A stretch of DNA of 34,642 nt from Anaerolineae bacterium (GTDB lineage Bacteria; Chloroflexota; Anaerolineae; SpSt-600). Position 1 is the first letter of the stretch; the number at the start of each line of letters is the position of its first letter. The translations under genes were made by a program, and so were the position numbers. Of this stretch, positions 1 to 34,642 are shown piece after piece. Location of the stretch: positions 1 through 34,642 of the forward strand of contig JAPWUT010000001.1 of assembly GCA_028275425.1 (NCBI GenBank). The letters are read 5' to 3'. The notes below the pieces were generated by a model. That model did not search any database. It saw only the letters and a program-made list of their open reading frames with translations, and was not told the origin of the DNA.

Positions 1-1
1 T

Positions 2-112
2 GCCCTGGAAAAGGTTGAAGAGCTCCAGGAAAAGGGCAAGAAGATTATTGAAGAGGGGAAGGAAGTAGCGGCCCAGAGGCGCGAAGAGCTCCTTAAGAAA
101 CTTGGGGCGTAG
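2..112 (+). CDS. 3' end of an off-window CDS; charged coiled-coil-like C-terminus, product unknown
   Basis: The frame is open from the window edge (..ALEKVEELQEKGKKIIEEGKEVAAQRREELLKKLGA) and ends at TAG 110-112. It is not in the ORF track because its start is off-window. The next gene starts 4 nt later. Confidence 0.35.
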   Translation, partial: ALEKVEELQEKGKKIIEEGKEVAAQRREELLKKLGA

Positions 113-115
113 AAC

Positions 116-2113
116 TTGAAGCTCCTTAAGCTTTTAGGGGAAAACTTCTCAGGCCCCCTTGCCCTCAATTTCCTGGAAAGGATAAGCTCCTACCACCGGA
201 TTCAGGCCAGCCCTGGCTTCCGAGAGGCAGCCAATTTTTGCCTGCAAACGCTTAGGGAAGCCGGATTAAAAGCTCACCTTTTATCCTACCCCGCCCAAGA
301 GGGGGTCTACTTCTGGTCCCTACCTTCCTTCCAGGAGTGGGAGGCAAAGGAAGCCTGGTGCTACCTGGAAGAACCCCGCGAAGAAGCCTGCAAACTTGCC
401 GACTTTGCCGAAAACCCAATATCCCTAATCCAGCGCAGTGCCCCCTTTGAAGGTAAGGCCGAAGTAATCCTCCTGGAAAACGGTGAAAACTTGGAAGACT
501 ACCAAGGCCTTGACCTCGGCGGGAAAATAGTCCTTACCAGTGGGGAGGTGAGCAGGGTCCAGAAGCTGGCAGTGGAGAAATTTGGAGCAGTAGGAATCCT
601 CTACGATGGAATGAGGTCCCTCCCGCCTGTGCGGGAGAGGATGGATTTGCCCGATGCCCGACAGTATACCTCTTTCTGGTGGGAAGCCGGGGAGAAAAAG
701 TGCTTCGGCTTTGTCCTCACCCCTCGCCAGGGGGAAAAGCTCAGGAGCCTGCTCAAGCAAGGCCAAAAAGTTACGGTGAAAGTTAAAGTGGACTCTCGCT
801 TCTACGATGGCTCCTTTGAGGTGGTGGAAGCAACAATCCCCGGCCTGACCGATGAATGGATACTCGTGGTCTCCCACCTCTGCCACCCGCACCCCTCGGC
901 TAACGATAACGCTTCAGGGGCAGCGGTGGCCATGGAAGCGGCCATTGTCCTCTCGCAGCTAATCCGTGAAGGCTCTCTGCCTAAGCCCAAGCGGGGAATC
1001 TTGTTCCTCCTCGTCCCTGAAATCACCGGCACTTACGCTTACCTTTCCTCCCACGAGGACTTAATCCCCAAAATTAAAGCCGGACTAAACCTGGACATGG
1101 TCGGCCAGAACCAGGAACTCTGCCGGAGCAACCTACTTATAGAGTGCCCGCCAGCTTCTTGCCCAACTTTTACCCCCTACCTCCTGGCCTGGCTTATGGA
1201 AGAGCTGGGAGCTGAAACCACCGCTTTCTCCGGAGTCGGAAAATTCCCCCTCTTCCGCTGGAACATCTCCCCCTTCTCCGGAGGGAGCGACCACTACATC
1301 CTCTCCGACCCGACCGTTGGCATCCCTACGCCCATGATAATCCAGTGGCCGGACCGCTTCTACCATACTGACCAGGATAAACCAGATAAGGCTGACCCGA
1401 AAATGCTTTGGAGGGTTGGCACAATAGCTTCTGCCTGCGTTTACCTCTTAGCCAATGCCTCCAGGGAAGAGCTCACAACCATCGGCTACAAGGTCTTAGC
1501 TAAGTTGGAAGGGGAACTTTCGGAGACTGCTTCTGAAGGGGCTGTTAAGATAAGCGAATCGGAAAGCCCCCAGGACTTAGCCTTGGCTGTGACAAGTGCC
1601 AAAGAGCGCCTGGATTTCCGAAGGGAAGTTGGACTTAAGGCCATTGAGCACTTCGCTAACCTCTGGCCCGAAGAAAACTGGCTTGTGGAGAACCTCCGGA
1701 AATGGCTTGACCAGCACTATCAGGCCGCGAAGCGCAAGCTTGAAGAATTGGCTACGGTCAGAGCCAAGCAGCTCGGCCTTGAGGCCATCCCGGAAATCCC
1801 TCCTCCGGAGCTGGACCAAACCCTTCGCCTTGTCCCGGTTCGCCTCCACAAAGGCCCCCCGGCCGATGGGGAAATAAGGAGGCGAATTTACTCCTTGCCG
1901 GAAGAAGAGGCTGAGCGCTGGTACAAGCTGAACAAAGAGCAAGGGAACAAACGCTACATCTTGCCCGTCCTGGCTCTGTACTGGGCCGATGGCCGTCGCT
2001 CCTTGGCCGAAATCCTGAAGCTGGTGGAACTGGAGAGCGGCCTTGAGGCCAGGGATTTCCTGGTAGAATACTTCCGTTTCCTGGAGAAAACAGGGTTTTT
2101 GGAGCTGAGGTAG
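116..2113 (+). CDS. M28-like aminopeptidase-fold protein (DUF4910/DUF2172-type) with a winged-helix-like C-terminal tail
   Basis: 665-aa ORF with a TTG start. The block HLCHPHPSANDNASGAAVAMEAA and LNLDMVG resemble the metal-site region of the aminopeptidase-like DUF4910 group as I recall it. The C-terminus ..LALYWADGRRSLAEILKLVELESG..FLEKTGFLEL looks wHTH-like. Confidence 0.7.
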   Translation: MKLLKLLGENFSGPLALNFLERISSYHRIQASPGFREAANFCLQTLREAGLKAHLLSYPAQEGVYFWSLPSFQEWEAKEAWCYLEEPREEACKLADFAENPISLIQRSAPFEGKAEVILLENGENLEDYQGLDLGGKIVLTSGEVSRVQKLAVEKFGAVGILYDGMRSLPPVRERMDLPDARQYTSFWWEAGEKKCFGFVLTPRQGEKLRSLLKQGQKVTVKVKVDSRFYDGSFEVVEATIPGLTDEWILVVSHLCHPHPSANDNASGAAVAMEAAIVLSQLIREGSLPKPKRGILFLLVPEITGTYAYLSSHEDLIPKIKAGLNLDMVGQNQELCRSNLLIECPPASCPTFTPYLLAWLMEELGAETTAFSGVGKFPLFRWNISPFSGGSDHYILSDPTVGIPTPMIIQWPDRFYHTDQDKPDKADPKMLWRVGTIASACVYLLANASREELTTIGYKVLAKLEGELSETASEGAVKISESESPQDLALAVTSAKERLDFRREVGLKAIEHFANLWPEENWLVENLRKWLDQHYQAAKRKLEELATVRAKQLGLEAIPEIPPPELDQTLRLVPVRLHKGPPADGEIRRRIYSLPEEEAERWYKLNKEQGNKRYILPVLALYWADGRRSLAEILKLVELESGLEARDFLVEYFRFLEKTGFLELR

Positions 2114-3235
2114 ATGTACATCCGGCGTTACAGGAAACGCCGTTCCTCAAGATGGTGGATATTCCTCCTGGTCATCCTGGCCTTAGGAGCCTTCTATTTC
2201 TCAAGCAAAAAGCCGGCAATTTCCCTGATTCCGAGGTTCGGCCCTACCCCGACCCCTACCCCCTCGGCTCAGCAGTTCATCCAAGAGGGGGAGAAGGCCT
2301 GGAGCGAAGGGCGGCTGAAGGAAGCCTTCTCCCAATACTCAAAAGCCCTGAACCTTGAACCCGATAACTTCCAGGCCCTCTTGCGCCGCTCCCAAATCTT
2401 GGTTTTTCTGGGGCGAGCTAAGGAGGCCGTGGAAGATGCCAAGCGTGCCCTTGCCCTCAAGCCCGATTCCCCTGAAGCCATAGCTGGCCTCTGCCTGGCC
2501 TTGAACTGGGCAGGGCAGATTGACGAAGCTTTTGAAACCTGCGTAAAAGGGGTAAGCCTTTACCCCCAGAACCCAATCCTGCGAGCTTACCTGGCCGAAA
2601 CCTACATTGATAAGTCCAACTGGGACAGAGCCAATGAGGAGATAAACGCCGCCCTCTCCCTTGCCCCCGATGACCCCGAAGTCTTGAGGGTTTACGGCTA
2701 CATCCTGGAGAAGCAGGGGAAGTACCGTCAGGCCCTTGAAGCCTACCTCAAAGCCCAGGAACTGACCCCCCACCTGTATCACCTTTACATTCGGGTGGGG
2801 AACCTTTACATAATCCTCAAAAAGTGGGATGAAGCTTTGGCCCAGTTCAACAAGGCTGTGGAAATAGCTCCGGATTTGCCTATGCCTTACGATGCCTTGG
2901 GCTGGGGATACTACCAGCTAAAGGACCTGGACAGGGCCGAAGTGGAGCTAAAGAAAGCCATAGAGATAGACCCCGATTACGGTCCCGCATACGGCCACCT
3001 CGGGGTTGTTTACTACGTCCAGCGCAAGTATGAGGACGCTATACCCAATTTTGAAAGGGCGATAGAGCTTGGGGTAAAATCTGTGGAATATTACTACGAA
3101 CTTGGCCTCTCCTACGTCTTCCTCGGCTTATGCGACCAAGCGCTCCCCTGGTTGGAGAAGGCTTTGGAAATAGACCCGTATTCGGAGCCGGCCCTTTGGG
3201 GCCTTTCCCAGTGCCAGGCTCCAAAGAAAAAATGA
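2114..3235 (+). CDS. Membrane-anchored tetratricopeptide (TPR) repeat protein
   Basis: The ATG directly abuts the preceding stop. The N-terminus is basic, followed by a hydrophobic helix (RWWIFLLVILALGAFYF). Many 34-aa TPR-like units follow (..AxxxYxKALELxPDxxxA.. repeated, e.g. KALNLEPDNFQAL, RALALKPDSPEAI, KAIEIDPDYGPAY). Confidence 0.85.
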   Translation: MYIRRYRKRRSSRWWIFLLVILALGAFYFSSKKPAISLIPRFGPTPTPTPSAQQFIQEGEKAWSEGRLKEAFSQYSKALNLEPDNFQALLRRSQILVFLGRAKEAVEDAKRALALKPDSPEAIAGLCLALNWAGQIDEAFETCVKGVSLYPQNPILRAYLAETYIDKSNWDRANEEINAALSLAPDDPEVLRVYGYILEKQGKYRQALEAYLKAQELTPHLYHLYIRVGNLYIILKKWDEALAQFNKAVEIAPDLPMPYDALGWGYYQLKDLDRAEVELKKAIEIDPDYGPAYGHLGVVYYVQRKYEDAIPNFERAIELGVKSVEYYYELGLSYVFLGLCDQALPWLEKALEIDPYSEPALWGLSQCQAPKKK

Positions 3236-4044
3236 AGCTCTACTTCCCCGATAAGCCTGTCCCCCCTGATTCTCCAGCCTATGTAGAGCGCCCTGCCGAC
3301 ATCAAAGCCCGCCATTTGGTCCTCCAAGGCACCCCTGTTTACTTATCAGGTCCTCCGCTGACCGGCAAGACCTCCCTCCTCTTCCGCCTCGGATACCTGC
3401 TTTTAGCCCAAGGCCTTTCCTTCTTTTACCTCAAACTGACCCCAGAACTTGCCCCGAGCGATTTAGAAGCCTTCTTGGAAGATTGCCTCCGAGCTAAGGG
3501 CAATAGCCTAATCGCTATTGATGGCCTTGGGGAAAACGCCGAGGCCTATTTAGATGTACTCAAGCGCTGGCTTTACCGCCACTCCGGCTCTTTTTTAGTG
3601 GTAGCCGAGACTTTCCATCCCTACCCTGGTGAGGTTGCGCCTTTAGTTGAGATATCCCTCAGCTTCTTCTACAAGCCGCACATATTGCAACTGGTAAACC
3701 TCTTAGGCTTAGGCCAGGAAACTGCGGAGGAACTTTACCGCTGGAGCGGGGGCTATCCTTACATTGCCCACAACCTATGTGCAGCTTTAGCCGAGGGCAA
3801 AGAGCTAAAGGAGGCAGTAGAAAACTTCAAGCGGGAAGACCGAAAACTTTTACCACTCCTGAAAGAAGCCCTTTTAAACGTTCCGGAGGCCTCTGAGCTT
3901 TACCGGCGAATCCTGCAAGGCGAGCAAATTCTCCATCGCCGGATTACCCACCTCTTCCGGGAAGCTCCTTCCCTGCGTGGCCTATTCAGGAGCGATGAGA
4001 AGGGCTACGTGCGCCTTTCCTCCCCCATCCTGAGCTCCCTCTAA
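3232..4044 (+). CDS. Small P-loop (AAA-like) ATPase domain protein
   Basis: The track ORF starts at 3130 inside the TPR gene. ATG 3232 overlaps the TPR stop (ATGA, 3232-3235), which suggests coupling. Walker-A-like GPPLTGKTS is present, and a hydrophobic strand ending in D (LIAIDGLG) is Walker-B-like. Confidence 0.6.
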   Translation: MKLYFPDKPVPPDSPAYVERPADIKARHLVLQGTPVYLSGPPLTGKTSLLFRLGYLLLAQGLSFFYLKLTPELAPSDLEAFLEDCLRAKGNSLIAIDGLGENAEAYLDVLKRWLYRHSGSFLVVAETFHPYPGEVAPLVEISLSFFYKPHILQLVNLLGLGQETAEELYRWSGGYPYIAHNLCAALAEGKELKEAVENFKREDRKLLPLLKEALLNVPEASELYRRILQGEQILHRRITHLFREAPSLRGLFRSDEKGYVRLSSPILSSL

Positions 4045-4150
4045 TCCGGGTACATCCCACCAGAGGGCAAGCAGCCCACCGCTGCTAACCCGCCCACGAA
4101 GGTAGGAAGGGGGGTCCAGGGGGCGTGCCTTTTCTGACCTAACCCCCTGA

Positions 4151-4175
4151 CCCCCTTCCCTGCGAGGGAAGGGGG
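4151..4175. repeat. Perfect 11-bp-stem hairpin CCCCCTTCCCT-GCG-AGGGAAGGGGG (element A), copy 1
   Basis: Read directly from the sequence. The same hairpin with similar flanks recurs inverted at 6467-6491. Here it lies about 110 nt after the ATPase stop and before the repeat array. Confidence 0.8.
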
Positions 4176-4213
4176 AAAATTTGGCGGGGTTCTCCGGAGA
4201 GGTTAACCCCCAA

Positions 4214-5008
4214 AACGTTGGCAAACCCTAAGCCAACGGGGGTGGGCCAAACGGGGGTGGAGGGGGCAGAGCCCCCTCCCAGGGGGCTTGGGGGGTGTCC
4301 CCCCACGAAACCAAAAGAGGGGGCGAGTAGCCCACATTAGCAACCCCGCCACGAGTGGGACCCAGAACGCTGGCGAACCCTCAGCCTACGGGGGTGGGCA
4401 ATGGGGGGTCCAGGGGGGCGGAGCCCCCATGGCGGGGGGCTTGGGGGGTGTCCCCCCACAAATTCAAAAGAGGGAACGAGTCGCCCGCATTAGCAACCCC
4501 GCCCACGAGTGGGACCCAAAACCCTGGCAAACCCTCAGCCCACGGGGTTGGGCAAATGAGGGTCCAGGGGGCGCAAGCCCCATGGCGGGGGGCCGTGGGG
4601 GGTGTCTCCCCACAAAACCAAAATTAGGGGCGAGTTGTCCGCATTAGCAACCCCGCCCACGAGTGGGACCCAAAACCCTGGCAAACCCTCAGCCCACGGG
4701 GGTGGGTAAATGGGGGTCCAGGGGGGGCGAAGCCCCCCTGGCGGGGGCGTGGGGGGTGTCCCCCCACAAAACCAAAAGAGGGGGCGAGTAGCCCGCATTA
4801 GCAACCACGCTACGAGTGGGGCCAAAAACGCTGGCGAACCCTCAGCCCACGGGGGTGGGTAAATGGGGGTCCAGGGGGCGCAAGCCCCCTGGCAGGGGGC
4901 GTGGGGGGTGTCCCCCCACAAACTAAAGGGAGCGAGTAGCCAACCCCGGCAACCCGCCCACGAGTGGGGCCAAAAACGCCGGCGAATCCTAAGCCAACGA
5001 GGGTGGGC
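4214..5008 (+). repeat. Tandem array (about 5 units) of a structured ~153-154-bp repeat (element B)
   Basis: The marker ATTAGCAACC recurs at 4336, 4489, 4643 and 4797, giving a period of 153/154/154. Each unit carries hairpin CCAGGGGGC-GCAA-GCCCCCTGG (perfect at 4871-4892) and hairpin GGGGGG-TGT-CCCCCC. The array starts and ends with the variant ..CCTAAGCCAACG(G/A)GGGTGGG. It fills the space between two convergent genes. Confidence 0.9.
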
Positions 5009-5016
5009 AAAAGAAG

Positions 5017-6108
5017 TTAATCCCCCTCCGAAAAATCCCCGATGGACACGAAAAAACGTGGGGTTACCTCTGGAACAAGCTCCTGGATTCTGGCTGCTAT
5101 GACTTCAAATTCCTCAAGGTGATATTCCTCTACCCGGCCTTCATCGCAAAGCTTGGCTATCTCCGGGTCAATCGGTATCTTAGCCAAGAGGGGAACTTTT
5201 AACTCCTTGGCTATCTCTTCGCCCTTGCTTGGCCCAAATAGCTCCCACCGCATTCCAGTATCGGGGCATATGGCATAACTCATGTTCTCCACAACCCCGA
5301 TTATAGGCACCTGGAGATGCTTAGCCATCTGCATCGCCTTCTTCACTATCACCCGAACCAACTCCTGAGGTGATGTAACTAAGATTACCCCGTTGAGCGG
5401 CAAGGCTTGCATCACAGTTAAAGAAGCATCGGCGGTGCCGGGGGGAAGGTCCACAACCATGTAATCCAGTTCTCCCCAGAAGACATCGCCCCAGAACTGC
5501 TGGATAGCTCTGGAGATGAGGGGGCCTCTCCAGATTACTGCATCTTCCTCCCTAAGCAGGAAAAGGCCAATGGACATAACCTTTATCCCAGTGGAGCTGG
5601 TCGGTGGTATTATCCCCATGGGAGCGGGGATTGGCTTATCCTTTACCCCTAAGATTTTGGGTATGCTTGGGCCGGTGATATCGGCATCCATTATCCCCAC
5701 CCGATAGTTCTGACGACGCAGGTGAGTAGCCAGAAGCGCTGCTACGAGGGATTTCCCAACCCCCCCTTTCCCGCTCATCACCGCTATCACCTTCCCTATG
5801 CTATTGAACCTCTTAGCTACACCTTCCTCCGGCGTGAGCGAGTCCAAGAGGGCCTTCTTCTCCTCCGGGCTCATTTCGGTCAGGATTACTTCTACTTCCC
5901 TAACGCCTTCTACTTGCTCCAAGGCTTCTTTTACATCATTGGCCAACCTTTCCCGCAAGGGGCAAGCCAAGGTGGTGAGGGCCAGGGTTACTTTCACCTT
6001 TCCTTCTTCCTCCTCAAGCCCTCTAACCATCTTCAACTCCACGATACTCTTCCCCAATTCGGGGTCATACACCTTTTGCAGAGCTTCCCAAAGTGGTTCC
6101 TTGCCCAT
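5017..6108 (-). CDS. mrp: Mrp/NBP35 (ApbC) family Fe-S cluster carrier ATPase with N-terminal DUF59/MIP18-like domain
   Basis: Deviant Walker A MSGKGGVGKS and the typical ..VVDLPPGTGD-like DLPPGTAD are present. The N-terminus VYDPELGKSIVELKMV is DUF59-like. The start was moved to ATG 6108 (MGKEPLWE..), which is preceded by AGGGGGAG; the track start at 6150 has no RBS. Confidence 0.9.
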   Translation of the reverse strand: MGKEPLWEALQKVYDPELGKSIVELKMVRGLEEEEGKVKVTLALTTLACPLRERLANDVKEALEQVEGVREVEVILTEMSPEEKKALLDSLTPEEGVAKRFNSIGKVIAVMSGKGGVGKSLVAALLATHLRRQNYRVGIMDADITGPSIPKILGVKDKPIPAPMGIIPPTSSTGIKVMSIGLFLLREEDAVIWRGPLISRAIQQFWGDVFWGELDYMVVDLPPGTADASLTVMQALPLNGVILVTSPQELVRVIVKKAMQMAKHLQVPIIGVVENMSYAICPDTGMRWELFGPSKGEEIAKELKVPLLAKIPIDPEIAKLCDEGRVEEYHLEEFEVIAARIQELVPEVTPRFFVSIGDFSEGD

Positions 6109-6140
6109 ATAGCTCCCCCTTTTCAAGGTTCTTTGCCCAT

Positions 6141-6169
6141 AGTGTACCACGGCAAGCAGCTCCCGTCAA
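6141..6169 (-). promoter_or_regulatory. Putative sigma70 promoter of mrp
   Basis: The minus strand reads TTGACG, a 17-nt spacer, then TACACT, about 30 nt upstream of ATG 6108. Confidence 0.45.
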
Positions 6170-6238
6170 ACCACAGCGTTTCGGTGATATGTTCAGCCTC
6201 TCTGGCTAAAGGCCCAAACCCCGAAATATTTCCCTTTT

Positions 6239-6423
6239 CCCACCCTCGTAGGCTTTGGGTTCGCCAGCGTGGTTGGGTCCCACTCAGGGCGGGGTTGCTA
6301 ATGTGGGCAGCTCGCCCCCTTTTTAAGGTTTCGTGGGGGGACATACCCAACGCCCCCCACCATGGGGCTTCGCTCCTTGGACCCCCTTTGCCACCCTCGT
6401 GGGCTGAGGGTTTGCCAGCGTTT
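6239..6423 (-). repeat. Single copy of repeat element B in inverted orientation
   Basis: The reverse complement aligns to the 4214-5008 units (..ACGCTGGCGAACCCAAAGCCTACGAGGGTGGG.. ..CATTAGCAACCCCGCCCTGAGTGGGACCCAACC..). The two hairpin segments are more degenerate than in the array. Confidence 0.8.
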
Positions 6424-6466
6424 TGTCTTTCTCCGAGGCAGAGAGAGGAAGGCCTCATCAATTTTT

Positions 6467-6491
6467 CCCCCTTCCCTGCGAGGGAAGGGGG
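6467..6491. repeat. Element A hairpin CCCCCTTCCCT-GCG-AGGGAAGGGGG, copy 2 (flanks inverted relative to copy 1)
   Basis: The hairpin is identical to copy 1. The flanks GGTCAAGGGGGTTAGGTC are the reverse complement of GACCTAACCCCCTGACC at 4137-4153. Confidence 0.8.
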
Positions 6492-6618
6492 GTCAAGGGG
6501 GTTAGGTCGGAGGGGCACATCCCCAACCGCTACGCCCGTACTCGGCGGAGGCCAACTACAGGCCAAGGGTCCAAAGAGGCTGACTATGGAATGCCATTGC
6601 GAGGGCACAAAGCGCCCG

Positions 6619-6650
6619 AAGCAATCTCCTCGCAGGCTGGGAGATTGCTT
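6619..6650 (-). terminator. 11-bp perfect hairpin 32 nt downstream of the era stop; possible terminator or RNA-stability element (no U-tract)
   Basis: AAGCAATCTCC, a 10-nt loop, then GGAGATTGCTT. No T-run follows on the minus strand, so it is not a canonical intrinsic terminator. Confidence 0.3.
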
Positions 6651-6681
6651 GGTCGTTTACGGCCCAAGCGAGAGGGGAAGC

Positions 6682-7587
6682 TTATACCTTAGGGGCAATG
6701 TAGCCTAAGCGGCGCAGTTCTTCCTCGTCCTTCCGCCAGCGCTTCCTAACTTTTACCCATAGCTCAAGGTAGACCTTGCGCCCAAGGATTAATTCCAATT
6801 CCCTGCGGGCAGCTTGGCCTATCTTCTTGAGCATGGCCCCATCTTTGCCGATAACTATTGCCTTCTGGGATTCTTTCTCCACAAAAATCGTCGCGCTTAT
6901 GTAGGAAAGGTCCTCCGAGCGATCCTTGAATTCATCTATCACTACCGCCACGGAGTGAGGAACTTCTTGGTGCAGGAAATGAAGGGCCTTTTCCCGGATG
7001 AGTTCAGCAGCAATAAAGCGTTCATCTACATCGGTTATCTGGTCCTCAGGGTAGTAGCGGGGGCCAGGAGGAAGGTAAGAGATGATGATGTCCCTGAGTT
7101 TGTCCAGATTGTCACCGGTAGTGGCGGAGATTAAAATCCAGTCCTTAAATTCCCCAAGGGCAAGGTAAGCCTCGGTGTGGGGCTTGACCTTGTCCGGGGT
7201 CAGAAGGTCCATCTTGTTCATGGCCAGGATTACCGGGCTTTTGCACCGCTCCTTTAGGGTCTGGGCTATGAGGCGGTCTTCATCATCCGGTAACTGCGAT
7301 ACATCCACCAGGAAGACTACTACGTCCGCATCCACTATTGCGGATATTGCGGTTTTGACCATGTACTCGCCAAGCTTGTGGAGGGGGTTGTGGATGCCTG
7401 GGGTGTCAACGAAGATTATCTGGGCGTTGGGTAGGGTTAAAATTCCCCGAATTTTGTGGCGGGTTGTCTGAGGCTTGGGCGATACTATGGCCACTTTCTG
7501 CCCCAGGTAGGCGTTCATAAGGGTTGATTTTCCCACATTCGGCTTGCCTATTATGGAGACAAAGCCCGAGCGATGCTCCATGCTCAT
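6682..7587 (-). CDS. era: GTPase Era
   Basis: G1 GKPNVGKST, G3 DTPG and G4 NKMD are present, with a C-terminal KH-like domain (..GKDGAMLKKIG..). The start ATG overlaps the yhhQ stop (ATGA). Confidence 0.93.
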   Translation of the reverse strand: MSMEHRSGFVSIIGKPNVGKSTLMNAYLGQKVAIVSPKPQTTRHKIRGILTLPNAQIIFVDTPGIHNPLHKLGEYMVKTAISAIVDADVVVFLVDVSQLPDDEDRLIAQTLKERCKSPVILAMNKMDLLTPDKVKPHTEAYLALGEFKDWILISATTGDNLDKLRDIIISYLPPGPRYYPEDQITDVDERFIAAELIREKALHFLHQEVPHSVAVVIDEFKDRSEDLSYISATIFVEKESQKAIVIGKDGAMLKKIGQAARRELELILGRKVYLELWVKVRKRWRKDEEELRRLGYIAPKV

Positions 7588-8258
7588 GCCTCTATCTTGA
7601 AGGGGTTGAAATCGGTGTCGTAATCAAAGTAGTCCTCCCTCTCAGCCCTTTTCAAGAAGTTCACAATCCGGTAGGTTACGGGGGTCATGATGGCTTCAAC
7701 GCCGCATTTGAACACGTAATTGGAGAGGATTACGCTTCCCAGGAGGGACCAAGGCAAGGCACCAGCGAAGGCTATGGAGCAGAAGAGGAGGGTATCAACC
7801 CCCTCCCCCACTAAAGTTGAGCCTATGGTCCTGGTCCAAAGCCACCGGCCCCGGGTCAGGATTTTCATTTTAGCCAGGGTGTAGGAGTTGGAGAATTCCC
7901 CGGCCCAGTAAGCTATGAGGCTTCCAAGGACGATTCGGGGGGTCATTCCGAGGATTTTTTCGTAGGCTTCTTGGTTTTCCCACCCGGGCGCCGGCGGCAG
8001 CACCCTTACTATGCTCAAGGTCAGGGCCATGAGGGCAGTGCAGAAGAAGCCCATCCATATGACCCGCCGGGACCGCCTGTATCCGTAGACTTCGGTTAGG
8101 ATGTCGCCGAAAATATAGGAGATGGGGAAGAGGATTGTGCCACCGTCAAAGGTGAATGGGCCAAGGAGCAAGATTTTGCTTGAGGCTATGTTGCTTATGA
8201 TTAGCACAGCCACGAAGAGAGCCATTATGAGGTCAAAGTAGCGGTAGCTCCTTTCCAT
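7584..8258 (-). CDS. yhhQ: Queuosine-precursor transporter (YhhQ/DUF165, VUT family) membrane protein
   Basis: 224-aa polytopic membrane protein. N-terminal YFDLIMALFVAVLIISNIASSKI..FDGGTILFPISYIFGDILTEVYGY matches the YhhQ family signature as I recall it. The start overlaps the upstream stop by 1 nt (TAATG). Confidence 0.8.
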   Translation of the reverse strand: MERSYRYFDLIMALFVAVLIISNIASSKILLLGPFTFDGGTILFPISYIFGDILTEVYGYRRSRRVIWMGFFCTALMALTLSIVRVLPPAPGWENQEAYEKILGMTPRIVLGSLIAYWAGEFSNSYTLAKMKILTRGRWLWTRTIGSTLVGEGVDTLLFCSIAFAGALPWSLLGSVILSNYVFKCGVEAIMTPVTYRIVNFLKRAEREDYFDYDTDFNPFKIEA

Positions 8259-10474
8259 TACCGGGCTCTTGCCTCCTTCAGGAGTTTGTAGACTTTTTCC
8301 TCTGTGGCCGGAAGTTCATCAACCCAAATCCCTACTGCATCGTGGATGGCGTTGATGATGGCCGGGGCAGTAGGCAAAGTGGTCATTTCCCCTATGCCTT
8401 TAGCCCCATACGGCCCAGCGGGGTCGGGAACTTCTACGATGATGGGGACAATTTCCGGAGGCATGTCCAGGACGGTAGGTATTGGGTATTCGCTCAAGCG
8501 GCGGGTGCGGGGGTAGCCGCCTTCGTGGATGAAGTGTTCCATGAGGGCATACCCTATGCCCATGTGGACCCCGCCTCCGATTTGGCCAATTATCATTTCG
8601 GGGTTGACGGCCTTGCCTACGTCGTGGGCAGCCCATATTTTCAGGACCGAGACTTGCCCTGTTTCGGTGTCTACTTCTACCAAAGCTATCTGGGTGCCCC
8701 AGCCGTAGCTGATGTGGGGGAAGCACTCTCCCGTTTCGGGGTGGTAAGGTGTGGTCGGCCGTTCAATTCGCCCTCGGTAGGTGTATTCTACTTCCACGGA
8801 GGTCTCGCCGGTTTCTGCCCTGAGGATTTCTTCCTTTCTGCGCAGGGCCAATTCGCAGGCTGCTTTTACTGCATTGCCGGAGATGTAGACGTGGCGGGAG
8901 GCAGAGGAACTTCCGGCATTAGGGACTTCGGCCGTATCCACTAAGGCAATCCGGACTTTTTGGATTGGGATACCCAGGGTGTGGGCAGCGATTTGAGCTA
9001 AAGCCGTATGCACCCCCTCACCTACCTCGGAGGTCCCGATTTTTACGATGGCCCGCGTTATCTCCCCCGATTCATCCCAAGAAAGCATTACCCTTGCGGT
9101 GGCTTTATCATCAAAGCCGAAGCTGTAGCCGACGTTTTTGAAAGCGCAAGCTACCCCAATTCCCCGCCGTTTATATGGCTCTTTGGGCTGCGGGATTTGA
9201 GGCTTTATCCAGCGTCCGTTCTCTTCCCGCCATCCGGCGGCCAGCGCCGCTTGGCGCAGGGTCTCCTTTATCCCCACTCCTGGCGGGAAAGTGGCCCCGG
9301 TAATGGTGGGCGAGCCGTCCTCCACCAAGTTCTTCATCCTTAACTCCACCGGGTCCATCCCCAAAGCTTCGGCCAACTTGTCCATTTGGATTTCGTAGGC
9401 GAAGGCGGGCTGAGGGGAGCCAAAGCCTCGCATCGCCATCGTCACGGCGTTGTTGGTGTAGACGGTGTAAGCATCAACCTTGACGTTTGGCCATACGTAG
9501 GGGCCAAGGGCGAAGCTGGCGGCATTGTTTAGGACGGGTATGCTGGTTGAGGCGTAGGCACCGGCATCGGAAATCATCTCCACTTCGCCAGCCACAAGTT
9601 TCCCATCTTTCTTGGCCCCCCATTTGTGGCGGATGTAGAAGGGGTGGCGCTTCCCAGTGCGCATCATCGTTTCTTCGCGTGTGAAGACCATTTTCACCGG
9701 CCTGCGCACCACGTAAGCACAGAGGGCCAATAGGTGCTGGATGTACATATCCTCCCTTCCCCCGAAGGCTCCCCCTACTGCCGGCACAATCTCCCTCAGT
9801 TTCTCAATCGGAATCTGGAGGAAGTGGGAAATCTGGTGCAGGTCATCGTGAGGCCATTGGGCAGCTGCAATCACCGTTATGCGTCCCTCTTCATCTATGT
9901 AGCCGATTCCAGCCTCGGGTTGGAGGTAGACATGCTCTACGTGAGGGGTTATGTAGTAACCTTCAACGATGACATCGGCCTCCTCAAAGGCCTTTTCCAC
10001 GTCCCCACGGCGTATCTTTATGTGGTGCAAGATGTTTGTGCCTTTTTCTTCGTGGACCAAGGGGGAGCCTGGCTTCATCGCTTCACGGGGGTCGGTTACG
10101 ACAGGTAAGGGCTCGTATTCAACCTTGACCTTTTTGCGTGCCTCTTCGGCTATTTCTTCCGTCTCAGCCACGACGATGGCTATGCGGTCGCCAAGCCATC
10201 GGACCTTGCCCCCTTCGGGGACTAAGACGGTTTGGTCGGGGGTGTGGATTCCGTACTCGTTGAGGGGTACGTCTTTGTAGGTTATGACTTTGACTACCCC
10301 AGGGGTGGCTTCGGCAGCGGAGGTGTCAATTCTCTTCACCCTGGCGTGTGGGTATTGGCTCCATACGACCTTGGCATAAAGTTGGCCGGGCATGTTGAAA
10401 TCTTGGGGGTAGCGTCTTGAGCCCTGGACTTTGGTCTTTATGTCAAGCCTTATGGTGTTTTCGCCCAGAGTCAT
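8258..10474 (-). CDS. Xanthine dehydrogenase/aldehyde oxidase family molybdopterin-binding large subunit
   Basis: An a/b-hammerhead N-terminus is followed by GGAFGGRED (family motif GGGFGGK-like), GEGVHTALAQIAAHTLGIP and C-terminal AKGIGEMTTLPTAPAIINAI. The start was set to ATG 10474 (MTLGEN..), which is preceded by AAGGAGG. The track start at 10498 would overlap the upstream gene. Confidence 0.85.
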   Translation of the reverse strand: MTLGENTIRLDIKTKVQGSRRYPQDFNMPGQLYAKVVWSQYPHARVKRIDTSAAEATPGVVKVITYKDVPLNEYGIHTPDQTVLVPEGGKVRWLGDRIAIVVAETEEIAEEARKKVKVEYEPLPVVTDPREAMKPGSPLVHEEKGTNILHHIKIRRGDVEKAFEEADVIVEGYYITPHVEHVYLQPEAGIGYIDEEGRITVIAAAQWPHDDLHQISHFLQIPIEKLREIVPAVGGAFGGREDMYIQHLLALCAYVVRRPVKMVFTREETMMRTGKRHPFYIRHKWGAKKDGKLVAGEVEMISDAGAYASTSIPVLNNAASFALGPYVWPNVKVDAYTVYTNNAVTMAMRGFGSPQPAFAYEIQMDKLAEALGMDPVELRMKNLVEDGSPTITGATFPPGVGIKETLRQAALAAGWREENGRWIKPQIPQPKEPYKRRGIGVACAFKNVGYSFGFDDKATARVMLSWDESGEITRAIVKIGTSEVGEGVHTALAQIAAHTLGIPIQKVRIALVDTAEVPNAGSSSASRHVYISGNAVKAACELALRRKEEILRAETGETSVEVEYTYRGRIERPTTPYHPETGECFPHISYGWGTQIALVEVDTETGQVSVLKIWAAHDVGKAVNPEMIIGQIGGGVHMGIGYALMEHFIHEGGYPRTRRLSEYPIPTVLDMPPEIVPIIVEVPDPAGPYGAKGIGEMTTLPTAPAIINAIHDAVGIWVDELPATEEKVYKLLKEARAR

Positions 10475-10485
10475 ATTGTGCCTCC

Positions 10486-13400
10486 TTAAGTTAGCCATGC
10501 TCCCAGCACACTTTCTTCGGGGGCCATGATTTGTTCATCGGTGTAATGCAGAAGCTGTATGGCCTTTGCCGGGCATTCGGCGGTGCAGGTTCCGCAACCT
10601 TGGCATTTGGCCGGGTCTATGAAGGCAGCCCCCTTTATTCCCCCGTTCCCGATGGCTTTGGGGTCTATGACCGGGATGTGGAAGGGGCAGATGCGCACGC
10701 AAGTCAAGCAGCCGACGCATTTGGATTGCTCTACTTGGGCTATGACCCCGCCTACCTTGATTTCTTCTTTGGTCAGGTAGGTTAAAGCTCGGGCGGCTGC
10801 GGCTTTGGCCTGAGCTATGGATTCTTCTATGAATTTGGGGTAGTGAGCCATCCCGGCCAGGAAAATCCCTTCGTTTATGAAATCCACCGGCCTCATCTTG
10901 AGGTGAGCTTCAAGGAAGAAGCCCTCAGGGGATAGAGGAACCCTCAGGATTCGGGCCAGCTTTTCGTTATCTTCAGAAGGCAAAATGCCGAGGGTTAGCG
11001 AGATTAGGTCGGGCTTGAGCACCAGGAGTTCACCCGTGCTTTGGTCCTTTACTTCTACCCGGAGTTCTCCGTAGACGACTTTAATGGTAGGGGCTTCCTC
11101 ATCGGTGTAGCGGATGAAGATTGTGCCCAGTTCCCGCGCTTTAGTGTAGTATTCTTCGCGGAAGCCGTAAGTGATTATGTCCTTGTAGAGGACGTAGACC
11201 TCGCAGGAGGGGTTTAGCTCTTTGAGGCGGATGGCGTTGGCCATGGTGTTGGTGCAGCAGATACGGCTGCAGTAATCGTATTTTGGGCTCCTCGGCCGAA
11301 CGCACTGGATTATCGCCACCGACCGGAGGTTCCTGACCCTCTCGGGGTGGTTGACTATGAGCTCTTCAAGCTCCAGCTGGTCCAATATTCTGGGGTCTTC
11401 CCCTTTGAGGTATTCTCTCCCCGAATACATCCTGGCCCCGGTAGCCACGATGGTGACCCCGTGCTCCAGTTCCACATCCTTGTATTTTGTGCGGATTAGG
11501 GAATGGAAGTCTCCTACGTGGCCGTAGTGGTTGATGAGCTCGGCTTCTTTGAAGACGTTGATAAGTGGGTGGTTTTCAACACGGTTGGTGAGGTCCCAGA
11601 GGAGGCGTCGTAGGTCTTTCCCTTCGGCGGTGAAGTGGATTTTCTGGAGGTAGCCGCCGAGGCGATTGCTCTTCTCCACAAGGTAGACTGGGAACCCGGC
11701 ATCGGCTATGGTCAGAGCGGCTACCATTCCTGCCAGCCCGCCCCCGATGACTAATGCTTTCTTTACTGGCTTTACGGAGAATTTTTGCAGGGCTTGCAGG
11801 CGGGCAGCTCTGGCTACTCCAACCCTTAAAGCCTCCATGGCCTTGCGGGTTGCCCCTTCCCTATCGTGAAGGTGGGGCCAGGCGCTGTGTTCCCTTATGT
11901 TCACCAGTTCCAAGTAGTAGGGATTGAGGGAAGCGCGCCTCAGGACTTTCTGGAAAAGCGGTTCGTGTGTGCGTTGGCTGCAGGCCGCTACTACTACTCT
12001 GTTAAGGCCGTGTTCGGTGATTGCTCGGCTGATTTGCTCTTGCCCCTCTGGGAAGCAGGCCAAGTTTACTTGCTGGACATGGACAACCCTGGGCAAGGCT
12101 TTGGCTTTCTGGGCGATAGTTTCCAAGTCAATGCTTTGGCTTATTTCTCCCCCACACCGGCAGAGGAATACCCCAATCCTTGGCTCCTCCCTTGATACAT
12201 CCCTTTCTGGCGGGAACTTCTCTTCACGGTCTAGGGAACCGAGTTTGTCCTTAAGCAAAAGCATCGCTTCTGCAGCTGCTCCGCTGGCTTCGTATAGGGT
12301 TTCAGCTATCTCCTTGGGGGAAGCGAAGGAGCCGCATACGTAAATGCCAGGACGCGATGTCTGCAAGGGGCCAAATTTATCGGTCCAGCAGAAGCCGTAT
12401 TGGTTCAAATCAATACCCAAGATTTCGGCTACCTGGCGGGTGCTTAAGGGTGGCTCCACCCCAACCGATAGGACAACCATGTCAAATTCTTCTTCAACGA
12501 TGTGGCCATCGTCGGTAGCATAGCGCAGGGTTAGGTTGTGAGTGGTTGGGTCTTCGGTGATGGAAGAGACACGTGAGCGAATGTATTCAACGCTGTAGAG
12601 TTCTTTGGAGCGGAGGTAGTAGGCGTTGTATTCTTTGTTGAAAGCCCTTTCATCCATGATGAAGATTTTAGCCTCAACACCCGGGATACGTTGCTTGGCC
12701 AGGACGGCTTCCTTGGTGGAATACATGCAGCAGATTGAAGAGCAGTAGGGATGCTCTTGGTCCCGCGAGCCTATGCACTGAAGCCAAGCAATCTTGCGCG
12801 GTGTAGTGCCATCAGATGGTCGGACTACGATTCCCTCGGTGGGGCCGGAGCGGCTGGCCAGCCTTTCGTACTCCATGCTGGTTATGACGTTGGGGTAGCG
12901 GCCGTAGCCGTACTCTTCGTACCGGCGGGGGTTGAAAAGCCGGTAGCCCATCGCCAGGACTATTGCCCCAACGTTTACCTTCTCTTCCCGAGGCTCCTCT
13001 TTCAGGTTTATGGCCTTAGTGGGGCAGACTTTCTCGCAGCGGCGGCAGGTTTCGCAGAAGTCGGTCTTTTCAATCATGTAAGCGTCGGGGATAGCCCTTG
13101 GGGAACTTTTGTAAGCGAGTTTGCGCATTGCCAAGCCCATTTGGAAGCGGCTTGGCTTCTCCACAGGGCATATCTGAGCGCAGCGGTCGCAGTTAATGCA
13201 AAGGTCAGGATTAACGTATCTTGGATTGACCCTTAGGGTTACGGTGAAATTGCCGGCCTCCCCTTCAAGGCCGACGATTTCGGTATTGACGAAGAGGTGT
13301 ATATTAGGGTGGCGGCTGTAATCCATGAGGGCGGGGGAAATGGTAGGGCGGGTGCAGCCTGGGCCGTGCTCGGCCGTGCCCCGGCAGAGGACGCAGTCAT

Positions 13401-13563
13401 GGGTTGGGAACATGAAGCCCAACTGGGCCACGATTCCACCCAGCCATGGGGTTGATTCCACCAAGTAAACTTCCAATCCAGCATCGGCCACATCCAGAGC
13501 GGCTCTCATCCCCCCTACGCCGCCTCCCAGCACAAGAACGGAGCTCTTCCTTTCGTTCGCCAT
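10486..13563 (-). CDS. Double HdrA-like FAD/Fe-S flavoprotein (tandem heterodisulfide-reductase-A modules; BamE-like architecture)
   Basis: 1025 aa. There are two Rossmann GxGxxG blocks (VLVLGGGVGGMRAALDVADAG; ALVIGGGLAGMVAALTIADAG) and HdrA-type FPTHDCVLC, CSSICCMYS and CSRICCTNT. An internal HdrA N-domain-like segment is present (IGVFLCRCGGEIS..NPYYLELVNIREH). Four ferredoxin CxxCxxCxxxCP motifs are present. Confidence 0.8.
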   Translation of the reverse strand: MANERKSSVLVLGGGVGGMRAALDVADAGLEVYLVESTPWLGGIVAQLGFMFPTHDCVLCRGTAEHGPGCTRPTISPALMDYSRHPNIHLFVNTEIVGLEGEAGNFTVTLRVNPRYVNPDLCINCDRCAQICPVEKPSRFQMGLAMRKLAYKSSPRAIPDAYMIEKTDFCETCRRCEKVCPTKAINLKEEPREEKVNVGAIVLAMGYRLFNPRRYEEYGYGRYPNVITSMEYERLASRSGPTEGIVVRPSDGTTPRKIAWLQCIGSRDQEHPYCSSICCMYSTKEAVLAKQRIPGVEAKIFIMDERAFNKEYNAYYLRSKELYSVEYIRSRVSSITEDPTTHNLTLRYATDDGHIVEEEFDMVVLSVGVEPPLSTRQVAEILGIDLNQYGFCWTDKFGPLQTSRPGIYVCGSFASPKEIAETLYEASGAAAEAMLLLKDKLGSLDREEKFPPERDVSREEPRIGVFLCRCGGEISQSIDLETIAQKAKALPRVVHVQQVNLACFPEGQEQISRAITEHGLNRVVVAACSQRTHEPLFQKVLRRASLNPYYLELVNIREHSAWPHLHDREGATRKAMEALRVGVARAARLQALQKFSVKPVKKALVIGGGLAGMVAALTIADAGFPVYLVEKSNRLGGYLQKIHFTAEGKDLRRLLWDLTNRVENHPLINVFKEAELINHYGHVGDFHSLIRTKYKDVELEHGVTIVATGARMYSGREYLKGEDPRILDQLELEELIVNHPERVRNLRSVAIIQCVRPRSPKYDYCSRICCTNTMANAIRLKELNPSCEVYVLYKDIITYGFREEYYTKARELGTIFIRYTDEEAPTIKVVYGELRVEVKDQSTGELLVLKPDLISLTLGILPSEDNEKLARILRVPLSPEGFFLEAHLKMRPVDFINEGIFLAGMAHYPKFIEESIAQAKAAAARALTYLTKEEIKVGGVIAQVEQSKCVGCLTCVRICPFHIPVIDPKAIGNGGIKGAAFIDPAKCQGCGTCTAECPAKAIQLLHYTDEQIMAPEESVLGAWLT

Positions 13564-13603
13564 AGGCCCAACTCCTCGGTTTTTTGTTAACCCCGGGGTT
13601 GGA

Positions 13604-13631
13604 ATTATACCTTAAATTGGCAAAAAATCAA
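13604..13631 (-). promoter_or_regulatory. Putative sigma70 promoter of the minus-strand hdrA-like operon
   Basis: The minus strand reads TTGATT, a 16-nt spacer, then TATAAT. A perfect 12-bp palindrome AACCCCGGGGTT (13589-13600) and the RBS GAGGAG follow. Confidence 0.5.
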
Positions 13632-13677
13632 GGGGCGGAAGCACTTGGGGTATGGGCCAGAATTTCACACCGACCCT

Positions 13678-13705
13678 TTGACAAAGCCCGACGGTGGTGT
13701 ATAAT
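13678..13705 (+). promoter_or_regulatory. Putative sigma70 promoter of the gcvH-like/lplA/hdrCBA operon
   Basis: Consensus TTGACA (13678-13683), a 16-nt spacer, then consensus TATAAT (13700-13705), about 35 nt upstream of ATG 13741. RBS GGGGGGAAAG. Confidence 0.6.
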
Positions 13706-13740
13706 AAAGCCCGCTTGGACTAAGATAAGGGGGGAAAGCC

Positions 13741-14181
13741 ATGCAGATAGCAGGATTTGATTTCCCCGATGACCTTTACTACGATTCTAAGCACAGCTGG
13801 GGCCGCGTGGAAGGGAATATAGTCACCCAAGGCCTCACCGATTTCGGCCAGAAGCTGGCAAAGGAAATCGTTTACGTGGAAATACCGCCCGTCGGCAAGG
13901 CTGTGACCCAAGGGCAAACCTTCATGTCCATTGAGTCCGGCAAGTGGGTTGGGCGAATCCCGGCCATCGTCAGCGGTAAAATCGTGGCCGTTAACGAGGA
14001 GCTGGAGTGGGAGCCTGCACTCATAAACAAGTCGCCATTTGACCAAGGCTGGCTCGTGAAGATTGAGATGTCCAACCCGGCCGAGCTCGCCAACCTGATG
14101 CGGGCCGATTCCCCCGAATTCAAGGCCTTTATTGAAGCCGAGGCCGAAAAATACAAAGCGGTCCTCAAAGGGGGCAAGTGA
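13741..14181 (+). CDS. gcvH: GcvH-family lipoyl-carrier protein (H-protein-like)
   Basis: ..PPVGKAVTQGQTFMSIESGKWVGRIPAIVSGKIVAVNEEL.. aligns with the canonical H-protein lipoyl-lysine block (..ESVKA..P.SG.IVAVN..). No gcvT or gcvP is present in the window. Confidence 0.85.
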   Translation: MQIAGFDFPDDLYYDSKHSWGRVEGNIVTQGLTDFGQKLAKEIVYVEIPPVGKAVTQGQTFMSIESGKWVGRIPAIVSGKIVAVNEELEWEPALINKSPFDQGWLVKIEMSNPAELANLMRADSPEFKAFIEAEAEKYKAVLKGGK

Positions 14182-15221
14182 TGAAGCTGTATCGCCTTGG
14201 AACTGTACCCTGGCATTACTCCCAACTGCTTTACCATGCTCTCCCCAGGCTTAAGCGCGAAGGACTAATCTTATGCTCCCCCGCTTCCCCCTACGTCTGC
14301 ATCGGCTATTTCCAGGATGCGGAGCAAGAGGTGGACCTGGCTTACTGTAGGGAGCATGGCATCCCTGTCTTCCGGCGCGAGGTAGGGGGAGGGGCCGTTT
14401 ACTTGGATGGGGATCAGCTCTTCTGGCAGCTGGTGATTCGCAAGGATAACCCCTTGATTCCAGCAAGCTGGGAGGAATTCTACCGTCGCTTCCTCCAGGC
14501 CCCAATCGCTGCCTACAGGGCCATAGGCATCCCCGCCCAATACAAGCCCATAAATGACATAATCGCTAACAACCGCAAAATCTCGGGCACAGGGGTGGCC
14601 GAAATCGGCGATTTCGTGGTCTTTGTCGGCAACTTAATCGTTGACTTCAACTACGAGATGATGGTGCGGGTCCTCAAAGTGCCCGATGAGAAGTTCCGGG
14701 ACAAGGTCTACAAGACCCTCCAGGATAACCTTAGCACCATCAAGCGAGAGCTTGGGTATAGCCCTCCGAGGGATGAGCTTTGGGGGCTTTTGGCGGAGAA
14801 GTTTTCCGAGATTTTGGGGCCGATGGAGGAGGAAACGAGGATTGACCCCGATTGGAAAGCGGAAGCAGACCGCTTAGGGGAGATAATGCTGAGTGAGGAG
14901 TGGCTCTTCCTCCGCCGAAGCCCAAAGATTGAGCGAGGAGTTACCATCCGAGCAGGGGTTGAAGTTCGGCAGAGGGCTTACAAGGCCCCCGGAGGCCTCA
15001 TCCGGGCTACGATGGAAGTGAAAGAGGGGGTCATTGCCGATGTTTCCATCTCCGGCGATTTCTTCTTCTATCCGGCCGATCGGCTGGCCGAGCTGGAGCG
15101 GGCCCTGGTTGGCGTGCGGGTAGAGGAAGTGGAGGAGGTCATCGCTCGCTTCTACGTCGAGCACGGTGTAGAAAGCCCTGGCGTGACCCCTGCCGATTTT
15201 GCCATTGCCCTTAGCGGGTAA
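14181..15221 (+). CDS. lplA: Lipoate-protein ligase (LplA/BPL_LplA_LipB family)
   Basis: Contains RREVGGGAVYLDGDQL and NRKISGTG (the catalytic Lys block of LplA-type ligases). ATG 14181 overlaps the gcvH-like stop by 1 nt (TGATG). Confidence 0.8.
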   Translation: MKLYRLGTVPWHYSQLLYHALPRLKREGLILCSPASPYVCIGYFQDAEQEVDLAYCREHGIPVFRREVGGGAVYLDGDQLFWQLVIRKDNPLIPASWEEFYRRFLQAPIAAYRAIGIPAQYKPINDIIANNRKISGTGVAEIGDFVVFVGNLIVDFNYEMMVRVLKVPDEKFRDKVYKTLQDNLSTIKRELGYSPPRDELWGLLAEKFSEILGPMEEETRIDPDWKAEADRLGEIMLSEEWLFLRRSPKIERGVTIRAGVEVRQRAYKAPGGLIRATMEVKEGVIADVSISGDFFFYPADRLAELERALVGVRVEEVEEVIARFYVEHGVESPGVTPADFAIALSG

Positions 15222-15232
15222 GGAGGTGATGG

Positions 15233-15811
15233 ATGGCAGCTATTACTGAAGCTTTGGACCTTGGCCAATTGGACCGGAGCCTGGCTCAACGGGTAAGTCC
15301 TGGCCGGTGGGAAAAGATTCTCTCCTGTATTCAGTGCGGGACTTGCTCTGCTTCCTGCCCTGCAGCGCATGCAATGGACATTTCTCCTCGCCAGATGTGG
15401 CGAATGGTCCAATTGGGTATGACTGAAGAAGTGCTCCGTTCCAAAAGCATTTGGCTTTGCAGCTTATGCTACACTTGTCATGTCCGCTGCCCGCGCGGTA
15501 TTCCGCTTACGGAAACCATCGTCCGTTTGAAGGAATTGGCGATGGAAAGGGGAATCGTCTCCTCTCCCCAGAGTGAAGCTTTCTACCGAGCCTTTGCCGA
15601 GGTGATGCGTCGCTACGGGCGGTTGCGGGAGGTGGAGTTTATGGCCCGCTATTTCTTAGCTTCCAATCCTTTGGCTGCGCTGGGTTTTGCTCGCCTGGGT
15701 CTGACAATGCTGGCCCGGGGCAAAATCCGCCCGGAATTGCCTCGGCTGGGTGGAGAGGGCCGGTTGGACCGCCTCTTCGCGCGGGTGGCTGAGCTGGAGG
15801 AGAAAAGATGA
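15233..15811 (+). CDS. hdrC: Heterodisulfide reductase subunit C-like (4Fe-4S dicluster protein)
   Basis: Two cluster motifs, CIQCGTCSASCP and CSLCYTCHVRCP, sit in the HdrC-typical helical context. RBS AAGGAGGTG. Confidence 0.8.
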   Translation: MAAITEALDLGQLDRSLAQRVSPGRWEKILSCIQCGTCSASCPAAHAMDISPRQMWRMVQLGMTEEVLRSKSIWLCSLCYTCHVRCPRGIPLTETIVRLKELAMERGIVSSPQSEAFYRAFAEVMRRYGRLREVEFMARYFLASNPLAALGFARLGLTMLARGKIRPELPRLGGEGRLDRLFARVAELEEKR

Positions 15812-16656
15812 GGTACATCTTTTATCCCGGTTGCTCTCAGGAGGGCACGGCTTTGGAGTACCGGGATTCCACTTTGGCGGTGCTCCAAGCCTTGGGCGCC
15901 GATGTCCAGGAGCTGGAGGGCTGGACTTGCTGTGGGGCCAGCGTCGCTTCGGTTATGAGCGAGTTGCTGGGCTTTGTCCTCCCGGCCCGTAACCTGGCCC
16001 TGGCCGAAAAACAGGCCAACGGTCGGGACTTGCTCACGGTTTGCAGTGCCTGTTATACCAACTTCCGCCGGACCTTTGCCACCCTGGCTGCCAACCGTCA
16101 ACTTCACCAGAAGGTCAACCAGGCCCTGGAACTAGAGGGTCTGGCTTACCAAGGGACATTAACAGCCCGCCATATTTTGGATGTTTTGGCCAACGATTTC
16201 GGGCCGGAGGCAATTCGGGCGCGCGTGAAGAAGCCGCTGGAAGGGCTTACCGTTGCCCCTTACTACGGTTGCCAGACCGTCCGCCCATATAGCCCGTTTG
16301 ACGATGGGCAGCGCCCTACCTCCATGCTACCTTTGTTAGAAGCGCTGGGGGTCAAGGTCCACCGCCATTCCCGTGAAGCTTCCTGCTGTGGGACTTCGCT
16401 ACTTATGACTAAGCCGGAAGTGGGCCTGACCATGGTTGGCTCAGTACTGGAGGCTTGCGAGGGTGCCGACTGCATCGTGACTGTTTGCCCAATGTGCCAT
16501 ATGAATTTGGACGCTTATCAGGACAAAGTATCACGATTGTTGGGGCGGAAAGTGCAGATTCCTGTCCTTTATCTGCCCCAACTAATAGGCTTGGCTTTGG
16601 GTTTGCCAGAAGAAAAGCTGGGCTTGCGACGGCACATCACGCCGGTGAAGTTTTAA
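15808..16656 (+). CDS. hdrB: Heterodisulfide reductase subunit B-like (two CCG domains)
   Basis: Two CCG-domain signatures (..GWTCCGAS.., ..EASCCGTS..) with the accompanying Cys residues (YPGC, VCSAC, YYGC, CPMC). ATGA overlap with hdrC. Confidence 0.85.
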   Translation: MRYIFYPGCSQEGTALEYRDSTLAVLQALGADVQELEGWTCCGASVASVMSELLGFVLPARNLALAEKQANGRDLLTVCSACYTNFRRTFATLAANRQLHQKVNQALELEGLAYQGTLTARHILDVLANDFGPEAIRARVKKPLEGLTVAPYYGCQTVRPYSPFDDGQRPTSMLPLLEALGVKVHRHSREASCCGTSLLMTKPEVGLTMVGSVLEACEGADCIVTVCPMCHMNLDAYQDKVSRLLGRKVQIPVLYLPQLIGLALGLPEEKLGLRRHITPVKF

Positions 16657-16813
16657 CCGCAAAGAGCGCAAAGGATGCAAAGGTGTTTTAATTTGTCTAA
16701 CCAAATCATAGGCGCGGCGCTTGAGGTCCATCACCAGCTGGGGCCGGGTTTACTGGAATCGGCTTATTTAACGTTCAATAAAAAAATTTGCGCCCTTTGC
16801 GTCCTTTGCGGTT
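16655..16813. mobile_element. MITE-like 159-bp insertion: 27-bp imperfect inverted repeats built from GCAAAGG-type units, enclosing a GxxExxY-gene remnant
   Basis: The left arm AACCGCAAAGAGCGCAAAGGATGCAAA and the reverse complement of the right arm (16787-16813) AACCGCAAAGGACGCAAAGGGCGCAAA match at 23 of 27 positions. It occupies nearly the whole hdrB-hdrA intergenic space. Confidence 0.55.
16699..16770 (+). pseudogene. Remnant (24 codons) of a GxxExxY / PDDEXK_3-family gene
   Basis: Translates as NQIIGAALEVHHQLGPGLLESAYL. This matches the conserved N-terminal block of GxxExxY proteins (..IIGAAIEVHR.LGPGLLESVYE..) from memory. It has no start codon and is truncated right after the motif. Confidence 0.55.
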
Positions 16814-16837
16814 TAATTCCCAAAAGGAGTTAGTCCT

Positions 16838-18796
16838 ATGGAACAGCCGAGGATTGGCGTCTATATCTGCGAGTGTGGCATAAACATTTCGGCTACGGTT
16901 GATGTTAACGCCGTGGCAGAGATAGCTTCCAAGCTCCCTGGCGTTGTCGTGGCCCGAGTCTACAAGTACATGTGCTCCGAACCGGGCCAGAAGATGATAG
17001 CAGAGGACATCCGCAACCTTGGGTTAAATCGGGTTGTGGTGGCCTCCTGCACTCCCCGGATGCATGAATTGACTTTCCAGCGGGTTCTGGAGGCCGCTGG
17101 CCTCAATCCCTATTACTTTGAAATGGCCAACATCCGAGAGCATGTCTCCTGGGTAACTAAGGACCGAAAAGAAGCCACGGAGAAGGCCAAGAGGCTTGTG
17201 CAGGCCGCCGTAATGCGGGTCGCTTTCCACCAGCCCCTGGAGCCACGCCGTGAGCCAGTAACGAAGGCTGCCTTGGTTGTCGGCGGGGGAATCGCCGGAA
17301 TCCAAGCTGCTCTATCCATAGCCGATGCCGGCTATCCGGTCTACTTGGTGGAGAGGGAGCCATCCATCGGCGGCCACATGGCCCAGCTTGATAAAACTTT
17401 CCCCACTCTGGACTGCAGTACCTGAATCCTCGGGCCGAAGATGATGGATGCCGGTCGGCATCCCAACATTACCCTCCTCACCTACAGCGAAGTTGAAGAT
17501 GTATCCGGCTACATCGGCAACTTCACAGTCCGGGTTCGGAAGAAGGCCAGGTCCGTGCGGGAAGAGGTTTGCACCGGCTGCGGCATCTGCCAGGAGAAGT
17601 GCCCGGTTAAAGTCGTTGATACCGGCTTTGAAGCTGGGATGGGTAAGCGCAAGGCTATCTACCGCCCCTTCGCCCAAGCCATCCCTAACGTCCCGGTGAT
17701 TGACCGGGAAAATTGCCTCTGGTTCACTAAAGGCCGATGCCGAGCTTGCGAGAAGCTCTGCCCTGCCGGAGCCATTGACTACGAACAGCAGGACCAAATC
17801 CTGGAGCTTAAGGTAGGGGCAATCGTGGTGGCCACGGGCTTTGCCATGTGGGACCCCCGCAAGCTCCCCCAGTATTCCTATGGCCTTTCCCCCAACATCA
17901 TCACGGGCTTGCAATTTGAAAGGCTCACAAGCGCTGGCGGCCCCACCGGCGGGGAGATATTGACGGCGGAGGGGAAGAAGCCGGAAAGGGTGGCCATAAT
18001 CCACTGCGTGGGAAGCAGGGACGTCAATGCCCACCCCTACTGCTCCCGCATCTGCTGCATGTACTCCCTAAAGCATGCCCACCAAGTGCGCGAGAAGACT
18101 GGCGCCGAAGTCTACGAATTCTACATGGACATGCGCGCTTTCGGGAAAGCCTACGAGGAATTTTACGAGCGCGTCCAGGAAGATGGAGTGATTTTCGTCC
18201 GAGGCCGGGGAGCTGAGGTAGAAGTCCTCCCCAACGGTAAGCTGCGAGTTAAAGGAGAGGATGCCAACTTGGGCCGGCTGGTATTCGTGGACGTGGACAT
18301 GGTAATCCTGGCCACGGCCATAGAGCCTCAGCCCGATGCCGACCGAGTTGCCGCTCTCTTCCGGCTTGGTCGGACCCCTGACGGCTGGTTTGCGGAAGCC
18401 CATCCCAAACTCAGGCCAGTGGAGACGGCCACCGCGGGCATTTTCCTGGCCGGTGCTTGCCAAGGCCCCCGCGACATCCCCGATACCGTCGCCCACGCCG
18501 AGGCTGCAGCCATGGAAGTGGTGAAACTATTCAACCTCGGCGAAGTCGTAATCTCGCCCACCGTCGCCGTAGTGAATGAAGCAGCTTGCGTGGGCTGCGG
18601 AGAATGCATACTGGCCTGCCCTTATTCGGCCATAGCCCGCAACATCCGGGGCAAGGCTGAGGTCAACCCTGCCCTTTGCCAGGGTTGTGGGACCTGCGCC
18701 GCTACCTGTCCTTCCCATGCCATTACTGCCCTTCACTTCACCGACCAAGAGATTGTGGCTCAGATAGATGGCCTATTGGAGCGCGCCATGCTCTGA
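16838..18796 (+). CDS. hdrA: Heterodisulfide reductase subunit A, selenocysteine-containing (UGA at 17423-17425 read as Sec)
   Basis: Track ORFs 16838..17425 and 17441..18796 are in the same frame and separated only by TGA. The joined sequence reads ..GGHMAQLDKTFPTLDCST[U]ILGPKMMDAGRHPN.., the conserved HdrA FPT.DCS.C-IL.PK block with U at the second Cys. Also present are the N-terminal HdrA Fe-S domain, GxGxAG Rossmann, CSRICCMYS, an inserted ferredoxin domain and a C-terminal one. Confidence 0.85.
17441..17469 (+). promoter_or_regulatory. Putative bacterial SECIS hairpin
   Basis: It starts 15 nt after the UGA. The apical perfect stem is GGAUGCC/GGCAUCC (17446-17452 / 17457-17463) with loop GGUC. 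The lower stem AUGAU/AACAU has one mismatch and a bulged C. As I recall, GGUC is the apical loop of the E. coli fdhF SECIS. Confidence 0.55.
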
Positions 18797-18846
18797 AACC
18801 ATGGCCTTGTGCCAAAACGCTGGAAAAACATCCGGAGTAGATAAAC

Positions 18847-19884
18847 ATGCCCTTCGATTTGCCACAGAAAACTGTTGGTTACTTTTGCTCTTACGTGCCC
18901 GAGGAATTGCTCATCGCTGCGGGGTTTAACCCCATCCGCATAATCCCCGGCGCAACCGATGCTTCGCTATCCCAAACCCACCTTCAGAGCTACACTTGTT
19001 ACCTTGCCAGAGCTTGCCTCCACCGGGCCATCAAAGGGGAGCTAAACTCCTTGGAAGGGGTGATTTTCACCCACACTTGCGATACAATGCAATGCCTTGC
19101 CGACATATGGCCCCAAGCTTGCCCCCACAAGATAGTGGAAACCTTCAATTTGCCCACCGTCCTGAGCTCGGAGGAAGCTCTCCCTTACACCATGGCCGAA
19201 CTGGAAAGGCTGAAAAGTCGCTTGGAAGCCTCAACAGGCCTCCTCATCGGGGAGGAAGCCCTGAGAGAGGCCGTAAAGATTGCCAACAGGAAGCGTATCC
19301 TCCTGCAAAACCTGGCCTCAAGGCGGGAGAAAATGCCGGCCTCCCGCTTCTTCAGCCTGGTAAACAAAGCCCTCACCTTGCCTTTAGGAGAGGCCATAAG
19401 TTTCCTGGAGAATTTGGAGGTTGAGGAAGAAGAGAACCCCGGCAAAGTCCGGATAGTGCTGGCCGGCTCAACCCTTGATGACCTCAGTTTGGTTGACTTC
19501 ATAGAAGAAAGCGGGGGCAAAATAGTGGATGATGACTTCTGCAACGGCACTCGTTACTTCCAGACCCTCGCCGATGAGTCCATCCCACCCATTGAGGCCA
19601 TAGCCAGACGTCTCCTTGAAAGGCCAATTTGCCCCTGCAAATTCCTCAAGCCTGGTGCTTACTCCCAAAGCTTGCTGGAGAAAACTCGTAAGGCCAAAGC
19701 CCAAGGATTAATCTTGGTACGCCAGAAATTCTGCGACCCTTGGGGCTGGGAATTCCCGCTCATGCAGTCCCTCTTCCAAGAGAAAAAGGTTCCAATCCTC
19801 ATGGTAGAAGTAGAACAACCCGGAAGCCTTGGCCCCATCGCCACCAGGATACAGGCTTTCTTGGAGATGATAGCGGAGGGATAA
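18847..19884 (+). CDS. 2-hydroxyacyl-CoA dehydratase / BcrC-BadD-HgdB family protein (single subunit, no activase nearby)
   Basis: The N-terminus ..VGYFCSYVPEELLIAAGFNPIRI.. and the conserved Cys positions (FTHTCDTMQC) are typical of this family. Confidence 0.7.
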   Translation: MPFDLPQKTVGYFCSYVPEELLIAAGFNPIRIIPGATDASLSQTHLQSYTCYLARACLHRAIKGELNSLEGVIFTHTCDTMQCLADIWPQACPHKIVETFNLPTVLSSEEALPYTMAELERLKSRLEASTGLLIGEEALREAVKIANRKRILLQNLASRREKMPASRFFSLVNKALTLPLGEAISFLENLEVEEEENPGKVRIVLAGSTLDDLSLVDFIEESGGKIVDDDFCNGTRYFQTLADESIPPIEAIARRLLERPICPCKFLKPGAYSQSLLEKTRKAKAQGLILVRQKFCDPWGWEFPLMQSLFQEKKVPILMVEVEQPGSLGPIATRIQAFLEMIAEG

Positions 19885-19886
19885 AA

Positions 19887-21701
19887 ATGCCCGGAGGATA
19901 TTTAGGCAAAATACTCGTGGTAGACCTCACCCAAGGGCAATGGGAAGTAGAGCCGTTGAGGGAGGAACATGCCTCCCGATTCTTAGGAGGTGGGGGACTT
20001 GCCTGCCGTTACCTCTATGACCTCATCTCCCCCTCCACCGACCCCTTGGGCCCCGATAACATCCTCTTCTTCACCACCGGACCATTGGTGGGGACGAGGG
20101 CTCCTTCCTGTGGCCGCTACACCGCTTGCTTCCTTTCCCCGCTTACAGGAATATGGGGTGAAAGCAATGCTGGCGGATTCTTCGGCCCGGAGATGCGCTT
20201 CGCCGGCTATGATGGAATCCTAATCCGCGGCCGTTCACCCGAACCAGTTTACCTCTGGATTAACGATGGGAAAGTGGAAGTGAGGCCTGCTTCCCACCTC
20301 TGGGGATTGGACACATATAGGGTTCAAGAAGCCATAAAAGAAGAAATCGGGGAGCCAAGAGCCAAGATAGCTTGCATCGGCCCGGCCGGGGAAAAACTGG
20401 TGAAAATGGCCGCCATAATCAACGATAACGCCAGAGCAGCGGCCCGTGGCGGTCCAGGGGCAGTCATGGGCTCAAAGAACCTGAAAGCCATCGCCGTAAA
20501 GGGCTCGGGAACCATCCCCCTCCACAACGAGGCAGCTTTTAACGAAGTAGCCAGGGAAGCCAGGGATTGGGTCCGAGAAGACTTCACCGCCCAACTCTTC
20601 CACTCTGGGGGCACGGCCTTCTGGATGGACCTGGGCCACGAGTTCGGCGATGTCCCGATAAAATACTTCACCAAAGGCTATTTTGAAGGGACCGGCAAAC
20701 TCAGCGGGGCCACCATGGCCGAAACCATCCTGGTCAAGACCAGCGCCTGCTACGGCTGCCCCATCGCTTGTGGTCGGGTCATTGAAGTGAAAGAAGGCCA
20801 ATACAAGCTCCCGGTCACAGAAGGCCCCGAATACGAAACCCTCTGCTCACTCGGAACCCTATTGATGGTTGACAACTTGGCCGCCGTATCCTATGCCAAC
20901 CACCTCTGCAACTCCCTCGGGCTTGACACAATTTCCGTTGGTGTAACCATAGCCTTTGCCTATTACCTTTTTGACCGTGGGGTCGTAAGCGAAAGGGAAG
21001 TGGGCTTTGCCCTCAAGTGGGGTGACCCGGAGGGGGCGATCAGGCTTATAGAGCTCATCTCTCGGAAAGAAGGCTTTGGGGCAATCCTGGCCGAAGGGGT
21101 AAGGTCGGTTGGGGAGCGCTTTGGGCTTCCTGAAGAAGCGGCTCACGTTAAGGGGCTGGAAGTCCCGATGCACGAACCGCGGGCTTTCTTCGGGAGTGCC
21201 CTGGCCTACGCCACATCGCCTCGTGGGGCCTGCCACATGCAGGGTGACCCCTACGCTGTGGACTCTGGGAGCGCCATCCCTGAAATCGGGATAATTCCTG
21301 GGGACCGCTTCAGCGCGGAGGATAAGGCTTGGATGGTAGCTCGCATCCAGGACTGGCGTGCCCTCTACAACTCCATGATAATGTGCCAATTCTGCAGCCC
21401 CGGTCCGGAAAGGATTGCCAAGCTCCTGAGGGAAGCCACAGGGTGGGATATAGGAATTGAGGAGCTTGTAAAGATAGGCAGGGACATCTTTGACCTCAAG
21501 CGGGCATTCAATGTGAAGATGGGGGTAAAACGCCAGGACGATCACCTCCCCTCTTTGCTCCTCCGTCCTCTTCCCGATGGAGGGGCTCAAGGGGCCGTTC
21601 CCGACATGGAAAAACTCCTTGCGGATTACTATGCAGTCCGGGATTGGACCGAAGAAGGCACCCTCAAGCCCGAAAGGATGCGTGAACTGGGGCTGGCTTA
21701 A
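19887..21701 (+). CDS. aor: Aldehyde:ferredoxin oxidoreductase family (tungstopterin) enzyme
   Basis: Start ATG 19887 (MPGGYLGKILVVDLTQG..) lies 2 nt after the upstream stop and has RBS GGAGGG; the track start at 19740 lies inside the previous gene. AOR N-domain, EYETL, 4Fe-4S ligand block ACYGCPIACGR and a later ..GACHMQGD.. are present. Confidence 0.9.
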   Translation: MPGGYLGKILVVDLTQGQWEVEPLREEHASRFLGGGGLACRYLYDLISPSTDPLGPDNILFFTTGPLVGTRAPSCGRYTACFLSPLTGIWGESNAGGFFGPEMRFAGYDGILIRGRSPEPVYLWINDGKVEVRPASHLWGLDTYRVQEAIKEEIGEPRAKIACIGPAGEKLVKMAAIINDNARAAARGGPGAVMGSKNLKAIAVKGSGTIPLHNEAAFNEVAREARDWVREDFTAQLFHSGGTAFWMDLGHEFGDVPIKYFTKGYFEGTGKLSGATMAETILVKTSACYGCPIACGRVIEVKEGQYKLPVTEGPEYETLCSLGTLLMVDNLAAVSYANHLCNSLGLDTISVGVTIAFAYYLFDRGVVSEREVGFALKWGDPEGAIRLIELISRKEGFGAILAEGVRSVGERFGLPEEAAHVKGLEVPMHEPRAFFGSALAYATSPRGACHMQGDPYAVDSGSAIPEIGIIPGDRFSAEDKAWMVARIQDWRALYNSMIMCQFCSPGPERIAKLLREATGWDIGIEELVKIGRDIFDLKRAFNVKMGVKRQDDHLPSLLLRPLPDGGAQGAVPDMEKLLADYYAVRDWTEEGTLKPERMRELGLA

Positions 21702-21749
21702 GGCCAATCTCCGCTCGGGAGAGAGACCAGGGGAGAGATTAACCCCCAG

Positions 21750-21934
21750 AACGCTGGCGGACCCTAAGCCCACGGGGGTGGGCAAATGGGGGGTCCAGGG
21801 GGCGCAAGCCCCCTGGCAGGGGGTGTGGGGGATGTGCCCCCAAAACAAAAAGAGGGGGCGAGCCGCCCGCATTATCAACCCCGCCACGAGTGGGGCCCCA
21901 AAACGCTGGCGGACCCTAAGCCAACGAGGGTGGG
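21750..21934 (+). repeat. Single copy of repeat element B plus a terminal partial unit
   Basis: AACGCTGGCGGACCCTAAGCCCACGGGGGTGGGCAAATGGGGGGTCCAGGGGGCGCAAGCCCCCTGGCAGGGGG.. has a perfect GCAA hairpin at 21795-21816. It ends with AACGCTGGCGGACCCTAAGCCAACGAGGGTGGG, as the 4214-5008 array does. It begins about 50 nt after the aor stop. Confidence 0.85.
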
Positions 21935-22027
21935 ATAATTTTCCTAAAATTACCCCCAAGCCTTCGGCTGGATAAAAAGAAAGCGTCGGCGAAAGCCAAC
22001 GCCTGCCAAGAAAACTGATTTAAACCC

Positions 22028-22056
22028 TTGCCAGAAGAAAAAAGCTGTGCTAAAAT
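22028..22056 (+). promoter_or_regulatory. Putative sigma70 promoter (extended -10) of the zinc-ribbon gene
   Basis: TTGCCA, a 17-nt spacer (ending in the TGc of the extended -10), then TAAAAT, about 30 nt upstream of ATG 22087. Confidence 0.5.
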
Positions 22057-22086
22057 TAGGCCATAGAATCGGGTTGGGGGGAAGAA

Positions 22087-22320
22087 ATGCCGATATACGA
22101 ATACAGGTGTGGGAATTGCGGCAAGACCTTTGAAATTTTGCGGCCTATAAGCAAAGCCGATGAACCCGCCAGTTGCCCTTACTGCGGTAGCACTGAAACC
22201 GAAAAAGCCATTTCCCTCTTTGCAGCCGTAAGCCGTGGTGAGGGTGGCACAACAAGAACCCTGGGAGGTAACCCTTGCTCAGGGTGCACTGCCACTACAT
22301 GCACAACATGCTCCCGCTAA
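22087..22320 (+). CDS. FmdB-family zinc-ribbon protein
   Basis: MPIYEYRCGNCGKTFEIL..ASCPYCGS.. is the family-defining N-terminus (CxxC..CxxC). The tail is Cys/Gly/Thr-rich. Confidence 0.85.
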   Translation: MPIYEYRCGNCGKTFEILRPISKADEPASCPYCGSTETEKAISLFAAVSRGEGGTTRTLGGNPCSGCTATTCTTCSR

Positions 22321-22324
22321 AAAG

Positions 22325-22355
22325 CCCGGTTTCCTCCAAGGGAGCCGGGTTTTTT
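22325..22355 (+). terminator. Rho-independent terminator
   Basis: CCCGGTTTCC-TCCAA-GGGAGCCGGG forms a 10-bp stem including two G-U pairs and is followed by TTTTTT, 5 nt after the stop. Confidence 0.75.
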
Positions 22356-22388
22356 AATCCGGTAGTCACTCCTTTAAGTAATGGATGA

Positions 22389-23954
22389 GTGGTTATGCTA
22401 ACTTTACAATGCCAACTGCGCTTTGAGTGCCAAAAGGACCAAGAAGCAGTTTTTCAGCTCATGCACCGCTTCTCCTCCGCTATGCGCTTCGCTTTCCAGC
22501 GCTTCCTTGAGGGAAAGGAGGAGAACGAAGTCCTAAAGGAGCTTTCTTCGCTCTTCAACCTCAACTCCCGCTACGCCTACGGCGCATTGGTAAAGGCTAA
22601 GATGACCATTGCCTCCCAGAAGGAGCTTGGCCAGAGCCCGAAGAAGGTGGTCTTCGGAGGGAGAAAGCTCTTTGAGGAGCTTGCCAGAAAGCACCTTTCC
22701 GGGAAGCGAAGGGATGAGCTTCTCAAGAAGTGGAGGGAGAGAAGGCAAGGCTTGCTTTTCGCCGTGGGCCAGAAGCACGCAAAAGGCAACAAGAACCTGA
22801 GGCTGGTCTGGGTTGATGGCCACCTTTTCCTTCGCATCAACGTTGGGGAAAGGGAATGGGTTTATGCCAAGGTAATCCGAAAAGTGAAACGGGATAGGGA
22901 TAAGTGGAAGGTGCTTTTAGGACGCCTAATGAGGGCGGAAGCTACAGGGGATTGGTTCCCCTACACTGTCACCTTGCGCCGGAAGGAAGGCAAGCTCTAT
23001 GCCTTCATCTCCTTTGAGGAGGAGCTACCTCCGGTTTCAATCACCAAAGCTCAAGGAGTAATAGGGCTTGACCTCAATGCCGTTCCGCAGCATGTGGCCT
23101 GGGCGGAAGCTTCCTCGGATGGGAACTTGGTCTCCCATGGGGCCGTGCCCATCCCCGACCTTTCTGGGAAGCCCAAGAAAGTGCGAGATTACATTCTCTG
23201 GCTTACGGCCTGGCAGGTAGTTCGCCTGGCCAAGGAGAAAAGGAAGGCCATTGCTTTGGAGCGCCTTAAGCGTATGCCTAAAGGAGAGCGTGGGGATGGG
23301 AAGCCAGCCCTTAGGCGTAAGCTTGGAAATTGGGCCTACCGGAGCCTGAGGGAAAAGATTAAGGTTCTGGCCTTGCGGGAAGGGATTGAAGTTGTGGAAG
23401 TGAGCCCGGCTTACACTTCGGTCATAGGGGCATTGAAGTATGCTCCGCAGCACCTACTGGACAAGGACCGGGCAGCGGCTTTGGTGATTGCCAGGCGTGC
23501 CCTGGGGTTTGAAGAGAAGATGCCCAAGCATTACGAACGCTTATTAGGTGACGGAGAATTCCTTGGCTACGCTGTTTCCTATTGGGAAGAGAAGGTTGAA
23601 GAGCTGAGGGCGAGGAAGAGGGAAGAGAGGAACAAGTGGAAGAGGAATGCGGTTCGGGGGAGTTTGGAGAAAGCTAAAAAGTCCCTCCAGCTTCTTAGGG
23701 AAAGTGTGGGTGGCGAGCCGGCTTCCCAAGAGACGGCCAACCGATGGAAGGAGCCGGTGAGGGGCGGGCCTTTGGGCCCGCAAAAAGCTTGGCAAGTCGC
23801 CTATGTAGCCCTCACTGAGCCTCTCCTTGGGAGGTCTCTTAGGGACCTCTCTCCCCTGAGGCCGGTTTTAGTCTTGGGGGATTGGGAGAGGCCGGCGAGA
23901 AGGTTAGCTCCTGACCTGGTCCAGGGGCGGGATTATCAACACTATAGGGGATGA
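22389..23954 (+). CDS. tnpB: TnpB-like (IS200/IS605 OrfB / Cas12-type) RuvC nuclease lacking the zinc-ribbon; solitary, no tnpA
   Basis: RuvC-I VIGLDLN, RuvC-II AIALERL followed by the typical ..LGNWAYRSLREKIKVLALREGIEVVEVSPAYTS.., and RuvC-III DKDRAAALVIARRALG. The only two Cys in the protein are at residues 8 and 14, so no CxxC..CxxC exists between YTS and RuvC-III. About 150 aa of poorly protein-like tail follows. An alternative ATG start lies at 22395. Confidence 0.7.
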   Translation: MVMLTLQCQLRFECQKDQEAVFQLMHRFSSAMRFAFQRFLEGKEENEVLKELSSLFNLNSRYAYGALVKAKMTIASQKELGQSPKKVVFGGRKLFEELARKHLSGKRRDELLKKWRERRQGLLFAVGQKHAKGNKNLRLVWVDGHLFLRINVGEREWVYAKVIRKVKRDRDKWKVLLGRLMRAEATGDWFPYTVTLRRKEGKLYAFISFEEELPPVSITKAQGVIGLDLNAVPQHVAWAEASSDGNLVSHGAVPIPDLSGKPKKVRDYILWLTAWQVVRLAKEKRKAIALERLKRMPKGERGDGKPALRRKLGNWAYRSLREKIKVLALREGIEVVEVSPAYTSVIGALKYAPQHLLDKDRAAALVIARRALGFEEKMPKHYERLLGDGEFLGYAVSYWEEKVEELRARKREERNKWKRNAVRGSLEKAKKSLQLLRESVGGEPASQETANRWKEPVRGGPLGPQKAWQVAYVALTEPLLGRSLRDLSPLRPVLVLGDWERPARRLAPDLVQGRDYQHYRG

Positions 23955-23985
23955 CCAGGTTTAATCCTCAAGGAGGAGGAAAACA

Positions 23986-25035
23986 ATGGCTGAGAAGATG
24001 AGAGCTCTCCTCAAAAAGAAGCCAGGCCCTGGCTTGGAAATGGATTTGGTCGATATACCCCATCCCGGCCCGAACGAAATCCTGGTAAAGGTGCGGGCTA
24101 CATCCATCTGTGGAACCGATGTGCACATATACAAGTGGGATGCCTGGGCTCAAAGCCGCATAAAACCACCTCTAATCATAGGCCATGAGTTCTGCGGAGA
24201 AGTGGTGGAAGTAGGGAAAGAAGTCAAAAGCATCAAAGTAGGAGATTTCATCTCCGCCGAAAGCCACATCCCCGATTACACCTGCCCGGTCTGCCGCAAG
24301 GGACAACCCCACATCTGCCAAAACCTCAAAATCCTCGGAGTTGATACCAACGGCTCCTTCGCCGAATACGTGGTTATACCCGAAATATGCGCCTGGAAGA
24401 GTGACCCTAACCTGGACCCAGCCATAGCTTCCATCCAGGAGCCTCTGGGGAATGCCGTTTACGCCGTTCTGGCTGAGCCGATTTCAGGTAAAACGGTGGC
24501 AGTTTTTGGCGATGGGCCAGCAGGGAACAATGCTGTAGCAGTGGCTAAGGCGGCGGGAGCAGGCACAATCTTCCAAATAGGTAAGCACCGCTCTCGCCTG
24601 GAAATTGGCCGGAAGATGGGAGCTGATTTCTCCATAAATGTTGCCGAAGGGCAGGACCCAGTTAAAATAATACTGGAAAAGACCGAAGGCGTTGGAGTGG
24701 ATGTGGTCCTGGAGATGGCCGGAAGCCAGCAGGCTTTGGAGCAAGGATTTGCCGTTTTACGCAAAGGAGGCAGGTTCACCGCTTTCGGTATACCTTCGGA
24801 TAAGGTCTCTCTGGATTGGGCCAATGCCCTAATCTTCAAAGGGGCCCACGTAATCGGGATAAACGGCCGCCTCATGTGGGAAACTTGGTACCAAATGGCC
24901 GAACTGCTTAAATCGGGCAAGCTTGACCCCTCGCCTATAATCACCCACAAAATACCGTTGGACAACTTTGAAGAAGGCTTCCGCTTGCTGACTTCGCCGG
25001 AAAGGGACGTGGGGAAAGTGGTAATGTTCCCTTAA
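23986..25035 (+). CDS. tdh: L-threonine 3-dehydrogenase (Zn-dependent MDR family)
   Basis: Contains ..ILVKVRATSICGTDVHIYKWD..GHEFCGEVVEVG.., a structural-Zn Cys cluster CPVCRKGQPHIC, and Rossmann VFGDGPAG. RBS AAGGAGGAGG. Confidence 0.85.
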   Translation: MAEKMRALLKKKPGPGLEMDLVDIPHPGPNEILVKVRATSICGTDVHIYKWDAWAQSRIKPPLIIGHEFCGEVVEVGKEVKSIKVGDFISAESHIPDYTCPVCRKGQPHICQNLKILGVDTNGSFAEYVVIPEICAWKSDPNLDPAIASIQEPLGNAVYAVLAEPISGKTVAVFGDGPAGNNAVAVAKAAGAGTIFQIGKHRSRLEIGRKMGADFSINVAEGQDPVKIILEKTEGVGVDVVLEMAGSQQALEQGFAVLRKGGRFTAFGIPSDKVSLDWANALIFKGAHVIGINGRLMWETWYQMAELLKSGKLDPSPIITHKIPLDNFEEGFRLLTSPERDVGKVVMFP

Positions 25036-25047
25036 GGGGTAGGAGTT

Positions 25048-25974
25048 ATGGCCGTTGAGAGCTTTGCCCAGATGGTTGAGCTGGCCCGCAACAGGGGGCC
25101 AAAGCGAGTAGCCGTTGCGGCTGCGCACGACCCGGAAGTCCTCCTTTCTTTTGAAGAAGCCCGCAAAGCCGGCTTGGAAATATCCGGCTATCTGGTCGGG
25201 GATGCCCACGCCATTGAAGCCATTGCCAGGCAAGAAGGCATATCCTTGGCCGATTTTGAGGTAATCCACGAACCTGAACCCACTAAAGCGGCCCGAACGG
25301 TTGTCCTTCTGGCCAGAGAAGGGAAAGCCGATATCGTGATAAAAGGGCAGCTCAAAACGGCCGAGCTTTTATCCGTAGCCCTCAATAGGGAAATAGGCCT
25401 GAGGGATAAAACTTTGATGACCCATGTGGGGATATTTGAGATACCGGGGATGCACAAGCTCATTTACATAAGCGATAGCGGCGTTGTCCCCTACCCCGAT
25501 GTCTATCAGAAGCTGGAGATAATCCGAAATGCGGTGGAAGTAGCTCATCGCTTTGGGTTAGAGATGCCCAAAGTGGCCATATTGGCCGCTACCGAGGCTG
25601 TTCACCCCAAAATCCCAGCTTCCATTGATGCCTTAGCTTTGGCCAAAATGGCTGAGCAGGGCTGGATAGAAGGGGCCATCGTTGATGGCCCAATGGCTTT
25701 GGATACGGCAATTTCGGAGTATTCAGCCAGGGTTAAAGGGATAAAATCCCCCGTGGCCGGCCAGGCCGATATCCTCATCGTCCCCAATGTAGAGGCGGGC
25801 AACATCATGGCTAAGGGAATCCTATACTTCGCCCGGGCCAGGATGGCCGGCCACGTTGTGGGGGCAAAAGTCCCAATCCTCATAAATTCCAGAGCCGACG
25901 AAGCCGAAACTCGCTTCCTATCCTTAGCTATGGCCATTTACCTCAGCACCGAGCCCGCAACCCAATCCAAGTAA
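25048..25974 (+). CDS. ptb: Phosphate butyryl/acetyl-transferase (PTA_PTB family)
   Basis: 308 aa. ..RVAVAAAHDPEVL.. ADIVIKGQLKTAELL ..DGPMALDTA.. ADILIVPNVEAGNI are typical of Ptb-type phosphotransacylases. Confidence 0.75.
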   Translation: MAVESFAQMVELARNRGPKRVAVAAAHDPEVLLSFEEARKAGLEISGYLVGDAHAIEAIARQEGISLADFEVIHEPEPTKAARTVVLLAREGKADIVIKGQLKTAELLSVALNREIGLRDKTLMTHVGIFEIPGMHKLIYISDSGVVPYPDVYQKLEIIRNAVEVAHRFGLEMPKVAILAATEAVHPKIPASIDALALAKMAEQGWIEGAIVDGPMALDTAISEYSARVKGIKSPVAGQADILIVPNVEAGNIMAKGILYFARARMAGHVVGAKVPILINSRADEAETRFLSLAMAIYLSTEPATQSK

Positions 25975-26261
25975 CCCTTGTATCCGGCCTTTATCGGTAG
26001 GGCTATGATTTCGGGCACGGTGTAGGAGTGAAGTTCCTTCACTTTGGCCTCTAAGGCGGGGAAAGCAGAGGCGGTGGTTTTGGCTATCATTAAAGCTTCT
26101 TTATCTTCCTGAAGCTTCCCCTCCCACCAGTAGAAAGAGAAAACCTGGGGCACGATGTTGACGCAGGCGGCAAGCTTTTCTTCAACAAGAGCACGGGCAA
26201 TCTTAATGGCTTCGTCAACAGAGCTTGTGGTTATGAAAACGACGATGAACTCCCCTTCCAT
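25938..26261 (-). CDS. cutA: Divalent-cation tolerance protein CutA
   Basis: ..VVFITTSSVDEAIKIARALVEEKLAACVNIVPQVFSFYWWEGKLQEDKEALMIAKT..HSYTVPEIIALPI.. Start set to ATG 26261 (MEGEF..) with RBS GAGGTG. The 3' end overlaps the convergent ptb by 37 bp. Confidence 0.85.
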   Translation of the reverse strand: MEGEFIVVFITTSSVDEAIKIARALVEEKLAACVNIVPQVFSFYWWEGKLQEDKEALMIAKTTASAFPALEAKVKELHSYTVPEIIALPIKAGYKGYLDWVAGSVLR

Positions 26262-26271
26262 GGCCTTCACC

Positions 26272-27189
26272 TCAGCTTGCTTTCTTGACCACAACCCTGT
26301 CTAAGTCGTTCACTACGGTAGTGTTGGGGAAAATTGCTGCGGCCTCTTCCAGGACTTCGTTTGAGTTGTAGCGCCTGGATATGTGGATGAGGTAAAGGTG
26401 TTGGACCTCTGCTTCCAGGGCTAAGCGCGCGGCTTGAGCGGCAGTTATGTGGCCATACTGTCGGGCCAGCTCTTTTTCCGACTCAAGGTATGTAGCTTCT
26501 ATCACCAAAGCATCGGCTTTGTAGGCGGCTTCGGCGAGGTTGCGGGTTGAAGAGGCATCCCCCACAAAGACCAATTTCGCTCCGGGGACAGGAGGCCCCA
26601 AGACTTCATCGGGGGTAACGGTTCGGCCGTTGGGCAAGGTTATTGATTCCCCTTGGACGAGGCGACGCCTCTCAGGGCCGGCAGGTACTCCGAGGGCTTC
26701 GGCTTTTTCCACAAGGAATGGACGCTTAGGCTTCTCTTCAAAGATGAATCCAAAGGAATCGGCTCCTTTGTGGATTACCCTGAAGGCCCTGAGGGTGAAC
26801 TTTTCATCCTCCATGATAACCCCCGGCCCGATTTCGTGGTAGACGATGTTTATGGGGGGGATTTCGTCCATGAAGACCACTTTCATAAGGAGTTTTACCC
26901 GGCGGAGGGCCATTTTTCCCGCGTATATCTCAACCTCGTTTATTGCTTCCCAACGGGCGAAAGTTGATATCAGCCCTCCAAGGCCGAGGATGTGGTCAAG
27001 GTGGCCGTGAGTTAGGAGGATTTTGTTCAAGCGCCGGAAGCCAAGCCCGCTCTTCAGGATTTGCCTTTGGGTCCCCTCCCCGCAATCAATCAGGAAGCGG
27101 TGCTGGTTGTAAATGACAACCGCCGCCGGCAAATTCCTCTGCACTGAGGGAGCCGAGGCCGAGGTCCCCAAGAAGACGATTTCAAACAT
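26272..27189 (-). CDS. rnz: Ribonuclease Z (metallo-beta-lactamase fold)
   Basis: [30 protein letters not shown] and [14 protein letters not shown] (HxHxDH). Confidence 0.88.
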
Positions 27190-27193
27190 CCCT

Positions 27194-28471
27194 TTACCTC
27201 TGAACTTGCGGGAGCATTATGGTGAAAATGGCTTGATATTCCTCCACTAAGGCCAAAGGCTCTCCGCTCTTCCCTCCTACGGCGTAAATTTTATTGCCAA
27301 TGGCTACAACCCCCAAATTCCTCCACTCCCCTAAGATTGGGCTATCAAAGGGCGTCCAGAGGTCGGCTTTGGGATCGTACCGCTCATTGTGGGCCAAGTA
27401 GTTCTTCCACCCCCCTCCTACAGCGTATATCCAGGGGCCGATGGAGCTCATCCCGAACCCAGCCCTGCCCAGAATCATAGGGGAACGCTTCTGCCAAAGC
27501 TTCTTTTGGGGGTCAAACTCCTCCACTTCCCTCAATTCCCGTGAGCCATTGATTCCTCCGGCAACGTAGATGCGGTCATTTAGGACAGCGGCAGCAGCAA
27601 AGGCCCTCGGGGTAGGCATAGGCGGTAGCTCTTGCCAACTATCGGCTTCGGGGTCGTATAGGAAAGCTTTATTTATGGCCCTTTTCCCATCCCATCCGCC
27701 GAATAGGTAAATTTTCCCCTGGTAAGAGGCGATGGCGTAGCCACATAGAGGCATGGGAAGCGAAGCCCCCCTTGTCCAGGCATCCCCAGCAGGGTCGTAT
27801 ATTTCCAATGCATCGGTTAAAGTGCCATCGGGGGTATAGCCGCCTGGGATGTAGATTTTGCCCCCCAAGGATGCAGCGGCGATGTTGCTTACCGGGATAG
27901 GCTTAGGAGCTTTTTCCTCCCACCTATTTTGGCCGGGGTAGTAAGCCAGGACTTTCCCGTCAACGTTTCCGGCCACTTCCCCTCCGATGATGATTATCGC
28001 TCCTTCCCAGGAGCTTACGGCCATCCTGGTGCGTGGGGAGGGGAGGAAGCTTTTGAGGAGCCAGCGGCCCGAAGCCATCATAGCTGCAGGGCGGGAAGGG
28101 GAGGTAACGTCGGCCAGGAAAGAGGAGGAGCCTCTGGCTTGGATTGGCGAAATCCAAGGCATGGCTACCAGTATGGAGGCAAGGAGCAACGCGCTGAGCA
28201 GGAAGGCTTTCTTCCACAGGGGCAGAGGGGCAACCCGGGTTTCCGGGGGCTTGAGGCTTACTTCCCCAACTTCAATCCACCCCTCTTTTATGGCCAACGT
28301 AACGGCCTCGGTTCGGGATTGGACCCCCAGCTTTTCAAAGATGTTGCGGAGGTGGACTTTAACGGTGTTGGTGCTTATGTACAGTTTGCTGGCTATCTGC
28401 TCGTTAGTGGCTCCCAAAGCGGCCATTTTCAGGATTTCCAGCTCCCTTTGGCTTAGGGGGCACTTTTCCAT
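27194..28471 (-). CDS. LuxR-type HTH + transmembrane helix + Kelch-repeat beta-propeller protein
   Basis: N-terminal [45 protein letters not shown], then a TM helix [19 protein letters not shown], then at least 6 Kelch-like blades ([41 protein letters not shown]). Confidence 0.8.
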
Positions 28472-28669
28472 AGTCCACCTCTGGAAGACTCCGCTTACTT
28501 TTTAAGTTTACCTCAGAGCTTACGAAGTGCGCAAATGCTAATAATTCGCCGGTATGTTCGTTCCCTCTTCTCGCTCACGTGGGTGGTCTTAAGCGATTTC
28601 CTATCCCAGTTGGGCTGGGGGTTAAGTCGCAAGGGGGTACGGATTTTGCCTTGTGAGCTAAAAATTAAA

Positions 28670-28741
28670 TTCGGGGGCCAGGATTCGAACCTGGACCGAG
28701 GGATCCAAAGTCCCTTGTCCTGCCCATTAGACGACCCCCGA
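28670..28741 (-). tRNA. tRNA-Gln (anticodon UUG), CCA not encoded
   Basis: The minus strand reads TCGGGGG TC GTCTAATGGGCAGGAC A AGGGA-CTTTGGA-TCCCT .. CCAGG-TTCGAAT-CCTGG CCCCCGA A. It has a 7-bp acceptor stem with U1-A72 (typical of bacterial tRNA-Gln), a GGTTCGAATCC T-arm and anticodon loop CU-UUG-GA. Confidence 0.9.
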
Positions 28742-28751
28742 ATGCACTTTT

Positions 28752-28780
28752 ATTATAGCATCAATCGGCGAAGGAAGCAA
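28752..28780 (-). promoter_or_regulatory. Putative promoter of tRNA-Gln
   Basis: The minus strand reads TTGCTT, a 17-nt spacer, then TATAAT. The -10 ends about 10 nt before the mature tRNA 5' end. Confidence 0.5.
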
Positions 28781-28852
28781 GAGCTTAGAGCACTTGCGCC
28801 ACTTTCCCCCCTCGTTGGGGGGGGCAGGCTTATGAGCTATGCACCTCGGAAA

Positions 28853-28881
28853 TTGACGGGATGGGTTTGGCATGATAAAAT
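28853..28881 (+). promoter_or_regulatory. Putative promoter (extended -10) of upp
   Basis: TTGACG, a 17-nt spacer (ending in the TGa of the extended -10), then TAAAAT, about 25 nt upstream of ATG 28907. Confidence 0.5.
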
Positions 28882-28906
28882 GGAAAAAATCTTAAGGAGG
28901 GGAAAA

Positions 28907-29560
28907 ATGGGTCAGGTTTATGTCTCCAATCATCCGCTGGTCCAGCACAAGCTGACCATATTGAGGGACATAAACACTGAGCCGAAGCGCTTCCGGGAGC
29001 TTCTTAGGGAAATAACTTGGCTCCTCCTCTATGAAGCCACCAGGGACCTCGCAGTGGAAGAGAAGCAAGTGACCACCCCCTTAGGGACAGCGGTTGGGGT
29101 CCAGCTTACCGAAGATATAGCCTTCTGCCCCATCTTGAGGGCCGGCCTCGGCATGATAGAGCCGGCTTTGGAATTAATCCCAGGAGCTCAGGTCTGGCAC
29201 ATAGGGATTTATCGGGACCACAAGACCCTCAAGCCCATTGAGTATTACACAAGCCTTCCGAAGAAAGCCACTGCCCAGGTGGCCATAATCCTGGACCCGA
29301 TGTTAGCCACAGGGGGGTCGGCTGTGATGGCCGGCACTCTCCTCAAGGGCATTGGGGTCCCGAGGATAAAATTTGTGGGGATAATAGCGGCTCCGGAAGG
29401 GTTAGAAAAGCTTCGCAATTCCCATCCGGACATAGACGTCTTTGTGGCGGCGGTGGACAAATACCTCACCCCCGAACCTCAGAAGCCGGGGGACCCGCCG
29501 GCCGGGTACATCGTTCCAGGCCTTGGTGATGCCGGAGACCGCCAGTTCGGCACAAGCTAA
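28907..29560 (+). CDS. upp: Uracil phosphoribosyltransferase
   Basis: MGQVYVSNHPLVQHKLTILRD.., the PRPP loop ILDPMLATGGSA, and C-terminal GLGDAGDRQFGT. The start ATG has RBS AAGGAGGGG. The track ORF start at 28535 runs across the tRNA and is rejected. Confidence 0.92.
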   Translation: MGQVYVSNHPLVQHKLTILRDINTEPKRFRELLREITWLLLYEATRDLAVEEKQVTTPLGTAVGVQLTEDIAFCPILRAGLGMIEPALELIPGAQVWHIGIYRDHKTLKPIEYYTSLPKKATAQVAIILDPMLATGGSAVMAGTLLKGIGVPRIKFVGIIAAPEGLEKLRNSHPDIDVFVAAVDKYLTPEPQKPGDPPAGYIVPGLGDAGDRQFGTS

Positions 29561-29667
29561 GGCCTTAAGAAGGAGGGAGGCCGATTAGCTTAAGGGATTG
29601 GTATTCCGGTCTTTCTCATTCACAGAGGCTTACTTATGGCTTCCTTTTAGCCATAATCTTAGCCACT

Positions 29668-30117
29668 TTGCCATGCTACTGCCTTGGGTTCTTGGCCTTG
29701 GCCTTCGCTCCACCGCGTAAGCCCATATCCACCCCCATAATATGGCCTTCTCCTATCCCTACCTTCACCCCTACCTCCACCTCCAGCCCTACCCCCACTT
29801 TTACCCTAATCCCAACCCCTACTCAGCGGCCTCCCTTCCCTACCTTTACCCCTACGAAAACTGCTACCCCAACCTTTACCCCAACTCAGACTTTCACCCC
29901 CACTCCTACCGAAACCATCACCCCAACCCTTACACCCACTCCAACCGGAACTTTTACCCCCACCCCTACCGAGACCTTCACCCCTACGCCTACCGAGACG
30001 TTAACCCCTACTCCTACTGAAACCTTCACGCCTACCCCTACCGAGACTTTTACCCCGGCCCCTCCAGAAACCCTTACCCCCTCTCCTACCGCAACTTCTA
30101 CCGGGCTCAAGCCATAA
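29668..30117 (+). CDS. Pro/Thr-rich repeat protein with N-terminal hydrophobic anchor (start uncertain)
   Basis: A hydrophobic N-terminus is followed by about 120 aa of PT-rich sequence ending in 8-aa repeats TPTPTETF/L. The repeat codons vary synonymously, which argues for selection at the protein level. The frame is open from 29569. Confidence 0.5.
29896..30090 (+). repeat. 24-bp (8-codon) tandem repeats encoding TPTPTETx
   Basis: ACCCCCACCCCTACCGAGACCTTC / ACCCCTACGCCTACCGAGACGTTA / ACCCCTACTCCTACTGAAACCTTC / ACGCCTACCCCTACCGAGACTTTT ... Confidence 0.8.
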
Positions 30118-30254
30118 AGATTACTCCTGGCTCTATTGCTTGTCAGTAGCTGGGATAATGCAGAGCTGCGCCAAGGCGCGGGAAAATTAACGGGCAAGCG
30201 ACAAATAAAAAGGGAGATTAGCGCAAAGCCGCGGTTTACACTCTGGAACATACC

Positions 30255-30283
30255 TTGACAAAAAGGGTAAAATCTGCTATAGT
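30255..30283 (+). promoter_or_regulatory. Putative strong sigma70 promoter (extended -10) of the surface-protein operon
   Basis: Consensus TTGACA (30255-30260), a 17-nt spacer (ending in the TGc of the extended -10), then TATAGT (30278-30283). RBS GGGAGGG, then ATG 30306. Confidence 0.6.
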
Positions 30284-30305
30284 AAAACGTGGGAGGGCTG
30301 AAACA

Positions 30306-30632
30306 ATGGCCTCACGATTTTGCTTTTTTGCTTTTGCTCTGGTTTTGCTTGCGCTGGCCATAACCCCCCTCAACAGTGCAGAGGTGTTCGCTGGGTTCAC
30401 TCCCACCTTTACTCCAACCCCAACTTTTACCCCTGTCCCACCTACGCCTACCCCTGTCCCACCCCCACCTGCGCCCACGCCCTTGCCTCCTACCCCAACC
30501 CCGACCCTTGCTCCTCTGCTTCCCGTTACCGGAGGCTCCTTTGGTTTTGCCCACGGCTTGATAATCTTTTCAGGTCTAATCGCTTTTGTGGCAGGAATTT
30601 TGGGCCTTTTGAGGAGAAATTTTAGGGCATAA
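30306..30632 (+). CDS. Minimal LPXTG-type sortase substrate: signal peptide + PT-rich linker + LPVTG sorting signal
   Basis: MASRFCFFAFALVLLALAITPLNSAEVFA (signal peptide), then a PT-rich 50 aa, then LPVTGG plus a hydrophobic stretch SFGFAHGLIIFSGLIAFVAGILGLL and the basic tail RRNFRA. The start was moved from track position 30255 (which lies inside the promoter) to ATG 30306. Confidence 0.7.
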   Translation: MASRFCFFAFALVLLALAITPLNSAEVFAGFTPTFTPTPTFTPVPPTPTPVPPPPAPTPLPPTPTPTLAPLLPVTGGSFGFAHGLIIFSGLIAFVAGILGLLRRNFRA

Positions 30633-30651
30633 AAAGCCAAGGGGGTAGATT

Positions 30652-33600
30652 ATGGCTCTGCTCTTATTGCCTTTAGTCTTTTCGTTTGGAAGTTTTGCCG
30701 CGCTGGCCTTTGCCCTTCGCTTCTATCGGCATGATAGGAAAGCTTTAACTCGCCGGAAGCAAAAGTTTGAAGTCCCCTTGCGTTTTGAATTCAATTCCAT
30801 CCCGAACCTTATCGCTTTAATCTCCCTGTTTACCTCCTTTCTGCCCGCTCCTTCCTTGCCTGCACAAGCTTCTCAGCCGCTTGATGAATCTTTGCCTTCT
30901 TATCCTGCAAACATCACTCCTACCCCGAAAACTTGTTCCAACTTCTGCCCTCTCCCCAACAACCTTTTGAGCGATGAAAGCCATCACTCAATCACAAGTA
31001 TCACCGTCACCGGTCCATCCGCGCCGATAAACAACTGCGACGTGGTCACCTTCACCATCGTCGCTGTTAACGATACCGTCACCACCACCAATGTCATCAT
31101 CACCAGCACGATGCCCGCTGGCTTTGAGCCCACCGAGCCGGTGGTCTTCAAAGTCGACACCGTTGAGCCCGGCGAAGTCATCACCCGCTATGCCGTCTTC
31201 TCCGCCACCTGCTCCGCTGTCTCCGGACAGAACGTGGTCACCCTCACCCAGGATGGTGGCCCCACAATTGTCAAGTACACCGATTTTGTGGTCAACCCCG
31301 GCGCCATCACCGTCCGCAAGGAGCCGGCTGTTATCAAAGCCGCGCCCGATGAAGTGGTCACCTGGACCGTCTACATTGAGAACACCGGCTACGGCAATGT
31401 CTACAACGTCCGGGTGACTGACACGCTGGGGAGCGGCCTCCAGTACGTCTCTGGCCTCACCTCTGCCTACGTCATCTCCATCCCCGTCGGCGGGGTAGTC
31501 ACCTTCCCCATCGCCGCCCGCGTCGTCGGCTGCTCAAACCTGGAGAACGTGGTCACCGCCACCTGGGGCTGCAACGGCCAGATGTGCCTGACCCCTCAGA
31601 CGGCCAAAGGGGCGGTGGACCTGGAGATGCGTAACCCTGTCCTGAAGTTCTCTCTGCCCGCTTTCAATGTCACGTATTGCGACGGCTACGGCGTCTTCAC
31701 CATCCCCATCACCAACACCGGCGACGGCACGGCCTACTCCGGGACGCTGGCGGTGGACCTCTCGCCCTTCAATGTGAGCGTCGCCCCGCCTGCTTCCTAC
31801 TCCTCCGGCGCATTCTATCTGCCGCCTATCCCGCCCGGCCAGACCTACAACCTGGTCTTCACCCTGACCCTCCCCTCCGCAGTCTGCACGATGCCCCGCA
31901 GCGGCACCTTCAACTTTGACCTGACCTACTATGACCGCTGCGGCGACCTGTATACCGAACTCCCCCAGTCCGCCTCCTGGAATCTGGTGAACGCGCCGGG
32001 TCAGTTGAGCGTGAGCAAGTCCATGCCCCGCGAAGTCTATCGGGGCGAGAACGTCGCCGCCACGATTACGGTGAACGCCAGCGGCATCAGCGGCACGGTC
32101 GTTGTCACCGACCAGGTGCCGGCGGGATGGAGCGTGGTGAACGCCGCCGGGGGCAATGTTTTCACCGTGGGCGGCGTCACCTACATCACCTGGACGCTGA
32201 CCGGCACCGCGACCCTCAACCCGGTCTTCGCCACCCCCGATGCTGCCACCGGCTGCGCCTACTGCGGCACCGCCGCCACCAACATCGTCACCGCTACCGC
32301 CTCCGACTGCCAGAACTGCCTCCAGGCCGCCACCGACCAGGCCACAACCTACATTCAGTGCCACGAGCCGGTGGCCACGACCTCCAAGCAGGTCTCCGGT
32401 CCCGCCGAGACCTGCACCGACCCGGCCTATACCTACACCAACACCTACCATTTTGCTGGGACCTTCATAGTGACTCCGACCTGGCAGGGGATGGTCTTCA
32501 CCGAGACGCTCCCCTATCAGACCTACGTCACGGGCAGCGCATCGGTCTGGATGAGCGATGGCTCTATTACCTGCACCGCCGCGTTCTCTGCAGATGTGGT
32601 GGGCGGAAGGCTGGTCATCTCCAACATCTCCCCCACCTGCCCTATCACCGTCCCCGGCGCCACGATGTGGATTTCCTACCAGACGGCGGTGGGCGAACCG
32701 GCCCGCTGCTCCGACTTTGAGTGGTACGACTGGTCTTATCTGAACCTGGGGGTGACGGGCAACGCCGAATGCGCCGCCGACGGCGTGATTGAAGAGGGCG
32801 TCTTCGTGCAGACCCTGGCCCCGGCGATGAGCCTGAGCCTCTCCGGTCTGCCGCCCAACGTCTCCTCCTGCGGGGTCTACACGGTGACCCTGACGGCTCA
32901 GCGCAGTTCCTCCGTCCCGGCCTATGATGTTGTTGTGGATGTGCCCACGTCCACGTATGCTGTTTTAGACGTCCTTGGCTTCTCCGGCGCCACGCCGATC
33001 TACACCGAAACGGACTCCCTCGGCTACCACTGGTATTACTCGGATACTTTTGCCACCGCCACCACCGGCACAGTCCAGTTGCGGGTGCAATTGCGCTGCG
33101 GGAGCGGCACCGCGCCCTTCCAGGGCACGCTCCACTACGACAACCGCTGCGCCGACGACTCGACCTACCAGAAGCAGTGCAGCACTGGCGGCACGCTGGG
33201 CTCGCCGCCCGTGGTCCAGCCTCTGCCTATCATGACCAAGTTCCCCGAAGTCATCTACGCCCACGGGGACGTGGTCACCTGGACGCTCATCGCCTACAAC
33301 TCCGGCGCCGGCCCGGCCTACAGCGTCGTCCTCACCGACCTCCTGGGCAGCGGTCTGCGCTACGAGGATTCGTCCATCACTTCCACCCAGGGCTCCGTGG
33401 CCGGGGTGACCCCCATCACCTCCTCCAACCTGGTCACCTGGAACTTGCCGGTTATCCAGCCCAAGGAAAAGGTCACCATCCAGTACGTCGCCGAGATTAT
33501 CGGCTGTGCGGACCTGACCAACCGCTTTGCCGGTGTGCAGGGATGCCTGGGCCAGACCTGCCAATCGGGTGGGCCGGTGTTTTCCCGTGTGGAAATTCCG

Positions 33601-34642
33601 CCCGCCATCCTCCTCAACACCAACCAGGCGGTGACGCCCATTGACACCTGCTACACTCGCACCGTCACGGTAACGGTGAAGAACGCCGGTCTCCTCAGCG
33701 TCTACTCCGCCACCCTCACCGAGACCCTGCCGACGGGCCTGTCCTATGTGACAAACACCACCCAGGTGAGCACCGACACGGTGAACTGGCAGGCCGGGCC
33801 GAACCCAACCATCAGCGGGCAGGACCTCATCTGGGGCCCGGAGAGCGGTGAGCCGCTCAATACGCTCCTTTCCCGCATCCGCCCCGGCGAGACGGTCTAC
33901 CTGCGCTACGACGTCTACGCCTCCTGCCCGTTTGCGGGCGGGCAACTGCGCATCCAGACCGGCTACCGGGATACCTGCGGGACTCCTTACCTCACCGAGG
34001 CGTCCTACTTCATTATGCCGGTCCGCACGGCGAACCTTTCCATCGTGAAGGTGGGGGAGAACCTGAGCCGGACCTCTCCGTCTCCTGAGATGATTTACGC
34101 CGAGCCGGGGGAGACGGTAGTCTTTACCATCACCGTCTCCAACCCCGGCAGCGCCGCCCCGGCCCACGAGGTAGTGGTGACCGATACCCTGCCAGGCAAC
34201 CTGGTCTTCCAGGGCGCCACCCCCGGCTACACCGGTCCCGCGCCCGGCTCTCTGGGCGGGGTGGTCACCTGGACCTTTGACATCATCACGCCGGCCACGT
34301 CCGTCGTCCTGACCGTCACCACTGTGGTCAGTCAGCCGGAAGGGTGTACGGTCACCGACACCGTCAACGCCGCCGAGGTCTCCTGGGGTTGCCCCGACGG
34401 CTGCCGCCAGAGCGCCCGCTCCGACCGGGTCATCCTGCGCACCCGGCCGGTCTATCAGCCCCCTGTCATCCAGACCGACATCCCACCCGCCACTCTCCAC
34501 CAGTGCGGCGGCCAAATCACCGTCACGCTGAACAACCAGGGTCCGCCCGCCTACAACGTGACCCTCACCGACACCCTGCCCTCCGGCTATGCCTACAGCG
34601 GGACGGTCGGGGCCAGCACGCCACCCTCCGGTACGGTGGACC
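30652..34642 (+). CDS. Very large DUF11 (conserved repeat domain) surface protein with N-terminal TM anchor; 3' end off-window
   Basis: My by-eye codon-by-codon translation found no in-frame stop from ATG 30652 (RBS AAGGGGG) to the window end, at least 1330 codons. The frame was confirmed arithmetically at two checkpoints (31321 and 34141), and DUF11-type motifs recur throughout. The ORF is not in the track because no stop is reached. Repeated DUF11-type blocks include VVTWTVYIENTGYGNVYNVRVTDTLGSGLQYVSG, VVTWTLIAYNSGAGPAYSVVLTDLLGSGLRYEDSS, TVVFTITVSNPGSAAPAHEVVVTDTLPGNLVF and QITVTLNNQGPPAYNVTLTDTLPSGYAY. Third codon positions are strongly C/G. Confidence 0.85.
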   Translation, partial: MALLLLPLVFSFGSFAALAFALRFYRHDRKALTRRKQKFEVPLRFEFNSIPNLIALISLFTSFLPAPSLPAQASQPLDESLPSYPANITPTPKTCSNFCPLPNNLLSDESHHSITSITVTGPSAPINNCDVVTFTIVAVNDTVTTTNVIITSTMPAGFEPTEPVVFKVDTVEPGEVITRYAVFSATCSAVSGQNVVTLTQDGGPTIVKYTDFVVNPGAITVRKEPAVIKAAPDEVVTWTVYIENTGYGNVYNVRVTDTLGSGLQYVSGLTSAYVISIPVGGVVTFPIAARVVGCSNLENVVTATWGCNGQMCLTPQTAKGAVDLEMRNPVLKFSLPAFNVTYCDGYGVFTIPITNTGDGTAYSGTLAVDLSPFNVSVAPPASYSSGAFYLPPIPPGQTYNLVFTLTLPSAVCTMPRSGTFNFDLTYYDRCGDLYTELPQSASWNLVNAPGQLSVSKSMPREVYRGENVAATITVNASGISGTVVVTDQVPAGWSVVNAAGGNVFTVGGVTYITWTLTGTATLNPVFATPDAATGCAYCGTAATNIVTATASDCQNCLQAATDQATTYIQCHEPVATTSKQVSGPAETCTDPAYTYTNTYHFAGTFIVTPTWQGMVFTETLPYQTYVTGSASVWMSDGSITCTAAFSADVVGGRLVISNISPTCPITVPGATMWISYQTAVGEPARCSDFEWYDWSYLNLGVTGNAECAADGVIEEGVFVQTLAPAMSLSLSGLPPNVSSCGVYTVTLTAQRSSSVPAYDVVVDVPTSTYAVLDVLGFSGATPIYTETDSLGYHWYYSDTFATATTGTVQLRVQLRCGSGTAPFQGTLHYDNRCADDSTYQKQCSTGGTLGSPPVVQPLPIMTKFPEVIYAHGDVVTWTLIAYNSGAGPAYSVVLTDLLGSGLRYEDSSITSTQGSVAGVTPITSSNLVTWNLPVIQPKEKVTIQYVAEIIGCADLTNRFAGVQGCLGQTCQSGGPVFSRVEIPPAILLNTNQAVTPIDTCYTRTVTVTVKNAGLLSVYSATLTETLPTGLSYVTNTTQVSTDTVNWQAGPNPTISGQDLIWGPESGEPLNTLLSRIRPGETVYLRYDVYASCPFAGGQLRIQTGYRDTCGTPYLTEASYFIMPVRTANLSIVKVGENLSRTSPSPEMIYAEPGETVVFTITVSNPGSAAPAHEVVVTDTLPGNLVFQGATPGYTGPAPGSLGGVVTWTFDIITPATSVVLTVTTVVSQPEGCTVTDTVNAAEVSWGCPDGCRQSARSDRVILRTRPVYQPPVIQTDIPPATLHQCGGQITVTLNNQGPPAYNVTLTDTLPSGYAYSGTVGASTPPSGTVD

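Follow-up and report, generated by a model that had tools for sequence, protein, structure and literature searches.

A hairpin-rich 153-bp repeat of Anaerolineae: a probable lineage-specific family of modular non-coding elements

Introduction

A tandem array of GC-rich hairpins lies between an AAA_35-like gene and an Mrp gene in the Anaerolineae (Chloroflexota) sequence analyzed here, a stretch of 34,642 nt referred to as the window. The question raised by this locus is what kind of element the array represents. The initial annotation offered two readings, a structured 3'-UTR or small RNA module, or a REP/BIME-like element mobilised in trans. We found that the repeat is real and non-coding and that it constitutes a previously unnamed family rather than a demonstrated RNA gene. 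It is probably, though by no means certainly, a lineage-specific, modular and hairpin-rich interspersed family of the Anaerolineae that forms intergenic mosaics like those of BIME, NIME and BOX elements.

Organization of the repeat in the window

Tandem Repeats Finder (TRF) placed the array at 4209-5011 with a period of 154, 5.3 copies, 85% matches and a score of 1040, in agreement with the five or so units of 153-154 bp first noted at 4214-5008. Five head-to-tail units on the plus strand were delimited by TRF, nhmmer and a covariance model at 4214-4365, 4366-4519, 4520-4673, 4674-4826 and 4827-4974 (152, 154, 154, 153 and 148 nt), with nhmmer E-values of 1e-38 to 1e-43 and covariance-model scores of 142-167 bits. 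Because these lengths are not multiples of 3 throughout, no reading frame is conserved through the array, and a protein-coding tandem repeat was rejected. An ORF called inside the array of a sister strain had no NCBIfam match, and together with the frame-breaking units this bears out the earlier statement that no convincing protein is encoded. The unit has about 67% G+C, and its purine-rich strand contains 22% A and 10% T.

Every unit comprises the same modules, R33/H1, H2, H3, H4 and H5. In unit 5, the 33-nt boundary motif R33 forms hairpin H1 (ACCCTCA-GCCCAC-GGGG-GTGGGT-AAA-TGGGGGT; 4838-4870, plus strand), accompanied on the same strand by hairpin H2 (CCAGGGGGC-GCAA-GCCCCCTGG; 4871-4892), hairpin H3 (GTGGGGGG-TGT-CCCCCCAC; 4901-4919), the small hairpin H4 (GGGC-GAGTA-GCCC; 4930-4942) and the motif H5 (CCCA-CGAG-TGGG; 4957-4968). 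The two adjacent GC-rich hairpins originally described in each unit were read from the sequence at the same positions. A motif search found R33 ten times in the window, on the plus strand at 4214, 4366, 4520, 4674, 4827, 4975, 21750 and 21902 and on the minus strand at 6390-6422 and 6239-6271; the degenerate motif gave 10 matches compared to 0.00 expected from 100 shuffles. The segments of about 120 nt between these motifs are 70-95% alike.

The array is preceded by the co-oriented AAA_35-like gene (3130-4044, plus strand) and faces the convergent Mrp/NUBPL-type gene (5017-6150, minus strand). Its head module A (4136..4191, plus strand) consists of GACCTAACCCCCTGA, a perfect 11-bp hairpin CCCCCTTCCCT-GCG-AGGGAAGGGGG (4151-4175) and AAAATTTGGCGGGGTT, and is connected to the first unit by a plus-strand linker (4192..4213, ..GGAGAGGTTAACCCCCAAAAC) whose GGAGAGGTTAACCCC(A)AAAC junction recurs 5' of first units at many loci. 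Ahead of the head module, a rearranged unit remnant (4076..4135, plus strand) was read from the sequence as a unit-tail-like stretch GCTAACCCGCCCACGA followed by GGGGGGTCCAGGGGGCGTG, and BLAST coverage by other copies climbs across it. The array is closed by the terminal 33-nt motif AACGCCGGCGAATCCTAAGCCAACGAGGGTGGG (4975..5007, plus strand), about 10 nt from the Mrp stop codon. The subsequent TTAATCCCCC is Mrp coding sequence plus the stop codon and lies outside the element, because it is also present in a related species without an array at this position.

Two further copies had been proposed, an inverted one at 6239-6423 and one at 21750-21934, and both were recovered, the former at 6239-6422. 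Between Mrp and Era (6682-7587, minus strand, co-oriented and 5' of the copy), a single full unit (6272..6422, minus strand; nhmmer E = 2e-39; covariance model 113 bits) is oriented like both genes and ends, by motif search, in the terminal 33-nt motif (6239..6271, minus strand). A promoter-like site for Mrp, TTGACG-17-TACACT (6169-6141, minus strand), lies about 70 nt beyond this motif. On the other side, the stretch 6423..6525 matches 4136-4213 in the order and orientation of its modules relative to the unit: all on the minus strand, it contains a linker (6423-6458), head module A (hairpin 6466-6491, GACCTAACCCCCTTGA at 6492-6507) and, outermost, an H3-type hairpin remnant GGGGATGTGCCCC (6511-6523). 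The two A hairpins form an inverted-repeat pair; the earlier coordinates of the first, 4151-4175, were exact, but those of the second (6467-6491) were one base off.

The third copy follows the co-oriented AOR gene (19740-21701, plus strand). Here a linker remnant (21705..21749, ..CCGCTCGGGAGAGAGACCAGGGGAGAGATTAACCCCCAG) lies immediately 3' of the AOR stop codon, followed by a full unit (21750-21901) and the terminal 33-nt motif (21902-21934), all on the plus strand and the latter two detected by motif search, nhmmer and the covariance model. The alignment of the window with the sister strain L115, which retains the 3' arm of the A hairpin, indicated that the hairpin was lost through a 41-nt deletion between TCCGC microhomologies. 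About 95 nt downstream of the copy is a promoter-like site for a Zn-ribbon gene, TTGCCA-17-TAAAAT (22028-22056, plus strand). Together with the other short modules that accompany it, the repeat family makes up about 3-4% of the window.

Family census and modular build

We sought the family in a wider sample drawn from genome bins of Anaerolineae and from hot-spring-type metagenomes, with 146 related loci amounting to 1.1 Mb, which yielded 731 nhmmer hits, about 410 near-full units, 254 clusters and 107 de-duplicated loci. At least 20 matches were spread across five Anaerolineae genome bins, many of them at contig ends, and at least 120 metagenome stretches carried the repeat. Very many intergenic spacers are occupied per genome. 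The repeat was unmatched in a plasmid collection (blastn, distant mode) and in IMG/VR viral contigs, and we located no published description of the family for Anaerolineae or Chloroflexi with REP, MITE or tandem repeats.

The composite is polar, with an optional head (A plus a linker of about 44 nt), one to about eight units and a variable end; the units of all arrays, in the window and in the collected loci, are head-to-tail. Module A gave more than 90 BLAST hits among the collected loci. A same-strand unit array follows 79 of the 89 distinct A modules, most commonly 43-45 nt away, and the opposite orientation was encountered only once; in 31 of the 89, a partial same-strand unit sits directly 5' of A, as does the remnant in the window. 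About a third of the loci (~20/68) carry the 5' head, its orientation being fixed. Arrays were said to have one and the same 33-nt variant at either end; all three window loci do end in this way, but only about a quarter of the 68 loci with both junctions do. At these 68, arrays end after R33 (17), H2 (19), H3 (15) or elsewhere (17), so variably truncated that no fixed 3' module was found among them. Array starts and ends coincide with module boundaries, and arrays are often bounded by the palindromic motif CCCAC-N(2-4)-GTGGG, the segments between such motifs belonging to one family.

Turnover between strains and species

Copy number is polymorphic and units are patchily gene-converted within loci. 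The AAA_35-Mrp locus contains three units in L072, four in L078, five in the window and seven in L001, units being gained and lost at loci. At the AOR locus, the flanks of the window and L115 are 98-100% identical and the differences within the unit are clustered in patches that match variants of other copies; units are thus overwritten patchily by other copies with flanks nearly unchanged. A look-up of the Zn-ribbon protein for further alleles on the AOR side yielded no records. In sister strains, the copy between Era and Mrp has been replaced, is chimeric or is interrupted. Some strains carry an IS with tnpB inserted inside a unit, and a 1.7-kb gene pair was found joined at a unit.

Arrays are sited differently around conserved genes in related species. 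In the genome bin H70_729, Vut1, Era and Mrp share 94%, 93% and 88% protein identity with the window and their order is conserved. The Era-Mrp gap is only 12 nt in this bin and free of the repeat, compared to about 530 nt in the window, and an array is located directly upstream of Vut1. A second filled and empty pair has spacers of 380 nt (L021) and 24 nt (L047). The broad form of the REP/BIME-like proposal, that of a repeated interspersed element, is favored because of the many loci, the contig-breaking copies, the polymorphism, the conversion and the empty orthologous sites. The family appears mobile in the sense of presence/absence and copy number only, and neither a mobilising enzyme nor a clean insertion boundary was found in the collected loci.

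Orientation relative to genes and promoters

It had been suggested that the element is always in sense orientation downstream of a gene. This holds for all three window loci but not for the wider sample, in which the upstream gene was co-oriented at 36 de-duplicated loci and opposed at 35. The rule fails further because no upstream gene transcribes into the element at the 17 divergent loci among the 56 that were fully flanked. By our own gene calls from codon-scored ORFs, on which all of these orientation counts rest, the downstream gene was co-oriented at 66 loci and opposed at 23 (p = 6e-6). Divergent spacers (17/56, 30%) were over-represented compared to all spacers (68/760), with 17 divergent against 7 convergent spacers and a baseline of 68 against 73. 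Between co-directional genes, the element was sense in 22 cases and antisense in 10.

Promoter boxes showed a similar polarity. An exact TATAAT occurred within 150 nt past the 3' end in the sense direction at 20 of 93 loci and in the antisense direction at one of 93 (background 2.5%), the boxes lying 15-97 nt beyond the array. On the 5' side, TATAAT pointed outward at 15 of 78 loci and inward at two. The genes enriched beside the arrays belong only to ordinary families, including histidine kinases, ABC ATPases, TPR/NACHT proteins and glycosyltransferases. That the 3' end faces gene starts so often would not be predicted for a purely selfish element, and it hints at some constraint or function that depends on polarity.

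A rival reading is that the array is a DNA-level cis element upstream of promoters, in which the array, its CCCAC-N(2-4)-GTGGG motifs or the G4-prone G-runs would bind protein (a nucleoid-associated protein, a recombinase or a regulator) or adopt non-B DNA and would insulate or modulate the adjacent outward promoter in an orientation-dependent manner. We regard this as rather unlikely, even though it is the strongest of the rival explanations. The downstream bias with an unbiased upstream side, the excess of divergent spacers and the outward TATAAT boxes all agree with it. So do the CCCAC-N(2-4)-GTGGG motifs themselves (the inner part of H1 and H5, two per unit), which are conserved in sequence without covariation, as for a protein site, and the one canonical G4 motif that the G-rich strand of each unit contains. 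Against it, promoter proximity may merely reflect where insertions are tolerated, array length varies from three to seven units at one locus with no sign of constraint, and array ends are truncated at various points. The array is also placed differently within the same operon in two species, and no binding protein is known for the motifs.

Hairpin covariation and the structured RNA reading

The first unit carries a variant hairpin (GGAGGGGGC-AGA-GCCCCCTCC; 4259-4279, plus strand) that had been taken as a compensatory change of the stem. Copies from the window and from other species agree with this, as H2 shows two-sided changes in 8 of 9 pairs in the covariance-model alignment. At the foot of the H2 stem, 226 units have CCA/TGG, 52 have GGA/TCC and 7 have GCA/TGC, with at most two of each hybrid, and the base of H3 also covaries. 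The first-unit GGA/TCC form is not a special variant, its frequency being equal in first, internal and last units. Pairing cells reached 83.3%, whereas shuffles gave 77.0 +/- 0.5% and slid partners no more than 63%. These covariation results are based on the covariance-model alignment and a direct census of hairpin arms; an RNAalifold consensus computed from an ordinary MAFFT alignment gave no information, since hairpin indels were misaligned. Loops are mostly of the GNRA or GNA types, and C-GNA-G triloops, which are very stable in DNA hairpins, dominate H2. Module A has a GCG loop in 75 copies and the flipped loop CGC in 10.

We assessed whether these features identify a structured RNA module, that is, a 3'-UTR stabilizer, a read-through attenuator or a small RNA acting as a folded G/A-rich transcript. 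The purine-rich strand folds better than its shuffles and better than the opposite strand (z-scores of -2.5 to -3.1 for units on the plus strand, -1.7 to -1.9 on the minus strand), H2 and the base of H3 covary, the loops are of suitable types, and G-U mismatches exceed A-C (88 vs 58), a small excess in sequences that had been aligned to an RNA model. H2 covariation and the 22:10 sense bias are also expected of a transcribed functional element. However, 17 of the 56 loci are divergent and 10 elements are antisense, an H2 variant with an internal G-A mismatch is common and persists in about 100 units, array positions are not conserved between species, and single-stranded DNA maintains complementary arms equally well.

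Signals for independent transcription were likewise sought. No sigma-70-like site was found in the unit, head or linker. Terminator-like sites were weak, located only on the C-rich strand and within shuffle level (7 vs 4.9 +/- 2.5), and the hairpins of the G-rich strand are followed by A-runs, not U-runs; intrinsic termination was therefore rejected as a general function. Searching the window against Rfam 15 at gathering score returned a tRNA (28670-28741) as the sole match, and at E <= 10 the best matches in the region 4000-6700 scored 14-25 bits compared to gathering scores of 34-99, in keeping with the early remark that this is not a recognised named family. With its own promoter and terminator absent, its ends variably truncated and its positions unconserved, we consider the structured RNA module improbable, and the first of the two options of the initial annotation is not upheld.

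Somewhat apart from these readings, the arrays might be other than passive, either as a polar promoter-proximal DNA/RNA element that requires a gene start opposite its 3' end (for example an orientation-dependent insulator or read-through block made of G4-prone, hairpin-forming units) or as the substrate of a hairpin-recognising mobilisation that lacks both the GTAG tag and a RAYT. This, too, seems doubtful to us.

Membership in known mobile classes

REPs are defined as imperfect palindromes of 20-40 bp with a terminal GTAG (or CGTC) tetranucleotide (PMC3733652). No such tag was found in the sequence at the foot of any palindrome: the flanks are GGGT/CAGG for H2 (4871-4892), GGGC/AAAC for H3 (4901-4919) and CTGA/AAAA for hairpin A (4151-4175), and the sole GTAG falls within the H4 loop (GAGTAGCC). 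A RAYT-associated family also has a RAYT (Y1/HUH) gene in its genome, usually with the repeats on either side. A phmmer search with approximate IS200/IS608 TnpA queries against all 8363 ORFs of 60 aa or more from the 1.1 Mb of flanking DNA gave no Y1 transposase hit at E <= 1, so that the RAYT suggested as a mobiliser was not encountered. Most REPs are found between convergent or unidirectional ORFs and few between divergent ones (PMC3733652), whereas divergent spacers are enriched here. Strict REP/BIME membership, with a RAYT (Y1/HUH transposase) that recognises hairpins in single-stranded DNA as the mobiliser, is consequently very improbable, despite hairpin modules of REP size (19-25 bp), the C-GNA-G triloops of H2, TnpB genes of the IS200/IS605 family in these genomes and the clustered REPs reported in Chloroflexi (Thermomicrobium roseum GTAG-23; PMC3733652), given the missing tag, the head-to-tail rather than alternating units, the divergent spacers, the negative Y1 search in the flanks and the lack of consistent joining to TnpB. 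The REP/BIME-like proposal stands in its broad sense but not in its strict REP/RAYT form.

Other classes were also rejected. The window contains a 521-aa TnpB-like gene that recurs in other contexts, and TnpB gene ends join the repeat in no consistent way. No terminal inverted repeats were found between the two ends of an array, inverted pairs occurring only between different loci. A candidate target-site duplication, GTTAAYCCCCC, at the array 4209-5011 was dismissed: its 3' copy is Mrp C-terminal coding sequence plus stop, and it is no duplication because L008, a species without the array, has it too. Two filled/empty comparisons likewise gave no duplication, and with both hallmarks absent a MITE was rejected. 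A CRISPR array was rejected as well, since the inter-motif segments are alike, no cas genes lie in the window and the CRISPR-DR Rfam match is sub-threshold (E = 1.2).

Proposed model and significance

For the interspersed non-coding family that we favor, copy number would change by unequal recombination or replication slippage between head-to-tail units, and units would be homogenised by gene conversion. New loci may arise when the composite is inserted by a trans-acting activity, or through recombination at CCCAC-N(2-4)-GTGGG motifs. The GC hairpins, with their mostly C-GNA-G or C-GNRA-G loops, would form in single-stranded DNA and/or RNA, which would keep their arms complementary. Selection may mainly decide which sites are permitted, namely those after stop codons and just upstream of outward promoters. 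At about half of the loci, upstream read-through into the array would produce a purine-rich transcript with three strong stem-loops per unit, probably acting as a 3' barrier or read-through damper as a side effect rather than as the reason for the family.

The family with its surrounding short modules fills a few per cent of these genomes, and it adds uncultured Chloroflexota to the hosts of mosaic repeats in the style of BIME, NIME and BOX elements. The repeat breaks short-read assemblies of Anaerolineae bins, as judged from the many matches at contig ends, and spurious Gly/Pro-rich ORF calls arise from it; a masking model is therefore useful. Being highly polymorphic, the arrays can serve as VNTR-like markers to track strains in hot-spring-type metagenomes, and they mark hot spots of operon splitting and of IS and foreign gene landing. 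If the promoter-facing polarity is functional, the family would be a new case of repeats recruited into gene regulation.

Comparison with known repeat systems

The MIRUs of mycobacteria are tandem intergenic VNTRs with strain copy-number variation and a preferred orientation to flanking genes; they measure 46-101 bp, have small ORFs overlapping the stop and start codons next to them, and do not consist of strong hairpins. The Anaerolineae family resembles them in its intergenic tandem repeats in or between co-directional genes, its copy-number variation and its orientation preference, and differs in unit lengths that break the reading frame.

With REP/BIME elements the family shares short GC-rich extragenic palindromes at very high copy, often clustered and with species-specific variants. 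It differs in the absent GTAG/CGTC tag, strict head-to-tail units where BIMEs alternate, over-represented divergent spacers and the absence of a RAYT from the flanks. For both, hairpins are proposed to form in single-stranded DNA or RNA, as described for REPs (PMC3733652).

In NIMEs, dRS3 inverted repeats flank RS segments, and repeat number is dynamic between strains, with mobile insertions and recombination junctions (PMC1797815). Similarly, a short palindromic motif (here CCCAC-N(2-4)-GTGGG, twice per unit) alternates with longer segments, and mobile elements land inside, here the tnpB IS in a unit and the 1.7-kb gene pair at a unit. The inter-motif segments form one family here compared to more than 100 RS families in NIMEs, the motif is unrelated to ATTCCC-N8-GGGAAT, and no phage integrase or recombinase is linked.

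BOX elements of Streptococcus pneumoniae are boxA-boxB(n)-boxC composites whose transcripts are predicted to form stem-loops and which can exert orientation-dependent effects upstream of genes (PMC3049150). The Anaerolineae family is without a conserved boxC-like 3' module or IS-end-like terminal inverted repeats, its unit is 153 nt with about 67% G+C compared to the AT-rich boxB of about 45 nt, and the host phylum differs. Nevertheless, the two share a composite, non-coding and intergenic make-up, predicted stem-loops if transcribed, an internal module iterated in tandem and longer arrays that vary between strains, here as A plus linker followed by unit(n), with three to seven copies at one locus.

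A probable family of intergenic mosaic repeats

For the hairpin-rich repeat, the reading with the best support is a new intergenic mosaic repeat family whose maintenance and reshuffling take place in DNA. Tandem Repeats Finder delineated one tandem array, here array A, at 4209-5011 (period 154, 5.3 copies, score 1040). The 33-nt motif that opens each unit, R33 (AACGCTGGCGAACCCTCAGCCCACGGGGGTGGG), was found ten times in the window: six times in array A, twice in copy C (21750-21934, +) and twice in copy B (6239-6422, -). Its degenerate form gave 10 matches compared to 0 expected from 100 shuffles. These results confirm the tandem and dispersed copies described in the initial annotation. Every window locus comprises n full units and one additional R33. 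The unit lengths in array A are 152, 154, 154, 153, and 148 nt, so no reading frame is maintained through it and, as first proposed, the repeat has no coding capacity.

The first module of the unit, R33, can form a 13-bp bulged hairpin, H1 (ACCCTCA-GCCCAC-GGGG-GTGGGT-AAA-TGGGGGT), and the unit also holds H2 (9-bp stem), H3 (8-bp stem), the small hairpin H4, and the motif H5 (CCCA-CGAG-TGGG). Both GC hairpins could be read directly in the sequence, as originally reported, together with the GGA...TCC variant (4259-4279) and element A's perfect hairpin (4151-4175; inverted copy 6466-6491); element A is an optional head 5' of the units. A comparison with Rfam, also suggested there, gave no family matching the repeat. 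It was noted that each unit carries one canonical G-quadruplex motif on the G-rich strand (GGGGGTGGG-N5-GGGGG-N4-GGGGG; window 4238-4878 and 21774), and six of the seven + strand G-quadruplex motifs in the whole window fall within the repeat.

Array A lies between two convergent genes, one with a weak AAA_35 match (3130-4044, +) and one for an Mrp/NUBPL-type P-loop ATPase (5017-6150, -), copy B between Era (6682-7587, -) and the same Mrp/NUBPL-type gene, and copy C between aldehyde:ferredoxin oxidoreductase (AOR; 19740-21701, +) and a Zn-ribbon gene (22087-22320, +). Elsewhere in the window, tandem repeats with periods of 18, 24, 36, and 48 nt were noted at 29752-30102 (ACC/CCC-rich, Thr/Pro-type if coding), and a long open frame with a recurring GTGGTCACCTGGAC motif occupies 30652-34642 and runs past the window end. 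Opposite-strand ORFs in the latter region had no Pfam match, and 29750-30102 together with 30652-34642 probably encodes a large repetitive surface protein. The 5' extension of ORF 28535-29560 (+) contains a tRNA (28670-28741, -; Rfam, 64 bits). Since the UPRTase domain in this ORF begins only at residue 130, its true start codon is probably downstream of the tRNA.

Abundance and host range

An identical Era protein is encoded on 13 metagenome contigs, one of them 1.35 Mb long. Exact-pattern scans for R33 gave at least 20 matches in GTDB genomes, those listed all coming from five genome bins labelled 'Anaerolineae bacterium', with many of them at contig ends, at least 120 stretches in JGI metagenomes, and no match in viral contigs. 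An HMM made from the seven window units was searched against 147 sources (1.1 Mb), yielding 731 hits, including 410 near-full units in 254 clusters that were reduced to 107 loci by flank similarity. Together, the scans and HMM counts indicate that the repeat is no local curiosity but an interspersed, high-copy family belonging to a bacterial class.

Position and orientation relative to genes

Genes were called by a codon-usage score trained on long ORFs, which recovered the window's genes. Both flanks were known for 56 de-duplicated loci, of which 22 were co-directional sense, 10 co-directional antisense, 17 divergent, and 7 convergent, compared to a baseline across all spacers of 619 co-directional, 68 divergent, and 73 convergent. 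The initial annotation placed the element always in sense downstream of a gene. This is true of all three window copies, which are too few for a rule; across all informative sides, the 5'-side gene shared the array's orientation in 36 cases and ran against it in 35, a count without bias, and the claim does not hold for the family. For the 3'-side gene, 66 cases were co-oriented and 23 were opposed (p = 6e-6).

An exact TATAAT within 150 nt beyond the 3' end was found in sense at 20 of 93 loci and in antisense at one; on the 5' side, 15 of 78 loci had an outward box and two an inward one (background 2.5%). These boxes are 15-97 nt away from the array end and often accompanied by an identifiable -35 hexamer, and this check, which is independent of the gene calls, agrees with the gene-orientation counts. 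Promoter-like sites for Mrp and the Zn-ribbon gene were likewise found beyond copies B and C, respectively. A 3' end that faces a stop codon is usually adjacent to it (8-21 nt). The arrays thus show a real regularity, filling the space up to outward-facing promoters with the 3' end preferentially facing a gene start. As mosaic repeats, they would be tolerated behind stop codons and ahead of promoters. The only feature that this reading fails to predict is the promoter-facing polarity, and a DNA-level cis function of the arrays therefore stays alive as the main rival.

Complementarity of the unit hairpins

A covariance model of eight units and six helices served for the alignment of 54 copies, drawn from the window and from five other species. 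Paired cells amounted to 83.3%, compared to 77.0 +/- 0.5% in shuffles and at most 63% with partners slid, and two-sided changes occurred in 24 pairs compared to 12.9 +/- 2.0. The main seat of this signal is H2, which was 92.6% paired with two-sided changes in 8 of 9 pairs (outer pairs GC 29 / CG 12 and CG 28 / GC 8). H3 showed covariation in its two basal pairs also, and H1-inner and H5 were conserved in sequence with covariation nearly nil. A model-free census of 398 distinct units agreed: the H2 stem base was CCA/TGG in 226, GGA/TCC in 52, and GCA/TGC in 7, with hybrids occurring at most twice each. Loops were mostly C-GAA-G (105), C-GGA-G (43), C-GCAA-G (41), and C-GCA-G (29).

The compensatory argument of the initial annotation stands insofar as the H2 arms must stay complementary; it does not demonstrate RNA as the folded molecule. 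A dedicated structured RNA is less likely. As RNA, the G-rich strand of single units gave z = -2.5 to -3.1 in three of four units folded, with only -0.9 for the Era-Mrp copy (copy B) and -1.7 to -1.9 for the opposite, C-rich strand. Among mismatches, G-U (88) showed a small excess over A-C (58) in an alignment itself fitted to an RNA model, and about 100 units retain an H2 variant carrying an internal G-A mismatch. As DNA-level mosaic repeats, the units would keep their arms complementary in a single-stranded state, and any effects on transcripts reading into arrays may be incidental.

Composite build of the arrays

Element A is part of the same composite as the units, and the composite has a modular polarity. 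Of 89 distinct copies of element A (GACCTAACCCCCTGA-hairpin-AAAATTTGGCGG), 79 lead into a same-strand array, most commonly at 43-45 nt, 31 are directly preceded by a partial unit, and only one has the opposite orientation. Its 3-nt loop reads GCG in 75 copies and the inverse, CGC, in 10, and the flip also separates near-identical sister strains (L003:11096-11120 and L004:11094-11118), which indicates small inversions within the palindrome, as is typical of palindromes in DNA.

Both ends of an array fall at module boundaries. At 68 loci with both junctions, the final module of the last unit was R33 at 17, H2 at 19, and H3 at 15, and the other 17 ended elsewhere. The earlier view that arrays begin and end with the same 33-nt variant therefore holds for all window loci and for only 17 of these 68, and 'n + 0.2 units' is one ending among several. 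The elements are surrounded by further short repeated modules, such as the stretch just 3' of Era, and spacers with arrays are mosaics.

In that stretch (window ~6530-6680, -), the modules are unrelated to the 153-nt unit, and a hairpin GCAATCTCC-N10-GGAGATTGC followed by ...CTCGCAATGGCATTCC gave ~10-19 BLAST hits in the collected loci. The sequence GTCAGCCTCTTTG...GGCC(T/C)TCGCC(G/A)AGTACGGGCGTAGCG is a recurrent alternative 5' flank of arrays, and GGCCTTTAGCCAGAGAGGCT (window ~6190-6215) is present elsewhere too; the entire Era-Mrp spacer looks like a repeat patchwork. It was also noted that the Mrp gene is flanked by two inverted composites, 4136-5007 (+) and 6239-6507 (-), in the order head A, units, Mrp, unit, head A. 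This may resemble a composite-transposon or invertible-segment layout, or be coincidence given the family density; the head is absent on one side of Mrp in sister strain L001.

Turnover between strains and species

Copy number and sequence both turn over. The AAA_35-Mrp array has 3, 4, 5, or 7 units in different samples with flanks 96-99% identical. At the AOR locus, the window and related locus L115 share flanks of 98-100% identity, and their unit has clustered differences that correspond to variants in other copies, a pattern that indicates probable gene conversion; 41 nt are missing from the window between TCCGC microhomologies. Slippage or unequal exchange, plus gene conversion, would account for such turnover.

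The Era-Mrp copy takes four forms in sister strains: a full unit with head; a different unit with an internal deletion and without head; a chimera broken by a tnpB IS (junctions ...GGTTGA|CAACTG...GAACGGTTGA|GGGCGC...); and 1.7 kb with two genes in place of everything up to R33. The inserted element (L004:11161-12096 and L078:5071-6592; equivalent window ~6272-6340) is IS200/IS605-type (tnpB NF040570, E = 8e-74), and its junctions, ...GGCAAGGGTTGA|CAACTGTTGG...GCAGAACGGTTGA|GGGCGCTCCCC, place it 3' of a TTGA-type motif in the unit, with its right end adjoining repeat sequence. The 1.7-kb segment (L002:10907-12603 and L005) stands in place of the modules that otherwise separate the Era stop codon from the repeat unit, and has the 33-nt motif as its right-hand junction. 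It encodes two proteins, one of 339 aa without assigned family and one of 147 aa that matches a clan AA aspartic protease (TIGR03698, below cutoff).

Empty orthologous sites were also encountered. In H70_729, a genome bin of a related species, Vut1, Era, and Mrp keep the window's order and share 94%, 93%, and 88% identity with the window proteins; its Era-Mrp gap is 12 nt only, with no repeat, and an array lies immediately upstream of Vut1 instead. A second filled/empty pair, L021 and L047, has spacers of 380 and 24 nt. Neither comparison showed a target-site duplication, and new loci would be seeded by some mechanism.

Proteins recurring near arrays are ordinary housekeeping or signalling families, and TnpB genes are present without a consistent junction to the repeat. 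As a separate observation, a divergent 521-aa TnpB-like ORF (22389-23954, +; within 22379-23971) has sub-threshold NCBIfam matches to guided_TnpB and tspaseT_teng_N, and its sole Pfam match is Cas12f1-like_TNB (E = 0.005, under the family threshold). Copies with 83-87% nucleotide identity occur in at least three genomic contexts besides this one (L109, L097, L122); the shared DNA reaches only ~10-30 nt past the ORF, which indicates a very compact multi-copy gene.

Comparison with known repeat families

No account of this repeat family was found in the literature searched. Its practical use lies in the annotation and assembly of Anaerolineae genomes, and its general interest is modest. Strict REP/RAYT membership, an option raised in the initial annotation, fails on the absence of the defining GTAG or CGTC tag, and no Y1/HUH transposase ORF was found in 1.1 Mb around arrays with approximate IS200 and IS608 TnpA queries. 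Compared to REP/BIME elements (PMC3733652), the repeat also differs in its strictly head-to-tail units and in its enrichment between divergent genes, where REP/BIME are depleted. Closest in build are the pneumococcal BOX elements, in which a fixed module is joined to one that is tandemly iterated and differs from strain to strain (PMC3049150). Closest in behaviour are the neisserial NIME arrays, dynamic and prone to recombination and insertion, in which short conserved palindromes alternate with longer segments (PMC1797815).

Follow-up and report, generated by a model that had tools for sequence, protein, structure and literature searches.

Seven genes on one strand, occupying positions 13741 to 21701 of the 34,642-nt stretch of Anaerolineae DNA analyzed here (the window), raise the question of what a lipoyl protein of the glycine-cleavage type does next to a heterodisulfide reductase (Hdr). 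Pfam and NCBIfam assignments give their order as gcvH-like, lplA, hdrC, hdrB, hdrA(Sec), HGD-D and aor, and the features of the region are as follows.

8258 to 10498, (−) strand: xanthine-dehydrogenase-family molybdenum hydroxylase large subunit (context; 13-nt overlap with the HdrL-like gene)
10486 to 13563, (−) strand: HdrL-like double-HdrA flavoprotein, divergently transcribed (context; adjoins the operon in L092 only)
13678 to 13705, (+) strand: predicted sigma-70-type promoter, TTGACA / 16 nt / TATAAT (12 of 12 consensus positions)
13741 to 14181, (+) strand: GcvH-like lipoyl carrier protein, 146 aa (GCV_H, PF01597, E 4e-38)
14178 to 15221, (+) strand: two-domain lipoate-protein ligase, LplA catalytic (LplA-B_cat, PF21948, E 1e-38) and LplB-like C-terminal (Lip_prot_lig_C, PF10437, E 2e-9)
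15233 to 15811, (+) strand: HdrC-like 2x[4Fe-4S] subunit (Fer4_8, Fer4_17)
15808 to 16656, (+) strand: HdrB with two complete CCG domains, the sites of noncubane [4Fe-4S] clusters (PF02754 in two stretches)
~16654 to 16816, unstranded: MITE-like insertion, 163 nt, bounded by inverted repeats
16838 to 18796, (+) strand: full-length HdrA, 652 aa, by its match to methanogen HdrA, with Sec encoded by TGA at 17423-17425
17446 to 17463, (+) strand: candidate bacterial SECIS hairpin found by folding, 7-bp stem and GGUC loop, 21 nt after the TGA
18847 to 19884, (+) strand: HGD-D family (HgdB/BcrC/BzdN-like) Fe-S protein (PF06050, E 2e-71)
19887 to 21701, (+) strand: aldehyde:ferredoxin oxidoreductase (AOR) family enzyme (AFOR_N and AFOR_C)

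The promoter is the only perfect match within 13400-22400, and promoter-like sites in total were as numerous over these ~9 kb as expected from shuffled sequence. The gcvH-like gene and lplA meet in TGATG (read directly from the sequence), with the ATG at 14181, also chosen by other gene callers, as the probable ligase start overlapping the gcvH stop. Then, lplA and hdrC lie 11 nt apart, hdrC and hdrB overlap in ATGA, and spacings of 50 nt and 2 nt separate hdrA from the HGD-D gene and the latter from aor. No terminator-like sites were found on the (+) strand between the seven genes, and searches with E. coli GcvT and GcvP returned no match in the window. In all these respects, i.e., the perfect sigma-70-type promoter ahead of seven same-strand genes, their coordinates and families, the TGATG, ATGA and 2-nt junctions and the absence of glycine-cleavage T and P genes nearby, the preliminary description holds. 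It had also attributed the sole large gap (181 nt, between hdrB and hdrA) to a MITE-like element, and the gap does contain the 163-nt insertion, with inverted-repeat arms of 37 nt each (16652-16688 and 16780-16816). In the sister L092, which shares ~87-88% nt identity with the window and is therefore another species, the insertion is missing, the gap measures 5 nt, and the blastn alignment is broken exactly at the insertion. A fragment of ~26 codons within the insertion resembles, by eye only, a GxxExxY-family gene.

Conservation was surveyed in two sets of relatives, namely 80 species-level Chloroflexota genomes kept of 450 with a relative, and 80 metagenome loci at 49-58% identity to P0244, taken as representative, of which the 49 with ≥3 kb of flank on one side were scored for linkage; counts from these related genomes are not phylogenetically independent, though the architectures differ. 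The order gcvH-like–lplA–hdrC–hdrB–hdrA was colinear in L012, L013 and L014 (78-95% aa identity) and recurred in L092 and the metagenome contig L174, and we regard this five-gene core as the conserved unit. More broadly, 62 of the 80 first-set genomes encoded a CCG-domain Hdr protein (HdrB or HdrD-like) no farther than 10 kb from the carrier gene (45 at ≤3 kb, 26 at ≤1 kb), whereas gcvT or gcvP was near it in none of the 80. Of the 49 scored metagenome loci, 35 had a CCG protein within 8 kb. In most cases, the carrier and CCG genes were direct neighbors sharing one strand. The claimed tie of the H-like protein and its ligase to Hdr is, hence, borne out. LplA was found near the carrier in 42/80 and HdrA in 27/80. 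First-set neighborhoods displayed at least five distinct architectures. Among relatives, the commonest was a membrane NarI-like/HdrD-like pair (≤10 kb in the first set: NarI-like, 37/80; HdrD-like, 54/80), alongside HdrA–MvhD–[NiFe] hydrogenase, HdrA–NuoF-like and hdrCBA–mvhD–formate-dehydrogenase-like modules. Since the carrier lies beside such varied Hdr modules, it probably acts as a shuttle of reducing equivalents that connects soluble with membrane Hdr-type enzymes. Some gcvH-like–lplA pairs stand alone beside rpsT or other housekeeping genes (L007-L009, L038, L043, L054 and L088); of the 37 loci flanked by ≥5 kb at each end, L038, L043, L054 and L088 had no Hdr within 10 kb. One divergent family member, L098, lies among genes for DsrE, DsrE, DsrH, TusA and DsrE together with an HdrD-like gene.

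Judged by its residues, the carrier represents a GcvH-like subfamily of its own, without the aminomethyl-arm residues of true H-proteins. Its predicted lipoyl site, Lys68, lies within ESGKWVGR, a motif shared by 81/81 clade members, whereas the canonical H-protein has ESVKA(A/T)SD. At the positions of E. coli Val63, Ala65, Ser67 and Asp68, the clade has invariant Gly, Trp, Gly and Arg, and neither carrier set ever has Glu at the position of Glu14; in E. coli, Glu14, Ser67 and Asp68 reportedly help to hold and release the aminomethyl-lipoyl arm (PMC7733448). The carrier contains no cysteine, like 79/81 clade members. The ligase scored above the cutoff of the LplB model NF053749 (77.9 versus 65). 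In one fusion protein, P0241, three Lys-less GcvH-like domains precede an HdrD-like C-terminus with two 4Fe-4S and two CCG motifs; a further region reads, by eye only, as a GlcD-like flavoprotein.

HdrA residues 1-648 matched methanogen HdrA (8rvu/5odc) at E of about 1e-223, with an identity to 8rvu of ~58% by visual estimate from the alignment. The short sHdrA structure 6tjr gave only a partial match, in agreement with the earlier call of a full-length, bifurcation-type HdrA. HdrB aligned from end to end with methanogen HdrB (5odc_B; E 6e-43), including the Cys motifs of both CCG domains, and the top NCBIfam match of the HdrC-like protein was TIGR03290 (CoB-CoM heterodisulfide reductase subunit C), at a score below cutoff. 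As claimed, hdrC and hdrB are single, not duplicated. The proposed Sec in the Cys block of HdrA also stands: in the alignment with solved methanogen HdrA, the in-frame TGA falls on the second Cys of DCSMCIL, and the hdrA orthologues of relatives are split at the same place. The loop of the hairpin at 17446-17463 matches that of the E. coli fdhF SECIS; because the fold z-score (−0.86) is not significant, the hairpin is only suggestive of a SECIS.

The explanation that we favor, and to which as a whole we give slightly better than an even chance, is that a lipoylated, specialized carrier serves as the dithiol/disulfide substrate of HdrB in an Hdr electron chain. The two-domain ligase would lipoylate Lys68 of this specialized carrier, not of a glycine-cleavage H-protein, and the lipoyl disulfide/dihydrolipoyl dithiol would be the substrate at the two noncubane [4Fe-4S] clusters of HdrB, placing the carrier in the role of CoM-S-S-CoB in methanogens or of DsrC for DsrK. 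Electrons would pass via HdrC to the FAD of the full-length, Sec-containing, bifurcation-type HdrA, which would couple the lipoyl couple (~−290 mV) to ferredoxin and a third redox partner; HGD-D–AOR may feed or drain electrons at HdrA, this being the weakest step. Gene neighborhood is what suggests the link between carrier and Hdr; that HdrB uses the lipoyl arm, that HdrA bifurcates, which way electrons flow and whether AOR takes part are our inferences. Chemically, the arm of lipoyl-lysine resembles coenzyme B, being a C8 acyl amide thiol where coenzyme B is a C7 one. The lipoyl potential, however, is ~150 mV lower than that of CoM-S-S-CoB (~−140 mV), so a lipoyl group acting as the "high-potential" acceptor of bifurcation would provide little driving force. 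Also counting against the favored explanation, no MvhD or other known HdrA donor module is encoded in the operon.

Alternatively, the carrier may be a genuine H-protein of glycine cleavage or synthesis, its T and P partners being encoded elsewhere and HdrCBA or HdrD/NarI replacing the L-protein (dihydrolipoyl dehydrogenase), such that the redox partner of the lipoyl arm, in its re-oxidation or reduction by Hdr-type enzymes, would be ferredoxin or quinone rather than NAD. The carrier could still serve glycine cleavage, as it passes the cutoff of the GcvH subfamily model NF002270 (136 versus 117) and shares ~38-45% identity with genuine H-proteins over the aligned region; moreover, its nearest solved structures are all H-proteins (E ~1e-25), and the lipoyl-Lys is conserved. 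Lpd is nearly missing from the neighborhoods (one match among 89 loci searched), and no second gcvH was seen in the loci examined. Yet the score for the gcvH equivalog TIGR00527 falls short of its cutoff (100.8 versus 115.85), neither gcvT nor gcvP was matched in those 89 loci or in the 81 loci searched for the second, metagenome set, and the arm residues are replaced as described above (PMC7733448), which together leave a true H-protein unlikely.

A seven-gene supercomplex would instead couple AOR physically to HdrA, with the HGD-D protein as Fe-S adaptor (cf. BamB-I), so that bifurcation would connect aldehyde/acid redox chemistry with ferredoxin and the lipoyl carrier. Consistent with this, the gaps from hdrA to aor are short and hold no promoter-like or terminator-like site, and the entire seven-gene arrangement is kept in a second species, L092. 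In other relatives, mvhD (followed in L046 by a formate-dehydrogenase-like gene) sits after hdrA, where HGD-D–AOR is here, and this shared position fits exchangeable donor modules. However, HGD-D–AOR directly follows hdrA only in this lineage and L092, hdrA ends the operon in the closest relatives L012 and L014, and AOR was found near the carrier gene in 0/80 genomes and HGD-D in 1/80. Furthermore, orthologs of the HGD-D–AOR pair (73-76% and 85-87% aa identity) occur by themselves, with no Hdr nearby, in three further Anaerolineae contexts, and an MvhD-like adaptor is absent. The best solved relatives of the HGD-D protein are HadC (3o3m_B) and BzdN (8s02_B); no alpha partner for it was found nearby, and Pfam scans of the larger window ORFs detected no BcrAD_BadFG domain (activator ATPase). 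AOR, presumably a tungstopterin enzyme like others of its family, matched Pyrococcus furiosus AOR (1aor) at E 4e-143 with the C-x2-C-x3-C cluster motif aligned, and BamB (4z3w) at E 2e-64 in the N-terminal domain only; it is classed as Pyrococcus type, not BamB-like, and the analogy to Bam drawn earlier fails at the sequence level. We find such a supercomplex improbable and take HGD-D–AOR to be a separate, independently conserved two-gene module. Thus, of the synteny proposed in the preliminary description, the gcvH-like–lplA–hdrCBA part is kept, whereas the seven genes do not form one conserved system.

In an LbpA-like sulfur-handling role, which we consider quite improbable, the dihydrolipoyl arm would accept or reduce a sulfur species (sulfane sulfur, thiosulfate or polysulfide) and would then be regenerated by Hdr-type enzymes, resembling the sHdr–LbpA pathway run anaerobically or in reverse. 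In its favor, sHdr is characterized by the combination of a lipoate-binding protein with an Hdr-like complex and a dedicated ligase (PMC6067878). One domain of the ligase here is LplB-like, and Chloroflexota reportedly acquired archaeal Lpl(AB) ligases (PMC10332631); moreover, 10/80 first-set genomes encode a Psr-like molybdopterin oxidoreductase no more than 10 kb from the carrier, and L098 has its sulfur-transfer neighbors. Nevertheless, both LbpA-type cysteines are absent, HdrA is long and bifurcating with single hdrC and hdrB, DsrE, TusA and rhodanese genes are absent from the window, and L098 is the sole locus, of the 81 in the second set, with matches to its DsrE/DsrH/TusA proteins. Finally, gcvH-like–lplA could be a housekeeping pair for lipoylation or lipoyl relay (cf. 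the Bacillus GcvH relay), with redox neighbors by chance. The pairs standing alone and the relay role of Firmicutes GcvH (PMC6067878) suggest this, but it is highly improbable given the CCG linkage in both sets and in many architectures, the overlapping gene junctions of this operon and the fusion of the GcvH fold to HdrD-like domains.

The favored carrier–HdrB explanation can be set against known systems. Methanogen MvhADG–HdrABC/HdrDE shares with this locus collinear, full-length HdrA, HdrB and HdrC homologues with both CCG motifs, and with its relatives MvhD with [NiFe] hydrogenase or a formate-dehydrogenase-like gene, as well as the membrane NarI-like/HdrD-like pair. As bacteria, the hosts presumably do not synthesize CoM or CoB, and a protein-bound lipoyl disulfide is proposed here as the substrate in place of CoM-S-S-CoB. 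That same commonest architecture recalls DsrC–DsrMK(JOP) of sulfate-reducing and sulfur-oxidizing organisms, where a small dithiol/disulfide protein is encoded together with a CCG protein (HdrD/DsrK-like) and a membrane cytochrome b (NarI/DsrM-like); here, a lipoyl cofactor on a GcvH fold would replace two cysteines on a DsrC fold, and no dsrAB context was seen in the window or among recurrent neighbor families of the loci. Class II benzoyl-CoA reductase BamB-I likewise has an AOR-family enzyme encoded with HdrA-like electron-bifurcation components, but AOR here resembles 1aor, BamC-I homologue sets are absent and the AOR–Hdr pairing is not conserved.

The preliminary description did not recognize the gene combination as a described system, a statement to be read with two precedents in mind. 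The Culexarchaeia Ehe cluster comprises an HdrBC-linked group 4 hydrogenase, HdrA2B2C2 and GcvH, and its authors speculated that a lipoyl disulfide interacts with HdrB or HdrA2B2C2 (PMC9723716); this suggestion concerns archaea and comes without a ligase or a defined subfamily, whereas the family described here is bacterial, is recognizable by its motif, comes with a ligase and shows a linkage that was counted in >100 loci. More firmly established is the sulfur-oxidizing sHdr–LbpA system of Hyphomicrobium denitrificans, Thioalkalivibrio, Aquifex and Sulfolobales, in which a GcvH-homologous lipoate-binding protein, required by sHdr, and a dedicated ligase are encoded with HdrA/HdrB/HdrC homologues (PMC6067878, PMC10332631). 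In comparison, the locus studied here has a 652-aa, Sec-containing bifurcation-type HdrA instead of an sHdrA of ~350 aa, one hdrC and one hdrB instead of hdrC1B1/hdrC2B2, a carrier without the two LbpA cysteines, a ligase with the small domain fused, no DsrE, TusA or LipS1/S2 genes, and Anaerolineae and related Chloroflexota MAGs as hosts. The carrier–Hdr pairing is a new variation on the known sHdr–LbpA theme, and its recurrence among relatives, in well above a hundred genomes and contigs, points to the lipoyl disulfide of the carrier as the most likely substrate of these bacterial Hdr enzymes.

All seven genes on the (+) strand between 13741 and 21701 were assigned to protein families with Pfam and NCBIfam, and all of these assignments are unambiguous.

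Genes of the operon (Pfam and NCBIfam assignments)
13741-14181, (+): GCV_H protein of 146 aa (the carrier)
14178/14181-15221, (+): two-domain lipoate-protein ligase (LplA)
15233-15811, (+): HdrC-like di-cluster protein
15808-16656, (+): HdrB with two CCG domains
16838-18796, (+): HdrA
18847-19884, (+): HGD-D family protein (HgdB/BcrC/BzdN-like)
19887-21701, (+): AOR-family enzyme (aldehyde:ferredoxin oxidoreductase)

A predicted promoter at 13678-13705, which agrees with the consensus at 12 of 12 positions (spacer, 16 nt), precedes the carrier gene. The junctions that follow are TGATG (gcvH-like/lplA), 11 nt (lplA/hdrC), ATGA (hdrC/hdrB), 181 nt (hdrB/hdrA), 50 nt (hdrA/HGD-D), and 2 nt (HGD-D/aor), with no terminator-like site found on the (+) strand between the seven genes. 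The preliminary description had proposed seven same-strand genes behind one consensus promoter, with an insertion in the only large gap, and the family searches and sequence reading bore out each of these particulars. The 181-nt gap contains a 163-nt element (16654-16816) with 37-nt inverted-repeat ends, which is missing from L092, the sister-species locus with the whole arrangement; the nucleotide alignment breaks exactly at ~16654 and ~16816, and the hdrB-hdrA gap of L092 is 5 nt. By eye, a ~26-codon fragment within the element is similar to the N-terminal end of proteins in the GxxExxY family. A small inserted gene, by eye encoding a four-helix-bundle protein, was seen just after hdrA in two other relatives (L046 and L022), and the intergenic spots at hdrB-hdrA in the window and after hdrA in these relatives seem prone to small mobile insertions. 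An Rfam scan of the window returned one tRNA and nothing more, with no SECIS or riboswitch family above threshold. The source is an Anaerolineae (Chloroflexota) population: the database entries nearest to the carrier all bear the label Anaerolineae, Thermoflexia, or Chloroflexota MAG, and four metagenome contigs contain the same stretch.

HdrA aligns end-to-end (residues 1-648) with methanogen HdrA (8rvu/5odc; E 1e-223) and has the N-terminal Fe-S, TrxR-like FAD, inserted ferredoxin, and C-terminal ferredoxin domains that methanogen-type bifurcating HdrA requires. Its gene contains a single in-frame TGA (17423-17425), which aligned to the second Cys of DCSMCIL in the solved methanogen HdrA. 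Since relatives show a break in their orthologues at that point too, and a hairpin with a 7-bp stem and a GGUC loop (of a stability not significant versus shuffles) lies 21 nt 3′ of this TGA, which stands at a conserved Cys, selenocysteine is its best reading, and the earlier view of a full-length, bifurcation-type HdrA with Sec holds. HdrB carries both CCG motifs (non-cubane [4Fe-4S] clusters) and HdrC carries 2×[4Fe-4S]; all three subunits missed the respective NCBIfam equivalog cutoffs. Relatives have an mvhD gene after hdrA, which is missing from the window operon.

For the survey of relatives, the carrier was aligned with 18 homologues (A1) and one genome per GTDB species was scanned. A relative of the carrier is encoded by 450 genomes, the best 80 of which (all Chloroflexota, 61-98% identical) were fetched with up to 10 kb of flank, and neighbors were called by tblastn with the window proteins and recurrent neighbor families. 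Among these best 80 of 450, the closest species (L012, L013, and L014) retain the order gcvH-like–lplA–hdrC–hdrB–hdrA, which also occurs, with rearrangements, at L022, L042, L046, L076, L084, and L089. A CCG protein (HdrB or a ~405-aa HdrD-like protein) is encoded within 10 kb of the carrier in 62 of the best 80 of 450, within 3 kb in 45, and within 1 kb in 26. Other families found within 10 kb in the same best 80 of 450 include LplA (42), a NarI-like membrane protein (37), HdrA (27), MvhD (17), the [NiFe] hydrogenase large subunit (11), a NuoF-like protein (10), and a Psr-like molybdopterin oxidoreductase (10). Several architectures were seen, as follows.

Architectures of carrier neighborhoods
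carrier–NarI-like–HdrD-like
HdrD-like or HdrCB–HdrA–MvhD–(hydrogenase)–carrier
carrier–HdrD-like–HdrA–NuoF-like–HdrA–LplA
carrier–Mo-oxidoreductase…cytochrome/NarI–HdrD-like–LplA
carrier–LplA alone

Because these architectures differ, the association of carrier and Hdr is not one inherited block. A second set of 80 metagenome loci (L101-L180), with more divergent carriers, came from a scan of metagenome contigs with an alignment of divergent members; since the scan pattern selected the motif residues, only the Glu14 position (discussed below) and the gene context are independent observations there. At least 3 kb of flank on one side was available for 49 of the 80 loci, and within 8 kb a CCG protein was encoded in 35 of these 49 and any Hdr component in 38. 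The proposed link between a lipoyl carrier and Hdr is thus strongly supported by the five-gene core kept in relatives and by the CCG linkage in both sets. Neither GcvT nor GcvP of E. coli MG1655 gave a tblastn hit (E ≤ 1e-5) in 89 loci or the window, and none was found in the second set (81 loci), the loci covering roughly 8-10 kb from the carrier, in agreement with the earlier remark that gcvT and gcvP are not nearby. Lpd had one match in the second set and one among the 89 loci, at L036, where immediately upstream of the carrier there is a Lpd-like gene (872-2227; 38% identity to the E. coli protein), the sole such locus in the first set.

The carrier matched PF01597 (E 4e-38) with Lys68 aligned to E. 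coli Lys64, which places a lipoyl-lysine E-S-x-K hairpin on the GCV_H fold, and its best solved relatives are genuine H-proteins (E ~1e-25). It scored 100.8 bits against the gcvH equivalog TIGR00527, below the cutoff of 115.85. We also considered whether it might be a true H-protein for which Hdr takes the place of the L-protein, as its passing score against the looser GcvH subfamily model NF002270 (136; cutoff, 117) and the near absence of Lpd from carrier neighborhoods (one match per set) would allow. However, there is no linkage to gcvT or gcvP within roughly 8-10 kb at these loci, and the residues that handle the lipoyl arm are replaced. In a study combining molecular dynamics and mutagenesis, Glu14, Ser67, and Asp68 were among the residues found to keep the aminomethyl-lipoyl arm inside the H-protein cavity and to control its handover to the T-protein (PMC7733448). 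Ser67 is replaced by Gly and Asp68 by Arg, a charge reversal, in all 81 sequences of the carrier clade (E. coli numbering), and the Glu14 position, mostly G/N/S/D, is never Glu in the clade (n = 81) or in the second set (n = 80). All 81 clade members have ESGKWVGR as their lipoyl hairpin, as compared with ESVKA(A/T)(S/A)D in the E. coli, pea, and Thermotoga H-proteins. An H-protein role for the carrier is unlikely. An exhaustive search of 1.84 billion cluster representatives found the motif E-[ST]-G-K-W-[VL]-G in many clusters 40-57% identical to the window carrier. For two divergent members, P0245 and P0248, the contigs are below 1 kb in length and show no gene context. GcvH-like domains without the Lys also occur: the 1,391-aa protein P0241 has three of them, a GlcD-like flavoprotein/FAD oxidase region (by eye), and an HdrD-like C-terminus (2×4Fe-4S and 2×CCG), and the same three domains stand in tandem at L049 (16300-17769). 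In P0272, such a domain is fused to a GAF-histidine kinase.

An LbpA-like role in sulfur handling, for which sHdr–LbpA is the precedent, has two further points in its favor, namely, the Psr-like neighbors in 10 of the best 80 of 450 genomes and the locus L098, whose carrier lies among DsrE/DsrH/TusA genes. There (465-6290), a divergent ESGKWVGR-type GcvH-like gene is accompanied by genes for a multihaem cytochrome c, an HdrD-like protein, DsrE, DsrE, DsrH, TusA, DsrE, and another CCG protein. LbpA, however, is defined by two conserved cysteines, one N-terminal and one C-terminal, besides the lipoyl-Lys (PMC6067878), and the window carrier has no Cys, nor does any of 79 of the 81 clade members. 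Identity with LbpA was rejected on this ground, and, judged by its sequence, the carrier is neither an ordinary H-protein nor an LbpA. Domain scans detected no DsrE or TusA domain among the operon genes and larger window ORFs, and the long HdrA is a further point against the sulfur-handling role, which we regard as quite improbable for the carrier. A general link to sulfur relay was also rejected, as the DsrE/DsrH/TusA proteins of L098 matched L098 alone among 81 second-set loci. The L098 cluster may represent a lipoyl-protein-dependent sulfur-trafficking system distinct from sHdr–LbpA and may leave room for a sulfur-related role in parts of the family. In the second set, a Cys six residues before the lipoyl-lysine (QGKPCGSMESGKW) was observed in 61 of 80 sequences, where the Anaerolineae clade has Phe, and a further Cys (KGWICKI) in 35 of 80; in some of the family, these cysteines may be an added redox-active feature. 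Finally, the idea that a housekeeping lipoylation pair adjoins Hdr by chance is contradicted by the frequency and variety of the carrier-Hdr linkage and is very improbable.

The last two genes of the operon behave differently from its core. AOR (AFOR_N, E 3e-126; AFOR_C, E 9e-84) matched 1aor and 9mqx over its full length, with the C-x2-C-x3-C [4Fe-4S] Cys motif aligned. The preliminary description had drawn an analogy with class II benzoyl-CoA reductase (BamB-I), which we rejected: the enzyme is closer to P. furiosus AOR (E 4e-143) than to BamB (4z3w; E 2e-64), which matches only residues 7-230 (the N-terminal domain), and the window lacks a set of Bam partners. The HGD-D protein, encoded by a single gene, is similar to beta-type subunits (HadC, BzdN) and has neither an alpha partner nor a BcrAD_BadFG activator ATPase in the window ORFs scanned. 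Each HGD-D homologue at least 73% identical has an AOR orthologue (85-87% identity) 2 nt downstream, as in the stand-alone pairs below.

Stand-alone HGD-D and AOR gene pairs, 2 nt apart
L093, 10001-12879
L094, 3917-6795
L095, 10001-12879

These pairs (L093/L094 and L095) lie in unrelated neighborhoods without Hdr or a carrier gene and have no activator ATPase or second HGD-D subunit. A homologue 55% identical (L097) has no AOR, and one 41% identical (L096) belongs to a classical four-gene cluster with two ATPases and two HGD-D genes. HGD-D–AOR is thus a separate, conserved two-gene module that stands alone in several Anaerolineae, and we know of no described enzyme of this orphan composition.

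Within 10 kb of the carrier in the best 80 of 450 genomes, AOR is never encoded (0 of 80) and HGD-D once (1 of 80). Since both are missing from 79 of these 80 carrier neighborhoods and the pair occurs alone elsewhere, we rejected a conserved seven-gene system; of the coupling first proposed, the lipoyl–Hdr part is strongly supported and its extension to AOR and HgdB weakly. Only L092 (~87-88% nucleotide identity; a different species) shares the whole layout, with the divergent HdrL-like and Mo-hydroxylase genes as well, and a full seven-gene supercomplex is an unlikely proposition. After hdrA, L012 has an rpoD-like sigma factor (by eye) and L014 a convergent gene. At L046 and L022, hdrA is followed by the small inserted gene and then mvhD, and at L046 next by an Fe-S protein and a formate-dehydrogenase-like gene; HGD-D–AOR thus sits in a slot where relatives carry a donor module. 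Such a position would suit an AOR that feeds HdrA, although it is far from being evidence of this. Both the HGD-D–AOR appendage and the divergent gene pair are lineage-specific additions. That pair and the genes downstream of aor are listed below.

Other genes of the window
8258-13563, (−): xanthine-dehydrogenase-family Mo-hydroxylase large subunit (746 aa) and HdrL-like protein (1,025 aa), overlapping by 13 nt
22087-25974, downstream of aor: Zn-ribbon gene; TnpB-like gene (521 aa, IS200/IS605-type accessory protein); Zn-dependent alcohol dehydrogenase; phosphate acetyl/butyryl transferase

The HdrL-like protein comprises two HdrA-like flavoprotein units and ferredoxin domains, and the usual 2Fe-2S and FAD subunits are not encoded beside the Mo-hydroxylase large subunit; the pair is divergent from the operon and kept in L092 only. 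The alcohol dehydrogenase and the transferase could act on AOR products; a mobile-element gene lies between them and aor, and they are not conserved in L092. The tRNA gene (28670-28741, [−] strand) falls within the 5′ portion of a 341-aa ORF that was called mechanically (28535-29560). The UPRTase match of this ORF is limited to the C-terminal 210 residues, so that the true gene start is probably downstream of the tRNA.

Genes for HdrABC, MvhD, and HdrD/DsrK-like proteins occur commonly in non-methanogenic anaerobes in which synthesis of coenzyme M or B is not known, and the substrate of their Hdr enzymes has been a question for more than 10 years; to our knowledge, the only established Hdr-type partners there are DsrC (sulfate reducers) and LbpA (sulfur oxidizers). 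Our preferred reading, held with moderate confidence, is that the carrier is the Hdr substrate. The ligase would lipoylate Lys68, the lipoyl disulfide/dithiol would be turned over at HdrB, HdrC would wire HdrB to the FAD of HdrA, and HdrA would link this couple with ferredoxin and one more partner. In chemical terms, the lipoyl-lysine arm is a near relative of coenzyme B, both being acyl-amide thiols of chain length C7-C8. With potentials of ~−290 mV for the lipoyl couple, −414 mV for H2, and ~−500 mV for ferredoxin, bifurcation from H2 to the lipoyl couple and ferredoxin as the low-potential acceptor would be only marginally exergonic, and oxidation of the dihydrolipoyl carrier by menaquinone via a NarI/HdrD complex would release ~40 kJ/mol. 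These energetics would fit a cycle like the methanogen CoM-S-S-CoB cycle. More tentatively, the distinct and widespread E-[ST]-G-K-W-[VL]-G-[RK] GcvH-like subfamily may serve as a protein-bound lipoyl disulfide carrier, a bacterial counterpart of CoM-S-S-CoB and DsrC, that is reduced by bifurcating HdrABC and re-oxidized by membrane NarI/HdrD, which would reduce menaquinone. The donors to HdrABC would be hydrogenase, formate dehydrogenase, or NuoF-like modules, with AOR as a possible donor in this operon.

A lipoate-binding protein acting with an Hdr-like complex is established only for the sulfur-oxidizing sHdr system (PMC6067878, PMC10332631), for one archaeal gene cluster the suggestion has been made that GcvH might be the disulfide carrier of HdrB (PMC9723716), and several papers still speak of an "unidentified heterodisulfide" for non-methanogen HdrABC. 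Literature searches on GcvH and Hdr in Anaerolineae and on lipoyl with HdrB/HdrD yielded the sHdr–LbpA papers and the speculation on Culexarchaeia, and nothing else. The literature searched holds no description of the GKW-motif subfamily, its ligase-plus-HdrCBA operon, or its pairing with HdrD/NarI, Mvh–HdrA, or Fdh–Hdr modules in Chloroflexota; the earlier statement that this is not a described system is therefore upheld for the combination, with the qualification that its general theme has the sHdr and archaeal precedents. The locus and its relatives nominate a specific candidate substrate, namely, a lipoylated protein of the GcvH-like type that has a diagnostic motif and a ligase of its own. 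If the carrier is indeed the Hdr substrate, lipoate has a role in anaerobic electron bifurcation and respiration as well as in the metabolism of 2-oxoacids and glycine, many "glycine cleavage H protein" annotations in Chloroflexota metagenomes, now taken as C1 metabolism, need correcting, and the system is easy to rebuild from its carrier, ligase, and three Hdr subunits. The broader reading, if true, implies a lipoate-based energy-conserving redox cycle in Chloroflexota and other anaerobes and identifies the long-unknown "heterodisulfide" of non-methanogenic Hdr systems.

Compared with known systems, the window differs from BamB-I, in which a BamB-type catalytic subunit works with BamC-I partners, in having no Bam partner set, and its lone HGD-D contrasts with the two HGD-D subunits and at least one BcrAD_BadFG ATPase of 2-hydroxyacyl-CoA dehydratases and class I benzoyl-CoA reductases. 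LbpA of sHdr is encoded with hdrC1B1A-hyp-hdrC2B2 and sulfur transferases (DsrE, TusA), whereas here a single hdrC and hdrB accompany a long HdrA. With GcvH, the carrier clade shares the fold and the lipoyl-Lys but not the arm-handling residues Glu14, Ser67, and Asp68. The operon, which has no mvhD, resembles methanogen-type bifurcating HdrABC in the domain set of HdrA, the CCG pair of HdrB, and the 2×[4Fe-4S] of HdrC.

Follow-up and report, generated by a model that had tools for sequence, protein, structure and literature searches.

The window, as the whole 34.6-kb stretch of DNA analysed here is called, carries on its forward strand an uninterrupted open reading frame at 22389-23954, which encodes 521 amino acids if read from the GTG at 22389; the true start is likely the ATG at 22395, giving 519 residues, since this position agrees with a database copy (P0001) and with the N-termini of the homologues (MLTLQC or MITLQC). 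The gene follows a terminator, recognizable as a hairpin and T-run at 22323-22350, and precedes tdh, with its ribosome-binding site (RBS) at 23970 and its ATG at 23986, as an earlier note on this DNA had described; that note had seen neither tnpA nor a CRISPR array, and neither was found in the window here, nor any cas gene. A frame of 516 aa at 32965-34515, considered as a second copy, was rejected as unrelated to the TnpB-like protein, and the left-end (LE) and right-end (RE) motifs of the element each occur only once in the window. The left copy of the flanking repeat (Table 1) coincides in part with the terminator of the preceding gene, where the U-tract ends. A sigma-70 scan of the element returned no promoter, the sigma-70-like model being uninformative for a thermophile. 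The exact-sequence look-up of tdh retrieved only the same insertion in an independent assembly (L109), where an identical copy occupies the same site on a contig ending within the element, and that of the neighbouring zinc-ribbon protein gave no record.

A chance open reading frame is ruled out by the NCBIfam models that the product passes, by its 957 homologues and by an AlphaFold model that matches Cas12f, Cas12k and TnpB. The full-length frame aligns with homologues from end to end, its dN/dS is 0.10-0.16, and purifying selection acts on it as a mobile gene; no second conserved gene was detected, no other frame being consistently open across the approximately 40 copies compared from two sublineages.

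Table 1. Features of the element and its immediate flanks (residues in 521-aa numbering)
Feature	Position	Strand	Basis
Left copy of the 8-bp direct repeat, TTTAATCC	22353-22360		Same 8-mer abuts both ends
Left end (LE), GGTAGTCACTCCTTTAAGTAATGGATGAGTGGTT; starts with GG	22361-22394	+	DNA similarity to copies elsewhere begins here
tnpB-like ORF (likely start), sole conserved ORF in the element	22395-23954	+	Profile matches, homologues, dN/dS, fold
RuvC-I Asp, D228, in GLDLN	23070-23072	+	Invariant in 62/62 homologues
RuvC-II Glu, E291, in AIALERL	23259-23261	+	Invariant in aligned homologues (n=62)
Segment VIGALKYAPQHLL, 13 residues, no Cys	23421-23459	+	Between PAYTS and RuvC-III, in TNB position
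RuvC-III Asp, D360, in DKDRAAALVIARR	23466-23468	+	At least 90% of 62 sequences
Predicted omega-RNA-like scaffold, over the last ~80 codons to the element's last base	23710-23959	+	Synonymous suppression, covariation, minimum free energy (MFE)
Predicted long-range helix 23808-23827/23884-23904, enclosing inner hairpin 23829-23854	23808-23904	+	
Predicted hairpin with loop CCUGGUC (23915-23921), complementary to the element's last 7 nt	23907-23928	+	Loop/terminus covariation
Right-end terminus GACCAGG, ends with GG; predicted pseudoknot 3' strand	23953-23959	+	Last bases common to other copies
Right copy of TTTAATCC (23960-23967) and flank into the tdh RBS; predicted guide segment	23960-23979	+	Scaffold/flank boundary

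Protein fold and family membership

The three RuvC motifs reported in the earlier note are present and intact, and their acidic residues form a D-E-D triad (D228, E291 and D360). In the AlphaFold model (AF2; pLDDT 83, pTM 0.73), D228 sits in the beta-strand 224-231 and D360 at the N-terminus of the helix 359-371, and in a profile-PDB alignment E291 corresponds to E324 of AsCas12f (TIQMEDL). The RuvC-III motif contains a further aspartate, D358 (codon 23460-23462), which is invariant among the 62 homologues, both D358 and D360 being invariant in a smaller alignment of 17 sequences. A Foldseek search with the model, one of the checks suggested earlier, gave AsCas12f as the best match (E 3e-10, 463 columns), together with Cas12k, Cas12g, ISDra2 TnpB and ISFba1 TnpB; viral TnpB/Fanzor-like 'transposases' likewise match. 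Fold and alignment thus agree with the proposal of a TnpB-superfamily RuvC nuclease that retains its triad and lacks a zinc finger, and, as judged from the model, the protein is of the TnpB/Cas12f fold, with a WED-REC-RuvC architecture. The window copy differs from its closest relatives by two short in-frame deletions in a disordered linker at about residues 441-462.

In canonical TnpB and Cas12f proteins, RuvC-II and RuvC-III are separated by the TNB domain, a zinc finger of CCCC type (PMC10097598). In the window protein cysteines occur only at residues 8 and 14, none following residue 14, as had been noted, and the short segment in the TNB position is modelled as part of a single helix (residues 343-355). 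To our knowledge, all TnpB and Cas12f structures solved so far have the TNB zinc finger beside the RuvC site; with 13 residues in its place the cleavage chemistry or the substrate could differ. Whether the loss extends over the whole clade, a check raised in the earlier note, was answered by the relatives, since the CxxC..CxxC pattern is found in 0/200 full-length sequences. Loss of the zinc finger is known for some TnpB branches, and RIIIr-4 has been described as a major TnpB clade without it (Altae-Tran, Shmakov, Makarova, Wolf, Kannan, Zhang, Koonin, PNAS 2023, PMC10691335); the loss is, in short, lineage-wide and already published.

The related question of whether existing database families cover this lineage can be answered in the affirmative. 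The protein passes the NCBIfam models TIGR01765 (57.0 bits, cut-off 47.25) and TIGR01766 (56.8 bits, cut-off 32) and does not pass NF040570 (guided_TnpB, 'RNA-guided endonuclease TnpB family'; 60.2 bits, cut-off 100); its relatives bear the RefSeq name 'IS200/IS605 family accessory protein TnpB-related protein', and the lineage is covered by the Pfam entry PF27229 (SSO2105_N) as well as by the published clade RIIIr-4.

The predicted 3'-terminal RNA scaffold

The earlier statement that obvious terminal hairpins are missing does not hold for the 3' end, where the RNA region is conserved and rich in structure. Over the last ~240 nt of the ORF synonymous differences drop from ~0.29 to 0.11-0.15, and the predicted scaffold has an MFE z-score of -3.8. 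RNAalifold finds compensatory changes in 17 of the 24 pairs, with 96% of cells paired (78% in shuffles) and a covariation score of 0.607, compared with 0.228 in shuffles, none of 500 of which reached it, and with 0.09-0.16 when the partners are slid. The abundance of G-U pairs makes the structure specific to the sense strand. The hairpin loop and the element terminus covary across subfamilies (CCUGGU/ACCAGG, CCAGGUCA/UGACCUGG, GAGGCUG/CAGCCUC and GAGGUUG/CAACCUC), in agreement with a predicted pseudoknot between them. A search of Rfam with the 3' RNA gave no match, either at the gathering threshold or with E relaxed to 10. A terminal hairpin present in other subfamilies (14 nt in the L003-type) is missing from the window subfamily.

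In the guide RNAs of TnpB and Cas12, a pseudoknot beside the guide is conserved and characteristic (PMC10097598, PMC10711439). An RNA guide, and with it the suggestion of an RNA-guided lineage, is therefore likely, on the grounds of a covarying omega-RNA-like scaffold and pseudoknot, both of which stop precisely at the element's right end. In the mechanism proposed here, the single gene encodes a TnpB/Cas12f-fold protein with the D228-E291-D360 active site, and its last ~240 nt would double as the omega-RNA (reRNA) scaffold, the hairpin loop pairing with the final 7 nt of the element as a pseudoknot; transcription past the right end would append the flank (from 23960) as guide, a role argued from TnpB biology (PMC10097598, PMC10711439). 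We infer that the element expresses this RNA, that the protein binds it and uses the flank as guide, and that DNA is cleaved. With a read-through RNA carrying the flank in this way, the usual TnpB function is the most likely one, i.e., that of an RNA-guided DNA endonuclease serving the maintenance and spread of its own element. Literature searches found no experimental study on any member of the window lineage.

Element ends, mobility and mode of movement

The DNA shared with other copies is limited to 22361-23959, both ends of this segment carry a GG dinucleotide (GGTAGTC...GACCAGG), and the LE matches the right end imperfectly in inverted orientation. The ends, which the earlier note proposed to define through further copies, are definable and are flanked by an 8-bp direct repeat, for which the expected empty (uninserted) allele reads ...GGGTTTTTTAATCCTCAAGGAGG...; the termini that a mobilising transposase gene would be expected to share are GGTAGTCACTCC.../...GACCAGG (GGGGANGACCAGG at right) or GAGGCTGTTCTAAAAAT inverted repeats. 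The relatives 79-92% identical to the window copy occupy different gene neighbourhoods, many with their own duplications of 8-11 bp, and repeats of this length flank at least eight other independent insertions of the window subfamily; in addition, sequences of at least 8 nt common to the right flank and the left junction were found at 21 of 80 loci, where 3.7 would be expected and the highest of 200 permutations gave 9, with the matches abutting the LE. The more distant relatives are multi-copy in Aquificota, Thermus, Ammonifex and Thermoanaerobacter, and the element is mobile. Thermus thermophilus HB27 and HB8 have plasmid-borne relatives (in HB27, TT_RS10885 on pTT27), and further hosts of the family include the 1.35-Mb contig Ga0527077_0009 (JGI 3300050342) and Thermocrinis sp. 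Bin P10 (JAJHRQ01).

The description of the gene as solitary is correct for the window copy as regards tnpA and does not extend to its relatives. In more distant ones an IS607-type serine-recombinase tnpA lies directly upstream of, and overlaps, the tnpB-like gene; the TnpA proteins of three of these loci (L018, L041 and L065) reach 198-231 bits with the IS607 transposase model NF033518, whose cut-off is 110, and the tnpA-bearing relatives, in which no target-site duplication was seen, are scattered over the family tree. The ends of IS607 elements carry GG (PMC10711439). The segment 22361-23959 is regarded, together with the gene and RNA mechanism proposed above and with a probability of roughly 0.7 for the whole, as one complete, apparently functional, tnpA-less insertion sequence of 1,599 bp, belonging to an IS607-related TnpB lineage in which the zinc finger is absent throughout.

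Two tnpA-less sublineages, forming separate clades in the family tree, have duplications of 8-12 bp, the Thermocrinis-type with a perfect terminal inverted repeat (TIR) of 17 bp and the window-type with imperfect inverted termini. Within one subfamily the duplication length varies by 3-4 bp; MITE-like derivatives retain both termini (L042, 2783-2962; L052, 2534-2839), and copies truncated at the left end (L036, L048 and L050) still have an abutting direct repeat. No conserved TAM-like motif is evident to the left of the insertions; position -2 is a pyrimidine in 9/9 window-type and C in 9/9 Thermocrinis-type sites. Several relatives are, like the window copy, inserted just upstream of gene starts. 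The combination of inverted termini, 8-12 bp duplications and MITE-like derivatives in two tnpA-less sublineages appears to be undescribed, and the element is unusual only in its 8-12 bp target duplications, which run contrary to the behaviour described for its transposon family. The flanking duplications fit no TnpB, IS605 or IS607 mechanism.

The ancestors of the window sublineage were moved by an IS607 serine recombinase, which leaves no duplication, and for the window sublineage itself, with its duplications of 8-11 bp, movement by a transposase in trans is the most conservative explanation. This possibility, put at somewhat less than even odds, refines the how-it-moves part of the preferred reading and is compatible with it: the element would be a non-autonomous passenger, i.e., an IS607-derived tnpB/omega-RNA module with inverted termini moved by an unlinked DDE-type transposase that makes the duplications, the TnpB/RNA still acting as an RNA-guided nuclease. 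It would account for the inverted termini, the duplications and the MITE-like derivatives, and there are precedents in DDE-associated TnpBs, which have inverted terminal repeats, in solo TnpBs inferred to be mobilised in trans (PMC10691335) and in Fanzor2, captured by cut-and-paste transposons with TIRs and target-site duplications (PMC10711439). Nevertheless, neither such a transposase nor a transposase-bearing element with these termini was found in ~0.6 Mb of loci or in the window, and both the variation in duplication length inside a subfamily and the intact repeats of the left-end-truncated copies are difficult to reconcile with it. The right terminus, moreover, shares its origin with the right end of IS607-type elements and is under constraint from the RNA pseudoknot, so that the termini look evolved in place rather than borrowed. 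A scan of viral contigs for GAGRCTGTTCTAAAAAT, as a sign of a transposase-bearing element with the same TIR, returned 22 single, unpaired hits, judged to be approximately at chance.

Alternatively, the TnpB-like protein, alone or with its RNA, may itself carry out or direct insertion in the tnpA-less sublineages, through staggered target cuts by the RuvC domain (RNase H-fold, D-E-D) and fill-in that would yield the variable 8-12 bp duplications, the 3' structure being mainly the recognised transposon end. The protein is encoded by the sole conserved ORF in ~40 copies of the two sublineages, and these separate clades have both evolved inverted termini and similarly variable duplications; MITE-like derivatives with both termini exist, the truncated copies with an abutting repeat would be odd products of a two-ended DDE reaction, and the cuts made by TnpB are reported to fall 21 nt from the TAM on the target strand and 15-21 nt from it on the non-target strand (PMC10097598). 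Against this, transposition of DNA by a TnpB has never been demonstrated, and TnpB is dispensable in the transposition of IS608 and IS607 (PMC13565253; PMC6188088); in addition, the protein of the duplication-making clades is not visibly unlike that of the tnpA-bearing relatives, the fold search yields only guide-RNA nucleases and no transposases, and no link between the right flank of one copy and the left flank of another was found; such a role is unlikely. Insertion directed by the guide was considered and rejected, as no meaningful matches of at least 10 nt between left flanks and the right flanks of other copies were seen, with thin sampling, and the 7-mers shared among right flanks were at control level (14 vs 13).

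That the ORF is a decaying relic, the pseudogene of a dead element left open by chance, might be suggested by the two short deletions in the linker and by the missing 14-nt terminal hairpin of the L003-type; this is very improbable, since the ORF is full length and under the selection indicated by its dN/dS, the hairpin deletion is common to the whole window-type subfamily, with its many recent insertions and intact duplications, and an identical same-site copy is present in the independent assembly. Still harder to credit is the domestication proposed in the earlier note, by which a host-serving TnpB derivative (a TldR-like regulator or similar) would have been fixed between the terminator and tdh. 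The window copy lacks tnpA and lies immediately upstream of tdh in the same orientation, and several relatives likewise lie just upstream of gene starts, but the catalytic triad is intact and conserved, the locus is not (relatives 87% and 79% identical have other neighbours), and the defined ends with flanking duplications, the many copies per genome and the purifying selection as a mobile gene all contradict it.

Comparison with known systems

Cas12 descends from TnpB, which also offers a compact scaffold for genome editing. A thermophile TnpB lineage without the TNB, which keeps the D-E-D site together with a delimited, predicted guide-RNA scaffold, would permit a direct test of the role of the TNB and could yield heat-stable, zinc-independent editors; this role is listed as unclear in the classification paper (PMC10691335). 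The weightier point, for transposon biologists, is the one of transposon biology: IS607-derived tnpB-only elements with inverted termini, duplications and MITE-like offspring, features that IS605 and IS607 are described as lacking, would represent either the equivalent, in prokaryotes, of what happened when cut-and-paste transposons captured Fanzor genes or, with lower probability, the participation of a TnpB-family protein in insertion, and the latter, if true, would amount to a TnpA-independent, TnpB-driven transposition mode. If neither holds, the element is one more mobile TnpB copy of an already catalogued clade.

With IS607 elements (e.g., ISXfa1; Yoon et al., NAR 2023, PMC10711439; Chen et al., eLife 2018, PMC6188088) the window element shares the GG ends and, as predicted, a 3'-end RNA scaffold whose pseudoknot uses the terminal nucleotides, as in the IS607 TnpB/reRNA. 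It differs in that the window copy lacks tnpA (a serine recombinase with a MerR-like HTH and a resolvase domain), in that the protein has no zinc finger and has a C-terminal extension of ~150 aa, and in its imperfect inverted termini and 8-bp TTTAATCC repeat, IS607 being described without inverted repeats or duplication. Two features of IS200/IS605 elements (IS1341 group) are not found, i.e., the Y1 (HUH) TnpA, in place of which the autonomous relatives encode a serine recombinase, and the fixed 4-5 nt left-end target/TAM, as the left flanks contain no conserved motif. The TnpB-family gene with its RNA, the inverted termini and the target duplications are common to the DDE-1 to DDE-6 TnpB branches and Fanzor2* (PMC10691335, PMC10711439), where mobilisation in trans is presumed for solo copies; by contrast, none of the ~40 window-lineage copies examined has a linked DDE transposase, the termini apparently derive from IS607-type ends, and the hosts are prokaryotic thermophiles.

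At the protein level, ISDra2 TnpB and Cas12f (8exa, 7wju, 8dzj) share with the window protein the WED-REC-RuvC architecture, the D-E-D triad, whose Glu is canonically placed, and a scaffold for the guide RNA, predicted in our case, that has a pseudoknot and overlaps or follows the gene; sequence identity, however, is only 11-15%, the window protein lacks the TNB and adds a helical hairpin after RuvC-III (residues 389-440) and a C-terminal segment (residues 464-505), both candidates for what takes the place of the TNB, and the partner of ISDra2 is a Y1 transposase whereas that of the window lineage is a serine recombinase. RIIIr-4, compared here on its described features, is likewise a large TnpB lineage without a C4 zinc finger between RuvC-II and RuvC-III, and its signature His at RuvC-III was found in 47/54 distant relatives of the window protein; the window protein itself has an Asp (D360, DKD), kept in 107/108 members of its close clade, and its lineage goes with the IS607 serine recombinase, while RIIIr-4 is mentioned with a MazE/RHH partner. 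Finally, TldR and other nuclease-dead domesticated TnpBs (Wiegand et al., PMC10705468) are also TnpB-derived and without tnpA; they have, nevertheless, lost RuvC residues and occupy a fixed host context, whereas the window protein keeps its triad and is mobile.

A TnpB protein without a zinc finger

The protein of the tnpB-like element is a genuine TnpB-superfamily member, and its D-E-D site is canonical. It passes two NCBIfam models, TIGR01765 for the N-terminal domain (residues 5-80) and TIGR01766 for the TnpB-related domain (residues 264-344), scores 60 bits against the general model guided_TnpB, under its 100-bit cut-off, and has only a weak PF07282 fragment in the local copy of Pfam; all homologues carry the precomputed annotation PF27229 'SSO2105_N'. 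Built from 62 homologues, the AlphaFold2 model has high confidence (pLDDT 83, pTM 0.73), with weak stretches only in residues 441-462 and 506-521. Ranks 1-27 of the Foldseek search against the PDB (E up to 2.6e-4) are exclusively RNA-guided nucleases, with AsCas12f as the best match (E 3e-10, 463 aligned columns) and Cas12k, Cas12g, ISDra2 TnpB and ISFba1 TnpB among the other top matches, and a different fold is first met at rank 28 with the Tex protein (E 3.2e-4); in the viral library, TnpB/Fanzor-type 'transposases' were matched. D228, E291 and D358 are invariant in 62 sequences and D360 nearly so (at least 90%), and the glutamate of the family motif AIAIEkL aligns with E324 of AsCas12f (TIQMEDL) in a profile-to-PDB alignment. 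Fold and conservation agree with the TnpB-like RuvC nuclease with intact triad described in the earlier note, whose quoted motifs, SPAYTS included, are all present. The N-termini of homologues (MLTLQC or MITLQC) and the 519-aa length of database copy P0001 make the ATG at 22395 the probable true start.

Coordinates of features in the window
Feature	Coordinates	Strand	Remarks
tnpB-like element	22361-23959		opens GGTAGTCACTCC..., closes ...CACTATAGGGGATGACCAGG
tnpB-like ORF, uninterrupted	22389..23954	+	521 aa from GTG
RuvC-I Asp of GLDLN	23070-72	+	D228
RuvC-II Glu of AIALERL	23259-61	+	E291
RuvC-III Asp pair of DKDRAAALVIARRALG	23460-68	+	D358 and D360
Putative omega-RNA scaffold	23710-23959
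Last conserved hairpin loop	23915-23921		CCUGGUC
Final 7 nt of element	23953-23959		GACCAGG
8-mer TTTAATCC	22353-60 and 23960-67		adjoins both ends
~154-nt repeat, tandem array	4209-5011		5.3 copies
~154-nt repeat, remnant	21744-21939		1.3 copies, upstream of zinc-ribbon gene
Called ORF with UPRTase domain	28535-29560
tRNA-Gln(UUG) gene	28669-28742	-	within 5' part of the called ORF
ORF with predicted Thr/Pro-rich linker	29668-30117
Degenerate tandem repeats	29752-30102		period 18, 24, 48 (CCTACCCCCACC..., ACCCCTACCGA...)
G+C-rich segment	31000-34642		63-65%, ~55% elsewhere in window
Long ORF	31534-32451	-	no Pfam match
Long ORF	32965-34515	-	no Pfam match

The absence of a zinc finger also holds: the only Cys are residues 8 and 14, and 13 residues (VIGALKYAPQHLL) lie between PAYTS and RuvC-III, the position at which ISDra2 TnpB carries its 33-residue CCCC zinc-finger domain, TNB (PMC10097598). 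The loss is clade-wide, as the CxxC..CxxC motif occurs in 0/118 close homologues and 0/82 distant cluster representatives (at least 380 aa). The family profile recovered 249 clusters at E <=1e-30 and 1,715 at <=1e-10 from 1.84 billion representatives. The RuvC-III Asp is kept in 107/108 members of the close clade and replaced by His in 47/54 distant relatives. Most of the distant members P0136-P0253 read L-S-x-H-x-A-A-A at this position, and many of them are missing the C-terminal extension (~150 aa) found in the window clade. Lack of the C4 zinc finger and a RuvC-III Asp-to-His change define the major clade RIIIr-4 (Altae-Tran et al., PNAS 2023; PMC10691335); the first trait is common to the whole family and the second to most distant relatives, whereas the window's close clade retains Asp. 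The question of database coverage, left open in the earlier note, is therefore answered: the lineage is already catalogued by the 2023 classification and NCBIfam, and RefSeq names its relatives 'IS200/IS605 family accessory protein TnpB-related protein' (e.g., TT_RS10885 of Thermus thermophilus HB27 pTT27). A literature search found no experimental work on it.

Element ends, mobility and descent from IS607

The 34.6-kb window consists of ordinary anaerobe/thermophile housekeeping DNA (aldehyde:ferredoxin oxidoreductase, Hdr-like and MoCo enzymes, Era, tdh, ptb), and, as the earlier note had reported for tnpA and CRISPR, neither tnpA nor a cas gene nor a CRISPR array was found within it. Elsewhere in the window, the called ORF has its UPRTase domain from residue 130 onwards, which places the probable true upp start downstream of the tRNA gene; the degenerate repeats would encode a Thr/Pro-rich linker; and the two long ORFs of the G+C-rich segment may be foreign DNA or may have been called on the wrong strand of an unannotated gene.

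The closest relatives of the window copy lie in neighbourhoods unrelated to its own, between rsfS and lysW (87% identity) and between trmO and a glycosyltransferase-3 family gene (PF02885/PF00591; 79% identity). Comparison with related loci fixed both element ends, with the right one 5 bases past the stop codon, and in all-against-all blastn the shared DNA stops 5-12 nt past the stop codon in every case. Species-representative genomes were scanned and yielded 80 loci, many in multi-copy genomes, in Aquificota, Thermus, Meiothermus, Ammonifex, Caldanaerobacter, Thermoanaerobacter, Pseudothermotoga, Calescibacterium and several archaeal MAGs. Compared with eight relatives, the window copy has a dN/dS of 0.10-0.16 (codons 1-430), and no other frame is consistently open across copies. 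The suggested domestication is contradicted by the unrelated contexts, the defined ends and the many copies per genome; the window holds an apparently live insertion sequence without tnpA, from an IS607-related TnpB lineage spread among thermophiles.

A lineage-specific intergenic repeat of ~154 nt is common to the window and the organism with the 79%-identical copy. The GC-rich units (CCCAAAACGCTGGCAAACCCTCAGCCCACGGGGGTGGGCAAATGGGGG...) recur in that copy's locus, L003, at 230-1082, 3692-3856 and 9397-9638, in both orientations; they stand head-to-tail without unique spacers, which rules out CRISPR.

In several relatives the shared DNA reaches ~600 bp further upstream, and in loci L018, L041 and L065 it holds a ~200-aa ORF that overlaps the tnpB-like gene start and scores 198-231 bits against NF033518 'IS607 family transposase' (cut-off 110). 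Since tnpA-bearing members are scattered across the family tree, the ancestral state is an IS607-type element, of which the window copy is a derivative without tnpA. The tnpA-bearing members open with GGAGGTT(G/A)NCAACAGTTGA and close with ...ACCAGG, and thus share GG at both ends with IS607 crossover sites (PMC10711439); no flanking duplication was seen at them. The homologues P0111, P0113 and P0066 carry an N-terminal extension (MKFRGVKECKAIYSLCRKALVNYEKKGPIKPL...) that resembles an in-frame fusion to the MerR-type HTH of IS607 TnpA, such as a deletion of the recombinase catalytic domain would leave.

Structured RNA over the 3' end

The 3' end of the element specifies a conserved RNA structure. 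Across 61 codon-aligned ORFs, synonymous differences fall from ~0.29 along the gene to 0.11-0.15 in the last ~80 codons, where amino-acid differences remain high (0.22-0.29). RNAalifold predicted 30 pairs from 33 diverse 3' ends, 17 with compensatory changes. In a controlled recount of 24 of these pairs, 96.1% of cells formed a standard pair (78.0% in shuffles), 158 were altered on both sides (44.9 in shuffles), and the covariation score was 0.607, against 0.228 in shuffles (reached by 0/500) and 0.09-0.16 with partners slid. Its many G-U pairs, invariant or frequent, make the structure sense-strand specific. Rfam holds no model for it.

The last conserved hairpin loop is complementary to the final 7 nt of the element, and the two covary across subfamilies (CCUGGU with ACCAGG, CCAGGUCA with UGACCUGG or UGAUCUGG, GAGGCUG with CAGCCUC, GAGGUUG with CAACCUC). 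Guide RNAs of TnpB, Fanzor2 and Cas12 share, as a conserved hallmark, a pseudoknot that the scaffold's 3'-terminal nucleotides form beside the guide (PMC10097598; PMC10711439). The covarying structure and the pseudoknot of the window element point to an omega-RNA scaffold, which would be expressed and bound by the protein; in read-through transcripts, the flank from 23960 would then act as guide. As seen at window positions 23960-23990 and in the right flanks of six related loci (L085, L087, L091, L099, L103, L108), copies of the window's subfamily tend to lie directly before an RBS and start codon and to share orientation with the gene just downstream, so that the predicted guide would cover its translation-initiation region. 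This siting could stem from a preference in insertion, from selection for sites where a copy does no harm, or from expression of the downstream gene by read-through.

Flanking duplications and the mode of movement

Both ends of the window copy adjoin the same 8-mer, and in its subfamily, sampled as 24 metagenomic loci, independent insertions are flanked by other repeats (AATCTTTC, TGGGCTCCG, GGCTGAGG, ATAGGAGG, AAATGGGG, TAATTTTGG, TAGTTTTGCA and AGAAGCTTG). A second tnpA-less clade (Thermocrinis, Calescibacterium, Caldipriscus) has a perfect 17-bp TIR, GAGGCTGTTCTAAAAAT ... ATTTTTAGAACAGCCTC, and 9-12 bp direct repeats at five full-length copies. In 21/80 loci, the left junction repeats 8 nt or more of the right flank (permutation mean 3.7, maximum 9). 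The 17-bp termini also bound MITE-like derivatives of 180 bp in locus L042 (2783-2962) and 306 bp in L052 (2534-2839); in L042 the MITE stands in for the left terminus of the TnpB element, and a 9-bp duplication flanks the 1,808-bp composite.

How these elements move is most conservatively explained by an unlinked DDE-type transposase acting in trans, for which DDE-associated TnpBs and Fanzor2 offer precedent; against it, no such partner was seen in the loci examined, and the termini look as though they descend from IS607-type ends that the RNA pseudoknot constrains. Ordinary two-ended cut-and-paste insertion is, moreover, hard to reconcile with the Thermocrinis-type loci L036, L048 and L050, whose left ends are short by ~9, 10 and 30 nt and yet abut intact right-flank copies of 9, 8 and 12 bp, that of L050 being the 3' end of a tRNA gene. 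A more radical view, that the TnpB-like nuclease itself takes part in insertion, is improbable; comparison of one copy's guide with another's left flank found no relation. More speculatively, the truncations could arise when an element's guide targets the left copy of its own repeat.

As far as searched, the precise anatomy of the element, the covarying omega-RNA and pseudoknot in this lineage, the retention of the RuvC-III Asp in this clade and the TIR/TSD/MITE behaviour of two sublineages are new, and their interest rests on the duplication mechanism and on the capabilities of a TNB-less TnpB. IS200/IS605 and IS607 elements are described as lacking both TIRs and TSDs (PMC6188088; PMC13565253), unlike the two tnpA-less sublineages.
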